Numbered from the stretch's first letter, positions 1 to 64,000 are shown. The stretch: 64,000 nucleotides of DNA from a bacterium (GCA_031082145.1 JAVHLP010000001.1:301831-365830), one strand, 5' to 3'. A program made the numbers and translations. The notes: a model not told the origin generated them from the sequence alone.

Positions 1-997
1 AGTGCAACTCGATCTCCCGCCGGTTGGTCCGGATGAACTGGTAGAGCCGTGAGCCCTCCTCGGTCAGGCGGTACTCCCTTCGATCGGAGACAACAAGCCC
101 CTGCGCTTCGAGCCGTTCAACCCACTGGCCGGGGGTAGGGAACCGCTTGAGCCGGTTCTGCAAGCTCTGCCATCCGGGGTCGCCCTGGAAGCTCTCCAGG
201 AGATCCTGCAGTTCACCCACGCTGCCCAGGTCATCGGCCAGGTCCATGGCCGTCTGCAACTGAACCTGGCGCTTGACCTGCTGGTCGACTGGACTGGTGT
301 CCCGCCGCTGCAGCAGCGAATCCGAATAGCTGCCATAGGGGGAGAAATCGGAACCCCCCCCGGGACCACCTTCGACCGGCCGCAAGCGCTCGACCTTGCG
401 GATCTCGTACCCCTGCGAAACCACTTCCCGTTCCACCGCCGCGCCCAGGTAGAAGAGCACCGGCAGGTGGGCCTCGTCCACCTTCAGCGCCAAATGTACG
501 TGGTTCAAGTGAGCCCGCCGTAGCGATTCCTTTCGACCGTAGGCAAGCGATCCCGAGAGCCGACCGCCGCCGGTACCCGTCTGCAGGTCGACGTAGTCGG
601 CCAGCCGGCGAGAACCCGGCGCCAGGTGCGCCCCCTCCACCCAGGCGAAATCTCGCCAGTAACGGTCAACCGCCTTGAGCAGCGAGCGGGCGACCCGGCG
701 GTGGTCGACTTGGGCTACCTGGTGGAAGACGTCCACGTGGATGACCTCTCCGGTGCGCTGCCGCCGGTAGAAGATCCGGCCCGCATCGCCGTCGACAAGG
801 ACCTGGACCTCGGAAGGCTCGGCAGGGGAAACGGCGTGGACTCGGCGGCTCACCACCATGGTATGGCCCAGCCGCACTCCGAGCCCCCGGTCGAGAATGG
901 CGGGCAAGGCACGGGTGGCCTGGCGAATGGCCTCCAGCTGGCGGCTGTTGAACTGGCCGCCACCGGCGAATCCGGGGATACCCGGCTCGGGCCTCAT
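1..997 (-). CDS. Hypothetical protein, partial (C-terminus runs off the window start). The C-terminal region carries a winged-helix (PadR/MarR-like) motif.
   Basis: Hand translation of the minus strand gives an uninterrupted frame from ATG at 997 to position 1: MRPEPGIPGFAGGGQFNSRQLEAIRQATRALPAILDRG...HLNHVHLALKVDEAHLPVLFYLGAAVEREVV...VERLEAQGLVVSDRREYRLTEEGSRLYQFIRTNRREIELH. The ATG overlaps the stop of the upstream ChlI-like gene (ATGA). It is absent from the ORF track, probably because it has no in-window stop. Confidence 0.5.
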   Translation of the reverse strand, partial: MRPEPGIPGFAGGGQFNSRQLEAIRQATRALPAILDRGLGVRLGHTMVVSRRVHAVSPAEPSEVQVLVDGDAGRIFYRRQRTGEVIHVDVFHQVAQVDHRRVARSLLKAVDRYWRDFAWVEGAHLAPGSRRLADYVDLQTGTGGGRLSGSLAYGRKESLRRAHLNHVHLALKVDEAHLPVLFYLGAAVEREVVSQGYEIRKVERLRPVEGGPGGGSDFSPYGSYSDSLLQRRDTSPVDQQVKRQVQLQTAMDLADDLGSVGELQDLLESFQGDPGWQSLQNRLKRFPTPGQWVERLEAQGLVVSDRREYRLTEEGSRLYQFIRTNRREIELH

Positions 998-2472
998 GAC
1001 TGGACTTCCGGCAACCTCACCAGTTCATCCGGAGGCAGTTCCACCATGGGCCTGGCCAAGGCTGGCGGCGCGAAAGGCGTTACCTGCATGGGATCGGCCA
1101 GGGCGCCGGGAGCGGTGAGATCTCTCGATCGAGACCCGCGGTCCACCATGCGGCGCGCCATCCCGGCCGAGCCCGAGTCGCCACCCTGCCACCCCGCGGT
1201 CCCGCCCACCTTGCCGCCACCGCCGCTTACAGCTCCAGGACCGTCCAGAGAGCGCTTCAGCTTGGCCAGGAGCCCCCCCCAGGAGCGGGCCGGCGTGGCG
1301 GGAGGTGCCGCCACGGCCATCTCGCCAGGGGTCTCCACCTGGCCGTCGGCCCCACCGTCACCGTCGGCCGCCCTGCGCGGCATTTCCCGGTCCGGCCGGT
1401 TGCCCCACTCCTCCAGGTGCTTCATGATCTCGGTGATGGTAGCCAGGTCGGCCCGGTGGTGCAGGGCAAGCGGCGCCACGGCCAGGACGTCGCGCAACGC
1501 TACCTCGTCCCGCCCTTCCAGTACGGCGTGGATGTGGGCCCCGAGCTGAAGTGCTTCCACCGACCGGAGGCTCTCCAGGCTGAAGTCAACGTACAAGCTG
1601 GCCACCAGACGGCGCAGCGGGAGGGGAAAGACGACGACGCCATACCTGGCCAGCACACGGTGCCAGATCTCGCTCTCATCGACGGGCAGGGATGCTTCCC
1701 GGCGGCCAGAACCCCGGCAGGCAAGGATCTCGGCCACAACTTCAACCCTGCCCGGTCGGGACATGCCGATGACGAAGTCGAAACGGTCGGATAGCTGCTT
1801 GCGAATATCCTCCAGGGGACCGGGGTCCTCGTCGGGGTTGGAGGCTGCCCACACCGAGACACTCAGCGGCAGCTCTACCCGTGGCAAGCCTGTCTCCTCG
1901 ATCTGGATGCGGCCAGGTTTGGTCCCCATCACGTCCAAGAGCACGTCGGCCAGTTCGGGCGCGGTGTCGGCCAGCCGGTTGATCTCATCCACGAAGATGA
2001 TGCCCCTGTGCGCCTGGGGTAGGGAACCCGGCAGCAGGGCCGCCTGGGGCCTGGTCGCTTCGGTCAGGCGCCCCAAGTCTACGCTTCCAACCACCGTGCC
2101 CACTTTTGCCGAGTGCGAGATCTCCAGGAAAGGCATGGGGATCCACTCCGCCTCCCACTCCCCGCCCGGCCCATGCTGGGGGCAGTGGGGGCGTTCCGGG
2201 TCGCAGTTGAACAGGCAGCTCTTGATGCGACGGACGCGTGGGAGAGCTTGCCGGGCTGCCCGCAGGATGGTGGTCTTGCCGGTACCCCGAAGCCCTTCGG
2301 CATGCAGGTGCAGGGGGGAGCCCGCCAGGGTGGAGAGGATGGACATCTCCACCGAGCGGAACAGCTGTGCGTTACCGTCGTGCCGTACCAAGCCGGGTGA
2401 GAGTCGCAAGGTAGCCTCCAGTGGCATTTGCCACGCCCTATTCTCCCCGTCGCTGAGTCGAGCGTATTCCAA
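994..2472 (-). CDS. ChlI/BchI-like AAA+ ATPase (Mg-chelatase subunit I family) with a ~150-aa Gly/Ala/Pro-rich C-terminal extension.
   Basis: Walker A GLRGTGKTTILRAARQALP. Walker B/sensor block AHRGIIFVDEINRL...VLLDVMGTKPGRIQIEETG...SNPDEDPGPLEDIRKQLSDRFDF, collinear with BchI/ChlI. LFNCDPERPHC insertion as in ChlI. Low-complexity C-terminus. Confidence 0.8.
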   Translation of the reverse strand: MEYARLSDGENRAWQMPLEATLRLSPGLVRHDGNAQLFRSVEMSILSTLAGSPLHLHAEGLRGTGKTTILRAARQALPRVRRIKSCLFNCDPERPHCPQHGPGGEWEAEWIPMPFLEISHSAKVGTVVGSVDLGRLTEATRPQAALLPGSLPQAHRGIIFVDEINRLADTAPELADVLLDVMGTKPGRIQIEETGLPRVELPLSVSVWAASNPDEDPGPLEDIRKQLSDRFDFVIGMSRPGRVEVVAEILACRGSGRREASLPVDESEIWHRVLARYGVVVFPLPLRRLVASLYVDFSLESLRSVEALQLGAHIHAVLEGRDEVALRDVLAVAPLALHHRADLATITEIMKHLEEWGNRPDREMPRRAADGDGGADGQVETPGEMAVAAPPATPARSWGGLLAKLKRSLDGPGAVSGGGGKVGGTAGWQGGDSGSAGMARRMVDRGSRSRDLTAPGALADPMQVTPFAPPALARPMVELPPDELVRLPEVQS

Positions 2473-2507
2473 CCGAGATCTGGCACGACGCCACCCGGCG
2501 TGGCAAG

Positions 2508-2780
2508 ATGTCCCGGGGGTGGTCAGTGGTGAAAGCGGCGGTGTTCCACCTGCTCGTGGACTGGGCCTTCGGCGCCCTGAACCTCCACCGCCTGGCTGTC
2601 GGGGTGGTCGCCTTAAACACCTCGGCCTTGCTTTTGTGGGAAAAGGTCGGTTTCCGCCGCGAGGGGGTGTGGCGGGACGGCTACTTCTGCAAACATGAGT
2701 TCAATGACTTCGTGATCATGAGCTTGCTAGAGGACGAGTTCAGAAGCGCCCGCGAGAACGCCGCCGGTCCTCCGGGCTAG
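2508..2780 (+). pseudogene. GNAT-family N-acetyltransferase remnant (C-terminal ~85 aa only; N-terminal half missing, motif A degraded).
   Basis: HLLVDWAFGALNLHRLAVGVVALNTSALLLWEKVGFRREGVWRDGYF...FVIMSLLEDEF matches the RimL/RimJ-type GNAT C-terminal beta5-alpha4-beta6-beta7 region. SRGWS sits where the GxGxG acetyl-CoA motif should be. There is an in-frame stop ~18 codons upstream and no N-terminal domain anywhere in the 330-nt gap. Confidence 0.5.
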
Positions 2781-2803
2781 CGGCTTCCAGCGCATCGGCC
2801 GGC

Positions 2804-3241
2804 TTACCGGTCGGCAACCGCCTGCAGTCCCACCTCCTCTCCCAGCGCCGCGAGGAAGGCCAGATCCACCGGCCGCGGCCCGGGCGCACCGGCCAGAACA
2901 TGGCGGGAAGTGCGGGGCGGGTAGGGCCGGCGGGCGAGGCCCCTGTCCACCACGCTGTCCTTGTCTACCGGGGTATCTTGCCGCCAGGGCCACACCTGGA
3001 TCCCCTGGCTCCGGTAGTCCACCAGGTAGGCGGGCACCAGAAGGCAGCCCAAGGCCTGGAGGGCCTGCACCCGGTGATGGCCGTCCAGGATGATCAGCGT
3101 CACCCGGTCGACCAGTACCGGCTCCCGCAAGCAGCCATCCCTCCGGATCTCGTCGGTCAGCGAGGCCAGCCGGTCCTCCTCCACCTCTTCGTGGGGCAGC
3201 AACGCCCCGGTCTCCATAAGGGCAAAGCTCAACTCACTCAC
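2804..3241 (-). CDS. ParB/Srx (sulfiredoxin)-fold domain protein, 145 aa.
   Basis: PVLVDRVTLIILDGHHRVQALQALGCLLVPAYLVD matches the ParB N-terminal / Srx core (DGHHR; compare GGCHR in Srx and GERRxRA in ParB). GTG start 3 nt after the trpB2 TAG, with a GGGAGG RBS 9 nt upstream inside the trpB2 3' end. Confidence 0.65.
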   Translation of the reverse strand: MSELSFALMETGALLPHEEVEEDRLASLTDEIRRDGCLREPVLVDRVTLIILDGHHRVQALQALGCLLVPAYLVDYRSQGIQVWPWRQDTPVDKDSVVDRGLARRPYPPRTSRHVLAGAPGPRPVDLAFLAALGEEVGLQAVADR

Positions 3242-3243
3242 GG

Positions 3244-4605
3244 CTACCGGCCTCCCGCCACCTGCGGCAGCTGGGCGAGCGCTCGCTCGATCTCCTCCCG
3301 CGGATGCTGGTAATCCTCCAGGAGCCCGTCCAAGTAAGCCTCGTAAGCGCCCATGTCGAAGTGGCCGTGACCGCTCAGCCCGAAGACAATGCAGGGTTCC
3401 GTCTTCTCCCGCTCAGCCTCCCGAGCCAGTTCCACCACGACTTGGATGGCGTGGGCGGATTCGGGAGCGGGGAGGATGCCCTCGGTACGGGCGAAGAGGC
3501 TGGCAGCGGCGAAGGCGTCGAGCTGCCCTACCGCCCGGGCGGAGATCAGGCCGTGATGCAGGAGAGCGCTGGCCAGCGGGGCAGCCCCATGGTAGCGCAG
3601 GCCTCCGGCGTGAATGCGGGGCGGGACGAAGCTGTGCCCCAAAGTGAACATGTGAGCAACGGGCGCAATCCCCGCCGCGTCACCGTAGTCGTAGGCGTAG
3701 ACTCCCCGGGTCAGGGTAGGGCAAGCGGCCGGCTCGGCGGCGATCACCTGAGGGCCGGTGCCGTCAAGACTCAGGAGGGGGAAAGCCAGGCCGGCGAAGT
3801 TGCTGCCGCCCCCGAAGCAGCCGACCACCGCGTCCGGCCGTTCGCCGGCCATCTCCAGTTGCCGTCGGGTCTCCAGACCGATGACCGTCTGGTGCAGCAG
3901 GACATGGTTCAGCACACTTCCCAGCGAGTAGCAGGCACGGGGGTCGCCCGCCGCGTCCTCCACCGCCTCGCTGATGGCGATGCCAAGACTGCCGGGGGAG
4001 TCGGGCTGGTCTTCCAGGATGGCCCGGCCGCAGGCGGTGCGAGAACTGGGACTTGGGGTCACGTCGGCCCCATGCACGCGCATGAAGGCTTTCCGGTAGG
4101 GTTTCTGCTCGTAGCTAATCCGCACCATGTAGACCGTGCATTCCAAGCCGAAGAAGGAGCAAGCCAGGGCCAGGGCGGACCCCCACTGGCCGGCGCCGGT
4201 CTCCGTGGTCAGCCGCCGGGTACCGTCGCGGTGATTGTAGTGGGCTTGGGCGACGGCGGTATTCGGTTTGTGGCTGCCGGCCGGGCTGACCCCCTCGTAC
4301 TTGTAGTAGATCCGGGCCCGGGTCGGCAGGGCCCGCTCCAGCCGCCGGGCCCGCACCAGCGGCGTGGGCCGCCACAACCGGTAGACATCCAGCACCTCGC
4401 CGGGGATGTCAACGAACCGCCGGGAGGTCATCTCCTGCTCGATGAGTGACGGCGGGAAGAGTGTCGCCAGGTCGTCCGGGCCCAGGGGCTCAAGTGTTCT
4501 CGGGTGCAGGGGGGGGTTGGGACGGAAAGGCAAATCCGCCGCCAGGTTGTACCAAGCCGTGGGGATCTCGTTCTCAGCCAGCAGGTACTTGATCGATCCG
4601 GTCAC
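3244..4605 (-). CDS. trpB2: Tryptophan synthase beta-like PLP enzyme, TrpB2 clade.
   Basis: [17 protein letters not shown]-terminal signature of TrpB2 and a ~450-aa PLP fold (GSHKPN lysine motif). The likely start is GTG at 4605, preceded by GAGGAGGAG at 6-nt spacing. The ORF-track start TTG at 4629 lies inside the terminator U-tract. Confidence 0.85.
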
Positions 4606-4927
4606 TCTCTGCTCCTCCTCTCGAAGCAAGAAACCCGTCCCCTATGGGGACGGGTCTTGTCCGCGGTGCCACCCCGCTTGAGAAACCGCCTCCGCCCGGC
4701 GGCGTTCTCGCTCTGGGGGTACGGGGCCCATCAGGCGGATGAAGGCCCTTATACCCTTTCCCGGTAACGGGGGAAGGCCGGCGTTGTCTACTCGGTCGGA
4801 GCCTTTGGATACGCGGCTCCCGGGTCCATTCGGGCGCGCCTCCCGGCGCCGGGCTCACACCGACCCCGGCTCGCTAGGCCGGCAGGGCTGCGCCTACTAG
4901 TCCCGTTCATGGCCTATGGTATTTGGT
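4606..4927 (-). promoter_or_regulatory. Candidate T-box riboswitch leader, tRNA-Trp specific (UGG specifier), with a terminator/antiterminator directly upstream of trpB2.
   Basis: Minus-strand leader contains GGGGUGGCACCGCGG (T-box consensus AGGGUGGNACCGCGG; the UGGC bulge pairs with tRNA-Trp GCCA) at 4674..4661. It is followed immediately by hairpin CCCGUCCCC-AUAG-GGGGACGGG plus UUUCUU (4654..4628). A GAAUGGA specifier-like loop with the Trp codon UGG lies at 4831..4825. Leader length ~320 nt. Confidence 0.6.
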
Positions 4928-4934
4928 TGGGTAC

Positions 4935-4953
4935 ACTTTAGCACGCCCAAAAA
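4935..4953 (-). promoter_or_regulatory. Sigma-A-type promoter for the T-box/trpB2 transcript.
   Basis: Minus strand TTGACA (4953..4948), 17-nt spacer, TAAAGT (4940..4935). Confidence 0.45.
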
Positions 4954-5038
4954 CCCATGTCAAGCGGCGGCCTGGAACAACCGCAGTCCGAAACGGGTGC
5001 CAGTGAGCCCCGCAGCCAGAGTGGCCGGGACGATACGC

Positions 5039-6358
5039 TCAGATCACCCGGCCATGCCGGGAGCAGTAGTCGAGGATGATACCGGCGCCGAGGCGGCACC
5101 CGACAACCAGGCTGTCTTCATCAATATCAAAGCCCGGCGTGTGCAACATGGCCGCTATCCCCACAGCGCGGTTGGCCACTCCCAGCCAGAATAGAACCCC
5201 CGGCAGTTGCCGCTGGAAGACCGAGAAATCCTCCGACCCCACCGGCAGCGGCGCCCGGAAGGAGATGAGATTGGCGGGACCCACGGCCGCCGCGGCCGCC
5301 GGCGCGACCTCCGCCGTCAGCACCGGATCGTTCACCGTGGCCGGCACCGCTTCTTGCCAGTCGAGCTGGTAGCCCAGCCCCGTCCCTGCCGTGACCTGGT
5401 CCAGGACAGCTCTGACCCTTGCCGGCAAGGCGGCCCGCTCCTCCGGGTGGGCCGCCCGGGCAATCCCCACCAGGTCGGCCCCACCCGCCTCAACCCCGGC
5501 GGCCTGGGGGGAGAAACCAACCTCAACCGCCTTTAGCAGTTGCGGCTCACCCCGGATGACGGCGGCGAGCAGATCGTCGAAGGCCTCGACGCTCCCCGGC
5601 AGCTGGACGTTGCTCAAGCCCCGGACGGCCGTGGCGCACCGTTCCCGGACCGCCTGGCGATCAGCCGGAGTGGTTCGGCCCAGGAGATTCCGGAGAGCGA
5701 CCCGCACGTCGTCGAGAGGGGGGAGGTTGACGCCAGGACCCAGCCCGACTTGACCGACCGGCAACGGGAAGGCGTGAAGCGCGAAGATGGCCTCCGGGCG
5801 GGGGTTGTCCAAGACCCCGGCGCCGATCATCGCCCGGGCCCCCAGGGCAGGCTCCTCAGCCGGCTGGAAGATGAAGACCACCGTACCCGGCAACTGGCGG
5901 CGAACCCCGGCCAGCACTTCGGCGATTCCCAGCCCGATAGCCGTGTGGGCGTCGTGGCCGCAGCAGTGCTTGACCCCGGGAACCCGGGAGCGGTAAGGAG
6001 CCGTGAGGCCGTCACTGAGCGGCACGGCATCCATGTCCGCCCGCCAGGCCACGACCGGTCCCGGCCCGCCTCCCTGCAGCACGCCAACCACTCCGTGCCC
6101 GCCAACACCACACCGGACCTCGTCCAAGCCCAGCCGGGTGAGACGCTCGGCCACCACCCCGGCAGTCCGTTCTTCCTCAAGCGAGAGCTCGGGATGGGCG
6201 TGAAAGTCCCGGCGCAGGGACACCAGCCGTTGCTTCAGACCGGGACCCCTGCTCTCAAGTGAGCTCGGGTCAACCAGCAGTCTCGACTCCCTCCCATAGA
6301 ACCGGTGGTGGAGGCTACCGGACGATCTTGCCCCCCGCCATGACCCGAACCCCGTCAA
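5039..6358 (-). CDS. M20D-family amidohydrolase (N-acyl-amino-acid / hippurate hydrolase-like). The true start is probably downstream of 6315.
   Basis: LRRDFHAHPELSLEE...T signature, GHDAH metal ligands, ~390-aa core. The ORF-track N-terminus overlaps the upstream M29 gene, and a GGGAGGGAG RBS sits near 6295. Confidence 0.8.
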   Translation of the reverse strand: MTGFGSWRGARSSGSLHHRFYGRESRLLVDPSSLESRGPGLKQRLVSLRRDFHAHPELSLEEERTAGVVAERLTRLGLDEVRCGVGGHGVVGVLQGGGPGPVVAWRADMDAVPLSDGLTAPYRSRVPGVKHCCGHDAHTAIGLGIAEVLAGVRRQLPGTVVFIFQPAEEPALGARAMIGAGVLDNPRPEAIFALHAFPLPVGQVGLGPGVNLPPLDDVRVALRNLLGRTTPADRQAVRERCATAVRGLSNVQLPGSVEAFDDLLAAVIRGEPQLLKAVEVGFSPQAAGVEAGGADLVGIARAAHPEERAALPARVRAVLDQVTAGTGLGYQLDWQEAVPATVNDPVLTAEVAPAAAAAVGPANLISFRAPLPVGSEDFSVFQRQLPGVLFWLGVANRAVGIAAMLHTPGFDIDEDSLVVGCRLGAGIILDYCSRHGRVI

Positions 6359-7358
6359 GGTACAGATCCGGCTCGGGGATGACGAAGTCCTGGTGGTAGT
6401 CGGCGGTCACGACTCCCCCCATGTGCGAGCTGTCACCCAGTGCCAGGTGCACGGTGCCGCCGATCTTCTCCGCCTCCACCGTTACGTCCAGCCGCCTGGC
6501 GTTGGGATTGGTGCCCACCCCCAACTCCGCCAGGTTGCGCCGGGGGGCCAGGGCAGCTTCGGGCTGGCCGGTCAAGCCAAGCACCTCGCGTAGGACGTCC
6601 CCCACCCGGCCGCCGCCGGTCACCTGGTGGGCCTCACCCCCGGCCAAGGTGATGGTCATGTCCTCCTCGAGGCGTGGATGCCACCCGGCCCGGACCACCA
6701 GCCGTCCCTCACCGGTTCCCTCTACAGGAGCGGTGAAGGCCTCTCCCGCCGGCAGGTTGCCCCAGCGTCCGGGAGTCCGGTATATCCCGTCGTCCGGTCT
6801 GCCCTCGCGCCCCTCCAGGCTGAACCTGATATCAGTGCCGGCCGGACAGGTAACTCGGGCCGACCGGGCCGCCGTCAACCAGGAAGCGATGCGGGCGGTC
6901 TCCTCGGCCAGCTTCTCATAGTCGCAAGACATGGCCCCGCCGGGGTAGAACATCTCCGGCAGGAAAGCGGGCATGCTGGCGAGCCGCGCGCCCGCCCGGC
7001 AGGCCTCCTGGCGGGCATCGGTGTGGCTCAGGGAGTAGCTGGTTATGGCCACCACGACATCGTGCTCCCGCATGGCCCCGGGAGCAGGCGGGGGAGGCTC
7101 GGCTCCCGAACGCCCGGTGGACTCGAAGGTGAGGAAACTGACGGCCCGGTGGCCCTCGGCTGCCACCTCCGCCACCTGACGGGCCAGGAGTGCCCGCCGC
7201 AGGTTCTGCTCGAGCACCTCCGGGTCAAGGCCAGTCCAATGCTCGGGCCGGGGCCGATCGGTGATCACCAGCAGCTTGTCGTCGGCCCCCAGGCCGAGGT
7301 TCACCCGGAGCATGTTCCAGACCCCGTCGCGGATCTGATCCCGGTCAACCCAGGTCAC
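6315..7358 (-). CDS. M29-family (aminopeptidase T / AmpS-like) metallopeptidase.
   Basis: ELGVGTNPNA...GTVHLALGDS...HQDF blocks typical of thermophilic aminopeptidase T-fold proteins. Confidence 0.7.
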   Translation of the reverse strand: MTWVDRDQIRDGVWNMLRVNLGLGADDKLLVITDRPRPEHWTGLDPEVLEQNLRRALLARQVAEVAAEGHRAVSFLTFESTGRSGAEPPPPAPGAMREHDVVVAITSYSLSHTDARQEACRAGARLASMPAFLPEMFYPGGAMSCDYEKLAEETARIASWLTAARSARVTCPAGTDIRFSLEGREGRPDDGIYRTPGRWGNLPAGEAFTAPVEGTGEGRLVVRAGWHPRLEEDMTITLAGGEAHQVTGGGRVGDVLREVLGLTGQPEAALAPRRNLAELGVGTNPNARRLDVTVEAEKIGGTVHLALGDSSHMGGVVTADYHQDFVIPEPDLYLDGVRVMAGGKIVR

Positions 7359-7502
7359 GTCATCACCCCTTCGCCATGGTTCGCAGCCGTCCTCCGGCCG
7401 CCGGGATCAGTTTCCGGCAGGAGGGATCTTTCTCCTTCCCAAGGCAAAAAGGGAAACGCGCCGCCGGGGAGAAAGCCTGGAAGGACAACAGGGGGTGCCC
7501 AT

Positions 7503-8696
7503 GTGTCCGTCCGTCCCAAGCTGCTCGCCGCCTTTCTGCTTCTCCTCATCCTGTCGGCCCCGGCGGGGTCGGTGGCCGCCTACGAGCCGTCGCCGGATCC
7601 CGTGCCGGCCCGGGCCAGGGTACTGACGGTCCTGGAAGATGAGGAGGCCGAGGAAGGTCCCTGGGGTTTCGCCCTGCGGCGACAGACGGTAACCCTGCGC
7701 ATCCTGACCGGCCCCTACCGTGGACAGAGCTTCACCGTTGATAACTACATCCCCGGACAGCCGGCCTACGACATCATCCTCAGCGCCGGCGACACCGTGC
7801 TGGTCGCCATCGAGGAGGCCGAAGGCGAGCCGGTGGCCATCTTCATCGAGGACTTCGTGCGCGACCAATACCTGTACGTCCTGGCCGCGCTGTTCGCCCT
7901 GAGCCTGGTGGCGGCCGGCGGTAGAAAGGGGCTTCGTGCCCTGCTGGTGCTGGTCCTGACCATCCTGGGAGTCTTCTTTGTCCTGCTCCCCCGCCTGCTG
8001 GCCGGCTCCGCGCCGGTTCCCACCACCATATGCGTCTGCGCCCTGGTCACCCTGGTCACCATGCTGATGGTGGCCGGTCCCGGCCGCAAGGCTCTGGCTG
8101 CCACCCTGGGGGCCACCGGCGGGGTTGCCGTGGCCGGGATGCTGGCCCTTTACAGCGGCGGCCTGGCCAGGCTAATGGGGCTCAACGCCCAGGAAGCCCA
8201 GCTCCTCTATTACGTGGAAGACCTGACCCTGGACTTCCGGGGACTCCTGTTCTCCGGTATGATCCTGGGAGCCCTGGGCGCCATCATGGACGTGTCAATG
8301 TCCATCGCGTCGGCCACCGAGGAGGTACGCCGGGCAGCTCCCCGGCTGAGCCCGCTGGCTCTGTTTCAGGCCGGCATGAACGTGGGCCGCGACGTCATGG
8401 GAACCATGGCCAACACCCTGATCCTGGCCTACACCGGTGGCGCCCTCCCCCTATTGCTGCTGCTCATGGCCTACAATGCCAGCCTCATCAAGGTCATCAA
8501 CCTGGACCTGATAGCCACCGAGGTGGTCCGGGCCTTGACCGGCAGCATCGGCGTCGTGCTCTCCGTTCCCATCACCGCCGCGCTGGCCAGCGCCGTATTC
8601 GCCCGCCCCGCCGGGCGGAGAACCGTTATCCGGGCGCGGGCGATCTCCCGCCCACCGGTCCAGAGAGATCTCCCTCCAGGGTCACCCCCGCAGTGA
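7503..8696 (+). CDS. YibE/F-family integral membrane protein.
   Basis: GTG start with GGGGG 7 nt upstream. Signal-like RPKLLAAFLLLLILSAPAGSVAA followed by multiple TM helices. The first 290 codons of the ORF-track frame are antisense to the M29 gene and are rejected. Confidence 0.7.
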   Translation: MSVRPKLLAAFLLLLILSAPAGSVAAYEPSPDPVPARARVLTVLEDEEAEEGPWGFALRRQTVTLRILTGPYRGQSFTVDNYIPGQPAYDIILSAGDTVLVAIEEAEGEPVAIFIEDFVRDQYLYVLAALFALSLVAAGGRKGLRALLVLVLTILGVFFVLLPRLLAGSAPVPTTICVCALVTLVTMLMVAGPGRKALAATLGATGGVAVAGMLALYSGGLARLMGLNAQEAQLLYYVEDLTLDFRGLLFSGMILGALGAIMDVSMSIASATEEVRRAAPRLSPLALFQAGMNVGRDVMGTMANTLILAYTGGALPLLLLLMAYNASLIKVINLDLIATEVVRALTGSIGVVLSVPITAALASAVFARPAGRRTVIRARAISRPPVQRDLPPGSPPQ

Positions 8697-11600
8697 TTCC
8701 CGCCGCCAGGAAGTGGAGATAGGCCCCCTGCACCGGGCGCCCGAGGATGGTGGCCGCCGCCCGGGCGTACAAGCGGAGCTGTGGTGAATACCTCTCAACC
8801 AGGGTGGCGATGCTCGCGGGAGTCGCCCGGTCGGTCTTGAAATCCACCACCACCAGACCTCCCACCTCGTCGAAGAGACAGTCGATGACCCCTTGGACCA
8901 GGACTTGCTCTTCTCCCGCCTCGTCCGGGGGTACCTCCGGATACACTTCGGCGGCGGGCAGGGCCAGGGTGAACGCCACCTCCCGGCGGACGCGGGCCGG
9001 TTCCACCTTCAGCCGGCGGCCCAGGGGACTGGAGAAGAACCGTCCGATGGCCACCCGGTCCACCAGCCCGGCTTGGGTCGGGCTGAGCAGTTCGCGTTCC
9101 ACCATGCTCTCTACCTGAGCGGCGACGTCCGCCGGGTCAAGAGCGGTCTCGAGGCGCAGGTGTCTGAGCACAAGGTGGGTGGCGATGCCGGCCTCGACTC
9201 CGCTCCCCGCTCCCGCCGAGGGCCGCTCGCCACCGGCCACCCAGTCCCTCCCCTTCAGCTCCGTCACCGTAGCCTTGGCCGCCCTCCCGGCCAGTCGCGT
9301 CCACGGGTAGCGCCATTCCAGCGCCCTCTGGAACCGTTCCTCCAGTTCAGGCACGGGCGGGACGGACTCCGGCCGGGCCGCCTCCCGCCGGCCCGGCGGG
9401 TCGGGCAGCCGTTCCCAGCGGATCACCCGGAAACGGGACGGCTCGCCGGCCGGCAAGCGATCGGCGGCGGGAAGACCCCAGTCCAGCCCGGGGTGCCGGG
9501 CCAGCGCCATCCCCAGCCACTCCAGCGGGGTCTCGACTTCCGCCAGCAGGGCGTCCGGCAGCCTCCAGTCCCGGTGGCCGGCGACCGCCACCTGCCAACG
9601 GGTCACGGCCCGATCCAACCCTCGTGCCGAACCAACCAGGCACAGCCGCTCGCGGGCACGCGTCATCGCCACGTACAAGATCCGGAGCTCCTCGGCCAGG
9701 CTCTCGAGGCGCAAGCGGCCCGCCACTGCCCGCTGGGCCAGGCTCGGGTAGACGACATCGGCCGCCCGATCCACCACCGCCGGCCCCAGACCCAGCCTGC
9801 GGTGGAAGAGCAGATCGGGGTTGTCCCCGCCCAGGCGGAGCCTCCGGCCCAGGCCGGCGAGGAAGACCACCGGGAACTCCAGGCCCTTGCTGCGATGTAC
9901 ACTCATAACCCGGACCGCGTCCTCTCCCTCGCTCAGGGCCATAGCCGCCCCCAGATCTTCATCCGCCTCCTCCAACCCTTCAAGCAGCCGCAAGAAGCTG
10001 ACCAGACCCCGGGTGGCATAGCGGTCAAAGGCCCGGGCCCGGTCCTGGAGGGCCATGAGATTGGCCTGGCGCTGAGCTCCTGCCGGCATCGCCCCCACGT
10101 ACTCGGGGTAGCGCGTCTCCCGGTAGATGGTGCCGATGAGATCGGCCAGGGGGCCCCGCCGGGCCAGGGTGCGCCAGGCATCGAGGCGCTCCCGAAACCG
10201 CTCCAGGCGGGGATCGGTCGAGACGAGGGCGGCATCGGCGAAGCTCTGCGGGTCACCCAGGCGGAGCCGGGCCATGTCGGCCGGATCCAGTCCCACCAGC
10301 GGTGATCTGAGCACGCAGGCCAGGGGAATGTCCTGTCTCGGGTTGTCGATGAGGCGCAGTACAGACAGGACTACCTGTACCTCGATGGCCTGGAAGTACC
10401 CGGTGGCCAGTTCACCGCAAGCGGGCACCCCCGCCAGGCGCAGCGTCTCCACCACCTGGTTGGCGTGGCCCCGGGTGGCTCTGAGAAGCACGGCGAAGTC
10501 ACGGTATCGAAGCGGGCGAGGTGGATCGCCCACCAACTCCGGACCATCAACCATGGCCCGAATGCGGTGAGCAACCAACCGGGCCTCCCGCTCCATCGTC
10601 TCCAGGAAGTCCCCCCGGGGATCGCCTTCGTCCGCTCCCTCCCGCTCCAGCAGGTGAACCTCCACCCCGCCGCCGCCATCGGGCAAGTGGGCCACCAGCT
10701 CGGCGTCCTGGTCGTATGCCAGTTCGCCCACCCCCGGCGTCAGCAGCTGCCGGAACAGGTAGTTGACGGCGTGGATGATGGCCGGGCGGCTGCGGAAGTT
10801 GACGGCCAGGGGGATGCGCCGGCACCGGGGGCGCTCGGGGTAGGCGTGGTAGCGGGACAGGAAGAGTCCCGGCTCGGCCAGCCGGAAGCGGTAGATGCTC
10901 TGCTTGACGTCGCCTACCAGAAACAGGTTGGGCGAGGGGTCGTCGTCGCCCCGGGAGACAAGCCCCAGAATGGCATCTTGCAATGGGTTTATGTCCTGGT
11001 ACTCGTCAACCAGCACCTCGTGGAAAGCCAGGCGCAACTCGGTGGCCACCGGTGAGGACCCTTGCAGCAGGCGCAGGCAATAACGCTCCAGGTCGGCGAA
11101 GTCAAGTAGGGATCGGGCCGCCTTGGCAGCGGTGTAGACATCGTCAAAGGCGGCCACCAGGCCGGTCAGACAGGCCATACGGGGGGCCAGCGCCCTCAAC
11201 TCGTCCACCTGCTCGCCGGGCGACCGGGTGAAGTAGGCTTCCCGGAGTGCGTTCAGCGCGGCCTTGGCCTCATCCCGCACAGACCGGGCTTGCTCGCGGA
11301 CGGCCTCGTCCACGGCCCCCCGGTGGCCAGGCAACCTCGCGAAGGTCAACTCCTGGACGGCCGCGTACGCCGCTCCCCAGCCGTCCCCCAGGCTCCCGAG
11401 GATCCCGGCGGCGGCCGCTGCCTCTGTCTCCAGTACCGGGAGCCAGGCCGTCGGGCCCCCGGGTCGACGGGCCAGCCGGAGGGCCGCTTCCACAAGGCCG
11501 GCAACTCGACCCAGCCCCAACCGGACCCCTTCTTCCAGGGCTGGCCACCAGGGCAGGTCTTCGATCCGAGTCCCGGCAGGCACTTGAAAGGCCTCCCCCG

Positions 11601-12168
11601 CCGCCCGCAACCAGCCCCGGGGATCGGGTTGGCTCCCGGCGAAGGCATGGAGGTCGAGCACCGCCCGTTTCAGGCGCAGGTCCCCGCCGGGATGGCTATA
11701 GGCGTCCACCAGGTCCAGGAAATCGGTCCCGGCTTGCTCGTAGCAATCCTCGAAGAGCTCGTCCGCCGCCTCCAGGCGCAGCAAGAGAGCTTCTTCCTCC
11801 GCCGCCACCCGGAAGCCGGGATCAAGGTCCAGGAGGTAGAAGTACTTGCGAAGGAGCCGGAGACAGAAGGAGTGCAGGGTCGAGATCCAGGCCCGGTCGA
11901 CCAGGGCCAGTTGCCGCCGGAGTTCGGGACGGGTGGCTGCCGCCAGGTGCAGGGCTTCCCGTACCCGGGCGCGGACCTCCCGGGCGGCCGCCTCGGTGAA
12001 GGTCACGACCAGCAGACGATCGATGTCGGCCGGCCGCTCAGCTACGGTCAGGTGCCGGATCACCCGCTGGACCAGGACGGCCGTCTTGCCGGCACCCGCC
12101 CCCGCTGAGACCAGGAGGCTCCGGCCGGTGGTCTCGATGGCTGCCCGCTGCTCGGCGGTCCAGTTCAC
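8626..12168 (-). CDS. addA: ATP-dependent helicase/nuclease subunit A (AddA; UvrD-like helicase plus C-terminal nuclease).
   Basis: 1180 aa. N-terminal GAGAGKTAVLV Walker A with UvrD/PcrA-type motifs, and a C-terminal PD-(D/E)xK region. Start overlaps the addB stop. Confidence 0.9.
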   Translation of the reverse strand: MNWTAEQRAAIETTGRSLLVSAGAGAGKTAVLVQRVIRHLTVAERPADIDRLLVVTFTEAAAREVRARVREALHLAAATRPELRRQLALVDRAWISTLHSFCLRLLRKYFYLLDLDPGFRVAAEEEALLLRLEAADELFEDCYEQAGTDFLDLVDAYSHPGGDLRLKRAVLDLHAFAGSQPDPRGWLRAAGEAFQVPAGTRIEDLPWWPALEEGVRLGLGRVAGLVEAALRLARRPGGPTAWLPVLETEAAAAAGILGSLGDGWGAAYAAVQELTFARLPGHRGAVDEAVREQARSVRDEAKAALNALREAYFTRSPGEQVDELRALAPRMACLTGLVAAFDDVYTAAKAARSLLDFADLERYCLRLLQGSSPVATELRLAFHEVLVDEYQDINPLQDAILGLVSRGDDDPSPNLFLVGDVKQSIYRFRLAEPGLFLSRYHAYPERPRCRRIPLAVNFRSRPAIIHAVNYLFRQLLTPGVGELAYDQDAELVAHLPDGGGGVEVHLLEREGADEGDPRGDFLETMEREARLVAHRIRAMVDGPELVGDPPRPLRYRDFAVLLRATRGHANQVVETLRLAGVPACGELATGYFQAIEVQVVLSVLRLIDNPRQDIPLACVLRSPLVGLDPADMARLRLGDPQSFADAALVSTDPRLERFRERLDAWRTLARRGPLADLIGTIYRETRYPEYVGAMPAGAQRQANLMALQDRARAFDRYATRGLVSFLRLLEGLEEADEDLGAAMALSEGEDAVRVMSVHRSKGLEFPVVFLAGLGRRLRLGGDNPDLLFHRRLGLGPAVVDRAADVVYPSLAQRAVAGRLRLESLAEELRILYVAMTRARERLCLVGSARGLDRAVTRWQVAVAGHRDWRLPDALLAEVETPLEWLGMALARHPGLDWGLPAADRLPAGEPSRFRVIRWERLPDPPGRREAARPESVPPVPELEERFQRALEWRYPWTRLAGRAAKATVTELKGRDWVAGGERPSAGAGSGVEAGIATHLVLRHLRLETALDPADVAAQVESMVERELLSPTQAGLVDRVAIGRFFSSPLGRRLKVEPARVRREVAFTLALPAAEVYPEVPPDEAGEEQVLVQGVIDCLFDEVGGLVVVDFKTDRATPASIATLVERYSPQLRLYARAAATILGRPVQGAYLHFLAAGITAGVTLEGDLSGPVGGRSPAPG

Positions 12169-15100
12169 GCCCTCGCCTCCTCGGCCAGGTCTTGCCAGGT
12201 CAAGGCCGTCCCCGCCTCCCGGTAGACGTCACCCACCAGCGGGTCAAACCCACAGGCGGCCCGGAACTCGCAATAGCGGCATGCCCGTTCCTTTCCTCCC
12301 CGGTAGGGACGTATGGAGACGTCGCCGCCCGCCAGCCGGTTGCCGAGGCCGGCCAGGCGGGCGCGCACCGCCCGCAGGACCCCGACCAGATCCTTCGGGC
12401 CCACGGCACCCGATCCGGCCGCCGGGGCGCCATCCACTCGCAGCCTGGCCCGGACGAGGTGCCCGGCCGGAGAGTCACCCTCGCCCCGGTCAAGTAGGCG
12501 GATGACCTCCGGGTCGGCGACGGCCAGCCCGTCCAGGCGGAACCGGTCCAGACGCCTCCGGTCGGCCTCTTCGGGCGAGAGTGGTCCCCCGGCCCGAACC
12601 GGCTGGGCTAGCAGTGGCAGGTAGAAGGCGCCGGCCGCCCGGACCCGCTTTCGCCCGGGCCACTCATGCTCCAGGACCACCGCCAGGTAGCAGAGAAGCT
12701 GCAGGTCAAGGCCGGCGGCCACGGCCCCCGGATCAAGGCGGCGGCGGCTTGATTTGTAGTCGATGACCCGGAGATAGGTCACTCCTTCCCGTTCGGCGGC
12801 GTCCACCCGGTCGATGCGGCCGCGCAGTTCCAGGCTCCGGCCGCCCTCCAGTTCTTGACGGAGCGGCGGCAGGTCCTGGCCGGGGCCGAAGGCGACCTCC
12901 GCCGCCAGTGGCCGGAAGCCGCTGCGACGGGCGTGCCGCCCCAGCACCGCCACCGCCTGCCGGAAAGAACGGGCCAGGACACCGCCGAGAAAGCGGTAGC
13001 GGGACGAGCTCATCAGCACGGCCCTCCCCACGCCGGGTACTAGCTGCTCCAGGACTTGATCGGCCAGTCGCTCCCTGGCTCGCTCATGCTCGGCGCTCCA
13101 GTCCAGTCCCTGGTCATCCATCTCCTCCACCAGGAGCTTGAGGGCGTCGTGGAGCAGGGTCCCCACGTCCCGCGACTCAAGCCGGAAACGGAGACGTTCC
13201 TGCAAGCCGAGGCCATAGCTCAGGAAATGAGCGTAGGGGCAGGCGGCGAAGCGCTCGAGCCTTGATACGCTGGCCCGGAGGGGTTCGCCGTACAGCCGCA
13301 GGACCAGTTCGGGTGGGAGAGGAGCCACCCGGTTGGTGTGATCCAGCCCCGCCAGGGCCAAACGGAGCTTCTCGGGGCCTCCCGGGCGGCGCTTGAACCA
13401 CTCGAGAAAACACCGCCATACCGGAGCCATCGGGGCCCCCTCCCGGGCCCGGCCGAGTTCCCGGGACAGTTGGGCCAGGGCCGTCTCCTCGCTGGCCAGG
13501 TAATCCAGCGGATCCTCCTCCGCCGGCTCCAGCCCGGGGAATAGCTCACCCAGCCGGCGCACCAGGGTGGAGTGGAACACCGCCTTACCGTCCTCGGTCC
13601 CGCGGGGGTAGCTGACCCACAGCCGTTCCGAGGCCCGGGTAAAGGCGATATAGCCCAGGTAACCCTCCCCCAGCAGCCGTACCCGGCTGGTGGCGGCAAG
13701 CTCCAAGCCGTGGGCCAGGAGCAGTTCCCGTTCGCCATCGTCAAACAGCGCGTCCTCCTGGGGAGGGCGCGGGAAAAACCCCTCGGCGACCCCGAGGACG
13801 AAGGCCGCCCGGGCTTCCGGTAACCGGGAGCGATCCACCTGGCCCACCAACACCTGGTCCAGGGCGGGGGGGACAAGTCCCAGCCGCAAGGTAGACAACC
13901 CGGTCTCGACGACATCGGCCACAGCCCGGGCCTCCAGTTCTTCCTCCCCCAGGGCGGATCCCATCTCCTCCAGTAGATCGGTGACCTCCGCCCAGACCCG
14001 GTCATGTTCCTGGGCTTCTTCCGGGCGCCCGGTGGTCAGGGCTTCCTGCCGCCACTCCTCCAGGCGAAGGCCCGCGCCCAGGCGATCCAGAAACTCGCGC
14101 AGGGCCGCGGCCCACTCCCCGGCCGGGGCCGGTCTCCTCCCCATCCGCTGGGCCAGTTCCTCCAGGGGCGCCATCGCTCGCCGGCGAGCACCCTCCAGTT
14201 CTTGCGGCCAGGGTCTTGTCCAGGCGGCCCCCCGGATGCCATGGGCCAGGGCGTGGTTTTCCAGGCGGTCAGCCTCGTCGCGTTCCACCGGGGCCAGGTC
14301 CGTCTTCAGGTAGCGGAAGACCGCCTGCTGGGGCCAGCCGGAGACCAGCGCCTCAAGGGCGGAGCGAACCACCTCTACCAGCGGGTGATGGAGACCCGAG
14401 CGCCGCTCGTCCAGGAACCAGGGTACCTCGCAGCGGTCCAGGGCTCCCAGAAGGTCCCGGTAGGGTTCGACCTCTCGGAAGAGGACCACCATCTCGCGCC
14501 AGCGATACCCGTTGTCGCGCACCAGGCGGGTGATCTCCCGAGCGGCCATCTCTACCTCCACCCGAGGGTCGGTCGCTTCCACCAGGCAGATGTCCTTGGG
14601 ACGGCCCCCGCGACTGCCCGCGCGGCCGAAATGGGCTTCCAGAAAGGCCAACTCTGGAGCCCCGGCGAACCGCGGGGGCTTGCCGGCCAGCAACAAGGGG
14701 GGGTCAAGGGTGAGCCCGGTCGCCAGCGCCCGCGAGCGCAGCCGCCGGTACGTATCCCGAGTTGGGAAGAAGAGGTCGGTGGGGTCGGGATCCTGCTCCA
14801 GCTCGTCAGGATCCAGGCACAGGGTGATGTTCATCCTCCGGGCCGCCACGGCCATCGCTTCCAGTACCCGGTACTCCTGGGGGGTGAAGCCGGCGAAGCC
14901 GTCCACCCAGACCTCGGCGCCGGCGGCGACCGCCGCCTGGCCGAGCCGGCAGGCCGCCAGCCCAAGGGTGTCATCGGGATCCAGGAAGCGCCCGGCCAGA
15001 TAGTCGTCATAGGCTCTGACTAGCAGTTCGAGATCCTTGAGCTTGGCCAGCAGGCCCGGGGGACCCCCGGCTCCCTGCAGACGCCGGCCGGCAGCCTGGA

Positions 15101-15515
15101 TGGCGGCAACTCCCAGGTCCTGAGCCCGCAACTCGGCAAGGGTCCGGGCAGCCTGCTCCACAAAGCCCCGTCGCCGGGCGGCCCGGGCGAACAACCGGAG
15201 TTCCCCCTGATGACGGTGGAGCAGGGCGCGCAGGGCCATCAACCGGCCTACCTCGGTCAGGCGGGGACGCGCGGCTCCTCCCTCTTCCTCCAGCACCCGC
15301 AGGGCTAGCCGGCGAAAACCGAGCACCTGGGCCCGGAGAAACCCTCCCCCGGCGGCGGCCAGTTCGCCCTCCGCCTGGAAGGTAGCCTGCTCGGGAACCA
15401 GTAGCAGGAGAGGAGGGCCGTCGGGCGCCTGGCGGAGTTGCCGGACGATCTCCTCCCGGCAGGTATGGGTTTTCCCGCTGCCCGCCCGGCCGAGGATGAA
15501 CCGGAGGCTTCCCAT
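12165..15515 (-). CDS. addB: ATP-dependent helicase/nuclease subunit B (AddB).
   Basis: 1116 aa. N-terminal GRAGSGKT. C-terminal Cys cluster CPYAHF...CRYCEFRAACGF (AddB Fe-S nuclease domain). Confidence 0.85.
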   Translation of the reverse strand: MGSLRFILGRAGSGKTHTCREEIVRQLRQAPDGPPLLLLVPEQATFQAEGELAAAGGGFLRAQVLGFRRLALRVLEEEGGAARPRLTEVGRLMALRALLHRHQGELRLFARAARRRGFVEQAARTLAELRAQDLGVAAIQAAGRRLQGAGGPPGLLAKLKDLELLVRAYDDYLAGRFLDPDDTLGLAACRLGQAAVAAGAEVWVDGFAGFTPQEYRVLEAMAVAARRMNITLCLDPDELEQDPDPTDLFFPTRDTYRRLRSRALATGLTLDPPLLLAGKPPRFAGAPELAFLEAHFGRAGSRGGRPKDICLVEATDPRVEVEMAAREITRLVRDNGYRWREMVVLFREVEPYRDLLGALDRCEVPWFLDERRSGLHHPLVEVVRSALEALVSGWPQQAVFRYLKTDLAPVERDEADRLENHALAHGIRGAAWTRPWPQELEGARRRAMAPLEELAQRMGRRPAPAGEWAAALREFLDRLGAGLRLEEWRQEALTTGRPEEAQEHDRVWAEVTDLLEEMGSALGEEELEARAVADVVETGLSTLRLGLVPPALDQVLVGQVDRSRLPEARAAFVLGVAEGFFPRPPQEDALFDDGERELLLAHGLELAATSRVRLLGEGYLGYIAFTRASERLWVSYPRGTEDGKAVFHSTLVRRLGELFPGLEPAEEDPLDYLASEETALAQLSRELGRAREGAPMAPVWRCFLEWFKRRPGGPEKLRLALAGLDHTNRVAPLPPELVLRLYGEPLRASVSRLERFAACPYAHFLSYGLGLQERLRFRLESRDVGTLLHDALKLLVEEMDDQGLDWSAEHERARERLADQVLEQLVPGVGRAVLMSSSRYRFLGGVLARSFRQAVAVLGRHARRSGFRPLAAEVAFGPGQDLPPLRQELEGGRSLELRGRIDRVDAAEREGVTYLRVIDYKSSRRRLDPGAVAAGLDLQLLCYLAVVLEHEWPGRKRVRAAGAFYLPLLAQPVRAGGPLSPEEADRRRLDRFRLDGLAVADPEVIRLLDRGEGDSPAGHLVRARLRVDGAPAAGSGAVGPKDLVGVLRAVRARLAGLGNRLAGGDVSIRPYRGGKERACRYCEFRAACGFDPLVGDVYREAGTALTWQDLAEEARA

Positions 15516-15594
15516 CCTCCCACCCCCGGGAGGACTTCCACCTCCGCCCCCCGGGTCTCCTGCCCCGACGGCCTGAGGGCCGCCCGGGCGCCCC

Positions 15595-16464
15595 TCAGGC
15601 GCCCGGATCCACGTGCACCATGACGTCGGCCACCTCTTCCACCCGCTTCATGACCACCTCCCGGGCCTGGTGGGCGATGGCGTGACCGGCGGCCACACTG
15701 AGGGCCGGGTCAACCCCTATCTTCAAGTCGACCAGGATCTCGTGGCCCACATGGCGGGCCCGGATGGAGTGCACTGCCGGCGCACCGGGCATTGCCGCCA
15801 CCGCCTCAGCTATGGCCCGGATGAGTTCGGGGTGGTCGAACTTGTCCATCAGCTCATCGGCAAACTTGCGAAAAAGCCGGTAGCCAAGGCCGACCACCAT
15901 GGCGGCCACCAGCGCGCCGGCGAGGGGGTCCAGGAAGGAGAACCCGGCCCGGGCGCCGGCCACACCCAGCAGGGCCGCCACCGATGAAAGGGAGTCCGCC
16001 CGCTGTTCCCAGGCACTGGCCAGGAGGGCGTCGCTGGCGATCCGGCGGGCCGCGCCCGCGTGGTAGTGAAACATTCCCTCCTTCACAAGAATGCTGAAGG
16101 CCGCGGCGGCCAGGGCCAGGGGCCCCGGGGCGGTTCCGGAGAAGCCAACCAGCGCCCGTCGCAGGGACCAGAGGCCGATGTTCAGGCCGGCCAGGATGAG
16201 GAGGACCGCGACGACCTTGCCGGCGATCGTCTCCGCCTTGCCGTGGCCATAGGGGTGGCAGGAGTCGGCGGGTCGCCGGGCGACGGAGAAGCCCACCAGG
16301 AGAGCCCCGGAGGCCAGGGCGTCACCGGCGGAGTGCCCGGCGTCGACCAGGAGGGCGGTGCTGCCCGCGGCAACCCCCGCGCCACCCTTGAGCAGGGCCA
16401 GGACCAGGTTGACCAGGATCCCTACCAGGCTGGCCCGCTGTCCCTTAGCGGCGCGCCTCTTCAT
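15595..16464 (-). CDS. Cation diffusion facilitator (CDF) family metal efflux transporter.
   Basis: TM region with HSAGDALAS and HPYGHGKAE motifs, and a C-terminal cytoplasmic domain. ATG at 16464 with GGGAGG 8 nt upstream. Confidence 0.8.
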   Translation of the reverse strand: MKRRAAKGQRASLVGILVNLVLALLKGGAGVAAGSTALLVDAGHSAGDALASGALLVGFSVARRPADSCHPYGHGKAETIAGKVVAVLLILAGLNIGLWSLRRALVGFSGTAPGPLALAAAAFSILVKEGMFHYHAGAARRIASDALLASAWEQRADSLSSVAALLGVAGARAGFSFLDPLAGALVAAMVVGLGYRLFRKFADELMDKFDHPELIRAIAEAVAAMPGAPAVHSIRARHVGHEILVDLKIGVDPALSVAAGHAIAHQAREVVMKRVEEVADVMVHVDPGA

Positions 16465-16688
16465 GGGACATGCCTCCCAGAGAAGGTGAAAACCCGGGGA
16501 CCTCGGAGTCCCACGGGTCGACGCTGCTGCCCGCTGCCCGACCGGGCCCGGCACCATGGGTTTCCCGGCCCCCGGCCGGTCAGCCCATCGCCTGCTCTCC
16601 AGAGCATAATAGCATGCCGGGCCGTGGCCTGCAACTTGGCCCCGGCCCGGCAGTGGCCCGCTCGAACGGGCCAGACATCTAGGAGAGC

Positions 16689-16907
16689 CTACTCACCGCC
16701 CTCGCGCCGGCGGAGGCGCCCCAGCTGAAGAACGCCTACCAGCCCGGTCATCATCCCGGCGAGCAGGCTGGCGTAGCTCAGGAAGCTCAAGGTGAAGCTG
16801 GGTGTCAAGAGCTTCAGCACCATCAGGAAAGGCAGCAGCCACCCGGCCAGGATCAGGATGGCCGAGACAACCAGCAGCCGGGTGGGGTTACCGCTAGCCA
16901 TCAGCAT
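16689..16907 (-). CDS. Possible small two-helix membrane protein.
   Basis: LLVVSAILILAGWLLPFLMVLKLL and LSYASLLAGMMTGLVGVL hydrophobic segments. Tail position of the peptide ABC operon. No homology support. Confidence 0.3.
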   Translation of the reverse strand: MLMASGNPTRLLVVSAILILAGWLLPFLMVLKLLTPSFTLSFLSYASLLAGMMTGLVGVLQLGRLRRREGGE

Positions 16908-17886
16908 ACAGCCAGCAGGCAGTGCGGTGCCTCGGGGTTGACTCCACCCGGGGTGGCTCCTCGGCATCGCACTTCCCAGCGATTACCGACGGGCACCGGG
17001 GATGGAACCGGCACCCCGGTGGCGGGTTCAGGAGGCTCGGCGGCTCCCCGGGGGGAACCTCTCGCATGGCGTCGGCGTTCTCCGGCTCGGGGTCGGGGAT
17101 GGCCGCCAGCAAGGCCCGGGTATAGGGGTGCATCGGGCTGTCCAGGAGAGCCTTCACCGGTGCCTCCTCGATGACCTTACCCCCGTACATGACCAGTATC
17201 CGCTCACAGAAGAAACGTACGGTGGAGAGGTCATGGGTGATGTAGATGAGGCTCAAGCCCGTGTTGCGCTGAAGCTCCCGGAAGAGCTGCAGGATCTCCA
17301 CCCGTACCGAGGCGTCCAGCATGGAAACGGGCTCATCGGCCACGATCAGCTTCGGGTCCAGGACCTTGGCCCGGGCGATGACAACCCGCTGTTGCTGGCC
17401 GCCGCTGAGCATATGGGGGAACTTGGGCAGGAACTGCTCCACCGGAGTGAGCTTGACCGCCTCCAACACCTTGTGGGCCCGGCGCAACCGTTCCCGGGGA
17501 TCCCGGATGCCGTGGATCAGCATGGGTTCCTCCAGGATGCGGCGAACGGGGAAGAAGGGCGCCATCGCCCCGTAGGGATCCTGCTTGACGTAGCCCACGT
17601 GCGGGCGGTACCACCTCAGGGCAGCGGCGCCCTTGAGCTCCCGGCCCTCGAAGGTCATCTCTCCTCGCGTGGGCGGGTAGAGGCCGAGAATGGTGCGCGC
17701 CAGCGTGGTCTTGCCGCAGCCGCTCTCGCCTACCACGGCCACTGCTTCGCCCCGCCCGAGCTCGAAATCCACGCCATCCACGGCCCGGACCGACCCGATG
17801 CGGAAGAACCCAAAACGCCGCAACTCGAACCAGGTATGCAAGTTCTTCGTTGAGAGCAGGACTTCTCCGTTGGTTGCTTCAGACAT
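16894..17886 (-). CDS. Oligopeptide/dipeptide ABC transporter ATP-binding protein (OppF/DppF-like).
   Basis: GESGCGKTT Walker A, LSGGQQQR signature, C-terminal oligopeptide-type extension. Confidence 0.85.
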   Translation of the reverse strand: MSEATNGEVLLSTKNLHTWFELRRFGFFRIGSVRAVDGVDFELGRGEAVAVVGESGCGKTTLARTILGLYPPTRGEMTFEGRELKGAAALRWYRPHVGYVKQDPYGAMAPFFPVRRILEEPMLIHGIRDPRERLRRAHKVLEAVKLTPVEQFLPKFPHMLSGGQQQRVVIARAKVLDPKLIVADEPVSMLDASVRVEILQLFRELQRNTGLSLIYITHDLSTVRFFCERILVMYGGKVIEEAPVKALLDSPMHPYTRALLAAIPDPEPENADAMREVPPGEPPSLLNPPPGCRFHPRCPSVIAGKCDAEEPPRVESTPRHRTACWLYADG

Positions 17887-18835
17887 GGAGCCAGCACCTC
17901 ACCTGGCGCCGATCCCCGGTCTCCGCGAGTTTCGGCTCATCCTCGCAACGCTCGAAGCGCGACGGGCAGCGATCCTTGAACCGGCAGCCCCCGGGCGGGC
18001 GGATCAGGCTGGGAGGCTGGCCGGGGATGAATTCCAGTTTCTTCTCTTGACGCAAGGTAGGCACGCTGGCCATCAGTTTCTTGGAGTAGGGGTGCACCGG
18101 GTTGGGGTAGAACTGCCGCGCGTCCGCGATCTCCACTAGGTGCCCGGCGTACATCACCGCCACCCGATCGGCCAGCTCGCTGGAGGTAGCGATATCATGG
18201 GTGATCAACATGAAGCTGGTCTGACTATCCTGCTTGATCGTCTTGAGGACGTTCATCAGGTTGGCCTGAGTCAGGACGTCCAGGGCGCTCGTGGGTTCGT
18301 CCAGGACCACCAGGTCGGGCTTGATGACCAGGGCCATGGCGATCGCCACTCGCTGCCGCATCCCGCCCGACAACTCGAACGCATAGCGGGTGAGGAAATC
18401 GGTTGGCACGCCCACCAGGGCGAAAGCCTTGGCGGCGCGCTCCATCGCCTCGGCCTTGCTTGCCGCCCGGCGGTGGATTACGAGCGATTCGGCCACCTGA
18501 TCGCCCACCCGGACCACCGGGTTGAGCGCGTTCATGGCCGCCTGGGGCACCAGGGCCATGCGGACCCAGCGCACCTCCCGCCGGAACCGGTCGTCGTCCA
18601 GCTTCATTACGTCGGTGCCGTTCAGGTAGACGCTCCCCTTGTAGGTCTGGATGTTGCGGGGGAGGAGCCTGAGGATCGCCCGGGCAAGGGAAGTCTTCCC
18701 GCAGCCCGACTCACCGATGACCGCCAGCGTCAGTCCCCGGGGCAAGGTGAACGACGCCTGATCGACGGCCTGAACCGGACCCCTGGAGGTACGGAAGTGT
18801 AGAGTTACGTTTTCGACGCGTAATTGGTCCATCAT
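17879..18835 (-). CDS. Oligopeptide/dipeptide ABC transporter ATP-binding protein (OppD/DppD-like).
   Basis: GESGCGKTS Walker A, LSGGMRQR signature, C-terminal Cys-containing extension. Confidence 0.85.
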   Translation of the reverse strand: MMDQLRVENVTLHFRTSRGPVQAVDQASFTLPRGLTLAVIGESGCGKTSLARAILRLLPRNIQTYKGSVYLNGTDVMKLDDDRFRREVRWVRMALVPQAAMNALNPVVRVGDQVAESLVIHRRAASKAEAMERAAKAFALVGVPTDFLTRYAFELSGGMRQRVAIAMALVIKPDLVVLDEPTSALDVLTQANLMNVLKTIKQDSQTSFMLITHDIATSSELADRVAVMYAGHLVEIADARQFYPNPVHPYSKKLMASVPTLRQEKKLEFIPGQPPSLIRPPGGCRFKDRCPSRFERCEDEPKLAETGDRRQVRCWLHV

Positions 18836-20169
18836 TGCTCCCTCAGCCTCGGATTGAAGACGCGATCAAGGGCGAACCCCAGCATGGCAAAACCGAGCCC
18901 GGTGAACATGAGCAGGGACGCCGGCGCCAGGACCCAGTAATAGTGCCCGGCATACAGGGCCCCGTTGCTGAAGGCGTCGTTCAGCACCTTGCCCCAGGTG
19001 GGCAAGATCGGATCGCCCAGGCCCAGCACGGCCAGGGTGGCCTCCAGGAACACGAAGCCGGGGATCAAGGTGACGAACTGGGGAACCAGGACCGGTATGA
19101 CCCGGGGGACCAGGTACAGGAAGACGATCCGGGGATTGCTGGCCCCGTAGGCCCGGGCCGCCTCCACGTAGGGGGCTTCCTTAACCTGCAGGAACATGGC
19201 CCGGAAAGTCCGGATCCCGGTGAAGATCCCCATAAATATGACCACGCCCAAGATCACCCAGATGCTCCGGGAGTACAGCATACCGACCATGATCAGGACA
19301 ACCAGGCCCGGCACGATCAGGAAGACCTCGTTGAGCCGCTGGATCAACCCGTCCACCCAGCCTCTGTACCAGGCGGCAATGGCCGCGAGGAGGAGCGTGG
19401 TCAAGGTGGAACCGACGGCCGCCAGCAGGCCGAAAGCCATCGCTATGGGCGCGCCCCAGATCAGGGCCACCGTTATGTCCCGGCGCATGTGGTCGGTGCC
19501 GGCCAGGCCATGGAGTTGCCCGTAGAGCACGAAGCTGACTTCAAAATCGGATTCTGGCTCGAAGACGACGCCATCCACAACCAGCTCGTAGCGTCCCTTG
19601 AGCGGCCTCGGCGGGTCCGACCCCGGTTCGGCGAACATGCCGATATGGGCTTCCCGTCCGAACATCTCCGTCACCCGCCGGTCCTGGGAGATGCGGTAGG
19701 CATCCTTGGCCCGCAACCTCTGCCCCAGGAGGGGATACTCCCTGCCGTCGGGAGTCCGCCAGGTGAAGGAGACATGCGGGCTCAACGCCTTGAAGTCGGC
19801 CGTCATGAAGACGGCGACCTCGCGGGGAAACTCGTCGTACTGGAAGTCGACGGGGAAGGTGATCGTGATGTCGGCGTCGCCACCCTCGAAGTCCTCGCGG
19901 TCCTTCAACTCCGGGCTACTGGCGCTCCCCAAGAGCATGGTAGGCGGCCGCTTCACCTTCAGGAAGAAGTTAAGCCAGGCCGGTGGAGCCTGCCGGGGAT
20001 TGAGTTCCCACACCCCTTCACCGCCTCGCCAGAGAGTGACCGCCCTGGTCTGCCCCAGGCCAATCAAGGCATAGACGGCAAGCAACACCAGAAGCATGAT
20101 AATGGCCCCGCCGGCCACCGCCGAGGGGTAGCGGCTGAGTTCCTGGAACCGAGCCCGCCAGCTGCTCAT
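18832..20169 (-). CDS. ABC transporter permease (OppC/DppC-like) with a long N-terminal extracytoplasmic extension.
   Basis: C-terminal ABC TM1 domain with the EAA-like region. 445 aa, versus ~300 for typical OppC. Confidence 0.8.
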   Translation of the reverse strand: MSSWRARFQELSRYPSAVAGGAIIMLLVLLAVYALIGLGQTRAVTLWRGGEGVWELNPRQAPPAWLNFFLKVKRPPTMLLGSASSPELKDREDFEGGDADITITFPVDFQYDEFPREVAVFMTADFKALSPHVSFTWRTPDGREYPLLGQRLRAKDAYRISQDRRVTEMFGREAHIGMFAEPGSDPPRPLKGRYELVVDGVVFEPESDFEVSFVLYGQLHGLAGTDHMRRDITVALIWGAPIAMAFGLLAAVGSTLTTLLLAAIAAWYRGWVDGLIQRLNEVFLIVPGLVVLIMVGMLYSRSIWVILGVVIFMGIFTGIRTFRAMFLQVKEAPYVEAARAYGASNPRIVFLYLVPRVIPVLVPQFVTLIPGFVFLEATLAVLGLGDPILPTWGKVLNDAFSNGALYAGHYYWVLAPASLLMFTGLGFAMLGFALDRVFNPRLREQ

Positions 20170-21287
20170 TGCTCGCTCCTCCCCCCGACCCCGACCCGCG
20201 GGTCCAAAATGGCGTACACGATCTCCAGGACAAAGACGGTCATGGCCAGGAGATAGGCATAGATGACCTGGGCGCCCACGATCACCGGGGTATCGTACAG
20301 ACCGATGGCCTGCCAGAGCAACCGGCCCAGGCCGGGCCAGCGGAAGACCGTCTCCAAGACGATGGCCCCCGTCCAGAGAGCGATGACCATGAACGCGAAG
20401 GCGGTGACGATGGCCGGCAGCGTCGGTCGCAGGATGTACCGGCGCTCCACGGTCCGCGAGGACAGCCCCTTGGCCTTGGCCATCTCCACGTAGTCCTCAC
20501 GAGAGAAGATCAGGAAGAAGGTCCGCCAGAAGTAGATGGCCTGGAAAACAGCTCCCATCATGATGGCGGTGACGGGCAGGACCAGGTGCTTGAGCAGGCT
20601 CAAGGCATACCGCCAGGTCTCCGCCGGAGGCGGCGTGGCCACCATCCCGCCGAACGGCATCACCTTCAGCACGGCGGCGAAGATCAGGATCAGGAAGATC
20701 CCGTAGAACCAGGCCGGCGCGGCAGAAGTGGGCGCCAGGGCCACCAAGATGCGGTCCAGGGTGCTGGCGTAGCGCTGGGAAAGGTACAGGGCGGTGAAAA
20801 CGGCGGTGAAGAAGAGGAGGATCTGACCCGTGAACATGAGGTAGAGAGTCGGTGGCAGGCGCTCCAACAGGATCAGCCGTACCTGCCGGGATCCGGAGTC
20901 GCTGAACAGCTGCTCCGCCCGGCCCAGGTTGAGAGTCAGCGCGTTGCGCAGGTAAGTGAAGCTCCTGATCATGAAGGGTGTGTTCAGGCCCAGTCGCTCT
21001 TCCTCCAGCGCCACGATCTGGTCCATCAGGGCCACGCGTTCCTCGGCAGGCATCATCTGGACATCGGGGTTGTTCAGGAAGAACATCCCGACGCCCTCCC
21101 GGATCTGGGCCTTGCGGATCACGTCCACGTGGCCACCCATGTTCGCGATGAGGATCACGATGTAGACGGCGACTACCATCGTGGCGAGGATGGCTACCAA
21201 GCGGGTGGCGGTGTACCTGGCGACCCGGATCAGGCTTCTGGTAGCCGCCCCGGTGCCGCGTCGTGCGGGTGTGGGTCCGATGGCCAT
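20166..21287 (-). CDS. ABC transporter permease (OppB/DppB-like).
   Basis: BPD-transport permease fold. Start overlaps the OppC stop. Confidence 0.85.
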   Translation of the reverse strand: MAIGPTPARRGTGAATRSLIRVARYTATRLVAILATMVVAVYIVILIANMGGHVDVIRKAQIREGVGMFFLNNPDVQMMPAEERVALMDQIVALEEERLGLNTPFMIRSFTYLRNALTLNLGRAEQLFSDSGSRQVRLILLERLPPTLYLMFTGQILLFFTAVFTALYLSQRYASTLDRILVALAPTSAAPAWFYGIFLILIFAAVLKVMPFGGMVATPPPAETWRYALSLLKHLVLPVTAIMMGAVFQAIYFWRTFFLIFSREDYVEMAKAKGLSSRTVERRYILRPTLPAIVTAFAFMVIALWTGAIVLETVFRWPGLGRLLWQAIGLYDTPVIVGAQVIYAYLLAMTVFVLEIVYAILDPRVGVGGRSEQ

Positions 21288-21361
21288 GTTGGTTGTTTCA
21301 CCCCAGGGCTGCCGCCGGAGAGACGGGGCGCGGGGCCCGGCCCCGCGCCCCCTGTGCTCTC

Positions 21362-23818
21362 CTAGCGGCGGATGACGACGTCGAGCGAACCGAAGGCGGG
21401 GATGCTCACCATCTTGGATACCACCACGGCCTCGATCTCGGCGGTGCCGATCGGAAGAGCGCCGGTGTGGGCGGCGGTAAGGCTAACCCGCCACAGCCCG
21501 TCGCGCACGGCGGTAGCCGGACCCTGCAGGGCGAGTTCGCCTGCGGCGTCAAACAGGAGGAACTTGACCTCCTGGATGTCGGCTATCTTGTAGTCGGCGC
21601 CGTTGGTGGTCACCTTGACGTCGAAGCTGGCCGCCGTTCCCGGGACTATCCGGGCCGGGCCACTGACCGTCACCGTAGCCAGCATGGGAGCCCCGAAGAG
21701 GTCCCACTTGCCGGCCGGGTCGTGGAAGCCGGTGTAGTTGCGGACGACGACCGTCTTCTCAACCGGGTAGACCTTCTCGATATACAGCGGGCCGTTGGCT
21801 ACCCACATGTGACCCTTCTCGGCCCACCAGCGGGTCAGGTTCGACCAGCGCTCCCACGCCTCGAAGGACGTGATGAAGCCGCCCAGAGTCGGGGCGTAGG
21901 GGATGTACTTCTCGCGGAGCACCCGCGGCAGGTGGTTCCGGAGAATCTGCAGGCTGGGCCCGGCGACGAAGTTCATCCACTCCACCTTGTTAGCGGTGGC
22001 CTTGCCCGAAGAGAAGGCGAGCTTGCCCTCGGCCTCGGTCAGGACGCCGATGGCGATGGTGTGCCACGGACCGGGACCCTGCGCGTAGTCCGGCCACATA
22101 GCCTCATTGGCCACGCAGACCTCGGCGTCGAGCGTGTAACGATCGCTGTAGTGCTCGATCACCAGCGGGTTGCGGGATGCGATCCGCCAGCCCTTGAAGT
22201 GCGTCTGGAAGGACTTGAAAGCGGGGACGGCAGCGGAGTCGTAGATGGCGCTGTCGGGGTTCGCCCGGTCGAAGGGAAGGATCATGCTCATGACGATGTC
22301 GGCCGCCGAGAACCGGCTGCCGTCATGCCACTTGATCTGGTACAGGTCCCTCGGATAGTGGAAGACGACCTTCTTGTTGGCCGTCAGCCCCGCGGGGAAC
22401 TTCTCACCGACGGTGATCCACTTCTGGGTCTTGGCGTTCCAGTCTATGTAGGCGTCGGTGGGTACCTTGATCTCATCATGGAAGGTCAGGGACACCCAGT
22501 CGCTGGTCTTGGTTACCGGCAGTCCCTTCTTCATATGGACCTCGGCCCGATCCAGCCGCTGGGGCATGTGCAGCCCGGTGTACGGGTTGGGGTAGACCAG
22601 GTGGTCGCGGCAGCCCCGGATCAGCATCATGTCGAAGAGCCAGTTGCTACCGGCCACCGGGTTCCACGGGTTGGTCAGCATGCTCGGAAGCGCGATCCTG
22701 AGCGATGCGCCGACCTTGTTGTGGTCCTTGATGGTGTGGCCCCACAGCCAGGCGCCGGAGACGCCACCGGCCAGGTCGGCGGCCATGGTGATGTTCTTGT
22801 GCTTGGGGAAGTAGCTGAGCCGCTCCACCAGCCAGACGCGTACCGAGTCCTTCATGGACAGCTCGAGGACCTTGGCGTAAAGCTCGTTGCGCTCCGCGAT
22901 GGTCTTGAAGTCGGAGCGGGCCAGCCGGTTGGAGAGCTGGTCGAACTCGGGGTCGACCTTGTAGTTGACCCACAAGGTGTCCGACCGGCCACGGCTGGTG
23001 TAGAAGAAGTCGAAGTTACCGCCCTGGTCGCGGGCGATAACGGTGGTGCTCCAGCCGCCGGTGCAGATGTTCCACTTGCCTTCGTTGGGATCGCCGGTCA
23101 TCCAGATCGGGCCCGCCTGCGCGGCCGTCACGTAGCGGCGTTCAACGGTGAAGCCAAGCCCTTCCAGCAACCCGGCGACGTAGTCGCCGATCAGGCGGCG
23201 CTCGTCCTCGGTCCGGATCAGGAAGACGCACTCAACCGGCTTGCCCTGGTACATCCACTTGCCGCCGGAAAGGCTCGCGCCGAGCTTCACCATTTCCTCG
23301 TCGATGACCTTCTTGGCCCGGGCGGGGTCGTGGGCGTACTTGCGCTCAAGCACCCGGGCGATGTCGGCTACCCGGGCATAGTCCGGGAATACGGAGTTGA
23401 TGGCGAAGTAACGCGGCTTAGCCAGCCCGCCGTGGTGCTCGCTGACGATGTAGTCCCGGTCCACAAGCCAGTTCATGGCCTCGCGGATGCGGGCTACCCC
23501 CCACGGGTTCAGCCGGCCGTCGGTGAACTTGGTTATGGGGTTGAAGGTCAGCTCGGTATAGAGCCCGAACGACGGGTAGGCGTCCAGGTTGGGGGCCGCC
23601 AGGACCCGCCCGTACTGCTCCGGGTTGGAGATGGTCTGGGCGAAGACCTGGATATCGCCGGCCTCCAACCGGGTGATACCCTTGGATATGTCCGGCTCCT
23701 CGACGAAGACGACCTCGTCCACCCAGGCGCCCCGGCGGACGGCCTGGGCACCGGCGGTCGCCGACACCGCGAAGACCATTGAGACGAGCAAAATCAGGGC
23801 GACAAACCTCTTGCTCAT
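21362..23818 (-). CDS. Family-5 extracellular solute-binding protein (OppA/DppA-like) with a ~200-aa C-terminal extension.
   Basis: ATG at 23818 with GGGAGGTG 8 nt upstream. Signal peptide MSKRFVALILLVSMVFAVSATAGAQA. SBP_bac_5 core. Extra C-terminal beta-rich region. Confidence 0.8.
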   Translation of the reverse strand: MSKRFVALILLVSMVFAVSATAGAQAVRRGAWVDEVVFVEEPDISKGITRLEAGDIQVFAQTISNPEQYGRVLAAPNLDAYPSFGLYTELTFNPITKFTDGRLNPWGVARIREAMNWLVDRDYIVSEHHGGLAKPRYFAINSVFPDYARVADIARVLERKYAHDPARAKKVIDEEMVKLGASLSGGKWMYQGKPVECVFLIRTEDERRLIGDYVAGLLEGLGFTVERRYVTAAQAGPIWMTGDPNEGKWNICTGGWSTTVIARDQGGNFDFFYTSRGRSDTLWVNYKVDPEFDQLSNRLARSDFKTIAERNELYAKVLELSMKDSVRVWLVERLSYFPKHKNITMAADLAGGVSGAWLWGHTIKDHNKVGASLRIALPSMLTNPWNPVAGSNWLFDMMLIRGCRDHLVYPNPYTGLHMPQRLDRAEVHMKKGLPVTKTSDWVSLTFHDEIKVPTDAYIDWNAKTQKWITVGEKFPAGLTANKKVVFHYPRDLYQIKWHDGSRFSAADIVMSMILPFDRANPDSAIYDSAAVPAFKSFQTHFKGWRIASRNPLVIEHYSDRYTLDAEVCVANEAMWPDYAQGPGPWHTIAIGVLTEAEGKLAFSSGKATANKVEWMNFVAGPSLQILRNHLPRVLREKYIPYAPTLGGFITSFEAWERWSNLTRWWAEKGHMWVANGPLYIEKVYPVEKTVVVRNYTGFHDPAGKWDLFGAPMLATVTVSGPARIVPGTAASFDVKVTTNGADYKIADIQEVKFLLFDAAGELALQGPATAVRDGLWRVSLTAAHTGALPIGTAEIEAVVVSKMVSIPAFGSLDVVIRR

Positions 23819-24321
23819 ACTACCCGCACCTCCCAAATCTTGCGGTCGAACCTGTATATCGCCGATTTCGGTTGCCACTCAACCGGCTCCCGCGCACCCC
23901 CCTCCTCACGTTTCTGGATATACCGTCGCATGGACACCAACGGTACCCGGACCAGCCCAACAGTAGCCCGGGTTAAGCAGGGTAATTCCTCCAGTCCCCT
24001 TGAGTTCCCTCTTAAGGGTCCTGGTTGATGACCGCAAATTTCGACACCAGCCGGCAATAGACCTCCTCCGAGCGGATCTCTTTTTTGGGCGCCTCCCTCG
24101 CCGATCCTGTCCCGTGACATCGGTTGACCCACCGATACCCGCGTGCGGGGCACGATTGCCGAGTGGGTCAGGTGCATTCACCATTGGCATTGCGATCTCC
24201 TTCCCCGTTCCGCTCCGGCGCAGCATGAGGCACATATGGGTCCAACTCAAGAGATCCCCATGAAGAGTAGGGAACCGGCAGTGGAGGGCTGCCGCCCGGG
24301 GAAGCAGGGGAGTCGGGGACT

Positions 24322-25239
24322 TTAGCGAGCCTTCGCCGCCGCCTTGCGCAGGCTCCTGGCTTGCCGGGCCCGCTCGTCCCGCTCCTTCCAGGAACACCAC
24401 AGCGGCCCGGCGACGAAGACCGAGGAGTAGGTGCCGCAGGCGATGCCGATGATGAGGGCTAGGGCGAAGTCCCCGATCGTCTTCCCCCCGAAGAGGTAGA
24501 TGGCGCCCAGGGCCATCAGGGTAGTGAGTGAGGTGTTGATGCAGCGGCTCAAGGACTCGTTGATGCTTCGGTTGACGATCCCGGCGTAGCCCTCCTTGCG
24601 CCGGTCCTTCAGGTTCTCCCGGATACGGTCGTAGATAACGATGGTGGCGTTGATGGAATACCCGACGATGGTCAGCACGGCCGCCACGAAGGGCGCCGTG
24701 ATGGCCAGGCCGAGCAGGGAGAAGGCGCCGACGGTGATGAGGATGTCGTGCAGGATGGCCACCACCCCGGTCACGCCAAAGCGGAACTCGAAGCGGATAC
24801 TGATGTAGAGGATCATGCCCGCCGCGGCGACGGCCAGAGCCAGCATGGCCTCCCGCAGCAACTCGGCTCCGATCAGGGGGTGTACCATCTCGACACCCAT
24901 GGACTCGAAGCCCGCCACCTCCTCCCGGAGGCCGGCGTACAGCTTGGCCCGGGTGGCGTCCTCCAGCGGCGGGGTGCGGACGAAGACCTGCCAGGCCCGG
25001 TCCCGATCGACCTGGATGACCGCCGTCCCGAGGCCGTGTTGGGCGAGCACTGTTCGCAGTTCGCCGGTAGTCACCGGCCTCTCGAAGCTCAGGCTCAGTT
25101 CCGTGCCGCCCGTGAAGTCGATGCCCAGGTTAAGGCCCCGGGTGGCCAGGGAAGCCAGGCCCAGGGCGATGAGCACCAGCGATATCGCGAACCAGATTCT
25201 TCTTCTTCCCACCAGGTCATACCGTGTCAGTTTGAACAT
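24322..25239 (-). CDS. secF: Protein translocase subunit SecF.
   Basis: MFKLTRYDLVGRRRIWFAISLVLIALG...GIDFTGGT SecF N-terminus and a six-TM architecture. Confidence 0.9.
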   Translation of the reverse strand: MFKLTRYDLVGRRRIWFAISLVLIALGLASLATRGLNLGIDFTGGTELSLSFERPVTTGELRTVLAQHGLGTAVIQVDRDRAWQVFVRTPPLEDATRAKLYAGLREEVAGFESMGVEMVHPLIGAELLREAMLALAVAAAGMILYISIRFEFRFGVTGVVAILHDILITVGAFSLLGLAITAPFVAAVLTIVGYSINATIVIYDRIRENLKDRRKEGYAGIVNRSINESLSRCINTSLTTLMALGAIYLFGGKTIGDFALALIIGIACGTYSSVFVAGPLWCSWKERDERARQARSLRKAAAKAR

Positions 25240-25259
25240 CCCCCGGGGATCCCCTCCGT

Positions 25260-26507
25260 CTAGACGCCGAAGAAGAAGCGGGTATTGCGGACCAGATCGG
25301 CCCGTATGAGCTGGCGCAGCAGGAAGCGGGTGATCACCACGGCGGTGAACATGCTGGCCAGAATGCCCAGGGACAACGTCACCGCAAACCCCTGGATGCG
25401 GTCGGACCCGAACTTGTACAGGACGCCGGCGGCGATCAGGGTGGTCACGTTGGCGTCCAGGATGGCCCGGAGGGCCCGGCTGAAACCGCCCTCCACGGCC
25501 GACCGGACGGTCTTGCCCAGACGTAGTTCCTCCCGGATACGCTCGAAGACGATGACGTTGGCATCCACCGCCATCCCCACCGACAGGATGATGCCGGCAA
25601 TCCCCGGCAGCGTGAGAGCGGCGTTGAGGCCGGCCAGGAGCCCCAGGAGGAGGAACACGTAGATGGTGAGGGCCAGGTTGGCCACCAGGCCGGCTCCCCG
25701 GTAGTACAGGACCATGTAGGCGACCACCAGACTGATGCCGATGAGAGCGGCAGTCTTGCTCCTGGCCAGGGAGTCCTGGCCGAGGGTCGCGCTGACCGCC
25801 CGGGTCTCCACCACCCTGAGTTCCACTGGCAGTGCTCCCGAGTTGAGGACGATGGCTACCCGGTTGGCGGCGTCGAGTGACTCATAGCCGGTAATCTCGG
25901 CACTGCCGCCGGTGATGTGATCCTGCACGATGGGCGACTGCACAACCTCTCCGTCCAGGACGATGTGGATGGGTCGCTGGATCAGGCGGGCGGTAGCGTC
26001 GCCGAACTTCCGGGTGCCCTCCGGGTTCAAGGCCAGCAGCACCACGTTGCGCCCTCGCTCAATGGCCGGTTGGGCTTCCTTGAGGTCGGCCCCGGTGATG
26101 ATGGCCTCATACTCCTCGCCCGCCTGCTTGAGCTCGAGGTTCTGATCGTCCAGGAACTCCAGGAGGGCGGTCCGCCCGATAACGTCCAGCGCCCGATCGG
26201 GATCGCCGATCCCGGGAAGCCCCACGATTATGCGGTCGACCCCGATGCGCTGGACCCGGGTTTCTCCCACGCCAAGCCGGTCCACCCGGAAGCGGATGAT
26301 GTCCACCGCCTTGCGCATGCTGTGGTCGTTGACGGCGGCTTGGGGGCTATCGACCGCCTCCAGGAGCACGTGAATGCCGCCCTGCAGTTCCTCGCCTTGC
26401 TTGATCGAGTCCAGCAGGGGGCGCTCGTAGCCGAAGTACCATGCCCCGCTCAAAACCAAGGCGAACACGACCGCCAGGGTCACCAGGCCCTTGAGGCGTT
26501 CCGGCAT
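25260..26507 (-). CDS. secD: Protein translocase subunit SecD.
   Basis: N-terminal TM, periplasmic P1 domain, C-terminal SecD/SecF-type TM bundle. Immediately upstream of secF. Confidence 0.9.
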   Translation of the reverse strand: MPERLKGLVTLAVVFALVLSGAWYFGYERPLLDSIKQGEELQGGIHVLLEAVDSPQAAVNDHSMRKAVDIIRFRVDRLGVGETRVQRIGVDRIIVGLPGIGDPDRALDVIGRTALLEFLDDQNLELKQAGEEYEAIITGADLKEAQPAIERGRNVVLLALNPEGTRKFGDATARLIQRPIHIVLDGEVVQSPIVQDHITGGSAEITGYESLDAANRVAIVLNSGALPVELRVVETRAVSATLGQDSLARSKTAALIGISLVVAYMVLYYRGAGLVANLALTIYVFLLLGLLAGLNAALTLPGIAGIILSVGMAVDANVIVFERIREELRLGKTVRSAVEGGFSRALRAILDANVTTLIAAGVLYKFGSDRIQGFAVTLSLGILASMFTAVVITRFLLRQLIRADLVRNTRFFFGV

Positions 26508-26542
26508 GTTCCCACCCTCCCGAGACGGACAAGCCGAACCTT

Positions 26543-26571
26543 ATTATAACGGCAAGCCGCAGAGACGTCAA
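26543..26571 (-). promoter_or_regulatory. Sigma-A-type promoter for secDF, within a local AT-rich island.
   Basis: Minus strand TTGACG (26571..26566), 17 nt, TATAAT (26548..26543), ~35 nt upstream of the secD ATG. This is the only strongly AT-rich 60-nt stretch in this part of the window. Confidence 0.5.
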
Positions 26572-26582
26572 TTTACATAATG

Positions 26583-27245
26583 TCAGATCAGCTTCTGCTC
26601 GTTGATGGTGAGCGCGAAGCGGCACCCCAGGAAGGCGGCGGCTCTACGGCAGAGGACCATGCGGGTTAGGAAGATCTCGAAGTAGTCCATCACCGAAGCC
26701 GACGCCGTGTCCGTGCGCAGTTCCAGGGTGACCGTCCGCCGCCGGCCGTCCACCCGCAGGAAGGAGTGCTGTACGGCATGGTTCACCCGGTCGTGGATGT
26801 CGAAGGTGCTGGGGTCCTGGTTCCTGACCCGGGACCGGTGAACATCCGACTTGTCGGCCAGGAACAGCGCTGCCGACAGGTTGTTGACCGGCACCGCCTC
26901 GTCACCGTGGTTGCCGATGGCCCCCGCCACCAGGGCCGCTTCTTCCGGCGGCATTCCCAGCCGGCGCAAGATGCCCAGCGCCAGTTGCGCCCCGACCTGC
27001 TCGTGCCCGTGGCGGCTGATGACGTTCCCGACGTCGTGAAGGTAGCCAGCAATGGAGCCCAGTTCGGCCTCCCGCTCGGGGAAGCCGAGATGGGTCAACA
27101 CGTTGGCGGCGATGCTGGCCACCAGGCCGGCGTGACGATGGCCGTGCTCGGTGAAGCCCATGGCGCCGAGGAACTCCTCACCCCGTTGAAGGTAGACTCG
27201 CACCTCGGCGTCTCGCTTCACATCGTCCAGGCTGACCCGGGTCAC
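26583..27245 (-). CDS. HD-domain phosphohydrolase.
   Basis: HGHRHAGLVAS...YLHDVGN...HGHEQVGA HD motif set. 220 aa. Confidence 0.7.
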   Translation of the reverse strand: MTRVSLDDVKRDAEVRVYLQRGEEFLGAMGFTEHGHRHAGLVASIAANVLTHLGFPEREAELGSIAGYLHDVGNVISRHGHEQVGAQLALGILRRLGMPPEEAALVAGAIGNHGDEAVPVNNLSAALFLADKSDVHRSRVRNQDPSTFDIHDRVNHAVQHSFLRVDGRRRTVTLELRTDTASASVMDYFEIFLTRMVLCRRAAAFLGCRFALTINEQKLI

Positions 27246-27282
27246 CCCACCACCCCCCCGGGCACCGGGCCGGGAATGAGAA

Positions 27283-27612
27283 TCAGAGCGCCGGCCCCAG
27301 CCGCCGGTTCAAGTCAGCCTGCGAGACCGGACCCATGATCCGCTCCCGCTCCTCCCCGCCCTGGAAAAAAATCAGGGTGGGTATGCTCATGACCCGGTAG
27401 CGCCCGGGCGTCTCCGGGTTGTCATCCGTGTTCATCTTGAGCACGACGACCTTGCCGGCGTTCTCGGCGGCAAACGCCTCCAGGTTCGGCGCCAGCCTGC
27501 GGCAGGGCCCGCACCAGGGCGCCCAGAAGTCCACCAGCACCGGCCCTTCCGCCTCCAGCACCCGGGAAGCGAACTCCCCGTCCGTCACCGTTCCCACATG
27601 CTCCCCCGCCAT
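27283..27612 (-). CDS. trxA: Thioredoxin.
   Basis: WAPWCGPCR active site, 109 aa. Confidence 0.9.
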   Translation of the reverse strand: MAGEHVGTVTDGEFASRVLEAEGPVLVDFWAPWCGPCRRLAPNLEAFAAENAGKVVVLKMNTDDNPETPGRYRVMSIPTLIFFQGGEERERIMGPVSQADLNRRLGPAL

Positions 27613-27615
27613 GCC

Positions 27616-28539
27616 TCAACCTCCTTCTCCCACCAGGTACTTCTCGGCCGCGATGGCCGCCGCGGCGCCGTCGGCCACCGCCGTCACGATCTGGCGGAGC
27701 TCCTTGGACCGGACGTCGCCGGCCGCGAACACGCCACGGAGTGACGTGGTGGTGTCCTCGCCGGCGAGGACGTAGCCACCCCTGTCCAGTGCCAACTGGC
27801 CCCCCAGGAAGCCGGTCACCGGATCGGCTCCCACGTAGATGAAGACGCCGTCGACCTCGAGCCGGGACTCCTTACCAGCGCTGAGGAGGTTGACCGCCTC
27901 GACCTGGTCGCCACCTTCGATGGCCGTCACCACCGTGTTCCAGTGCCAGGCGAGGCGGGGGTTCTCCTCGGCGCGCCGCCGGGCCACCTCGGCCGCCCGC
28001 AGGCGATCGCGCCGGTGCACGATGCTGACCTTGCGGGCGAACCGGGTGAGAAAGAGAGCTTCCTCCACGGCGGCGTTGCCGCCACCGACCACCACCAACT
28101 CCCGATCCCGGAAGAAGGCCCCGTCGCAAGTAGCGCAGTAGGAGACACCCCGCCCCCGCAGGCGGTCCTCGCCGGGAACGCCCAGCTTACGAGGTCCGGC
28201 CCCGGTAGCCACGATCACTGCCAGAGCCTGGATCTCCTCATCCGCTGTGAAGATGGTCTTGACCCGGCCTTCCAGGCGAACTCCGGTGGCCGGGACAGGC
28301 AGCCATCCGGCTCCTTGCCGCAGGGCACCCTGTTCGAGCCGGGCCGCCAGTTCGGCCCCGTCCACGCCATCGGGGAAGCCGGGGTAGTTCTCGACGCGGT
28401 GCACGTTGGCGACTTGCCCCCCGGCCAGCCCTGGCTCCAGCACCAGGGTCGACAAGCCTCCCCGGGCCGCATACAAGGCCGCAGCCAGCCCCGCGGGTCC
28501 TCCACCGATGACCACGACATCCTGAATATCCCTGGCCAT
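27616..28539 (-). CDS. trxB: Thioredoxin-disulfide reductase.
   Basis: VVIGGGPAG FAD motif, CATCDG redox-active disulfide, GGGNAA NADPH motif. Confidence 0.9.
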   Translation of the reverse strand: MARDIQDVVVIGGGPAGLAAALYAARGGLSTLVLEPGLAGGQVANVHRVENYPGFPDGVDGAELAARLEQGALRQGAGWLPVPATGVRLEGRVKTIFTADEEIQALAVIVATGAGPRKLGVPGEDRLRGRGVSYCATCDGAFFRDRELVVVGGGNAAVEEALFLTRFARKVSIVHRRDRLRAAEVARRRAEENPRLAWHWNTVVTAIEGGDQVEAVNLLSAGKESRLEVDGVFIYVGADPVTGFLGGQLALDRGGYVLAGEDTTTSLRGVFAAGDVRSKELRQIVTAVADGAAAAIAAEKYLVGEGG

Positions 28540-28551
28540 ATCTTTACCTGT

Positions 28552-29334
28552 TTACCGCGGGGAGGCTCCCGTTTCCTTCCCGGGTTGCCGGACACTGCCC
28601 CTCCTGGCGTCCAGGCGGCTCTGGCGGATGACCTCCCGGTGGGCCATCAGGTCCATCTGATCGTCCAGCACTTCGAGCTCCGCCTCGCCGTAGCGTCGCT
28701 CCAGGGCCAGAGCGATCAGCCGGTCGGCAAACCAGGGATTACCGGGCAGCAGCGGGCCGTGCAAGTACGTCCCGAAAGCATTCCGGTAGAAGGCCCCCTC
28801 GGTGCCATCTCGCCCGTTGTTGCCGTACCCCCACAGTACCTTCCCCAAGGGTCTGGCGACCGGACCCAGGGTCGTCCGGCCACCGTGGTTCTCGAACCCC
28901 GCCAGTGTCCCGCCCTCGGCAGCGACAGCTATGTGGCCCACCAGACGGCCGTCACCACCCTCGGTTACCAGGTCGAAGACACCCACGCCGGGGAAAGTCT
29001 CCCCGCCCGCCGTCACATAGTATTTCCCCAGCAACTGATAGGCGCCGCAGACGGCCAGCAGGCAGACGCCATCCTCGACGGCCGCGGCCAACGCATGGCC
29101 GCGGTCCCCGGCCAGATCCCGGGAGACCAGTCGCTGTTCCCGATCCTGGCCGCCGCCGATAACGATCACGTCATAAGCCCCGTAGTCGATCCGGGCACCC
29201 AGGCTCGCGGTCTCCACGCGGGGATCGATGCCGTGCCAGCGGCACCGCGCCCGCAGGGCCAGCACATTGCCGCGGTCCCCGTACAGGTTCATGAGTTCCG
29301 GGTAGAGATGGAGAATTCGCAGGCTCCGGCGCAT
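28552..29334 (-). CDS. gatD: Lipid II isoglutaminyl synthase glutaminase subunit GatD (CobQ/CobB-type GATase).
   Basis: Class-I GATase fold (LAVCGAYQLLG catalytic Cys, H-G-P-L-L-P His region), immediately downstream of a MurT-type Mur ligase. Confidence 0.75.
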   Translation of the reverse strand: MRRSLRILHLYPELMNLYGDRGNVLALRARCRWHGIDPRVETASLGARIDYGAYDVIVIGGGQDREQRLVSRDLAGDRGHALAAAVEDGVCLLAVCGAYQLLGKYYVTAGGETFPGVGVFDLVTEGGDGRLVGHIAVAAEGGTLAGFENHGGRTTLGPVARPLGKVLWGYGNNGRDGTEGAFYRNAFGTYLHGPLLPGNPWFADRLIALALERRYGEAELEVLDDQMDLMAHREVIRQSRLDARRGSVRQPGKETGASPR

Positions 29335-30699
29335 CTAGGCCTCCCAGTAGCGGCGCGCATAGCCCAAGCGCCGGATGGCGTCCCGGAGTCCCAGCATGGC
29401 GGTGTAGGTCGGCAAGACGTAGAGCCGCCCACCCGGCCCGGGCCCTTGCAGGGCAACCCGCAGGGCGTCACCGAGGTCTGAGCACATCGTCACGCCCCGG
29501 TCCAGGCCCGCGTACTTGAGCCTCACGGCCATGGCCTCAGCCCGGGTGCCGGCCACCGTGACCCGATCGAGCCGGGCCCCTGCCACCAGGCGCTCAAAGT
29601 CCACGTCCCACAGCCAGGAGACATCGGTGCCGTCCGCGTACTTGTTATTGATGGCGATCAGGACGTCGGCGCAGTCGCCATCGCGCAGCAGGATGCGAAT
29701 GACCTCGTTGAACCCGGCGGGGTTCTTCACCAAGATCAGGAGGACTTCCCGGCCGTCTACGGCCAACCGCTCCATCCGGCCGAAGGAGGCGGTGAAGGCG
29801 GCCAACCCCTCTTCCACCGCCTGCCAGGGCAGATCCAGTGCATCGGAGCAGGCCACCGCGGCCAAGGCGTTGTAGACGTTGTACATGCCCGGCAGGGGTA
29901 CGGCCAACTCAACCGGTCCCCGGCCGGTACGGACGGCCAGCAGCGATCCCGCGCCGGCACCCCCCTGCCAGATGCCGGTGACGGCGATATCGGGGACCGG
30001 CCGGCCGTCGCCGCAACCGGGGCACCGGTAGTGCCCCAGGTGCCCGTAAGTGACTGCCAGGTACCGGAAAGGAAGCTCGCAACGGGAGCAGTAGCGGATC
30101 TCGCGGGCGGGGTGATGCTCGCCGGGATCGGCATCGGCCTCGACCCCGTAGAACGTGATCGGCCCCCGCCGGGCACCGGCCAAGCCGGCAACCAGCGGAT
30201 CGTCGGCGTTGAGGAGGGCCCAGGCCTTGTCGCCGAGCAGCTCGAGGCCCCGTCCCACCAGGGTTACGGTGTGATCCAGCTCCCCGAAGCGGTCGAGTTG
30301 ATCGCGGAAGAAGTTGGTGACGACAATCGCCCGGACCGGCATCTCCCTTACCACTCGAGCCACGCTGGCCTCATCCACCTCGGCGACACCGATCGCCGCC
30401 TTCATCCTCCCCCGCCAATCGCAGGCTTGCAGGTAGGTAGCAGTTATCCCCGAGATCAGGTTGGCGCCGCTGCGGTTGTGGACAACGGTCAGACCGGCCC
30501 GGTTGAGGATGCCGGTCAACATCAGCGCCGTGGTGGTCTTGCCGTTAGTGCCGGTTACCAGCACGGCCCCTGACCGGCACTGCCCGGACAGCCGGGCCAG
30601 GATGCGCGGATACAGGAACAACGCCACCCGGCCGGGCAGGTTGGAGCCGGCGTAGCCCAACGCACGGCAGAGCTTGATCAGGAGCTTGCTCAAGAGCAC
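29335..30699 (-). CDS. murT: Lipid II isoglutaminyl synthase ligase subunit MurT (Mur-ligase family with C-terminal DUF1727).
   Basis: TGTNGKTTT P-loop, Mur ligase central domain, Cys4 ribbon CSRCE...CPGCG, paired with gatD. GTG start at 30699. Confidence 0.8.
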   Translation of the reverse strand: MLLSKLLIKLCRALGYAGSNLPGRVALFLYPRILARLSGQCRSGAVLVTGTNGKTTTALMLTGILNRAGLTVVHNRSGANLISGITATYLQACDWRGRMKAAIGVAEVDEASVARVVREMPVRAIVVTNFFRDQLDRFGELDHTVTLVGRGLELLGDKAWALLNADDPLVAGLAGARRGPITFYGVEADADPGEHHPAREIRYCSRCELPFRYLAVTYGHLGHYRCPGCGDGRPVPDIAVTGIWQGGAGAGSLLAVRTGRGPVELAVPLPGMYNVYNALAAVACSDALDLPWQAVEEGLAAFTASFGRMERLAVDGREVLLILVKNPAGFNEVIRILLRDGDCADVLIAINNKYADGTDVSWLWDVDFERLVAGARLDRVTVAGTRAEAMAVRLKYAGLDRGVTMCSDLGDALRVALQGPGPGGRLYVLPTYTAMLGLRDAIRRLGYARRYWEA

Positions 30700-30758
30700 G
30701 ACCAGGCAGAAACGGATCAGGGGTGCACCCTCCCGATTTATGTCGACCGGCGCCTCCT

Positions 30759-30767
30759 ATTATAACA
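30759..30767 (-). promoter_or_regulatory. Extended -10 promoter upstream of murT.
   Basis: Minus strand TGTTATAAT (TGn plus perfect TATAAT), ~60 nt upstream of the murT GTG. Confidence 0.4.
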
Positions 30768-30833
30768 CAGGGTCTGGCCCGGTATGTGCCAACCAGCGGG
30801 CGCATAAGCAGTATATGGAAGGGAGGAGCGCCC

Positions 30834-31403
30834 ATGGAGCCTGCCGCTCCCCGCCCGCGCCCGGCCAGTGTGTTTTTCCGGCGCCTGGCTTTGTTCCTGC
30901 TCATCCTGGTCGTGGCCGGCACCGCCGCCGCCGGCGCGGTCCTGCTGGAGCGCGAGTTGAGACCTCCCCCGCCACCCGCCGCCGACCCGGACGCGGTGCG
31001 GCAACTGGAGGCGAAGCTGGCGGGGCTTATGCGAGCGTGGGAGGGTCTTGAGATCCGGGTAGCGCAGGTTGAGGCAACTTCTCCCCTCGCTGTCATCGCC
31101 GGCGGCGAACCGGGGGCTGAGACCGAGTTGAGGCTCGCCCTCCTGGAGGTACAGGCTCGGCTAATGAAGGCCCTCCTCGAGGCCTCTGGAGGCAATCGTG
31201 GCCGGGCTACCCGGGAACTCGAGTCGGTGGAGAGAGTCCTCGGCCGCGCTGCCGCCCTGCCGGGGATACCGGCGGCCTGGCGGGAAACCCTGGCCGCTCT
31301 GGGGCCGGAGGTGGCCCGGGCCCAGCTGGACCTGGCAGCGGGGCGCCTCTCCGGGCTGGACCGGCTTGAGCTAGTCTGGCACGAACTCGACGGGCTGGAC
31401 TGA
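30834..31403 (+). CDS. Hypothetical membrane-anchored protein (N-terminal TM then Ala/Leu-rich coiled region).
   Basis: ATG at 30834 with GGAAGGGAGGAG 6-8 nt upstream. FFRRLALFLLILVVAGTAAAGAVLL TM segment. No recognisable domain. Confidence 0.5.
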   Translation: MEPAAPRPRPASVFFRRLALFLLILVVAGTAAAGAVLLERELRPPPPPAADPDAVRQLEAKLAGLMRAWEGLEIRVAQVEATSPLAVIAGGEPGAETELRLALLEVQARLMKALLEASGGNRGRATRELESVERVLGRAAALPGIPAAWRETLAALGPEVARAQLDLAAGRLSGLDRLELVWHELDGLD

Positions 31404-31451
31404 GATCAAGCCGGCCTGAGGCGATGCAGCCCAAGGATGGCGCGAGCCGCA

Positions 31452-32258
31452 TCAGTCACGCGAACACTCATGATCAGGCCCCGGAGGCACCCCGCCCCGG
31501 CCCTCGAGAAAGGAGAAATCCCGCCGGACGCAGGCAGGGCAGCCGTCGGCTCGATCGAACTGGAGCGTCGCCAGGTACCCCTCCCAGACGTCCACGTGCT
31601 TGAGTGCGGTGTCGGTGGGTCCGGCCTTCCCCAAAAGCACCCTGAGGCCTTGTGCGGTCTCCAGGGCGGCCACCGCCGCCGGCGCCGGCCCCAGGATACC
31701 GACGGTCTCGCCTGACGGCAGGGTTCCCGGGGGTGGCGGATGGCTGACAAAACAGCGGAGGCAAGGCCCCTGCCCGGGCAGTACGGTGAAGGTCATCCCC
31801 AGGCTGGCCACGCAGGCCCCGTAGACCCAGGGGATTCCGAGCTTAAGACAGGCGTCGTTCAGGATGTAACGCGTCTCCAGGTTGTCGGTGCCATCGATCA
31901 CCACCCCCGCGCCACCCACCGTGGCCTCCACGGTGCCGCGATCCACGTATCGCACCAGGGGTTCGTACCTGAGCTGGGAGTTCACCAGGCCCAGGCGTCT
32001 GGCCGCCGCCACCGCCTTGGGCACCGAGTGCTGGCAGTCCTCCTCGGTATATAGGATCTGCCGCCCGAGATTGGACCATTCCACGACGTCCCCGTCCACC
32101 AGCCGGATGCAACCCACGCCGGCCCGGGCCAAGAGTTCGGCCACGCCACCCCCGAGTCCCCCCAGTCCCACGACTACCGCCGTCGCCGAGGCGAGGCGGG
32201 CCTGACCCTCAGGGCCGATGGGGGCGAACCGGACATGGCGGGAGTAGCGAGCTTCCAT
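31452..32258 (-). CDS. ThiF/MoeB/HesA-family E1-like adenylyltransferase.
   Basis: RYSRHVRFAPIGPEGQARL...VVGLGGLGG nucleotide-binding motif. C-terminal CLRCF...CPAC zinc motif. ATG at 32258 with AGGAG 9 nt upstream. Confidence 0.8.
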   Translation of the reverse strand: MEARYSRHVRFAPIGPEGQARLASATAVVVGLGGLGGGVAELLARAGVGCIRLVDGDVVEWSNLGRQILYTEEDCQHSVPKAVAAARRLGLVNSQLRYEPLVRYVDRGTVEATVGGAGVVIDGTDNLETRYILNDACLKLGIPWVYGACVASLGMTFTVLPGQGPCLRCFVSHPPPPGTLPSGETVGILGPAPAAVAALETAQGLRVLLGKAGPTDTALKHVDVWEGYLATLQFDRADGCPACVRRDFSFLEGRGGVPPGPDHECSRD

Positions 32259-32263
32259 TCCTC

Positions 32264-32713
32264 TCACTCCTGGTCGGCCCGGCGGCACTCCAGGCAGTAT
32301 CCGTAGAAGCGAAGGCTGTGGTCGATCACCTTGAAGCCGGTCTCGCGGGCCTCTTCCTCCAACTCCTCCAGCCCATCCGGCTCGAACTCCTGGATCTTCC
32401 CACACCTCAGGCAGATCAGGTGGTGGTGGAAGTGTCCGTCACCGGGCGGGCTCAGTTCATACTGGCTACGAACGGATCCGAAGTCCAGCTTCTGAAGGAT
32501 GCCCAGTTCGGCGAGAAGCTCGAGGGTGCGGTAGACGGTGGCCAGGCCGATGTCGGGGTGCCGGTCGCGCATGCGGGTGAATACGTCGTCGGCGCTCAGG
32601 TGCTCGCCCGGCCAGTCCAGGAAGAGACGGACGATGGCCTCCCGTTGCGGGGTAAGCCGGTACTCCCTCCGGGCCAGTTGCTCCTTGATCTCCCGCAGCC
32701 TCTTCTTCACCGC
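32264..32713 (-). CDS. Fur-family transcriptional regulator (PerR/Zur-like).
   Basis: LTPQREAIVRLF DNA-binding helix. HHH plus two CxxC pairs (HFHHHLICLRCGK...CLECR). The likely start is GTG at 32713 (AAGGGGG 7 nt upstream). The ORF-track TTG at 32752 is inside the -35 box. Confidence 0.8.
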   Translation of the reverse strand, partial: AVKKRLREIKEQLARREYRLTPQREAIVRLFLDWPGEHLSADDVFTRMRDRHPDIGLATVYRTLELLAELGILQKLDFGSVRSQYELSPPGDGHFHHHLICLRCGKIQEFEPDGLEELEEEARETGFKVIDHSLRFYGYCLECRRADQE

Positions 32714-32732
32714 CCGGCCCCCTTGCAGCCCC

Positions 32733-32752
32733 AGTATAGACGCAGCTGTCAA
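32733..32752 (-). promoter_or_regulatory. Sigma-A-type promoter for the fur-family gene, overlapping the stop codon of the upstream alpha/beta-hydrolase gene.
   Basis: Minus strand TTGACA (32752..32747), 18 nt, TATACT (32738..32733). A second TTGACA lies 4 nt further downstream. Confidence 0.45.
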
Positions 32753-33543
32753 GGCCTGTCAATTTCCGGCCTGATGAACTCCAGCACGGCCCGATCGAAG
32801 GATTCCGGCGCCAGGAGATTGGAGGGGTCTCCTCCTCCTTCCAGCACCTTCAAGGTGGCGCCGGGGATGCCGGAGGCTGTGGCCCGAGCCAGCCGCAGAG
32901 CGTAGGAGCCGAAGAGATCGCCGACCAACACCAAAGTGGGGGCCTTGATCCGGGGCAGTTGGTCCAGGACCGAGAACCGGCCGGCGCCGATGCGGATCGC
33001 CCGTAGGGTGGCCAGGCTGGACTCCTCCAGCCGCCGTTCGAAATAGCGGCGGACGAGTTCGTGCTCGGGCTTGCGGTAGACAAGACCAGGCGTCTTCTGC
33101 AGCATGGGCTTGGGGACCAACCGCAGGAGTAGCTCCGACAGCAGAGCGCCGAGGGGGGTGCCGCTACCCGTCTGGCCACTGAAGCTGTCGGCCAGGACCA
33201 GCTTCTCCACCTTCTCGGGGTAGTCCAGAGCGAACTGCTGGGCGACGGCGCCTCCCAGGCTGACCCCTACCAGGGCGGCCCTGGGGACGCCGAGATGGAC
33301 GAGCAGCGCCTCAAGATCGCCGGCGCAATCGGAGACGCGGAAGGCGCGGGTCGCGGATGAACGCCCGTGTCCCCGCAGCACGGGCACTATTGCCCTGAAC
33401 CCTTCTGACGGATAGCGGGCAATCTGAGGCCGCCACATCTCCTCGTCGGCCCCTAGCCCGTGCAGGAGCACGACCGGTGGCCGGTCCGGTTCGCCGTGGA
33501 CCTCGTAGTACAGCCTGATACCTTCACGGGCTTCAAGAAACAC
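32749..33543 (-). CDS. Alpha/beta-fold hydrolase.
   Basis: VVLLHGLGAD...GVSLGGAVAQ nucleophile elbow (GxSxG). 264 aa. Confidence 0.8.
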   Translation of the reverse strand: MFLEAREGIRLYYEVHGEPDRPPVVLLHGLGADEEMWRPQIARYPSEGFRAIVPVLRGHGRSSATRAFRVSDCAGDLEALLVHLGVPRAALVGVSLGGAVAQQFALDYPEKVEKLVLADSFSGQTGSGTPLGALLSELLLRLVPKPMLQKTPGLVYRKPEHELVRRYFERRLEESSLATLRAIRIGAGRFSVLDQLPRIKAPTLVLVGDLFGSYALRLARATASGIPGATLKVLEGGGDPSNLLAPESFDRAVLEFIRPEIDRP

Positions 33544-33556
33544 CGGGTTCTCCCGA

Positions 33557-34078
33557 TCAGCGGAGGGCGAGAGCCCCGAACACCAGCGCCCCGGCCACCA
33601 CCAGGGCCGGGTGCACCCCCGCTAGCTTTATGAGGGCCAGGCTGACGCCGCCGATCGCCAGAGCCGTCCAGTTCAGGCCCCGGGGCAGGAGATCCCAGAT
33701 CAAGAGGGCCAGCAGGACGATGACGACGGGTCGGATGGCCTGGAGCATGCCGCCGACCGCCGGGTGGTGCCGGAAGGCCAGGAAGGCACGGTACAGGACC
33801 AGCATGGCAATGACCGACGGCAGGACCATGCCCAGGAGGCCGGCCGTGGCGCCGGGTATGCCGGCCACGCGGTAGCCTATGAAAGCCGCCATCTTGGTGG
33901 CGATAGGACCGGGGAGGGCATTCCCCAACGCCAGTACCTCCACGAACTCGTCGGCGCTCAGCCAGCCGAAGTTGTCAACCGCTTCGATCTTGACCAAAGG
34001 GATGGATGAGGGGCCACCGCCGTAGCCCAGGACCCCCACCCGGGCCATGCCCAGGAACAAGTCCCAAAGAGCTCTCAT
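33557..34078 (-). CDS. Chromate transporter (ChrA) family protein, single half-size module.
   Basis: GVLGYGGGPSSIPL...NALPGP chromate-transporter repeat motif. Only one ~175-aa module is present. Confidence 0.65.
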   Translation of the reverse strand: MRALWDLFLGMARVGVLGYGGGPSSIPLVKIEAVDNFGWLSADEFVEVLALGNALPGPIATKMAAFIGYRVAGIPGATAGLLGMVLPSVIAMLVLYRAFLAFRHHPAVGGMLQAIRPVVIVLLALLIWDLLPRGLNWTALAIGGVSLALIKLAGVHPALVVAGALVFGALALR

Positions 34079-34085
34079 GCCGTCA

Positions 34086-35312
34086 TCACCCTCGTTCAGC
34101 CAATTCTGCCCCTTCGGGCTGTGACCGCCGCTGCCGGCCAACTCCCCGCAGTACGGGGACGAGTAGCGTTGCCGGCCCGAGAGCCAGGACGGTCAGCCCC
34201 AGGGCGGCGCCCAGGCCCAGGCTGTTGGCAAGCCAGCCGGTAGCGGCCACCCCCAGCCCGCCCACGCCGAACGTCAGACCCATCATCATCCCGGCCGCCA
34301 TCCCAGCGCTCCCCGGCAGCAACTCCTGGGCCAGGACGATAGACCCGGGAAAGGCGGCATGTAGAGCCGCTCCCGCCAGCGCGAGGGAGACAACCTGGAG
34401 CCCTCCCCCGGTCGCCAGGAAGCCGGTGAACGACGCCGCCGAGACCAGCCCCGACCACCATAAGACGGCGAGATTGCCGAAACGATCGTTGAGGATCCCG
34501 CCCACCACGACCCCGGCAACGCCCGCCAGCAGGTAGGCCGAGAGCAGAGCGGCGGCCCGGGTGGGGTCAGCCCCGGCGGCCATCAGGTACCAGACCAAGA
34601 AGGTAGTGAAGGCCGAAGCCACCCAATGCCTCAAGGCCATTATAGCCTGGAGCCAGGCGAGGGCGCGGTAGCACGCCGGCCCACCGGCCTGGCGGGGAAC
34701 AGCAGGACCGGCCGGGCCGGTGGCTGCCGCCCTCCCGGTGTAGAGCTTCCCGGCGGCCACCAGTAGACCGGGTACAAGAAGGAAGAGAGAGGACTGCAGG
34801 CCCACCCGCAGTACTAAAGGGACCGCCACCAGGGGCGCCAGGGCAAAGCCGAGACTGCCGCTGGCGGTGAAGGCAGACGTGGCCTTCGCCTTGTGGGCGG
34901 GGAACAACCGGCCTGCCCGCACCGAGCCCAAAGGGTGGAAGCAGGCAGATCCCAGGGCCGCCAGGAGAGCCACCAACACGAAGGCGGTGAAACTCCGCGT
35001 GAGCCCGAGCAGGGCGGTGAAGGCCGAAGTCCATAGCACACAGGCGGGCAGCAGTCCCCAGCCTCCCACCCGTTCACCGAGCCAACCCAGCAGCGGCTGG
35101 CTGAAAGATGAGACGGTAGTGACAACGGCAACCCCCGTTCCCGCCAGGGCCAAGCTCATGCCAAGGTGCTCGGCCATAAAGGGCAGGATCGGGGGCAGCC
35201 AGCCCATGCACAGATCCACCAGGAAATGACCGGCGGTTATGCTTGCCAGGCCCGCGAACGCAGATGAAGCCAATCGCTCCGTGGGCCTCACAGAGCTAGC
35301 ATTGATGGCCAC
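34086..35312 (-). CDS. MFS transporter.
   Basis: 12-TM pattern. 408 aa. Confidence 0.8.
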   Translation of the reverse strand: MAINASSVRPTERLASSAFAGLASITAGHFLVDLCMGWLPPILPFMAEHLGMSLALAGTGVAVVTTVSSFSQPLLGWLGERVGGWGLLPACVLWTSAFTALLGLTRSFTAFVLVALLAALGSACFHPLGSVRAGRLFPAHKAKATSAFTASGSLGFALAPLVAVPLVLRVGLQSSLFLLVPGLLVAAGKLYTGRAAATGPAGPAVPRQAGGPACYRALAWLQAIMALRHWVASAFTTFLVWYLMAAGADPTRAAALLSAYLLAGVAGVVVGGILNDRFGNLAVLWWSGLVSAASFTGFLATGGGLQVVSLALAGAALHAAFPGSIVLAQELLPGSAGMAAGMMMGLTFGVGGLGVAATGWLANSLGLGAALGLTVLALGPATLLVPVLRGVGRQRRSQPEGAELAERG

Positions 35313-35352
35313 GAACCTAGCATACCACGGGTCCGGGGGGGCGGCAAGGCGG

Positions 35353-35850
35353 CTACCCCTCGCCGGGCCCCCCCGTCCGGTACACTATGCTGACCCTGCG
35401 CGGTTCAGGGGGGCCCGACACGGGCCGGGGGGCTCGCGGCCGGGGACCCGGTGGCATGGGCGTCGGTGCCTCAGCGCGTTCCGGCGCCAGTCCCACGGGT
35501 TCCGGCGGAACGGGCGCCAGCGTCTTCCGCTCCGCAGCCGACTCCGGCTCCGGGGGGACGGGCGCCGGAACCTCACTCCCCTCGGCTGGAGGGACAGGCG
35601 CCGCCGCCGGCAGTGGCTCCCGGCGGACCGTACGCCGCTGGCAGCCGGCCACGGCCAGCAGGGGATCCAGGTGCAGCTCGTACACCGACACCCAGGCCAC
35701 CCTTCCCTCCTCCGTCTGCTCCTCGGACTCCCGCACCTCGACCCTGACCAGCCAGCCAGTCGGTTCAGGCAAGCAGTCGATGATGGTGCCTTCCTGACCG
35801 GTCAGGTTTAGCATGAACTCGCCTGACCGTCTGGCTATCTCCTGTTCCAC
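35353..35850 (-). CDS. Hypothetical protein with a compact N-terminal domain and a Pro/Glu-rich low-complexity tail.
   Basis: MEQEIARRSGEFMLNLTGQEGTIIDCLPEPTGWLVRVEV... then a PVPPEPESAAE/PVPPEPVGLAPE tail encoded by imperfect ~21-nt repeats. Confidence 0.5.
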   Translation of the reverse strand: MEQEIARRSGEFMLNLTGQEGTIIDCLPEPTGWLVRVEVRESEEQTEEGRVAWVSVYELHLDPLLAVAGCQRRTVRREPLPAAAPVPPAEGSEVPAPVPPEPESAAERKTLAPVPPEPVGLAPERAEAPTPMPPGPRPRAPRPVSGPPEPRRVSIVYRTGGPGEG

Positions 35851-35910
35851 TGCCTTCCCTCCGGTCCTCCAGGATCGCTCTCCACCATGCCTATGCCGCG
35901 GTTCCGGAAT

Positions 35911-36762
35911 TCAGGCCTCCCCGCCAGCGCCACCCCCTGCCAGCCGGCCGGCAACCAGGTCCTCGATGAACTGGGCTAGCCCGTGCCGATCATGGTCACC
36001 GATCACCACGTCCGCCCGGCGTTTTAGCTCAGGCTGAGCGTTACCCATGGCCACCCCGAGGCCGGCGAACTCCAGTAGATCCAGGTCGTTTAGGTGATCC
36101 CCCACCGCGACCACTTCGGCTGCGCTGAACCCTAAGTGCTGGCAGACGTACTGCAGCCCGGCGGTCTTGGTGGCCCCGTGAGGGTCCACCTGGTAGTGCC
36201 AGGTGCCGTTGTAATCGCGGAAGTGGTGAACCCGGACCCGCTCGAGATCCAGACGGGGTTCGGCCAGCCGGCGGGCACCGCGGACTGCTTCTTCGCCGTC
36301 GCGCACCACCACCCGGAGCGGCTCCCAGTCCAAATCGGCGGGGGAGGAGAGCCGGGCGGCGTTGGCGCCGGCAGCCGCGATGTAGGCCGCCGACTGGGGC
36401 CAGTCCGGATGCCGGGTGTAGAAGATGTCGGGCTCTCCCTTGTAGACAAGGCGGTAAGCGAAGACGCTGAGGTCTTCCCCGTTCCACATCCGCATTGTGT
36501 CACCGACCACTTCCCGGGGCATGGTGACGGATCGCAGGGGTCTGAGGGTCGCCGGGTCAACCACCAGGCCGCCGTTGAAAGCGACCAGCGGACAAGTCAG
36601 TTCCAGCGCTTGGGCTAGCCCGGCCATGGAGCGCGGGCGGCGGTTGCTCACCAGGCAGACTTCCAACCCGCTGCGGCGGGCCATTCTCACCGCCTCGCGC
36701 ACCCGCTCGGTGAGTCGACCCTGACCGTCAAGCAAGGTCCCGTCGACGTCGAGGGCGAGCAT
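35911..36762 (-). CDS. Cof-type HAD-IIB family hydrolase (sugar-phosphatase-like).
   Basis: LALDVDGTLL motif I, VSNR motif II region, GDHLNDLDLLEFAGLGVAMGNA motif III/IV. Confidence 0.8.
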   Translation of the reverse strand: MLALDVDGTLLDGQGRLTERVREAVRMARRSGLEVCLVSNRRPRSMAGLAQALELTCPLVAFNGGLVVDPATLRPLRSVTMPREVVGDTMRMWNGEDLSVFAYRLVYKGEPDIFYTRHPDWPQSAAYIAAAGANAARLSSPADLDWEPLRVVVRDGEEAVRGARRLAEPRLDLERVRVHHFRDYNGTWHYQVDPHGATKTAGLQYVCQHLGFSAAEVVAVGDHLNDLDLLEFAGLGVAMGNAQPELKRRADVVIGDHDRHGLAQFIEDLVAGRLAGGGAGGEA

Positions 36763-36770
36763 CCTATGTC

Positions 36771-37082
36771 CTACTCCGGTCCCCTCCCCCCGCACGGGCC
36801 CGCGCTGACGTCGCGCTCGACGGCCACGGCTTCCCAGTCAAAGCGGTAGACCTTTCCGAGCAGCCGCCTCCATTCGGTTTCCTCCGTCAGGCTGGACAGA
36901 TAGCCCGGTTTCTGGGTGGCCTTGCTGACCACTACTGCCGTCAACGATGGCCATCCGTTCTCCACGCACTGCTGGTGAACGGCCCACAAGACCCTGGGCA
37001 CCACCCGGCGGTGGGTGAGGATTCCCTGGGCCACTTCACCGTAGGTGATCAGGCCACCTATACGAGCGGTCGCGATTAGCAA
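36771..37082 (-). CDS. Hypothetical small protein (103 aa).
   Basis: Non-overlapping tandem arrangement with the HAD gene, and reasonable codon usage (ITYGEVAQGI...WPSLTAVVVSKATQKPG). No family assignment possible. Confidence 0.35.
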   Translation of the reverse strand: MLIATARIGGLITYGEVAQGILTHRRVVPRVLWAVHQQCVENGWPSLTAVVVSKATQKPGYLSSLTEETEWRRLLGKVYRFDWEAVAVERDVSAGPCGGRGPE

Positions 37083-37350
37083 GCGGATTGTCCCCGGAAG
37101 CAGAGATTGAATCGTTGCCAGAGCACTACCTCCCCAGGTTCGGCTAAGAGCAAGCGGCGGTTCCGACGTGAGTTCTCACCGGCAGAACAGCGCACTTGAC
37201 GGTGACGATGGGCGGGATTCTGCGCCGAGGTGAAAACCCCTGTCACCGGCGAAGCCGCCCTTGTCTGCACCGGATAAGTCCTCTCCGGCCACAACCCTTA
37301 CCACTTGCGACGCCCCACTGTCGCCATCCGGATTCCGGCCGAGGTTCTGC

Positions 37351-37379
37351 TTGCCCCGGGACCCGGGACGTGGTAGAAT
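37351..37379 (+). promoter_or_regulatory. Candidate extended -10 promoter for the DEAD-box helicase gene.
   Basis: TTGCCC (37351..37356), 17 nt, TG-n-TAGAAT (37371..37379), ~90 nt upstream of the ATG at 37472. Confidence 0.35.
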
Positions 37380-37471
37380 GGGTGGCAAAGCAGAGCGCTG
37401 ACCGTCAGTAGAGGCGTCGGCATTTGGCTGGCGCTTCGTTGCTTTGCGGATACTCATTGCGAGGTGCCTTG

Positions 37472-38662
37472 ATGTTTGACCAGTTCCGATTGGCTCCTGT
37501 TCTGCTTCAGAACGCCCGCGGGCAAGGCTATCGTACCCCAACCCCCGTTCAGACGGCAGCCATTCCGCCGGCGACGGCCGGCCTGGACGTGGTGGCCACC
37601 GCCGAAACAGGCAGCGGCAAGACCGCGGCCTTTGTGCTGCCCCTGCTTCACCGCCTGCTGAAGACAGATCGGGGCGGCGTCCGGGGCCTGATCCTCTGCC
37701 CCACCCGGGAGATAGCCCTGCAGACCGAAGAGGAAATACGCAAGCTCGGCCGGGCCACCGGGCTGCGAAGCGTCGCCATCTATGGTGGGGTGGGTTATGA
37801 ACCCCAGTTCCAGGCCTTGCGGAGCGGTGTGGACATCGTGGTAGCGACGCCCGGCCGCTTGCTGGATCACCTGGAGCGGAAGACCGTGCGCCTGCAGGAA
37901 GTGCAGACGCTGGTCCTGGACGAGGCTGACCGCATGCTCGACATGGGCTTCCTGCCCGACCTGAAGCGCATCATCGGCCATCTCCCCGCCGTCCGTCAGA
38001 ACCTGCTGTATTCCGCCACCATGCCCGACGACATCCTGGCCCTCACCAACCGCTTGATGAAGCAGCCTGTGCGGGTGGCCATAGGGCGGCTGACCACGCC
38101 CCCCAGCACGGTGGAGCAGTCACTCTACCATGCCTCCCAGCAGGAGAAGACCCAACTGCTCATCCGCCTGCTGCGGGCCCGGGAGGCCGAGAGCGTCCTG
38201 GTGTTCACCCGCACGAAGCACCGGGCCGACCGCCTGACCCGGCAGTTGATCCAGGCGGGCCTCGGAGCCGCCGCCATTCACGGCAACCGCTCCCAGCGAC
38301 AGCGCGAGGCCGCCCTTGCCGGCTTCCGCCGCGGGAGCTTCCGAGTCCTGGTGGCCACCGACATTGCCGCCCGGGGCCTGGACGTCAAGGGGATAACCCA
38401 CGTCATTAACTATGACCTCCCGTCGGTCGCCGAGGACTACGTCCACCGGATCGGGCGGACCGCCCGGGCCGGCGCCCAGGGTTACGCTGTGAGCCTAGTG
38501 ACCGATGATGATCTCGGGGCCTTGGCGGACATCGAGCGCGCCCTCGGGCAACGCATCCGCCAGGCAGGCGCTCCATCGGCGATCTTGGCGTCAAGGTCCC
38601 GCCAGCCAGAGCTTGACCAGGGCGGCGGCCATGCCCGGCCAGTTCTGCGCCCTTGTCGCTGA
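37472..38662 (+). CDS. DEAD-box ATP-dependent RNA helicase.
   Basis: Q-motif GYRTPTPVQ, AETGSGKT, PTRELA, DEAD, SAT and HRIGRTAR motifs. The ORF-track N-terminus (37424) is probably 16 codons too long. Confidence 0.85.
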   Translation: MFDQFRLAPVLLQNARGQGYRTPTPVQTAAIPPATAGLDVVATAETGSGKTAAFVLPLLHRLLKTDRGGVRGLILCPTREIALQTEEEIRKLGRATGLRSVAIYGGVGYEPQFQALRSGVDIVVATPGRLLDHLERKTVRLQEVQTLVLDEADRMLDMGFLPDLKRIIGHLPAVRQNLLYSATMPDDILALTNRLMKQPVRVAIGRLTTPPSTVEQSLYHASQQEKTQLLIRLLRAREAESVLVFTRTKHRADRLTRQLIQAGLGAAAIHGNRSQRQREAALAGFRRGSFRVLVATDIAARGLDVKGITHVINYDLPSVAEDYVHRIGRTARAGAQGYAVSLVTDDDLGALADIERALGQRIRQAGAPSAILASRSRQPELDQGGGHARPVLRPCR

Positions 38663-38696
38663 ACTCATGCTGGCCACGCGAGCCACGCGAGCCACG

Positions 38697-38725
38697 TTGA
38701 CAAAGAACTGGTCGCGGGGTAAGAT
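38697..38725 (+). promoter_or_regulatory. Promoter for tRNA-Pro.
   Basis: TTGACA (38697..38702), 17 nt, TAAGAT (38720..38725), ~30 nt upstream of the tRNA 5' end. Confidence 0.5.
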
Positions 38726-38756
38726 CGAAAGCGAAGCTGCAGGGTCTTGATGTCGT

Positions 38757-38833
38757 CGGGGTGTGGCTCAGCTTGGTAGAGCGCCTGGTTCGGGACCAGG
38801 AGGCCGGCGGTTCAAATCCGCCCACTCCGACCA
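38757..38833 (+). tRNA. tRNA-Pro, anticodon CGG.
   Basis: Folded by hand: acceptor CGGGGUG/CACUCCG (one G-U), D-stem GCUC/GAGC, anticodon stem CCUGG/CCAGG with loop UUCGGGA (C34 G35 G36, G37), variable AGGCC, T-arm GGCGG-UUCAAAU-CCGCC, discriminator A, encoded CCA. 77 nt. Confidence 0.9.
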
Positions 38834-38855
38834 GAAAATGAGTGCTTGACTGTGT

Positions 38856-38890
38856 GAGGAGGTCGCCCACCCGGGCGGCCTCTCTGCGTT
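38856..38890 (+). terminator. Intrinsic terminator after tRNA-Pro.
   Basis: 11-bp GC-rich stem GGAGGUCGCCC-ACCC-GGGCGGCCUCU (38858..38883), followed by a U/C-rich CUGCGUUCUC. Confidence 0.45.
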
Positions 38891-39130
38891 CTCGGGCTCG
38901 AGCCGGTCTACCGCCGCATGAACGTCGCTGACCGGGCCGGCGGCGACTAGAAGGCAGCAGGGTTGACGCAAACGCAGGTGCAGCCGTTACGCAGTCCGGC
39001 CGGCCGGTCCCCGATCCGGCGGCAGGATACCTCCAGCAACGAACCGAAGGATCACAACAACCTGCAACCTGATAGCTCAGGCGCAGTCTCCATTCTGGCT
39101 TCGACCGCCACAGGAAGGGTGGGGTTCTTC

Positions 39131-40753
39131 TTGTTCTGCAACCAGTGTGAGCAAACGGCTCGCGGAATAGCGTGTACCACGGGTGGGGTCTGTGGAAAGA
39201 GCCCGGATGTGGCAGCGCTTCAAGATCTCCTGATTCACGGTGTGAAGGAGCTCTCCGCGCTCGCGGTGGCGGCGCGAGAACTCGGGGTCGTCGACGCCGA
39301 GGTCAACCGCTTTGTCTGCGAAGGCCTGTTCCTAACGGTCACCAACGTCAGCTTCGATCCCGAACGCCTGGGAGAGAGCGTCCACCGCGCCGCCGAACTC
39401 ACCGCTGCCCTCAAGGACAGATTGGCGCAAGCTGGGGGTAAGGCGCCGCCCTCGAAGTCAGCCGCTTTCAGGCCGGCCGGCGACCTGGCCGCCATGGTCG
39501 AACAGGGTCAGGCGTTGGGACCACCGGTGGCGTACGACCCTGGCTGCGACACCAGTTCGCTCCAGCTGACCACGCTATACGGCTACAAGGGTGTAGCCGC
39601 CTACGCTTACCATGCCTCCTTGTTGGGCGAGGAAGACGATGCGGTCTACGCCAGCATGCAGGGCGCTCTCGCTCAGTTGCTGAGCGAGGCCGATGAGCAG
39701 CGATGGTTGCAACTCCTGCTTGAGTGCGGCAAGGCCAACCTGCTGGCTATGGAGCTCCTGGACCGGGGTCACACCGGGCGCTATGGCCATCCAGTGCCAA
39801 CCCGGGTTCCTCTTGGCCCCAAGCAGGGCAAGTGTATCCTGGTATCCGGGCACGACCTGCTTGACCTGGAGGCCGTCCTGCAAGCTACCGCGGACAAGGG
39901 CGTTGACGTCTACACGCACGGCGAGATGCTCCCGGCCCACGGCTACCCCCGGCTGAAGGCCTACCCGCACTTCTACGGTCACTACGGAACCGCCTGGCAT
40001 AACCAGGCCCGGGAGTTCGCCGGGTTTCCCGGCGCCATCATCATGACCACCAACTGCATTCAGAAGCCCCGCCCGGCGTACGCCGGCAACATCTTCACCT
40101 CCGGCCCGGTAGGCTGGCCCGGCATCCCCCACCTGCACGGAGACTTCTCCCCGGCCGTCCAGAAGGCGCTGGCGATGCCCGGTTTCAGCGCCGCCGAGGA
40201 CCGGGGCAGTGTGACAGTGGGCTTCGGCCACCGTACGGTGCTGGCTCGTGCCGGCCAGGTTCTGGAGGCCATTCGTGCCGGCCGGCTTAAGCACATCTTC
40301 CTGGTGGGCGGCTGCGACGGGGCCCGGGAGTCCCGCTCGTACTACTCGAGCCTGGTCTCCAGGTTGCCGGGGGACGCCCTGGTGCTGACCCTGGCCTGCG
40401 GCAAGTATCGTTTCTTCGACCAGGACCTGGGCACCATTGGGGAGTTGCCCCGCCTCCTGGACATCGGCCAGTGCAACGACGCCTTCTCGGCCGTCCGGAT
40501 CGCCGGGGCTCTGGCCGAGGCCCTGGACTGCGGGATCAACGATCTGCCGCTCTCACTCGTCGTGTCCTGGTATGAGCAGAAGGCGGTGGGAGTGCTCCTG
40601 ACCCTCCTCTACCTCGGGGTCAGGAACATACACCTGGGCCCCACCTTGCCGGCATTTGTCTCACCAGGCGTCTTGCGCATGCTGGCCGATGAGTTCAACC
40701 TGCGGCCGATAACATCGCCCGAGCAAGATCTTGCCGCCATGATCGGCGGGTAG
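39131..40753 (+). CDS. hcp: Hydroxylamine reductase / hybrid-cluster protein.
   Basis: N-terminal (M)FCNQCEQTARG...C...GVCGK cysteine motif of Hcp, with full-length collinearity (~540 aa). The likely start is TTG at 39131 (GGAAGGGTGGGG 6 nt upstream). The ORF-track N-terminal 56 codons are probably leader. Confidence 0.85.
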   Translation: MFCNQCEQTARGIACTTGGVCGKSPDVAALQDLLIHGVKELSALAVAARELGVVDAEVNRFVCEGLFLTVTNVSFDPERLGESVHRAAELTAALKDRLAQAGGKAPPSKSAAFRPAGDLAAMVEQGQALGPPVAYDPGCDTSSLQLTTLYGYKGVAAYAYHASLLGEEDDAVYASMQGALAQLLSEADEQRWLQLLLECGKANLLAMELLDRGHTGRYGHPVPTRVPLGPKQGKCILVSGHDLLDLEAVLQATADKGVDVYTHGEMLPAHGYPRLKAYPHFYGHYGTAWHNQAREFAGFPGAIIMTTNCIQKPRPAYAGNIFTSGPVGWPGIPHLHGDFSPAVQKALAMPGFSAAEDRGSVTVGFGHRTVLARAGQVLEAIRAGRLKHIFLVGGCDGARESRSYYSSLVSRLPGDALVLTLACGKYRFFDQDLGTIGELPRLLDIGQCNDAFSAVRIAGALAEALDCGINDLPLSLVVSWYEQKAVGVLLTLLYLGVRNIHLGPTLPAFVSPGVLRMLADEFNLRPITSPEQDLAAMIGG

Positions 40754-40960
40754 AGCAGTACAAGGTAGTTCACGTCTATCGCAGGTATTGGCGACCTGTT
40801 TCACGGTGAGGGGCAGGTCGACTTGTGGCCGATGCCCGGCGACGACCCTGACCAGATAGGTGGTCATGAGCTGGCCGGGCATCCCGCTTCCAGTGGAGGA
40901 CGTGAAGCGGGCGATACGGGGCCCGACCGGTGCTGATCCCGCGGGCTCGGGCGAGTACGC

Positions 40961-41404
40961 TCACCGGCCTGCCATCTGGTAGAGCATTAGCCGGCGCCCG
41001 AGGGCGCGGATGGCGGCAGCTCGGACCGTGGGGTGGGGATCCTCGGACGCCTGGGCCAGCGCCCGGTCAACCATCCCAACGTCATAATCCGGCTCCCCGG
41101 CGCGGGCCAGCGCTCCAGCCACTACAGCCCGAACCTCAGGCGAAGCGGCAGCGTCACCTAGCTTCGCCAGCAGACTGACCACGCCCTCGTAGTCGGCGAC
41201 CTTGAGCAGGGCCTCGGTCGCAGCCCGGCTTACACTCAGGTCCCTGTCGTTTAGAGCCTCGACCAGAGCGGATAGGGCCGGCGACGGAACGGAGTCCAGC
41301 CGGGCCATTGCCTCGCAGGCCGCGCGGCGCACGATCACCAACGGGTCCTTGACGGCGTTCCGGAGCTTACGAAAAGGAATGATATCCCACACCGGTTCGA
41401 CCAT
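40961..41404 (-). CDS. HEAT-repeat (PBS-lyase-like) protein.
   Basis: Repeated DP/DxxVRxxAxxALxxxG HEAT-like units (DPLVIVRRAACEAMARL, DRDLSVSRAATEALLKV, SPEVRAVVAGALARAG, HPTVRAAAIRALG). ATG at 41404 with GGGAGGG 6 nt upstream. The ORF-track N-terminus is overextended. Confidence 0.6.
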   Translation of the reverse strand: MVEPVWDIIPFRKLRNAVKDPLVIVRRAACEAMARLDSVPSPALSALVEALNDRDLSVSRAATEALLKVADYEGVVSLLAKLGDAAASPEVRAVVAGALARAGEPDYDVGMVDRALAQASEDPHPTVRAAAIRALGRRLMLYQMAGR

Positions 41405-41642
41405 GCCCCGCCCTCCCTTCGGCCCTGGCAACCGGGGCGCCACGGGCCTCGCACGGACTGGAAGGTTCCACCATGCCGGGGCTTGTTCCTGCCGCGCCCG
41501 CAACATGCCCGGGTTGACGGGCCGGGGCGGCCCCCGCTGGGTGCGGAGGCATGCCGTCGTCCGGGCGGAAGGTGCGGCAGGGGATCGGGCAGAATCCAGC
41601 GGTCTGGGCGCGATCGACAAGAAGGCTCGGGGAGGTCAGGTC

Positions 41643-43454
41643 ATGGCCAAGCGGTTGACCCGCCAGCAAGTCCCAGCAGAAGAGACCTGGAACCTGGATG
41701 ACCTGTTCGCATCGACCGAAGCTTGGGAAGCCGAACTGGCTTCCTTGGAGGCCGCGGCAGCCGGCGTGACCGCCTTCAAGGGGAAGCTCGGCGACGGCCC
41801 GGCCGCGCTGCTGGCGTGCCTCGAAGCGGCAGAGGCACTGGAGATCAAGGCCACCCGCATCGCCACCTTTGCCCGGCTCAAGATCGCCGGCGACGGGACC
41901 TGTCCGGCGAACCAGGCTGCGGCCGGCCGGGTAGGCGCCTTACTGGCCAGGTTGGGTGCCGAGTCCTCGTTCGTCAAGTCGGAGATCCTGGAGTTGCCGG
42001 AGGGAGCGATAAACCGGTACCTCGAGGAGGAGCCCGGATTGGCCCCTTTCCGGCGTAAGCTGGAGGAGATCCTCGAGTTGAGGCCCCACCGGCTCACCCC
42101 GGATGCTGAGACCGCGGTGGCCGCATTGGGCGAGGTACTCAACGCTCCTTATACCATCTACAGCCGGGCCAAGAGCAGCGACATGGAGTTCGAGCCCTTC
42201 GTGGACCCAGAGGGACGACAGGTCCCGAACTCCTTTGCCCTGTACGAATCCTGGTACGAACAGTCTCCGCAGGCGGCAGTGCGCCGGGCGGCCTATGCCT
42301 CCTTTGTCCGAGGGCTAGAGCGATACCAGAACACGTTCGCGGCTACCTTCGCCGCCGAGATCGCCAAGAACGTGACCCTCGCCCGCCTCCGGCGTTATCC
42401 ATCGGCAACCCACATGCTGCTGCACCCGCAGCAGGTGCCGCCGGAGACGTACGAGAGGGTCCTGGATATCATCCAGGAGGAACTCGCACCCGTCATGCGC
42501 CGGTACGCGAACCTGCGGCGGAGGGAGCTGGGGCTGGACAAGCTCTACTACTGCGACATCAAGGCCCCCCTGGACCCCGACTACAAGCCGGGCTGCACCT
42601 TCGAAGAGGCGGCGGCCCTGATCGGGGAGGCTCTTGCCGTGCTGGGTCCCGAGTACGGCCAGATCCTGAAGGCTGCCTTCGAGTGCCGCTGGATCGACCG
42701 GGCCGACAACGTTGGCAAGTCAACCGGGGCCTTCTGCTCAACCGCCTATGGAGTCCACTCCTACATCCTCGTGACCTGGACGGAAACCATGCGGTCGGCC
42801 TTCACGCTGGCCCACGAGCTTGGCCACGCGGGCCACTTCATGATCGCCGGCCGCTACCAGCGTCATGCGAATGTCCGTCCCTCCATGTTCTTCACCGAGG
42901 CGCCCTCGACGATGAACGAGATCATCCTCGGCAACCACATCCTGGCCGGTTCGGATGACCCCCGGATCCGCCGCTGGGTGATCATGCAGCTCCTGGGCAC
43001 CTTCCACCACAACTTCGTGACCCACCTCCTGGAGGGGGAACTCCAGCGGCGGATCTACGCCATGGCCGAGGCGGGATTGCCGATCACGGCCAAGGTGCTC
43101 TCCGAGACCAAGGGGGATCTTCTGGCCGCCTTCTGGGGCGACGCGGTGGAGATCGACGACGGCGCCCGGCTCACCTGGATGCGCCAGCCTCACTACTACA
43201 TGGGACTATATCCCTACACCTACGCGGCCGGGCTGGCGGCCGCCGTCGCCGTCTACCAGAGGATCCAGCGGGAGGGCCAGCCGGCGGTGGAGAATTGGCT
43301 CCGGGCCCTGAAGGCCGGCGGCACCCTAAAGCCGATGGAACTCATGCGAGTGGCCGGCGTGGACATGACCGGCCCGGACCCCATCCGGGAGGCCGTGCTC
43401 CTCGTCGGGACACTCGTGGATGAACTGGAGTCGAGCTTCGGGGCAGCCACCTAG
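41643..43454 (+). CDS. pepF: Oligoendopeptidase F (M3B family).
   Basis: HELGHAGHF zinc motif in an M3B-type ~600-aa frame. ATG at 41643 with GGGGAGG 8 nt upstream. The ORF-track N-terminus overlaps the divergent HEAT gene. Confidence 0.85.
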   Translation: MAKRLTRQQVPAEETWNLDDLFASTEAWEAELASLEAAAAGVTAFKGKLGDGPAALLACLEAAEALEIKATRIATFARLKIAGDGTCPANQAAAGRVGALLARLGAESSFVKSEILELPEGAINRYLEEEPGLAPFRRKLEEILELRPHRLTPDAETAVAALGEVLNAPYTIYSRAKSSDMEFEPFVDPEGRQVPNSFALYESWYEQSPQAAVRRAAYASFVRGLERYQNTFAATFAAEIAKNVTLARLRRYPSATHMLLHPQQVPPETYERVLDIIQEELAPVMRRYANLRRRELGLDKLYYCDIKAPLDPDYKPGCTFEEAAALIGEALAVLGPEYGQILKAAFECRWIDRADNVGKSTGAFCSTAYGVHSYILVTWTETMRSAFTLAHELGHAGHFMIAGRYQRHANVRPSMFFTEAPSTMNEIILGNHILAGSDDPRIRRWVIMQLLGTFHHNFVTHLLEGELQRRIYAMAEAGLPITAKVLSETKGDLLAAFWGDAVEIDDGARLTWMRQPHYYMGLYPYTYAAGLAAAVAVYQRIQREGQPAVENWLRALKAGGTLKPMELMRVAGVDMTGPDPIREAVLLVGTLVDELESSFGAAT

Positions 43455-43481
43455 ACTCCTCGCCATGCGAGGCGCCCGGCC

Positions 43482-43910
43482 CTAGTCCCGGTGGGCGGCC
43501 AGGCAACGAGCGGCTCGCTCCAGGACGTCCCGGTTCTCCGGGTAGTACGACCGGGTCAGGGCCTTTTCCACCGGCAGCCAGGCCACCTCGGCCACTTCTC
43601 CCGGGTTGGCCCGGGCCTGCCCACCGGTGGCGTCCACCAGGTAGTAAGTGACCGTCTTGGCGACTTCCCGCAGGCCGCCATCGAGGTAGGTATAATGCGA
43701 CACACCCACGACGGCCCGGATCTCCCCGGCAATCCCCGTTTCCTCCTTGATCTCCCGTAGGGCGGCCTGGGCTAGCTCTTCCCCTGGGTTCAGCCTACCC
43801 TTGGGTAGGGTCCAGCAACCGAACCGGTCCCGGATCATCAGCACCTCCGGACCCCCGGCCGCTCGCCGGAAAACCACTCCACCGGCCGCGATTTCGCTCT
43901 CCATGGGCAC
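43482..43910 (-). CDS. Nudix hydrolase.
   Basis: Nudix box GRLNPGEELAQAALREIKEETGI. 142 aa. Confidence 0.8.
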   Translation of the reverse strand: MPMESEIAAGGVVFRRAAGGPEVLMIRDRFGCWTLPKGRLNPGEELAQAALREIKEETGIAGEIRAVVGVSHYTYLDGGLREVAKTVTYYLVDATGGQARANPGEVAEVAWLPVEKALTRSYYPENRDVLERAARCLAAHRD

Positions 43911-45263
43911 CTACCGCAGCAGCTTCACGTAGAGGACCCCGTCGGCATCATACAGCACGCCCTGCCTCGCCCGGACCTTGACCTCGGGGATATCCAGGGC
44001 CAGCCCACCGGTGAACTCAGCCGGGATCTGCAGGGTGAAAGGGCGCCGGTCGCCCTCAAAGCGCAACCGCCCGGGTCGGGTTGCCACCTGCAGGAGTCCG
44101 GTGAGACGGTCCTCCAGCAGCCGCACCCCTCCAAACTCCAACGTGGTTGGCCCAAAGCGGAAACTACAGGGCCCATGGTACAGGAGGATGTGGTTCTTGA
44201 GGGGCTCCACCCGCCGGTGCCCGGTCACCAGCGCCGGGTCAAGGGCCGATACGTCAAAGACGAGCTTGAGGCCTGACGTATGGAATAGCTCGGCCAGCAG
44301 TTGCTCCCGCCGCCCGGCCAGGTCGCGCAACCACTGCCGTTCCTGCAACACTTCCTCGAAGTAGCCATGGCGCTCCTTGGCCCGCAGTAGGACGGCCTCG
44401 TCGTTGTCGCCACCGTCAAAGGCCACCTTGCGCTCCACCAGATCGTCGAGGGACACGGTGGGGCCAAGCTCGGCCGCCCATCCGGGGTACACCCGGTCCA
44501 GGCACAGGGCCAGGGCCATGCCGGTGTGGGCAAACCGCGAGGCTCCCCGGTTCATGGCCCGCAACCCCTCGTAGCGGGAACCCAGGACCTCCTGAAACCC
44601 GGCATGGCCACCCGTCAGCGCTCGGAACGCGGCCGTCGGCCGGTAGTGAGCGGTGGTCGCGGCCAGGAAAGCCCGCAGCTCGATGTACAGCCCCAGGCCG
44701 AGCCGTATCTCGCATGCTTGTTCGACGGCCACCAGGGCGTCGTCCAGGCGCTCCCGCCGCTCCCGGCGGACCAGGGCGAAGGCGGTCAGGGCTTCATCTC
44801 CGGCGCCGCCGGTGAGGAGATCGTGCAACAGCATGCCCTCGATCCGGCCGAGGACGTTGTTGGTGGCCGAGGCCTCGGGGTACCGGCCGGCGGCCCCGGG
44901 GTACGGCGGGACCCGCCCGGCACGGTGGAAGGCAAAGGCCTCGCGCAGGATCAAGCCGACGAACTCAGCCGGTCCCTGGGGGTGCTCGGAGTCCAGAGCG
45001 TTTGTCGTCACCAGGGCGGCGAGAGGGTCGTCACCGGCTTGAGCGGGACCTCGGTAAAGGGGGAGAGCCCACCCGTCGAAGGACCGAAAGCCCTCCCGGG
45101 CGCCGTTGGTCCCTACGAGGTAGCTACAGTCATCACCGGCCAGAAGGATGGGGGTGGAAGCCAGATCCCATCCCGGCCACAAGGGCCCGGCCTGCTCCTC
45201 CAGGTGGTAGGCCTCACCCACACAGGCCAGGGAGGCCGTCTTAGCATCGGATCGGGTGGCCAT
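43911..45263 (-). CDS. Hypothetical protein (450 aa), translationally coupled to the Nudix gene.
   Basis: Long minus-strand ORF with no internal stops. Its stop abuts the Nudix start. No recognisable motif by eye. Confidence 0.5.
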   Translation of the reverse strand: MATRSDAKTASLACVGEAYHLEEQAGPLWPGWDLASTPILLAGDDCSYLVGTNGAREGFRSFDGWALPLYRGPAQAGDDPLAALVTTNALDSEHPQGPAEFVGLILREAFAFHRAGRVPPYPGAAGRYPEASATNNVLGRIEGMLLHDLLTGGAGDEALTAFALVRRERRERLDDALVAVEQACEIRLGLGLYIELRAFLAATTAHYRPTAAFRALTGGHAGFQEVLGSRYEGLRAMNRGASRFAHTGMALALCLDRVYPGWAAELGPTVSLDDLVERKVAFDGGDNDEAVLLRAKERHGYFEEVLQERQWLRDLAGRREQLLAELFHTSGLKLVFDVSALDPALVTGHRRVEPLKNHILLYHGPCSFRFGPTTLEFGGVRLLEDRLTGLLQVATRPGRLRFEGDRRPFTLQIPAEFTGGLALDIPEVKVRARQGVLYDADGVLYVKLLR

Positions 45264-45459
45264 GTCGCCTCCAGGAGATCGCCGTCGGCTATATTCTTGT
45301 CTGGGCCGGGCATAATCCTGCCTTCGGCGGGGCGGACAGAAAGCGGATCCCTGGGCTGTGGCGCGAATTACCAGCCGGCTGAGACCAGGACCCCCTCATG
45401 CGCTCTCCTCCCCGCGATGTATATGACAGGAGCCCCTGGAACAAGGAGGTTATCCTGAC

Positions 45460-48234
45460 ATGCGCACCTACCAGCGTATTCTGGTCTCCGTGCTGGCCGT
45501 GTTGTTCACCTTCTCGCTCGGCCTGAGCGCCTTCGCGGCGCCGGCTTGGAGCCAGGGCGGCTGGATGCCTCCGGGCTTGGCCAAGAAGGCCGACAAGTAC
45601 GGATGGCTTTACTTGGACGCCGACCAGGCCCCCTGGGCCTTTCCCTACCTCGCCGAGTTGACGCTGGCGGGGATCTTCCAGGGAGCCAACGGTTATGTAC
45701 AGCCCAACCAGCCGGTCAAGATCGTGGAGGCCATCGCCCTGTGCGTCCGACTCATGGGTGAGGAGGAGTCGGCACTGGCCCGGCCCAACCCGTCCCTCCC
45801 CTACGCGGACGCCCGGCAGATCCCCGATTGGGCCCGTGGCTACGTGGCGGTCGCTCTTGACCGAGGGCTGATCATGCCCCATTCCCGCAACCTTAACCCC
45901 AACCAGGCGGCCGATCGCCTGACGGTAGCGGTGATGGTGGTGCGGGCTATCGGCCGGGAAGGGGAAGCCCTGGCCAGGATGAACCAGCCGCTACCCTTCC
46001 GGGATTCGCCGGCGGTACCCGGGTGGGCCGCAGGCTACCTGGTAGTCGCCCTAGACCTCGGCATCCTCACCGGTTACACCGATCGAACCCTGCAACCCCA
46101 CAAACCCGTCACCCGAGCTGAGATGGCCGCCCTGTTGAGCCGAGCCGGGTACCACCTCGATCTGGTCTCCCCTTCCCGGATCAACGGCCAGGTGGTGGCG
46201 GTCAAGACCACCGACCCGCGGACTCTCACCCTCAAGCATGGGAGCGCCACCTCGACCTACCCGGTGGCGGATTACTGCGCTGTCTACGCCGGAGCCCTGG
46301 AGAAAAGCCTCGCCGACCTCAAGCCCGGTGACCAGGTCAAGGCCTATCTCAACGCCGCCGGCGAGGTCGTGTTGGTATTCATCCAGGCCCAGCAGCTGGT
46401 CCACGAGGGCACGCTGGTGCAGGTGACCCTCCCCGCGGGCAACGCGGCCGGTCATATCACCATCCTGGACGCCCAGGCCGCCCAGTTGAGCTGGGCCCTG
46501 GCCCCCGGCGCCCAGGCCGTCGCCGGCGGCCAGGTCATACCCTTCTCCCAGCTGCCGGCCGGCAGCTGGGTTCGCGTGCACCTGGAGGGCAACCTGGCGG
46601 TCAAGGTCGAACTGGCTACGGCCCAGGCGGTGCGGGGAACGGTCGTGGAGACGGCGACTAACCAGCACGGCCACCCGGCCACGATCAGGCTGCAGCTGGC
46701 CCAGGGCGGGACCGTTACCTACCAGGTCAAGGCGGACGTGCAGGTCACCTACCAGGGCCAGCCCGCCGCCTTCGCCGCCCTCCGCCCCGAGGATCAGGTG
46801 GAAGTCCTGCTCCAGGATGGCAGCGTCTCCCGCATCGACATCCTGGTGAAGACGGCGATGCTTGCCGGCACCGTCGCGTCCACCCAGGTCAACCAGCATG
46901 GCCACCCCTCCGCCGTCACCCTGACCTCGGGCACGACCTACCCGGTGGCGGCCGACGTGACCGTGACCAGCCCCGCCGGGCAGCCCCTGACCTTCTCCGC
47001 ACTGAACGCCGGTGACCAGGTGGAGCTGTATTTGGAGCAGCAGGTTGTGCGGAGGATCCGCGTGCTGGGGCAGTTCACCCTGGTCACCGGCACGGTGGTG
47101 GAGATCGGCCGGAATGCCTTCGGGCATCCCGAGAGCATAGCCCTGCTGCTGGGTAGCGGCAGCCAACAGACCTTCGCCGTAGCCGTCGACGTTCGGGTCT
47201 CCCTGAACGGCGTCCCCATGGAGTTCGCCGGCATCCTCTCCGGCGACCAAGCCAGCCTCAAGCTCCAGGGCGACCTGGTGCGGGAGATCGCCCTCGGCGC
47301 CCGGCCCGCCACCGTAGCCGGCGAGGTGATAGTCCGGACGGTGAACGCCTTCGGCCACCCGAAGTCCATCAGCATCCGGACCAGCGATGGGCAGCAACAG
47401 CAGTTCGCCGTCGCCGTCACCGTCCAGGTCACCTGCGAGGGTAACCCCTCGAGCTTCGTCGATGTGGTAGCCGGCGACCAGGTCGAGCTGACGGTGGAGA
47501 ATGGCAAGGTGACCTTCATCGTCGTGGCCGCTCGTGCCCAGACCATCACCGGAGTCGTTCAAAGCCGGGAACTGAACGCCTACGGGCACCCCCACCGCAT
47601 CACTCTCGAGACGGGCGACCCCTACCCGGTGTCCGCCGCCGTGACCGTAACCCACGGTAGCACCCCCCTGGCTTTCGCCGACCTGCGGCCCGGGGATCGG
47701 GTGGAACTACGCCTGGAGTCGGCTGTGGTGACCAGCGTTAGTGTGCTATCGCGTACCACTGAAGCGGTGGGAGCACTGGTGAGCAAGACCACCAACGCCT
47801 ACGGGCATCCGGCCAGTATCACCCTCCGGATCGACGGCCAGAACCAGACGCTCGCCGTCGCCGCCGGTGTTCAGGTGTACCGCGACGGGAACCCGGCCGC
47901 CTTCTCAACCTTGCAGGTCGAGGACTATGTACGGGCGCTGGTGGAACGCGACCTCGTCACCGTCATCAGCGTGGTCATCCGCGCCGATGCTTTCACCGGA
48001 GTGGTAAAGGGACTCAACTCGTCCGACCTGACGTTGCTGGCCCGGGTGACCGTCGCCGGCCCCGAAGGTCCCCCCTTGACCCTGGACCGCCTGGTGAAGG
48101 TGACCCCCGCCACGGTCATCAGTCGGGGCGGTGAGTCGCTCAGCTTCGCCGACCTCGCCCTGGAGCAGGTCGTCGCCGTGACCGCGCGATGGGAAGACGG
48201 CCGGTGCGTCGCGCTCACCATTAGCGTGAACTGA
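45460..48234 (+). CDS. S-layer-homology (SLH) domain cell-surface protein with ~7-9 tandem ~75-aa repeat domains.
   Basis: AAGGAGG RBS. Signal peptide MRTYQRILVSVLAVLFTFSLGLSAFA. Three SLH units (WAFPYLAELTLAGIFQG..., IPDWARGYVAVALDRGLI..., VPGWAAGYLVVALDLGILTGY). Then repeats sharing N(Q/A)(H/F/Y)GHPxxIxL...V...V...V......G.P..F..L..GD.V.L. Confidence 0.8.
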   Translation: MRTYQRILVSVLAVLFTFSLGLSAFAAPAWSQGGWMPPGLAKKADKYGWLYLDADQAPWAFPYLAELTLAGIFQGANGYVQPNQPVKIVEAIALCVRLMGEEESALARPNPSLPYADARQIPDWARGYVAVALDRGLIMPHSRNLNPNQAADRLTVAVMVVRAIGREGEALARMNQPLPFRDSPAVPGWAAGYLVVALDLGILTGYTDRTLQPHKPVTRAEMAALLSRAGYHLDLVSPSRINGQVVAVKTTDPRTLTLKHGSATSTYPVADYCAVYAGALEKSLADLKPGDQVKAYLNAAGEVVLVFIQAQQLVHEGTLVQVTLPAGNAAGHITILDAQAAQLSWALAPGAQAVAGGQVIPFSQLPAGSWVRVHLEGNLAVKVELATAQAVRGTVVETATNQHGHPATIRLQLAQGGTVTYQVKADVQVTYQGQPAAFAALRPEDQVEVLLQDGSVSRIDILVKTAMLAGTVASTQVNQHGHPSAVTLTSGTTYPVAADVTVTSPAGQPLTFSALNAGDQVELYLEQQVVRRIRVLGQFTLVTGTVVEIGRNAFGHPESIALLLGSGSQQTFAVAVDVRVSLNGVPMEFAGILSGDQASLKLQGDLVREIALGARPATVAGEVIVRTVNAFGHPKSISIRTSDGQQQQFAVAVTVQVTCEGNPSSFVDVVAGDQVELTVENGKVTFIVVAARAQTITGVVQSRELNAYGHPHRITLETGDPYPVSAAVTVTHGSTPLAFADLRPGDRVELRLESAVVTSVSVLSRTTEAVGALVSKTTNAYGHPASITLRIDGQNQTLAVAAGVQVYRDGNPAAFSTLQVEDYVRALVERDLVTVISVVIRADAFTGVVKGLNSSDLTLLARVTVAGPEGPPLTLDRLVKVTPATVISRGGESLSFADLALEQVVAVTARWEDGRCVALTISVN
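46150..48231 (+). repeat. Tandem coding repeats (~225-231 nt unit) inside the SLH surface-protein gene.
   Basis: Recurrent protein blocks TNQHGHPATIRL / VNQHGHPSAVTL / RNAFGHPESIAL / VNAFGHPKSISI / LNAYGHPHRITL / TNAYGHPASITL, each followed by a GD(Q/R)VEL motif at matching spacing. Confidence 0.7.
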
Positions 48235-48341
48235 CCGCGACCCCAGTGCCGGATGTCAGGGGCCTCCCTCCGAGGGGCCCCTTGGCCACGGGGAGGACAG
48301 GGGCCGGACACCGGGAATAGGGAGGGAGAGGAGGCGAGCTC

Positions 48342-49550
48342 ATGCCCGCCCGTGAGCGGCTCTATTCCGACCTGGCCCGCCGCCCGGCCAGTCCGGCCCT
48401 GGCCGAGCTGTTCAAGCTCACCGAACGGCCCGATGTCATCTCCTTCGCCGGGGGGTTTCCCTCGCCAGACATGTTCCTGCCGGAGGAAGCCCGGGCGATC
48501 ACCCGCCGGCTTCTGGCCGAGGAACCGGCGGCGGTCCTCGGCTACAGCCCCACTCCCGGGTTCTCCGAGTTCCGCGAGTTCTTGGCCGCTCGCCAGTCCC
48601 GCCAGGGCATGGCTGCCACCGGCGATGAAATCCTGGTGACCAGCGGGGCTCTCCAGGGACTGGACCTCCTCTGCCGGGTCTTCCTGGACCGCGGTGACCG
48701 GGTGGTGGTTGAGTCCCCCACTTACCTGGGCGCGCTGACCACCCTGGGCGCCTTCCGGGTGGAACTGACCCCGGTCCCCCTGGACGAGAACGGACTGGAC
48801 ACGGCCCGGCTGGCCGAACACCTGGAGGCGTGGCAGCGGTCGGGCCGGCTCCCCAAGCTCCTGTACACCGTGCCCACTTTCCAAAACCCCTCCGGGCTGA
48901 CCCTTAGCATCCAGCGGCGCCGGCACCTCCTGGAGTTGGCGGAGGCGTACGGCTTCACCATCCTGGAGGACAACGCTTATGGCGAGCTCCGCTTCGACGG
49001 CGACACCGTCCCAACGCTGAAGGCGCTGGACCGGCAGGGCGTGGTCGTCTACCTGGGCACGCTGTCCAAGGTGCTCTCGCCGGGGATCCGCATCGGCTGG
49101 ATCCACGCCGAACACGAGATCATCGAGCGAGCCATCCTGCTCAGGCAAGGCATGGACCAGTGCTCGAACTCGCTCGGGCAACTGCTCGCCCTGGAGTTCG
49201 GGCGACGGGGCCTGATCGAGCGGCAGATCCGCAAGACGGGGAGGCTGCTGGCGGCGAAAGCCGGACTCACCCTGGATCTCCTGGCCCGGGAGTTCCCCGC
49301 CGGGACGGCCTGGACCAAGCCCGAGGGAGGGTTCTACACCTGGGTGACCTTGCCCGGAGACATCGACACCGCCCTCGCCCTGACCCGCTGCATAGAGGAA
49401 GCGAGGGTAGCCTACGTGGCCGGCAGCGCCTTCTACGCCGGTGGGGGCGGCCACAACCAGTTCCGGCTCTGTTATTCCCAGCCGAGCTTGGAGGAGATCA
49501 GGCGGGGAGTGCCCCGGCTGGCCCAGACCCTGGCCGGACTACAGCGGTAG
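48342..49550 (+). CDS. PLP-dependent aminotransferase, 2-aminoadipate/LysN-KAT2-like subfamily (class I).
   Basis: ISFAGGFPSPDMFP N-terminal signature of the AadAT/LysN/MocR-type aminotransferase domain. No HTH. 402 aa. Confidence 0.75.
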   Translation: MPARERLYSDLARRPASPALAELFKLTERPDVISFAGGFPSPDMFLPEEARAITRRLLAEEPAAVLGYSPTPGFSEFREFLAARQSRQGMAATGDEILVTSGALQGLDLLCRVFLDRGDRVVVESPTYLGALTTLGAFRVELTPVPLDENGLDTARLAEHLEAWQRSGRLPKLLYTVPTFQNPSGLTLSIQRRRHLLELAEAYGFTILEDNAYGELRFDGDTVPTLKALDRQGVVVYLGTLSKVLSPGIRIGWIHAEHEIIERAILLRQGMDQCSNSLGQLLALEFGRRGLIERQIRKTGRLLAAKAGLTLDLLAREFPAGTAWTKPEGGFYTWVTLPGDIDTALALTRCIEEARVAYVAGSAFYAGGGGHNQFRLCYSQPSLEEIRRGVPRLAQTLAGLQR

Positions 49551-50507
49551 CCTGGTTCCCCGCCCTCGGGCCACCGCTTCCCGGTACACCAGGCGGGCCG
49601 CCGCCAGGTCCTCAATGGCCAGCCCCAGGTTGATGGAGATGATCCGCTGGCCGGGGCTGGTGCGGCCGGGGACCTTGCCGGCCACGATGTCGCCCAGATC
49701 GGCCCTGACGGGCGGGGTGTCGGTGAAGAAGCCCACCGTCCGGTAGTAGTCTAACTGGTCCCGGTCATCACTGGCCACGAGGTCGGCCGCCCGCAGGGCG
49801 TCGCCGGTCCAGTAGGAGTCAAAATCCAGGGCGATGCCGACAACTCCCTCGGCCAGCCACTCCGGCCGCAAGACGGGCGCCGGGTTATTCAGGATGGGTC
49901 CGGCCGTCACCACCACGTCCGCCCCCCGCACCGCCTCCTCCGGGTCCGGCGCCAGGGTTACCCGCACGCCATGCCGGTCTGTCATCTCCCGGGCGTAGCG
50001 GTCGGCCGCCTCCGGGTTCACATCATATCCCTGCACCCGGCGGAGACCGGGACACACCGCCAGGATGGCCTCCAGGTTGGTCCTCCCCTGAACGCCGAGG
50101 CCCAGGATGGCGGCAACCTCGGCGCCGGGCCGGCCCAGGTGGCGTACCGTCACGCCGGTGGCCGCTCCGGTACGGAAAGCGGTGATCCAGGACGCGTCCA
50201 TGACGGCCAGCGGGAGTCCGGTCCCGGGGTCGTTCAGCACCACCAGGCCGCTTATGTAGGGAAGCCCGCGGCGGGGATTGGCCGGATAGCCGGCCACCCA
50301 CTTCAGCCCGGCAACATCGATCCCGGAAAGGTAGGCAGGCATAGCATGCAGGAAGGAGTCCTGCCGGGGGTGGACGCCCGGCTTGGGCGGCATCTCCACT
50401 CCGCCCCGGCCCTTCTCCCGGAAGGCATCCTCGACGGCGTCGATGAGGTCACCCATGGCGACTCCCAGGCTCTCGACCTCCGCCCGGCTCAGGTACAGGA
50501 GTTCCAT
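49539..50507 (-). CDS. Ornithine cyclodeaminase / mu-crystallin family protein (cyclodeaminase or Pyr2C/Pip2C reductase type).
   Basis: Rossmann GLGVQG motif and family-typical N-terminal domain. ATG at 50507 overlaps the stop of the upstream FAD oxidase by 1 nt (TGATG). Confidence 0.8.
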   Translation of the reverse strand: MELLYLSRAEVESLGVAMGDLIDAVEDAFREKGRGGVEMPPKPGVHPRQDSFLHAMPAYLSGIDVAGLKWVAGYPANPRRGLPYISGLVVLNDPGTGLPLAVMDASWITAFRTGAATGVTVRHLGRPGAEVAAILGLGVQGRTNLEAILAVCPGLRRVQGYDVNPEAADRYAREMTDRHGVRVTLAPDPEEAVRGADVVVTAGPILNNPAPVLRPEWLAEGVVGIALDFDSYWTGDALRAADLVASDDRDQLDYYRTVGFFTDTPPVRADLGDIVAGKVPGRTSPGQRIISINLGLAIEDLAAARLVYREAVARGRGTRLPL

Positions 50508-51688
50508 CAGATAACCGTCTCCTCGTGGATCAGCTCGCCCCGGGCGAATCGCTCCAGGCAATAGGGGGTGGCGTCGACCGCCTCGTATCTCCCCTTGAGG
50601 ATCAGGTCGGCCAGGGCCCGGCCAGCCGCCGGAGCCTGCATCATCCCGTGCCCGGAGAACCCGCCGATGAGGTAGAACCCGGGCAGGTCGGGGTGCTCAC
50701 CGATGATCGCGTTGTGGTCGGGCGTGACCTCGTACAGTCCCGCCCAGAAGCGTTCCAGGCCCACCCGGTCCAGGAGCGGAAGGCGCCCGGCCAGCGCAGG
50801 CCAGATCACGTCCAGGAAGTAGGAGCGGTCGGGGGCGAAGTTGAACCCGGCCGGCTCCTCCGGGTCGGCCCGTCCGGTCAGGATGCGGCCGCCGGTCTCG
50901 GTCCGCACGAACACCCCGGAGGGGTCGACCACCATGGGGAGTTCGTAGTCCAACTCGGCGGGGATCTTGCAGGTAAACACGTGGCGGCGCACGGGCACGA
51001 CCGGCACTTCCACCCCGGCCATCGTCCCCACCTCGCCCGCCCAGGGTCCGGCGGCATTCACCACTATCGGGGCCAGCATCTGCTCGCCACCGGCGGTGAC
51101 CACTCCCGCCACCCGGCCCCGCTCCCGGGTGACACCCACTACGGCCTCCGCCCGGTAGTCGGCCCCCAGCGAACGGGCCTTCTTCTCATACCCGGCCATG
51201 ACCGCATAGGGGTCCAGGTAGCCATCACGGGGGCAGAAGGCGGCGGCGGCTATCCCCTCCAGGCTCAGATGGGGCACCCTGGCCTGGGCCTCCTCCGGGG
51301 TCAACAGCGACACCTCGACGCCCAGGGAGCGCTGCAACTCGTACCGGCGGCGGAGGGCCGCGAGGCCGTCCTCGCCGGCCAGGATCAGGTAGCCCTTTTG
51401 CCGGAAGTCGATCTCCGGCGCCTCGCCGTCAACCGCCATGAGTTCCCCGAAGCGCTCGAAGAAACCGACACTGTATCGGGAGAACAGCACATTGTCGCGA
51501 TAACCGAACTGTTGCCGGATTCCCCCTGCGCTGAGCCCGGTTGAGCTCCGCTCGTGGACGGGATCCCGTTCGAAGACGACCAGGCGGCCGTCAAGGCCAT
51601 CGCTTAGCAAGTTACAGGCGGCGGAAGAGCCCATAACCCCGCCGCCGATGATGATGACGTCCGCCGTGGCTGTCATGCCTATCCCCAC
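50507..51688 (-). CDS. FAD-dependent oxidoreductase, DAO / sarcosine-oxidase-beta / D-proline dehydrogenase-like.
   Basis: N-terminal DVIIIGGGVMGSSAA dinucleotide fold. ~390-aa monomeric amine-oxidase layout. Confidence 0.8.
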   Translation of the reverse strand: MGIGMTATADVIIIGGGVMGSSAACNLLSDGLDGRLVVFERDPVHERSSTGLSAGGIRQQFGYRDNVLFSRYSVGFFERFGELMAVDGEAPEIDFRQKGYLILAGEDGLAALRRRYELQRSLGVEVSLLTPEEAQARVPHLSLEGIAAAAFCPRDGYLDPYAVMAGYEKKARSLGADYRAEAVVGVTRERGRVAGVVTAGGEQMLAPIVVNAAGPWAGEVGTMAGVEVPVVPVRRHVFTCKIPAELDYELPMVVDPSGVFVRTETGGRILTGRADPEEPAGFNFAPDRSYFLDVIWPALAGRLPLLDRVGLERFWAGLYEVTPDHNAIIGEHPDLPGFYLIGGFSGHGMMQAPAAGRALADLILKGRYEAVDATPYCLERFARGELIHEETVI

Positions 51689-51718
51689 CCCCTGTATGCT
51701 GCTCGCGGTTCGCCGGGC

Positions 51719-52782
51719 CTAGACGGTGAAGATGTCGCGGGGCAGCCGGCTCAGACGGCGGCAACCGTCCGCGGTGACCGCCACGATCTCCTCCAGCCGG
51801 ACACCGAACCGGCCGGGGAGGTAGATCCCCGGCTCCACCGAGAAGACCATCCCCGTTTCCAGCAGTTGATCGTTGCTTCCGGTCAAGTAAGGGGGTTCGT
51901 GAACCGAGACGCCGATGCCGTGGCCGGTCCGATGGGTGAAGTACTCGCCGTAGCCGGCCCGTTCGATCACCCCCCGGGCGGCCCGGTCCACGGCAGCGCA
52001 GGCGGCGCCGGGGCCTACCGCCGCCATGCCGGCCTGCACCGCCGCCTCCACGACATCGTGTATCTCCCGGTACTCCGGCGAGGGCTCGCCCAGAAAGGCC
52101 ACGCGGGTTATGTCCGACGCGTACCCCTCGAGCCGGCAGCCGATGTCGATGACCAGCGGCTCGCCCACCGCCAGCCGGCGGCCTGACGTGTGGTGATGGG
52201 GGTAGGAGCTATTGGGTCCCGAGGCGACGATTGCGAACAGGGTCTCCGCCGCGCCGCCCTGCAGAAAGGCCCGGTTGACGGCCTCGGCGACCTCGCGCTC
52301 GCTAATCCCCGCCCGGCACGCCCCGACCGCCGCCTCCAGCGCTCGATCGGCCAGGGCGGCCGACGCCAGGAGCCGGGCGAGCTCGGCTTCCGACTTCCGC
52401 AGGCGCAAGGGGCCTACCAGTGCTGATGCCAGCTCGGGGCGGGCTCCCGGCCACAGCTCCATGAGCCGGAGCAGGGCATCCACCCGCATGGCGTCACCCA
52501 CGGCCAGCCGGCGGCAGGCCGGCGCCAGTCCGGCGGCCCGGGCTGCCGCGGCCAGGGCCGCCCCCGGCCCCTCGGCGTCGGTATAGGGGAAGATCGGGAG
52601 CCCGGTGTGGCACACGGCCTGATCGGCATTGAGCGAGGGCACCACGAAAGCCGCCCCCGCCCCGCCGGTCAGCAGGTAACAGGGGCGTTCATCGGCCACC
52701 GGGGAGAAGCCCAACAAGTAGAACAGATCGTCGCCGGGAGGAATGGCCAGGGCATCCACCCCGGCCCGGGCGATCTGCGCCA
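51719..52782 (-). CDS. M24-family Xaa-Pro dipeptidase / aminopeptidase P-like.
   Basis: Pita-bread C-domain with HGIGVSVHEPPYL and metal ligands D..D..H..E..E. The ORF-track frame continues upstream, but those ~320 codons have no peptidase similarity. The likely start is the ATG near 52782. Confidence 0.7.
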
Positions 52783-53042
52783 TGAGCTCTGCCAGTACGG
52801 CGTTTTCCGGTTCGCGACGCACAGCCGCCGCCTCCCCCGGGACCGGCCGGCCGGCCCCGGCGGAGGATTCGTCGCCCACCCGGCGCTCCCCTGCCCGGGT
52901 GGTGCCAGGACGGTGGTTGAGCCTCTGGCCACCGTCAGGTACGGACTGACCCCTATCGCACCGGCGGCCCGTCGGGCCCGGTGGAAGGAGCAGGGATCCC
53001 CGTTTCGACCCCCGAAGCCTGGTGAGAAGGGTGGTGCCGGAA

Positions 53043-53854
53043 TGGAACTGGCCTGGCACGGTGGTCCGTCGGTGAGCCTCAGGCTGGAAGGCCAGGTGGT
53101 GGTCGTCGATCCCTCGTTGTCCGGCCCGGGCGACTACGGAGACTGGTTCATGCCCAACCGCAACGCCCCCGACCCGGATACCTATCTCCGGGAGTTCCGA
53201 CCAGACGCGGTCCTCATCACCCATGGCCACTTCGACCATTTCGACCTGGAGACGGTCCGACTGCTGGCCCGGACGTGCCGCCCCCTGTTCGGGGGCAGCT
53301 CCGATGTAGTCGCCACCATTGGGCGGCATTTCGCCGAGTTGGAACCTCGGGCGCTGCCATTGGAACCCGGCCGGACCGAACCCCTCTCTCGCAGCCTCAC
53401 CGTCGGCGCCCTGGAGGGGATCCACTGGCTCACCGGAGAGGAGGGTCGACGGGTAGCCGCCCGCTTTGAGGGCCGTCCGGATCGCTGGGGAGTCATGCCC
53501 TGCGGCGGTCCCATGCTCTCCTTTGTCGTGCGGGGAGGGGAGCACCAGATCTACTTCAGCGGCGACACCGAGCTCGAGGGCATTCCCTCGCTGACAGTCA
53601 CGGTAGCCGTCATCAACGTCGGTGGCCCGGTGCGCGATCCCGTCACCAAGCAGCCTGTCCAGTGCATCGCCAGTCCCGGCGACGTGGCCCGGGCCTTGAG
53701 TGAGAGGCTGGCAGCCCGCGTGGTCGTCCCCATCCACTACGACCACCCGGTGTTCCTGGAGCGAGTGGACCCGGGAGACATCGAGGCCCTGCTGCCGGAA
53801 GGCCCGCCGGTGCTCCGCCTTCCGTTCAACCGGTGGGTCAAGGTGGAGCTCTAG
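53043..53854 (+). CDS. MBL-fold metallo-hydrolase.
   Basis: ITHGHFDHFD metal-binding motif. ATG at 53043. The ORF-track upstream extension is antisense to the M24 gene. Confidence 0.7.
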
Positions 53855-53922
53855 CGGGGCAGTCCGCCAGTAGACCGGACGCCGGCGAGGCGCCGGCGTC
53901 CGGGTGGGAGGAGAGGGCGTTT

Positions 53923-55176
53923 TCAGTCCTTAACCTGGAAATCCCGTCCGAGCATGCCGCTCATGTTGAGCACGCCGTCTCGGGTGACCACGACGTCGTC
54001 TTCGATGTTGAAGAAGGGGAGAGTGACTCCGGGGAGCTCAATCGACATCTCGTAGGTGAACATCATGCCCGGCTCAAACACCACCTTGCCCTCCTTGTCC
54101 TGCACCAGCGGCTGGGCGGCGGATGGCACCAGATTGGGCTGCTGGTAAGGCTCGAGCCCGATGCCGTGACCAATGAAGGGAACCCCCCCGATCGCTTGCA
54201 GCACATAGCCCTGGCCGGAGACATAGTCATCAGCGGCGCTCACGACGTCGTCCAGGCACACGCCCGGCTTGATCAGCCGGTCCATCAGCTCGCTCACACC
54301 TCGCCGGCAGGCGTACAAGCGCTCTTCCTCCGGCGTCGGCCGGCGGCCGAGGAATATCCCCCGGTTGACGTCGGACTGGTATCGCTTATACCTGGCTCCG
54401 AGGTCCAAGTGCACCCAGCCCTTGCCGATGGGCCGGTCAACCGCGTCGCAACTCACCAGTTTCATGCCTTCACCCTCGGCCATCACCTGGGCATGGCTGA
54501 TAGCGTCGGCGCCCTCTTCCAGCATGAAGCGCTTGGCCAGCGTGGCGACTTCCAGTTCGTTCATCCCGATCTCGATCAGATCGTAGATCCTCTGCATCGC
54601 CCGGCAGGAGGCAGTCACCGCCACTTTCATGCGTTCTATCTCGAGTTCAGACTTGACCGCCATGATCCGCCACAGGACGCCGGTAGCATCCACCACCGAG
54701 GCCCCCAGATCGTCCTCCAGCCGCTGCTTCAGGGCCATGAACTTGAGGGGGTTGATACCGGCGACCAGGCCCTTTCCCCACTCAGTGCCTATCCTGGCTC
54801 CCCGGCCGATGCCGTAGTCTCTCAGGACGTTCACCAGTTCGAGTTCATCGTCGTAGTACTCCAGCGATGCGTTGGCGGTGGTGTGCAGTCCGACTTCGTC
54901 GGTGTCAAAAGGGCCGAAGCGCTGGCAGTAGACGTCCGCCTCGGGGGTGATGATCACCGTGGACTGAGGGGCCAGCGCGACCGGGGCGTCCATACCCACG
55001 AAGACGAAGCGGGTGCCCGAGAAGTAGAAGACGTTGACGTTCCTGGCCACCAGCAGGGCATCCAATCCCTGTTCGTTCATGATCCGGCGCGCCCGCTCGA
55101 TCCTGTGCCGATGCTCGCTGACGGGGTGTTCCGGATAGGCTGGATCGCAGGTTCGCCTGACGCTTCTCCTCGCCAT
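53923..55176 (-). CDS. M24-family peptidase (creatinase/prolidase type, with creatinase-N domain).
   Basis: N-terminal creatinase/prolidase-N domain plus C-terminal pita-bread (HGIGLEPYQQP). ATG overlaps the stop of the upstream creatininase-family gene by 1 nt. Confidence 0.8.
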   Translation of the reverse strand: MARRSVRRTCDPAYPEHPVSEHRHRIERARRIMNEQGLDALLVARNVNVFYFSGTRFVFVGMDAPVALAPQSTVIITPEADVYCQRFGPFDTDEVGLHTTANASLEYYDDELELVNVLRDYGIGRGARIGTEWGKGLVAGINPLKFMALKQRLEDDLGASVVDATGVLWRIMAVKSELEIERMKVAVTASCRAMQRIYDLIEIGMNELEVATLAKRFMLEEGADAISHAQVMAEGEGMKLVSCDAVDRPIGKGWVHLDLGARYKRYQSDVNRGIFLGRRPTPEEERLYACRRGVSELMDRLIKPGVCLDDVVSAADDYVSGQGYVLQAIGGVPFIGHGIGLEPYQQPNLVPSAAQPLVQDKEGKVVFEPGMMFTYEMSIELPGVTLPFFNIEDDVVVTRDGVLNMSGMLGRDFQVKD

Positions 55177-55997
55177 CAGATCCTCTCCTTCCGGTCGCCG
55201 CGGTCAGACGCCGCGGGCTTGTTCTCAAACCAGGCGATCAGGCTCCGAACCTCATCGGCCACCAGGTCAACCATGCGCTCGAAGACCTCGGCGCCAAGTT
55301 TGGCCGTAGCCCCCCGGGGGCGGCCAAGGACGCCACTGGCGGACAGGTGGGCCACCGACCCGTGGAAGAGCGGCACGCCGGCATCCTTGAGGGAGGCGGA
55401 ACCTAACCCGATGTCCTCGTCCACCGCGGCGCTCATGTCCACCAGATGGGGAGCAAGGTGAAGCATCCAGGCGGTCTCGATCAGGTTGGCATGGAGACCT
55501 TCCTCGCGGCCGAAGAAAGGCCGGTCACCGGTGGCGTACTGCATGAGGTCGTAGATGGGAACTACGTGGACCCGAGGCAGCCGGCGCTGGATGGCGTGGC
55601 AGGCCAGCCGGATGGTGGGGCTGTTCCCGCCGTGAGAGCATAGCACCGCGATGTTGGTGAAGCCGTGGGCCGCCAGGCTCTCGCAGTAGTCGCCGATGAC
55701 GGCCGCCAGCGTGTCGTGCCCGACGGTGAGGGTGCCGGGAAAGGCCAGGTGGTGTGGTGAGAAACCCGGACGGACGGTCGGCGCGACCAGGGCGTCGCCC
55801 AGCCGACGGGCCACCCCGCAGGCAAGGGCCGTCCCCAGGAGCTCGTCGGTACAGATGGGCAGATGAGGGCCGTGCTGCTCGGTGGAACCAACGGCGACCA
55901 CGGCCGTCCGCCATCCGGCGAGGATCCTGTCTCTTACCTTGGGCCAGGCCATGAACTCGAGCCGGATGTCGCGGTCCAGGTTGTCGAGCACCTGCAT
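55176..55997 (-). CDS. Creatininase-family amidohydrolase (creatinine amidohydrolase / ArfB / MftE superfamily).
   Basis: VVAVGSTEQHGPHLP hallmark. The start is either the ATG at 55997 (MQVLDN) or the upstream ATG at 56039, which overlaps ecfT. Confidence 0.75.
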   Translation of the reverse strand: MQVLDNLDRDIRLEFMAWPKVRDRILAGWRTAVVAVGSTEQHGPHLPICTDELLGTALACGVARRLGDALVAPTVRPGFSPHHLAFPGTLTVGHDTLAAVIGDYCESLAAHGFTNIAVLCSHGGNSPTIRLACHAIQRRLPRVHVVPIYDLMQYATGDRPFFGREEGLHANLIETAWMLHLAPHLVDMSAAVDEDIGLGSASLKDAGVPLFHGSVAHLSASGVLGRPRGATAKLGAEVFERMVDLVADEVRSLIAWFENKPAASDRGDRKERI

Positions 55998-56010
55998 CCC
56001 CTCCAGGTGG

Positions 56011-56859
56011 CTATCCCTCGAAGTGCCAGTGGATGACACCGAGCTGGACCAGGATGACGAGGGCGGCCAGGGTCCCCAAGGTGCTGGCCAGCACCAGCCA
56101 GTCCAGGGGCCGCATGGGCAGTTCTCGGAGATGGGTCCGGCGCCGGTTGGCCAGGTCCAGGCCCCGGGACTGGAAGACTATGGACATGAGGTCCACCGTC
56201 TTCAGCAAGATAAGCATCAGTGGGGTCAGCAGGGACCCGATCTGCCGGATGCGTTCCCGGAACCCGCCCCGGTCGAGTTCGAGCCCTCTCGCCCGCTGGG
56301 CGTTGTAGGTGATCTTCAGGCTGTTGGTGACCATCGGAATGCAGCGCACAGAAGTGGCCGTTATCATCGCTACCGCGTAGGGAACCCCGATACGGTTCAC
56401 GCTGAAGGTGAGATCGGACAGGGGTGTCGACTTCAGCAGCATGATCACGCTGACCAGAGAACTCAACAAGAAGAAGGTCTTGGAGATGGCGAAGTGCACA
56501 CTAACGCTGGTGACGGTGAACCAGGGCGGGATGTGGAAGTAGACGTGACCCATCTGGGTACCCCGGCCGAAGAAGAGGTTCATCAGGCCGAACATGAGCA
56601 CGATGGCGATCACGTAGGGCTTCCGGGCCGCCAGTTCCTTCCCGATGTTGACCCCGCCGGTCATGCACAGGAGATACACCGCCACGAACAGCATGAACCC
56701 CCAGTACCAGGATGTAGACGGCGAGGCTGCGTAGATCCCGAAACCAAGCACGGCAACGACCAGCCCCAGCTTCGTCAACGGGTTCCAGCCATGGAGGTAG
56801 CCCTTTCCCGGCTCGTAGCTGACCAGCGTCTCAGCCATATCGAGGATGTCAAACAACAC
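56011..56859 (-). CDS. ecfT: ECF transporter transmembrane (T) component.
   Basis: CbiQ/EcfT-type TM protein with the conserved ARG...R coupling helix region (AQRARGLELDRG). Start overlaps the ATPase gene stop. Confidence 0.8.
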   Translation of the reverse strand: MLFDILDMAETLVSYEPGKGYLHGWNPLTKLGLVVAVLGFGIYAASPSTSWYWGFMLFVAVYLLCMTGGVNIGKELAARKPYVIAIVLMFGLMNLFFGRGTQMGHVYFHIPPWFTVTSVSVHFAISKTFFLLSSLVSVIMLLKSTPLSDLTFSVNRIGVPYAVAMITATSVRCIPMVTNSLKITYNAQRARGLELDRGGFRERIRQIGSLLTPLMLILLKTVDLMSIVFQSRGLDLANRRRTHLRELPMRPLDWLVLASTLGTLAALVILVQLGVIHWHFEG

Positions 56860-58564
56860 GTCCGATCACCCCCTTGGAGACCAGGAATGGCATGAGTTCC
56901 TCCACTGACCGCACGAACCAGGGAACGCCGGTGTCACTGAGCAGCGAGGTGATCTGGAGGACCTCCGGCAGGTCCAGGCTCGATGCCTGGAGCCGCCCGG
57001 CATCCCCGAAGGCCTCAGCCGTCTGACCCTGCCACACGATCCGCCCCCGGTCCAAGAGGACCACCCGGTTCGCGTGCTTCAGGGCCAGTTCCATGTCGTG
57101 CGTGATCATGATCACGGTCTTGCCCGTGGCGTTGAGGCGGGTGGTGATGTCCATGAGCATCTCCAGGGTGGATTCATCCTGGCCGGTAGTGGGCTCATCC
57201 AGGATCAGCACGTCGGGGTCCATGACCAGGATCGAAGCCAGCGCCACCCGCTGCTTCTGGCCGATGCTGAGCCGCTCGGGGTCACGTTCCTCCATCCCTT
57301 CCAGGCCGACCAGGTCGAGGATCCGGGCGACGGCGTGCTTCACCCGTTCCTCCTCCCAACCCAGGTTGCGGGGGCCGAAACTGACCTCCTTGAAGACGGT
57401 GTCGTTGAAGATCTGGTGGTTGGGATTCTGGAAAATGAAGCCCACCTTGCGAGCCATCTGGGCAACCGTGAAGTTGGCCGATTGCTGGCCGTCGATCAGC
57501 ACCGTCCCCCCGGTGGGCCTCAGGATGCCGATGATGTGCAGCACCATCGTGGACTTGCCGGCGCCGTTCATGCCCAGCAACGCTACGAAGTCACCCCGAC
57601 CGACCGCCAGGTCCACCGAGTCCAGACCCTTGTACCCGTTCTTGAACTGGTGAGTGACGCCGTGGAAGGCGACGATCACCTCGTCCTCGACGGCCGGCGA
57701 TGGGGCTGGCGGTTCCGGAGTGCCGAGACGGGGGAGGACTGCTCCCAGGTCCCGGGGAGACAACGGCAGCATCCCGAACTCAACGCCATGTTCCTCCAAG
57801 AAGAGCGCCACCCGGACGGTCGCCGGGACCTTGATACCACACCGCTCGAGGAGATCCAGGCGGCGCAGGACCTCCCGTGGGGTCCCGGTGGCGATCGCCC
57901 GTCCCTCGTCAATCAGCACCACCCGGTCGACCAGGTCAACCACGGGGCCGATGTCTTTCTCCACCAGCAGCACTGTATGGTTCCCCTTGTTGCAGATGGA
58001 CCGGATGGTCTCGAGCACTGCCCGGGAACTGGCCGGATCGAGGTTCCCCGTCGGCTCGTCGAAGATGAGGACCTCCGGCTCCCTTGCCAGCACGGACGCA
58101 ATGGCCACCCGCTGCTTCTGACCTCCGCTCAGACTGGCGGGAGATCGTTCCTCAAGGTCCCGGAGGCCAACCGTGTCCAGGGCCCAGTCCACCCGCCTGC
58201 GCATCTCGTCCCTGGGCATACCCAAGTTCTCAAGGGACATGGCGATCTCGTCTTCGACCGACATCGCGAACAACTGGATCTCGGGGTCCTGGAAAACGAA
58301 ACCGACCTTGCGGGCCATCACCGACGGGTTACTCTCCAAGACGTTGGTGCCGCACACTGTCACCGCGCCCTCGGCCTTTCCCCCGGTGAGATGTGGCACG
58401 ACCCCGTTCAGGGCGAGCGCGAGTGAGCTCTTACCACACCCGGAGCTGCCCAGGACCAACATGATCTCCCCTGCCCGGACGTCCAGGGTGATGTCCCGCA
58501 AGACCCAGTCGGCGCTATCCTCGTACCGGAATGAGAAGTCCCGCACGGCGATGACCGCATCCAT
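56849..58564 (-). CDS. ECF transporter ATPase with two fused nucleotide-binding domains (EcfA-EcfA', YkoD-like).
   Basis: Two complete ABC units: GSSGCGKSS / LSGGQKQRVAIA / IFDEPT and GMNGAGKST / LSIGQKQRVALA / ILDEPT. 571 aa. Confidence 0.85.
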   Translation of the reverse strand: MDAVIAVRDFSFRYEDSADWVLRDITLDVRAGEIMLVLGSSGCGKSSLALALNGVVPHLTGGKAEGAVTVCGTNVLESNPSVMARKVGFVFQDPEIQLFAMSVEDEIAMSLENLGMPRDEMRRRVDWALDTVGLRDLEERSPASLSGGQKQRVAIASVLAREPEVLIFDEPTGNLDPASSRAVLETIRSICNKGNHTVLLVEKDIGPVVDLVDRVVLIDEGRAIATGTPREVLRRLDLLERCGIKVPATVRVALFLEEHGVEFGMLPLSPRDLGAVLPRLGTPEPPAPSPAVEDEVIVAFHGVTHQFKNGYKGLDSVDLAVGRGDFVALLGMNGAGKSTMVLHIIGILRPTGGTVLIDGQQSANFTVAQMARKVGFIFQNPNHQIFNDTVFKEVSFGPRNLGWEEERVKHAVARILDLVGLEGMEERDPERLSIGQKQRVALASILVMDPDVLILDEPTTGQDESTLEMLMDITTRLNATGKTVIMITHDMELALKHANRVVLLDRGRIVWQGQTAEAFGDAGRLQASSLDLPEVLQITSLLSDTGVPWFVRSVEELMPFLVSKGVIGRVV

Positions 58565-58647
58565 CCTGGCATGACTCCTTTGCAGTTCAGGGGCAAGGCC
58601 CCTGCCTTCCTCCCCCCGAATGAGGAGGCAGGGGCTGCCCTAGGGTT

Positions 58648-59199
58648 CTACTCGGCCCAAGGATGCCGCAGGAAGCCGCCTGGCACCAAGCCGTGCACTC
58701 TGACGGCGGGGATTCGCTTGCGCAAGGCGGGAATCACGATGATGCCTTCAGTTATGAGCGCGGCGACAACTAGCTGGATCGCCATGGTCCCCATGCCCAG
58801 GTAGAAGATGGGCATGGGCAGCCCGAGCCAAGTAACAAGCATCCAGAATAGGTACGGAAGGGTGACAATGTGGGTCAAAGCAGACGAGAACAAGGGCCGC
58901 AATCCTACCTTGCTGCAGAGTAATCCTGTGCCAATACCCAGCAGCGCACCGTAGACAATGGACCCTGGGTGTCCCCAGAGGACGATGGTGTATAGAGCAC
59001 CGATGGCCCCAGCTATCCCGCCCAGCAGCCACCCGCTGGTGGCCCCGACCAGCACGGCCGGGAGCACGTACAGGTTAATGTGGATATTGGGGCCGATCGG
59101 AATGGCGAATAGGGTGAGGATATCCCCCAAGGCCCCGATCACGGCGGCATAGATCGCCGCCTTGATGGTAATCCCGGCAGCAGCTTTCAAACTAGACAC
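58648..59199 (-). CDS. Probable ECF transporter substrate-specific (S) component.
   Basis: 183-aa, 5-6-TM small membrane protein directly upstream of the ECF A and T genes. GC content is noticeably lower than the flanks. Confidence 0.6.
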   Translation of the reverse strand: MSSLKAAAGITIKAAIYAAVIGALGDILTLFAIPIGPNIHINLYVLPAVLVGATSGWLLGGIAGAIGALYTIVLWGHPGSIVYGALLGIGTGLLCSKVGLRPLFSSALTHIVTLPYLFWMLVTWLGLPMPIFYLGMGTMAIQLVVAALITEGIIVIPALRKRIPAVRVHGLVPGGFLRHPWAE

Positions 59200-59228
59200 C
59201 TCCCGCTCTCACGTAGTAGGGTAAGATC

Positions 59229-60212
59229 TCAGCCGTCCGCGAAGATCCCGTCACGCACCACCTCCTTGCCATCAACCGACAGGGTCGCTCCCACCAGGAT
59301 GGTGTCCACGTGAACGCGACAGGCCGTCCTGCCCTGCAGTTGGGGGATGTTGTTGCCGCCGAAGGCGACGTTGATCCCACCGTCGTAACTCTCCCAATTC
59401 CCGATGTCGGCTCCCCAGATATCGGCCCGGGGGTCCATGCCGAACCCCGTGTGGGCTATCACCCGGGCGTTGGGGTCACCGCTCTCCTCGAAGAAACGAG
59501 CGATGATCTTCGCCTCGCGGCCCTCGCCGGTGGTGCCGACGACTCGCCCGCCGGCCAACTCAAACACCACCGGTGTCTCGACGTGGAAGTTCAGGCGTGG
59601 TCCCAGGTATACAGGGCCGTTGACGATCACCCGGCCCTCGGCTTTGGTTTCCGGTGGGGCGAAAGCGGCCACCACCACGCCGAGGCTATCCCAGTCGCCA
59701 GCATGGGTCACGCATCCGTCCTGGAAGTGGACCGGGCGGTCGTCCCGCTCCACCCTCAGGTCGGTGCCGAGTTGGGACGTGATGCGGATGCGCTGTCCCT
59801 TGAGCCGGGCGGCTAGTCTGGCCGAGCGCTCGCTGATCTCCGGCGTGGGCGGCCGGTGGATGACCGAGGATTCGTCGGCCAGGACCTGGAGAACCCGGGC
59901 TCCCCGCCCCAGGATCTTGTTGGTCGCCTCGGTATACAGCCATGGCTGAGTGGCCAGGTCGAAGACCATGTCGGCCTCCATCATGGCGGCAACCGCAGCG
60001 GCCGGGGGGTCGACCAGCGGGACCCTCTCCGCCTTGCTCAAGACCAGCGTCGCCTGGGCTCCCATGGAGACGGCAGCCGCGTAGAAGGCTTCCACCAGAA
60101 CCTCGTTCTTGGTGGTGTCGGAGAACACCACCACCGCCTCGCCGGCCTTGACCCGGCAGGCCTGGCAGGTCTGCCGGGCGGCCTCCAAGAGCTCGATGTA
60201 CTGCGCCCGCAT
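59229..60212 (-). CDS. M29-fold (aminopeptidase T / NicX-like superfamily) protein.
   Basis: C-terminal HTGFGMD...GGNNIPQLQGRTACRVHVDTIL block aligns with the metal-binding region of the other two M29-like paralogs in this window. 327 aa. Confidence 0.55.
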   Translation of the reverse strand: MRAQYIELLEAARQTCQACRVKAGEAVVVFSDTTKNEVLVEAFYAAAVSMGAQATLVLSKAERVPLVDPPAAAVAAMMEADMVFDLATQPWLYTEATNKILGRGARVLQVLADESSVIHRPPTPEISERSARLAARLKGQRIRITSQLGTDLRVERDDRPVHFQDGCVTHAGDWDSLGVVVAAFAPPETKAEGRVIVNGPVYLGPRLNFHVETPVVFELAGGRVVGTTGEGREAKIIARFFEESGDPNARVIAHTGFGMDPRADIWGADIGNWESYDGGINVAFGGNNIPQLQGRTACRVHVDTILVGATLSVDGKEVVRDGIFADG

Positions 60213-60216
60213 GGTG

Positions 60217-61518
60217 CTATACCTCCCCGCAGCGGCGATCTGGTCCCGCCGGTTCGGCCACGCCGTACTTGGCCAGCATCCTGAGAACCCGTGCCAGTCT
60301 GTCCCGCTCCAGCCCCGAGGCCAGAGCCAGGTCGGAGGAAGCCGCCGGGCCAGCTTGCAGGGCCCGGTATACCCGGACCGCCAGCCGGGAGGAGACGCCG
60401 GTTCCCACCCGGGTCAGGTGGGTTCGCCCCATGGCGTCCGTCCAGGCCAGCCTCAGGTGGTCGTCCTCGGCGGTCACGGCGGCCCCCGGCCGCAGGGTGA
60501 TTGGCCCGGGTAGTGGATCCGGGGTGTACGTGGCGTGATCCTCAAAGCGCTTCGGCCCCAGGCAGAGCCAACCCTCCTCTACCAGGGCCTCGCCGTCCAG
60601 GTAGATGGTGGGTTTCTTGAACAGCGCATCCAGGTGGACGTTGCTGTAGACCGTCCCGCCTATGCACTGGCCGTTTCCGATACCGACGTGAGCCGTCCCC
60701 TCCAGTTTCTCGTCAAGGAGCATGTTCCCGATGATCTCCGCCTTGGGGTTTAGCCCAATGGCCAATTCGGCCAGGTTGGTCGCGTTCTCGTCCCTCTCCT
60801 CCAGGATCCGGGCCAGCGCATCGGCCTGCGGGCCTCCCTCAACCCCTACGACCCGCCCTCTCTTGACCGTGAGAACCACGTCTCCCGTGAGCAAGCCGAT
60901 GCCGCCGGACAGGGAAGCGTCGATCACCAGGGAGCCTTCGGCCTGCCCCTCGATGGGAGCGGTGAGGGCCTCCCCGGCCGGGAGGTTGCCGGCAACCCCC
61001 GGCTCGGTCACCTCCCCGGTATCGGCTCCGGCCGGGCGTCGCCAACCCCCGAGCGGGACATGTAGCTCGGTACCCTTGGCCGTCTTGACCAGCGCCTGCT
61101 CCGCGAAGTTGAGCAGTTCGGCCGCGCGTACCGTTCTGGCTGCCATCTCGGCCCCTCCGAAGATGGCCGGCGAGAGAAACAAGCGGTCGTTCAGGTTAGG
61201 CATGCTCAGGATCCGGGCACCCTCTCGTCTCGCCTCCAGGGTGGCCAGACCGTGAGTGAGAGTCCGGGCGGTGACGGCCACGACTAGGCTGGCCCGGCGC
61301 ATCGCGCCACCGACGACCGATGGCGGGTCCGCCCCGTCGGTCCTCGTCTCCGGCATCACCATCAACGTGGCCGGGTGACCCCGGTTGGCAAACGCCTGCG
61401 CAAAAGCGTCTCCGAACGGCCGGCTGACCGGATCGGTGACGACCAGTACAACATCGTCTCGGCGAAGGCCCAGAGCTTCTTCGATGATGGTCTCGGCCAC
61501 TCTCACGTAGCGGCGCAT
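60217..61518 (-). CDS. M29-family aminopeptidase-like protein with a C-terminal ~90-aa extension.
   Basis: GNLPAGEALTAPIEG, LAIGLNPKAEIIG and GTAHVGIGNG...NVHLDALF blocks parallel the M29 gene at 6315..7358. The C-terminal tail contains helix-turn-helix-like RLARVLRMLAKYGV. Confidence 0.65.
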   Translation of the reverse strand: MRRYVRVAETIIEEALGLRRDDVVLVVTDPVSRPFGDAFAQAFANRGHPATLMVMPETRTDGADPPSVVGGAMRRASLVVAVTARTLTHGLATLEARREGARILSMPNLNDRLFLSPAIFGGAEMAARTVRAAELLNFAEQALVKTAKGTELHVPLGGWRRPAGADTGEVTEPGVAGNLPAGEALTAPIEGQAEGSLVIDASLSGGIGLLTGDVVLTVKRGRVVGVEGGPQADALARILEERDENATNLAELAIGLNPKAEIIGNMLLDEKLEGTAHVGIGNGQCIGGTVYSNVHLDALFKKPTIYLDGEALVEEGWLCLGPKRFEDHATYTPDPLPGPITLRPGAAVTAEDDHLRLAWTDAMGRTHLTRVGTGVSSRLAVRVYRALQAGPAASSDLALASGLERDRLARVLRMLAKYGVAEPAGPDRRCGEV

Positions 61519-61543
61519 GTCAGCCTCCCCTGTAAACCGTGGG

Positions 61544-62479
61544 TCAGTGCTCGCCAGGTTGCCCTCCCAACCGCTGGCGCAACAGACGCACGGAGCTCTC
61601 CTGAATCAAGAAGCTCACCACAATCGTGGAGACGCCCAGTTGTTCGGGAGCGAGCTTGGCATGACTGGAGGGAATGGTGACCAGCACGTCGATCTCCCCA
61701 GTGGCCGCCGCCCGCAGTATCTCCTCTGCCTCGCAGTCCTCTCCCAGGCGGTAGGGCGCGCCGTGGAACATCGCCACCAGGCCGCTCAGAACCTTGTTGG
61801 TGCGGGAGTTGGGAGACACGACGGCAATCCGGGCGCCGGCCGGGATGCGTGCGATCTGGGCCAGGGCGTCATCGGAAGGGGCATGATGCAGGGGTACTAC
61901 CTCCCCGGGCAGTAGCCGCTCCGCCTCCCCGATGTGGTAATAGGTGGTACAGACCAACGCCAGTCCCTCCAGCAGTTCGGGGCTGCTCTGGAGCTGCTCG
62001 AAGCTGAGCGGCACCACGGGAATCTGTAGCTGCATCTCTAGGGCCCTGGCCAGGCTCCTGGCGTCCTCGACGTTGCACTCCACGAGGCCTACCCGGCTAC
62101 GGCGGCCCTCGAACGCCTCGTCTACCACCTGGATGGCCATCTTGCGGAAAGCGGACCAGGAGACGCCCCCCATTCGGGCCTCCCAGCACACCGCCTGTAG
62201 CCTCTCGCGGAGGCGGCCGCTGTCTGGCCCCCGCCTCTCCCCGTCACCCACCGCCTGGATCACGAAGAAGCCTTGCCGGGGCCGCGCGGCCACCACTCCT
62301 TGTTTGCTGAGCTGCAGGTAAGCCGAGTGGACAAGGTTATGGCTAACCCCCAGTTCACCGGCAAGGACACGGACGCTCGGAAGCCGGGAACCCTGAGCGT
62401 ATCGTCCCTGGCGAATACGCTCCTCGACCATCCCCTTGATGTCGCGCGAAGAAGGGACGAATCCGGTGCCACTAAACAT
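61544..62479 (-). CDS. GntR-family transcriptional regulator with a large C-terminal effector domain.
   Basis: N-terminal wHTH LPSVRVLAGELGVSHNLVHSAYLQLSKQGVV. ~230-aa C-terminal domain. First gene of the minus-strand M29/ECF/creatininase/M24 array. Confidence 0.75.
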   Translation of the reverse strand: MFSGTGFVPSSRDIKGMVEERIRQGRYAQGSRLPSVRVLAGELGVSHNLVHSAYLQLSKQGVVAARPRQGFFVIQAVGDGERRGPDSGRLRERLQAVCWEARMGGVSWSAFRKMAIQVVDEAFEGRRSRVGLVECNVEDARSLARALEMQLQIPVVPLSFEQLQSSPELLEGLALVCTTYYHIGEAERLLPGEVVPLHHAPSDDALAQIARIPAGARIAVVSPNSRTNKVLSGLVAMFHGAPYRLGEDCEAEEILRAAATGEIDVLVTIPSSHAKLAPEQLGVSTIVVSFLIQESSVRLLRQRLGGQPGEH

Positions 62480-62671
62480 ACCGGCACGCCCTCCGACTGT
62501 CTGCTGTATTCAGACACTAGACAGGCCTTGGGCGCTTAAGTTCGCCAATGCCAAGCAGACTCCTCCTGGCAGGGAAGAAGTCGGAATATTGACGCGCACT
62601 GGAGGTGGTTGGGCGTTGTCACGCGGGAGAGCAGGGGCGGGTCCGGTCGAGGCGACCCGCCCCCGGGGGAA

Positions 62672-63820
62672 CTAGCGTAGCAGGCTCTGGGCGATGATGA
62701 GCTTCATGATCTCCGAGGTACCTTCGTAGATCTCGGTGATCTTGGCATCCCGCATCAGCCGTTCGACCTTGTACTCGCGCATGTAGCCGTACCCGCCATG
62801 AACCTGCACCGCCTTCACGGTGTGCTTCATGGCCGTAGTCGAGGCGAACAACTTGGCCATGGCGAAGAATTCGGAGTGTCGTCCGGGTTGCCCTGCCAGC
62901 TCGGCCGCCCGGTATACCAGCAAGCGGGCAGCCTCGATGTCCACCGCCATCTCGGCAATCATCCACTGGATGGCCTGAAGGGTGGCGATCGGCTTGCCAA
63001 ACTGAACCCGCTGCTTGGCGTAGTTGACCGAAGCGTCCAGGGCCGCCTGGGCAATCCCCAGGGCTTGGGCGGCGATACCGATGCGACCATGGTCGAGGGC
63101 GCCCATGGCGATCTTGAAACCTTCTCCCTCTTCCCCCAGGCGGCGAGCCTCGCGCACCCGCACCCCGTCGAGGATAAGGTCGGCGGTCTTGGAACCCCGG
63201 ATTCCCATCTTGTCCTCGGGCTTGCCAAAGCTGAAGCCGGGCTGCCCCTTCTCCACCAGAAAGGCGGTGATGCCCTTGGTCCCCTTCGACCGGTCCATGG
63301 TCGCGCACACGATGTACCAGTGGGCTACCCCGGCGTTGGAGATGAAGGTCTTCCTGCCATTGAGGACGTACTCGGCACCCTCCCGAACGGCCGTGGTGGT
63401 GATCGCTCCCGCGTCCGAACCTGCCTCGGGCTCGGTAAGGGCGAAGGCGCCGAGCCGCTCACCGGTGGCCACCTGCCGGAGCACCTCTTCCCGTACCGTG
63501 CCGCGGGCAGAGTTCAGTACCGTCTCGCCAAAGAGGATGTTGTGGACACTCATGATCACGGCGGTGGCCGCGCAGCATCGGGCGATCTCCTCTTCGGCCA
63601 CGGTGTGGCTGAGCATGTCCATACCGCCCCCGCCGAACTCCTCCGGCAAGTTCATCCCGAGGTAACCATACTTCCTGAGCTTCTCCACGTTGTCTTCCGG
63701 GAACTCGCCGCTGAGATCAACCTCGATGGCCCGGGGAGCGAGTTCTCGCTCCGCGAATTGCCGTGCCGCCTGACGGATCTGCTCGTGCTCTTCTCCCAGC
63801 GCGTATCTCAAAGCTCTTCC
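62672..63820 (-). CDS. Acyl-CoA dehydrogenase (short/branched-chain type).
   Basis: YLGMNLPEEFGG, GAFALTEPEAGSDAG and C-terminal Glu in YEGTSEIMKLIIAQSLL. The likely start is TTG near 63820 with GGGGGAGGG 7 nt upstream. The ORF-track N-terminal 50 codons are low complexity. Confidence 0.85.
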   Translation of the reverse strand, partial: GRALRYALGEEHEQIRQAARQFAERELAPRAIEVDLSGEFPEDNVEKLRKYGYLGMNLPEEFGGGGMDMLSHTVAEEEIARCCAATAVIMSVHNILFGETVLNSARGTVREEVLRQVATGERLGAFALTEPEAGSDAGAITTTAVREGAEYVLNGRKTFISNAGVAHWYIVCATMDRSKGTKGITAFLVEKGQPGFSFGKPEDKMGIRGSKTADLILDGVRVREARRLGEEGEGFKIAMGALDHGRIGIAAQALGIAQAALDASVNYAKQRVQFGKPIATLQAIQWMIAEMAVDIEAARLLVYRAAELAGQPGRHSEFFAMAKLFASTTAMKHTVKAVQVHGGYGYMREYKVERLMRDAKITEIYEGTSEIMKLIIAQSLLR

Positions 63821-64000
63821 CTCCCCCCGGCGTTGCCGGGTGTTCTCGATAGGAGCGCCGCCTCCCGGTACTCGCGGAACAGCACCTCCGCGCCCCCGTA
63901 AGGATCCACTTGCCTCTCGGTCACCTGATCCAGCACCCGGTTCCAGGCACCGGAGATTCGGGCCCATTCCAGGAGGTGCCTCTCAGCCAGCGACCCGGCC

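Follow-up and report, generated by a model that had tools for sequence, protein, structure and literature searches.

A conserved operon that appears to join an ECF importer with a new S component to metal-dependent amide-bond hydrolases

ECF transporters are classically low-capacity importers of vitamins or metals. What, then, would such a transporter do among a set of hydrolase genes? The window, a stretch of 64,000 nucleotides of bacterial DNA, raises this question at 53923-62479, where a co-directional minus-strand array is headed by a GntR gene. In order, it encodes a GntR regulator, an M29-type protein, a NicX-like protein, the S, fused A-A' and T components of an ECF transporter, a creatininase-family protein and an M24 enzyme (M24a). 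An earlier note on this DNA counted nine genes, three of them M29-fold paralogs; we find eight genes and two such paralogs, at 60217-61518 (433 aa) and 59229-60212 (327 aa), and the only other one in the window (6315-7358) lies some 50 kb away. The close coupling of the genes was borne out. Intergenic gaps measure 25, 4, 29 and 83 nt, the A-A' and T genes overlap by 11 nt, and the stop of the creatininase-family gene overlaps the M24a start by 1 nt (TGATG, at 55176).

The array is well beyond chance, since its gene set and order were found again in many unrelated contigs. It is kept as a unit in about 13 distinct lineages, among them MAGs of Bacillota and Halanaerobiales and the cultured Microbacterium ulmi, with S identity down to 42%. 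In the conserved unit, S-AA'-T is joined by between one and three NicX-like genes, by either a creatininase-family or an M20 gene, and by M24 genes; the M20 protein that sometimes takes the place of the creatininase-family protein most resembles dipeptidase models. In related loci the number of hydrolase genes reaches nine. Multiple paralogs could equally mean several related substrates, a point against the single-substrate reading given below. M24 and NicX-like genes are not strictly universal, which also counts against that reading: the Halanaerobiales loci have no M24 gene, and M. ulmi carries an ECF+M20+M24a unit with no NicX-like gene. The operon is real and conserved, and it joins an ECF importer with a new S subunit to several metal-dependent amide-bond hydrolases.

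We give an even chance to the explanation that the array is a substrate-inducible catabolic operon, with which the cell takes up a small lactam or imino-acid peptide-like compound and hydrolyses it step by step. A role in amide or peptide hydrolysis is suggested because all the enzyme families involved are amide or peptide hydrolases, and it is from this association with broad hydrolase families that we infer the substrate class. A RidA gene that is translationally coupled to a NicX-like gene in L015 and L017 also speaks for this explanation. In the proposed mechanism, a GntR-type repressor binds a TGTCTG-N7-CAGACA operator and would release it when a small molecule occupies its C-terminal domain. 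A dedicated (group-I style) ECF transporter, built from the new S, the fused A-A' and T, would then import a small amide-bonded organic nitrogen compound, most likely a lactam or an imino-acid (proline-type) peptide-like molecule such as a cyclic dipeptide or an unusual di- or tripeptide. Cytoplasmic metallo-amidohydrolases would break it down stepwise; the NicX-like and M29-fold proteins and the creatininase-family enzyme may carry out the unusual ring- or amide-opening steps, and M24a (like M24c, M20 and M19 in relatives) may cleave the resulting dipeptide-like product. That a small cyclic amide or a peptide-like compound is taken up and hydrolysed, as put forward in the earlier note, fits the conserved context, but creatinine as the substrate does not.

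The two M29-fold proteins bear most directly on the chemistry. The 433-aa paralog (60217..61518, minus strand) matches PF02073 (Peptidase_M29) with E 3.3e-16 and 59.6 bits (cut-off 27). In alignments to NicX and the paralogs an E...E...H...HxD pattern is visible, with a Glu at the position of NicX His265; the complete dinuclear ligand set of M29 enzymes is Glu, Glu, His, His and Asp. Like the M29 aminopeptidases AmpS, AmpT and PepS, it passes the Pfam threshold and has the shared Glu, His and HxD motifs at equivalent positions; unlike them, it covers the profile only partially (positions 191-349 of 406) and carries a C-terminal winged-helix-like extension of about 100 aa, which is kept in the L001 ortholog and weakly resembles an O-methyltransferase dimerisation/wHTH domain. 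The 327-aa paralog (59229..60212, minus strand), 28% identical to the first (E 2e-16), adjoins the ECF genes in nearly all relatives and differs from the aminopeptidases in having His and Asn at two ligand positions. It is homologous in fold and sequence to the 2,5-dihydroxypyridine 5,6-dioxygenase NicX/Hpo (PDB 7cn3), of which it keeps the metal triad His265/His318/Asp320 and Leu104, but it is only 22% identical, and its clade is found in probable anaerobes and beside an ECF importer. Such a 2-His-1-Asp site could mean an oxygenase, and this counts against a purely hydrolytic pathway.

An oxygenase at this position would be expected if the operon served the aerobic catabolism of a heterocycle of the pyridone/dihydroxypyridine type. 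A hydroxypyridine-like compound would be imported by the ECF transporter, its ring cleaved by the NicX-like protein with O2 and Fe(II) to an N-formyl amide, the formyl group removed by the creatininase-family or M20 enzyme (analogous to NicD/Nfo) and the amide hydrolysed by M24. In the NicX/Hpo pathway a deformylase indeed acts next (PMC3831237). RidA could handle enamine products. Formamide hydrolases are established in the creatininase family (ArfB) as well as in the M20 family (YlmB), so that the interchange of the two after the T gene would be explained. We nevertheless consider this route unlikely. The Fe(II) ligands of NicX, His265, Ser302, His318 and Asp320, are each essential, and S302A is inactive (PMC7910607), but throughout the ECF-linked clade Ser302 is replaced by Ala or Gln, and the DHP-binding residues His105, Glu177 and His189 by Tyr, Gln and Ser. 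On these grounds an identity of the 327-aa protein as a 2,5-dihydroxypyridine dioxygenase was rejected. The clade has also gained an invariant Glu common to the M29-type paralog; the distant homologs P0020 and P0021 retain His105 and His189. One host is a MAG of the Halanaerobiales, an order of strict anaerobes, and the genome of the window encodes a hybrid-cluster protein. The unit of M. ulmi does without any NicX-like gene, and no hydroxylase genes accompany the cluster. So far only aminopeptidases and one dioxygenase are known with this fold, and the NicX-like clade is a candidate for a function in it other than that of an oxygenase.

The S component of the transporter (58648..59199, minus strand; reading the ribosome-binding site and start codon, we place the true start at a likely TTG at 59190) is matched at E<=0.01 by none of the Pfam and NCBIfam families and reaches only E 0.012 and 16 bits (cut-off 30.7) with the generic ECF_trnsprt model. 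Its AF2 model (pLDDT 89.2) nevertheless predicts an S-component fold: the top 27 Foldseek matches in the PDB are all ECF S components (FolT, RibU, HmpT, ThiT, PanT and BioY), with TM scores of 0.36-0.60 (mostly 0.5-0.6) and 13-20% identity. By sequence the protein belongs to none of the named vitamin families that we considered (ThiT, YkoE/HmpT, RibU, FolT, BioY, PanT etc.), and its nearest relatives are borderline matches to generic S models only. Homologs form 31 clusters in 5.8e9 proteins, all unnamed, and an exhaustive profile search of 1.84 billion representative proteins returned only 62 matches. The protein represents a new and very small family, in keeping with the earlier statement that the specificity of this transporter was not apparent. 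Its invariant residues (Y17, N38, N42, Y44, Y70, W75, R101 and Q142; polar, aromatic and Arg) would be compatible with a small polar ligand. The fused A-A' ATPase (56849..58564, minus strand, 571 aa) has two ABC_tran domains, and the two halves of the protein score 466 bits with TIGR04520 (cut-off 315) and 457 bits with TIGR04521 (cut-off 330), and the T component (56011..56859, minus strand, 282 aa) matches PF02361 (CbiQ) over residues 22-243 (E 1.8e-23, 83.8 bits, cut-off 25). As in the dedicated (group I) systems YkoEDC (HMP/thiamine precursor), BioMNY and CbiMNQO, the S gene lies in one operon with its own A, A' and T, and the succession of a fused A-A' and T is that of ykoEDC, so that the ykoEDC-like layout under a GntR gene holds. 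The system differs from these three in its S component, in lacking a THI box or other riboswitch, in its regulation by a GntR protein and in its setting among multi-hydrolase catabolic genes rather than a vitamin pathway. That ECF transporters are classically of low capacity counts against bulk catabolism as the role of the array.

Regulation was examined at the DNA and protein level. The regulator (61544..62479, minus strand, 311 aa) has an N-terminal GntR winged helix-turn-helix domain (PF00392, 57 bits, E 1.4e-15), which places it in the GntR family, and a C-terminal domain of about 190 aa for which no PDB sequence match was found. A profile built from five orthologs finds YtrA-type GntR structures, with the match confined to residues 2-119. 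The FadR (FCD), HutC (UTRA) and MocR subfamilies were rejected, as the protein contains no FCD, UTRA or aminotransferase domain; a precomputed PF27163 (YmtS_Ross) assignment of the orthologs is mostly marked weak or faint and stands unmarked only in L015 and L016. The palindrome noted earlier upstream of the gene is present at 62494..62521 (minus strand), where the sequence reads TGTCTA-n-TGTCTG-n7-CAGACA, 15-42 nt upstream of the regulator ATG, as a candidate GntR operator. The pattern TGTC-N11-GACA occurs twice in the window against 0.73 expected. The architecture TGTCTAnTGTCTG-N7-CAGACA recurs at 6647-6673 of L001, an AT-rich Halanaerobiales MAG, just ahead of the probable true start of the regulator ortholog, and this phylogenetic footprint between a 68%-GC and an AT-rich genome backs the proposed operator. 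Related palindromes are TGTCCTA-N5-TAGGACA in L008 and TGACCTA-N5-TAGGACA in L003 and L006; L015 and L016 have three direct TAGGACAGT repeats. Rfam searches found no riboswitch or THI element in the 47-64 kb region at E<=1 (one sub-threshold sRNA match, RsmW, had E 0.93) and no riboswitch at gathering score in seven related loci, as the earlier note had supposed for the THI element. The operon is regulated by a protein, not by an RNA. The S component falls in no defined vitamin family and the array is kept as a unit, so that neither of the two outcomes named in the earlier note as refuting its reading was observed.

These results weigh on the idea that the operon salvages a vitamin or cofactor, in which the ECF transporter would scavenge an amide-conjugated or degraded cofactor, for instance a conjugate of folate, pantothenate or biotin or a pyrimidine or pyridine carrying a formyl group, and the hydrolases would free the usable moiety. 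ECF transporters are typically vitamin importers, the S/A-A'/T layout resembles ykoEDC, and salvage deformylases are established members of both the M20 and the creatininase families. We hold salvage to be quite improbable all the same, given the absence of riboswitches from the regions just described, an S component outside all named vitamin families, as many as nine hydrolase genes per locus and the lack of linked biosynthetic genes. GntR/FCD regulators are typical of catabolic operons, and the regulators found are of these types. Furthermore, the enzyme set pairs elsewhere with other modes of uptake. In L022, M24a, M24c, NicX-like, M20 and M19 genes and a HyuA/B pair stand behind genes for a TonB-dependent receptor and an MFS protein, and in L020 the hydrolase set is near an ABC permease and a homolog of a cog1228-type Xaa-Pro dipeptidase. 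The occurrence of the same hydrolases with TonB/MFS or ABC transporters in other phyla argues for nutrient catabolism over cofactor salvage, and defines a portable toolkit of M24a, M24c, NicX-like and M20 or creatininase-like enzymes. The TonB-dependent uptake of L022 and L024 would be more in place for a ligand that is bigger or rarer than a dipeptide, and so counts against the dipeptide-like substrate that we favour. The HyuA/B pair resembles ATP-dependent lactamases and is closest to caprolactamase; the creatininase-family and caprolactamase-like proteins, which appear as interchangeable partners, are both lactam or amide openers.

M24a (53923..55176, minus strand, 417 aa) is a divergent but highly conserved M24 metallohydrolase with Creatinase_N (PF01321, 45 bits) and M24 (PF00557, 105 bits) domains. 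It is 52-72% identical between phyla, whichever of the two operon architectures it stands in, and also in clusters without ECF genes; identities inside its clade run from 48 to 72%. Like M24B prolidases and Xaa-Pro peptidases (PepQ), it combines Creatinase_N with a pita-bread M24 domain, and each of its five metal ligands (D, D, H, E, E) has its counterpart in prolidase 1pv9. It is set apart from PepQ, creatinase and DoeA as a separate clade, about 25% identical to other M24 enzymes; it scores far under the PepQ and DoeA cut-offs, and the HE motif after GHGIG reads YQ. The weak DoeA matches of the M24 enzymes might suggest catabolism of a compatible solute (an ectoine-type cyclic amidine or an N-acyl diamino acid) in halophilic and marine anaerobes, with M24 as ring hydrolase and a second amidohydrolase as deacylase. 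In L020, M24c has an AstE/AspA-like gene next to it, OCD-family genes occur in the vicinity of M24a both in the window and in L024, and the cluster is found in Halanaerobiales and on TARA ocean contigs. However, the DoeA scores (42-99 bits against cut-offs of 575-613) are generally below those of prolidase models and never clearly above them, and the cluster shows no conserved association with orthologs of DoeB, DoeC or DoeD. This reading would leave the NicX-like and creatininase-family genes without a role, and non-saline lineages such as Microbacterium account for many of the host contigs. We regard this possibility as very slight.

The creatininase-family amidohydrolase (55176..56039, minus strand; the true start is likely the ATG at 55997) gives a full-length match to PF02633 (E 7e-63, 213 bits) but stays below every NCBIfam equivalog cut-off, with 114 of 235 bits for creatininase (TIGR04448), 140 of 172 for MftE, and also for IolN. 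As in creatinine amidohydrolase, MftE, ArfB and IolN, the Glu/His/Asp/His metal ligands and the equivalent of the catalytic His178 are kept in the alignment to Pseudomonas putida creatininase (1j2t) and its mutants. In the creatinine pocket, by contrast, HYE reads HGG (Tyr121 and Glu122 are both Gly), Trp154 is Tyr and Trp174 is Arg or Glu, and an identity as creatininase (EC 3.5.2.10) was rejected. No mycofactocin, riboflavin or inositol genes lie near. Creatinase, which lacks the M24 metal ligands, is absent from the 31 PDB matches of M24a, whose best solved relatives are prolidases, and creatinase identity (EC 3.5.3.3) was rejected as well. Of the sarcosine-oxidase-like gene mentioned in the earlier note, a DAO-family FAD enzyme 2.2 kb downstream (50507-51688), the presence stands but not a link to the array: in the first 11 related loci tested, the array is never accompanied by the DAO, OCD, aminotransferase and MBL genes found downstream of it here. 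In later loci an OCD gene adjoins M24a in L024 and a weak aminotransferase match was seen in L015; the DAO gene is absent from all related loci tested. The echo of a creatinine-to-creatine-to-sarcosine pathway, with ring opening by creatininase, cleavage to sarcosine and urea by M24 and oxidation of sarcosine by the FAD enzyme, hence scarcely survives: the adjacency of Creatininase and Creatinase_N/M24 genes, the sub-threshold soxB-family match of the DAO enzyme and the hydantoinase A/B pair of L022 invite it, but it meets the substitutions, kept metal ligands and unconserved DAO gene just described and a caprolactamase-like affinity of that pair, and gives no role to the NicX-like, M29, M20 and M19 genes.

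Within the preferred reading of lactam or peptide-like catabolism, one specific and rather unlikely version sees in the operon the first genetic system by which bacteria catabolise 2,5-diketopiperazines, for example cyclo(X-Pro), or a similar lactam. The new S component would capture the ring, and the NicX-fold protein, turned into a lactam hydrolase that needs no O2, would open it; creatininase-family or caprolactamase-like enzymes would assist it or stand in for it. The linear X-Pro dipeptide would then be split by prolidase-type M24, M20 and M19 enzymes. The enzymes of microbial cyclic dipeptide breakdown are still unidentified (PMC3852281), and were cyclic dipeptides the substrate, the question could be tested directly. 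Such a finding would put an ECF transporter clearly at the service of bulk nutrient catabolism rather than micronutrient uptake. More generally, ECF transporters are known mainly for vitamins and trace metals, and a conserved one with a new S family and as many as nine amide hydrolases would add nutrient catabolism to their tasks. Experiments are feasible because the cultured M. ulmi carries the ECF+M20+M24a version.

Two hairpins were seen in the DNA of the array. Between the convergent M24a and MBL-fold genes, the sequence reads as a GC-rich hairpin, GGACGCCGGCG-cctc-GCCGGCGTCC (53877..53901), which has no T-run and was missed by a consensus scan; the operon probably ends there. The spacer between the S and A-A' genes (58565..58647, minus strand) contains another GC-rich hairpin (MFE -39.1 kcal/mol, z-score only -1.0), and a spacer of 25 to 512 nt is found at the same junction in relatives.

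The array at 53923–62479 comprises eight open reading frames, co-directional and all on the minus strand; an earlier note had counted nine. They encode a GntR-type regulator (61544–62479, 311 aa), an M29-type protein (60217–61518, 433 aa), a NicX-like protein (59229–60212, 327 aa), a small membrane protein that corresponds to an ECF S component (58648–59199, 183 aa), a fused double ABC ATPase (A-A'; 56849–58564, 571 aa), a CbiQ-type T component (56011–56859, 282 aa), a creatininase-family protein (55176–56039, 287 aa) and a Creatinase_N plus M24 protein, M24a (53923–55176, 417 aa). The junctions are tight, with gaps of 25, 4, 29 and 83 nt, an 11 nt overlap of the A-A' and T genes, and a TGATG stop/start overlap joining the last two genes. 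From our reading of the DNA, the probable start of the S gene is TTG 59190, which is preceded by a GGGAGG site, and that of the creatininase-family gene is ATG 55997. A perfect GC hairpin (53877–53901) lies between the operon and the convergent MBL-fold gene; a scan for promoter and terminator consensus sequences was uninformative in DNA of such high GC content. Three M29-fold paralogs had been claimed for the array, which contains two, 28% identical (E 2e-16). The third (6315–7358, minus strand), 38% identical to the 433-aa protein and without a Pfam match, overlaps an M20 peptidase gene (5039–6358), which is followed by a PLP-dependent PALP enzyme (3244–4629), also on the minus strand; the 3244–7358 cluster is another M29-like plus M20 pairing in the same genome.

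The two halves of the A-A' ATPase pass the ECF_ATPase_1 and ECF_ATPase_2 equivalogs (466 and 457 bits) and the T component passes Pfam CbiQ. The S protein, which would capture the substrate, fell outside every family of Pfam and NCBIfam; against the generic ECF_trnsprt model it reached only E 0.012. Its AlphaFold model is confident (pLDDT 89) and the top 27 PDB matches of this model are ECF S components, including FolT, RibU, HmpT, ThiT, PanT and BioY, at TM scores mostly of 0.5–0.6 (range 0.36–0.60) and 13–20% identity. A word-indexed search of 5.8 billion proteins recovered 31 homolog clusters, none of them named. When 1.84 billion representatives were searched exhaustively with a profile, 62 matched at E ≤ 1e-3 and only four at E ≤ 1e-30; the nearest outgroups were borderline matches, and to generic S-component models only. 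Judged by modelled fold and context, the protein is therefore an ECF S component of a new, very small family; the system as a whole is a known kind of ECF transporter with a new S family and unusual catabolic wiring. In all relatives a spacer of 25–512 nt parts the S gene from the ATPase gene (for example L015 6879–7391, L012 9770–10001 and 10585–10812, and 58565–58647 in the window). The GC hairpin in the window spacer does not stand out significantly from shuffled sequences (z −1.0), and the long L015 spacer matched no Rfam family. Separate genes at 16894–23878 specify an Opp/Dpp-type ABC peptide transporter (two ATPases, two permeases and an 838-aa SBP_bac_5 protein), so classical peptide uptake is encoded apart from the array in the same window.

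Neighbourhoods were fetched for homologs of the NicX-like, S and M24a proteins. The S-AA'-T module is found in about 13 distinct lineages, nearly always adjoined by members of the same hydrolase families, which bears out the idea of a conserved unit; a related-locus scan with a narrower alignment returned only three genome and four metagenome loci. One architecture combines a GntR regulator that has an unusual C-terminal domain, between one and three NicX/M29-like genes, S-AA'-T and a creatininase-family gene, frequently with M24 genes as well; it is present in the window, in a Halanaerobiales MAG and in MAGs of Bacillota, on a TARA contig and at loci L015 and L017. A second (L004, L010 and L012) consists of GntR-FCD, a member of another recurrent M24 clade (M24c), a NicX-like protein, S-AA'-T and a dipeptidase-like M20. 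In cultured Microbacterium ulmi (JABEMB010000013.1, about 61.4–69.4 kb) the unit comprises GntR-FCD, S (51% identical to the window S), AA', T, M20, M24a and another M24, and lacks a NicX-like gene. A RidA gene shows translational coupling to a NicX-like gene in L015 and L017. The enzyme set also occurs without ECF genes: in L022 it follows a TonB-dependent receptor and is accompanied by an MFS gene, M19, M20 and a caprolactamase-like HyuA/B pair, and in L020 it lies close to an ABC permease, together with M19, a homolog of the cog1228-type Xaa-Pro dipeptidase and an AstE-like gene. At L025 a fused A-A' ATPase (3476–5218, 53% identical) lies beside M20, M24, NicX-like, creatininase-like and M24a genes; tblastn detected no S or T gene on this contig. 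The alternative high-capacity transporters that accompany the same enzymes in L022 and L020, together with the number of hydrolases, weaken the view that the transporter serves vitamin salvage, as does the failure to find a riboswitch in the window or in seven related loci, which agrees with the earlier remark that no THI element was obvious.

The family profile of the 327-aa protein matches Pseudomonas putida NicX, a 2,5-dihydroxypyridine dioxygenase (PDB 7cn3), with E 4.5e-68. In NicX the Fe(II) ligands His265, Ser302, His318 and Asp320 are all essential, and His105, Glu177 and His189 bind substrate (PMC7910607). The His/His/Asp triad is invariant in the ECF-linked clade, whereas Ser302 is replaced by Ala or Gln, Glu177 by Gln, His189 by Ser and His105 by Tyr. 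In two more distant homologs, P0020 and P0021, six of these seven residues (all four Fe(II) ligands, plus His105 and His189) are as in NicX, and Glu177 is Ser. A NicX-type dioxygenase role is weakened by the loss of Ser302 and the substrate residues, and also because the hosts are probably anaerobic. For the window, a hybrid-cluster (prismane) protein (38963–40753), the AddAB helicase-nuclease (8626–15515), a 924-aa repeat-rich protein with a signal peptide (45460–48234; by eye a candidate SLH/S-layer protein) and a GC content of about 68% point to a Bacillota-like, probably anaerobic MAG; PepF is encoded here as well. E274, an invariant Glu of the ECF-linked clade, is common to the M29-type paralog. 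The latter (433 aa) passes Pfam M29 and has Glu at the position of NicX His265, plus Glu, His and HxD motifs. Its C-terminal winged-helix-like tail of ∼100 aa is conserved (window 60220–60561; L001, the Halanaerobiales locus, gene 7624–8883) and weakly matches TrmB and the O-methyltransferase dimerisation winged-helix domain (E 0.002–0.05).

The creatininase-family protein falls under every equivalog cut-off (MftE, 140 against 172 bits; creatininase, 114 against 235). It keeps the metal ligands, and differs from creatininase in that HYE(120–122) is HGG, Trp154 is Tyr and Trp174 is Arg/Glu. All five metal ligands of M24a align with those of prolidase 1pv9, and the solved structures related to it are those of prolidases and aminopeptidase P rather than of creatinase. 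No other enzyme of the set is as well conserved as M24a (52–72% identical across phyla); in the Bacillota MAG A05DMB27 the M24a ortholog is split into ORFs of 229 and 187 aa (L003 11967–13195; L006 15930–17152), which may reflect a frameshift or assembly error. M24c has no member in the window; M24b, a canonical PepQ-like M24 (51719–52843), was rejected as the partner, being only 27–33% identical to that clade. M24b belongs to a non-conserved amino-acid module downstream of the array (48342–53854), with the MBL-fold hydrolase (53042–53854, plus strand), a DAO-family FAD oxidoreductase (50507–51688), an OCD/mu-crystallin enzyme (49539–50561) and a MocR-type aminotransferase without HTH (48342–49550). 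The DAO, OCD, aminotransferase and MBL genes were rejected as parts of the unit, since they are not conserved with the array in related loci; one exception is an OCD gene in L024 (34% identical) directly upstream of M24a. The creatinine-to-creatine-to-sarcosine pathway suggested earlier, with the DAO enzyme as its sarcosine-oxidase-like partner, is accordingly disfavoured by the missed creatininase cut-off, the replaced residues, the relatives of M24a and the lack of conservation of the DAO gene.

The most economical reading, to which we give roughly even chances as a class-level mechanism, is a catabolic operon that would be derepressed by a ligand, its dedicated ECF transporter importing a small amide-bonded nitrogen compound that the hydrolases would then cleave in several steps. 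The broad uptake-and-hydrolysis interpretation of the earlier note thus remains reasonable, shorn of its creatinine echo. The recurrence of openers of lactams or unusual amides (creatininase family, caprolactamase-like, NicX-fold) and of three independent prolidase-type or dipeptidase folds (M24, cog1228 amidohydrolase, M19/M20), and the portability of the entire enzyme set between transporter types, suggest that the substrate is a lactam or resembles an imino-acid peptide. Cyclic dipeptides, whose degradative enzymes are not known (PMC3852281), would be an attractive specific candidate, if a distinctly improbable one. No account of this ECF/hydrolase cluster turned up in the literature that could be searched. 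Divergent genes for cyanophycin synthetase and a cyanophycinase-type S51 peptidase adjoin the cluster in L001 (2923–6415); they were set aside as a lead to function, being seen in the Halanaerobiales lineage only.

Residues 1–119 of the regulator resemble YtrA-type GntR structures and the remaining ∼190 match nothing solved. The palindrome noticed earlier upstream of its gene is real: it reads cTGTCTAgTGTCTGaatacagCAGACAgt on the minus strand (62521–62494) and has a counterpart, gTGTCTAtTGTCTGcagacacCAGACAaa, in the AT-rich Halanaerobiales ortholog, immediately 5' of a GGGAGG site and an ATG that agrees with the regulator alignment better than the called start does. Another TGTC-N11-GACA match, at 59303–59321 within the NicX-like gene, is probably due to chance (at least two matches in 19 of 100 shuffles). 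L008 and L003/L006 carry TGTCCTA-N5-TAGGACA-type palindromes in the same place, and L015/L016 have TAGGACAGT as three direct repeats. Since the site is kept from DNA of about 65% GC to AT-rich DNA although the window and Halanaerobiales regulators are only about 31% identical, the conserved palindrome is good evidence for a candidate operator through which the GntR regulator would control its own expression.
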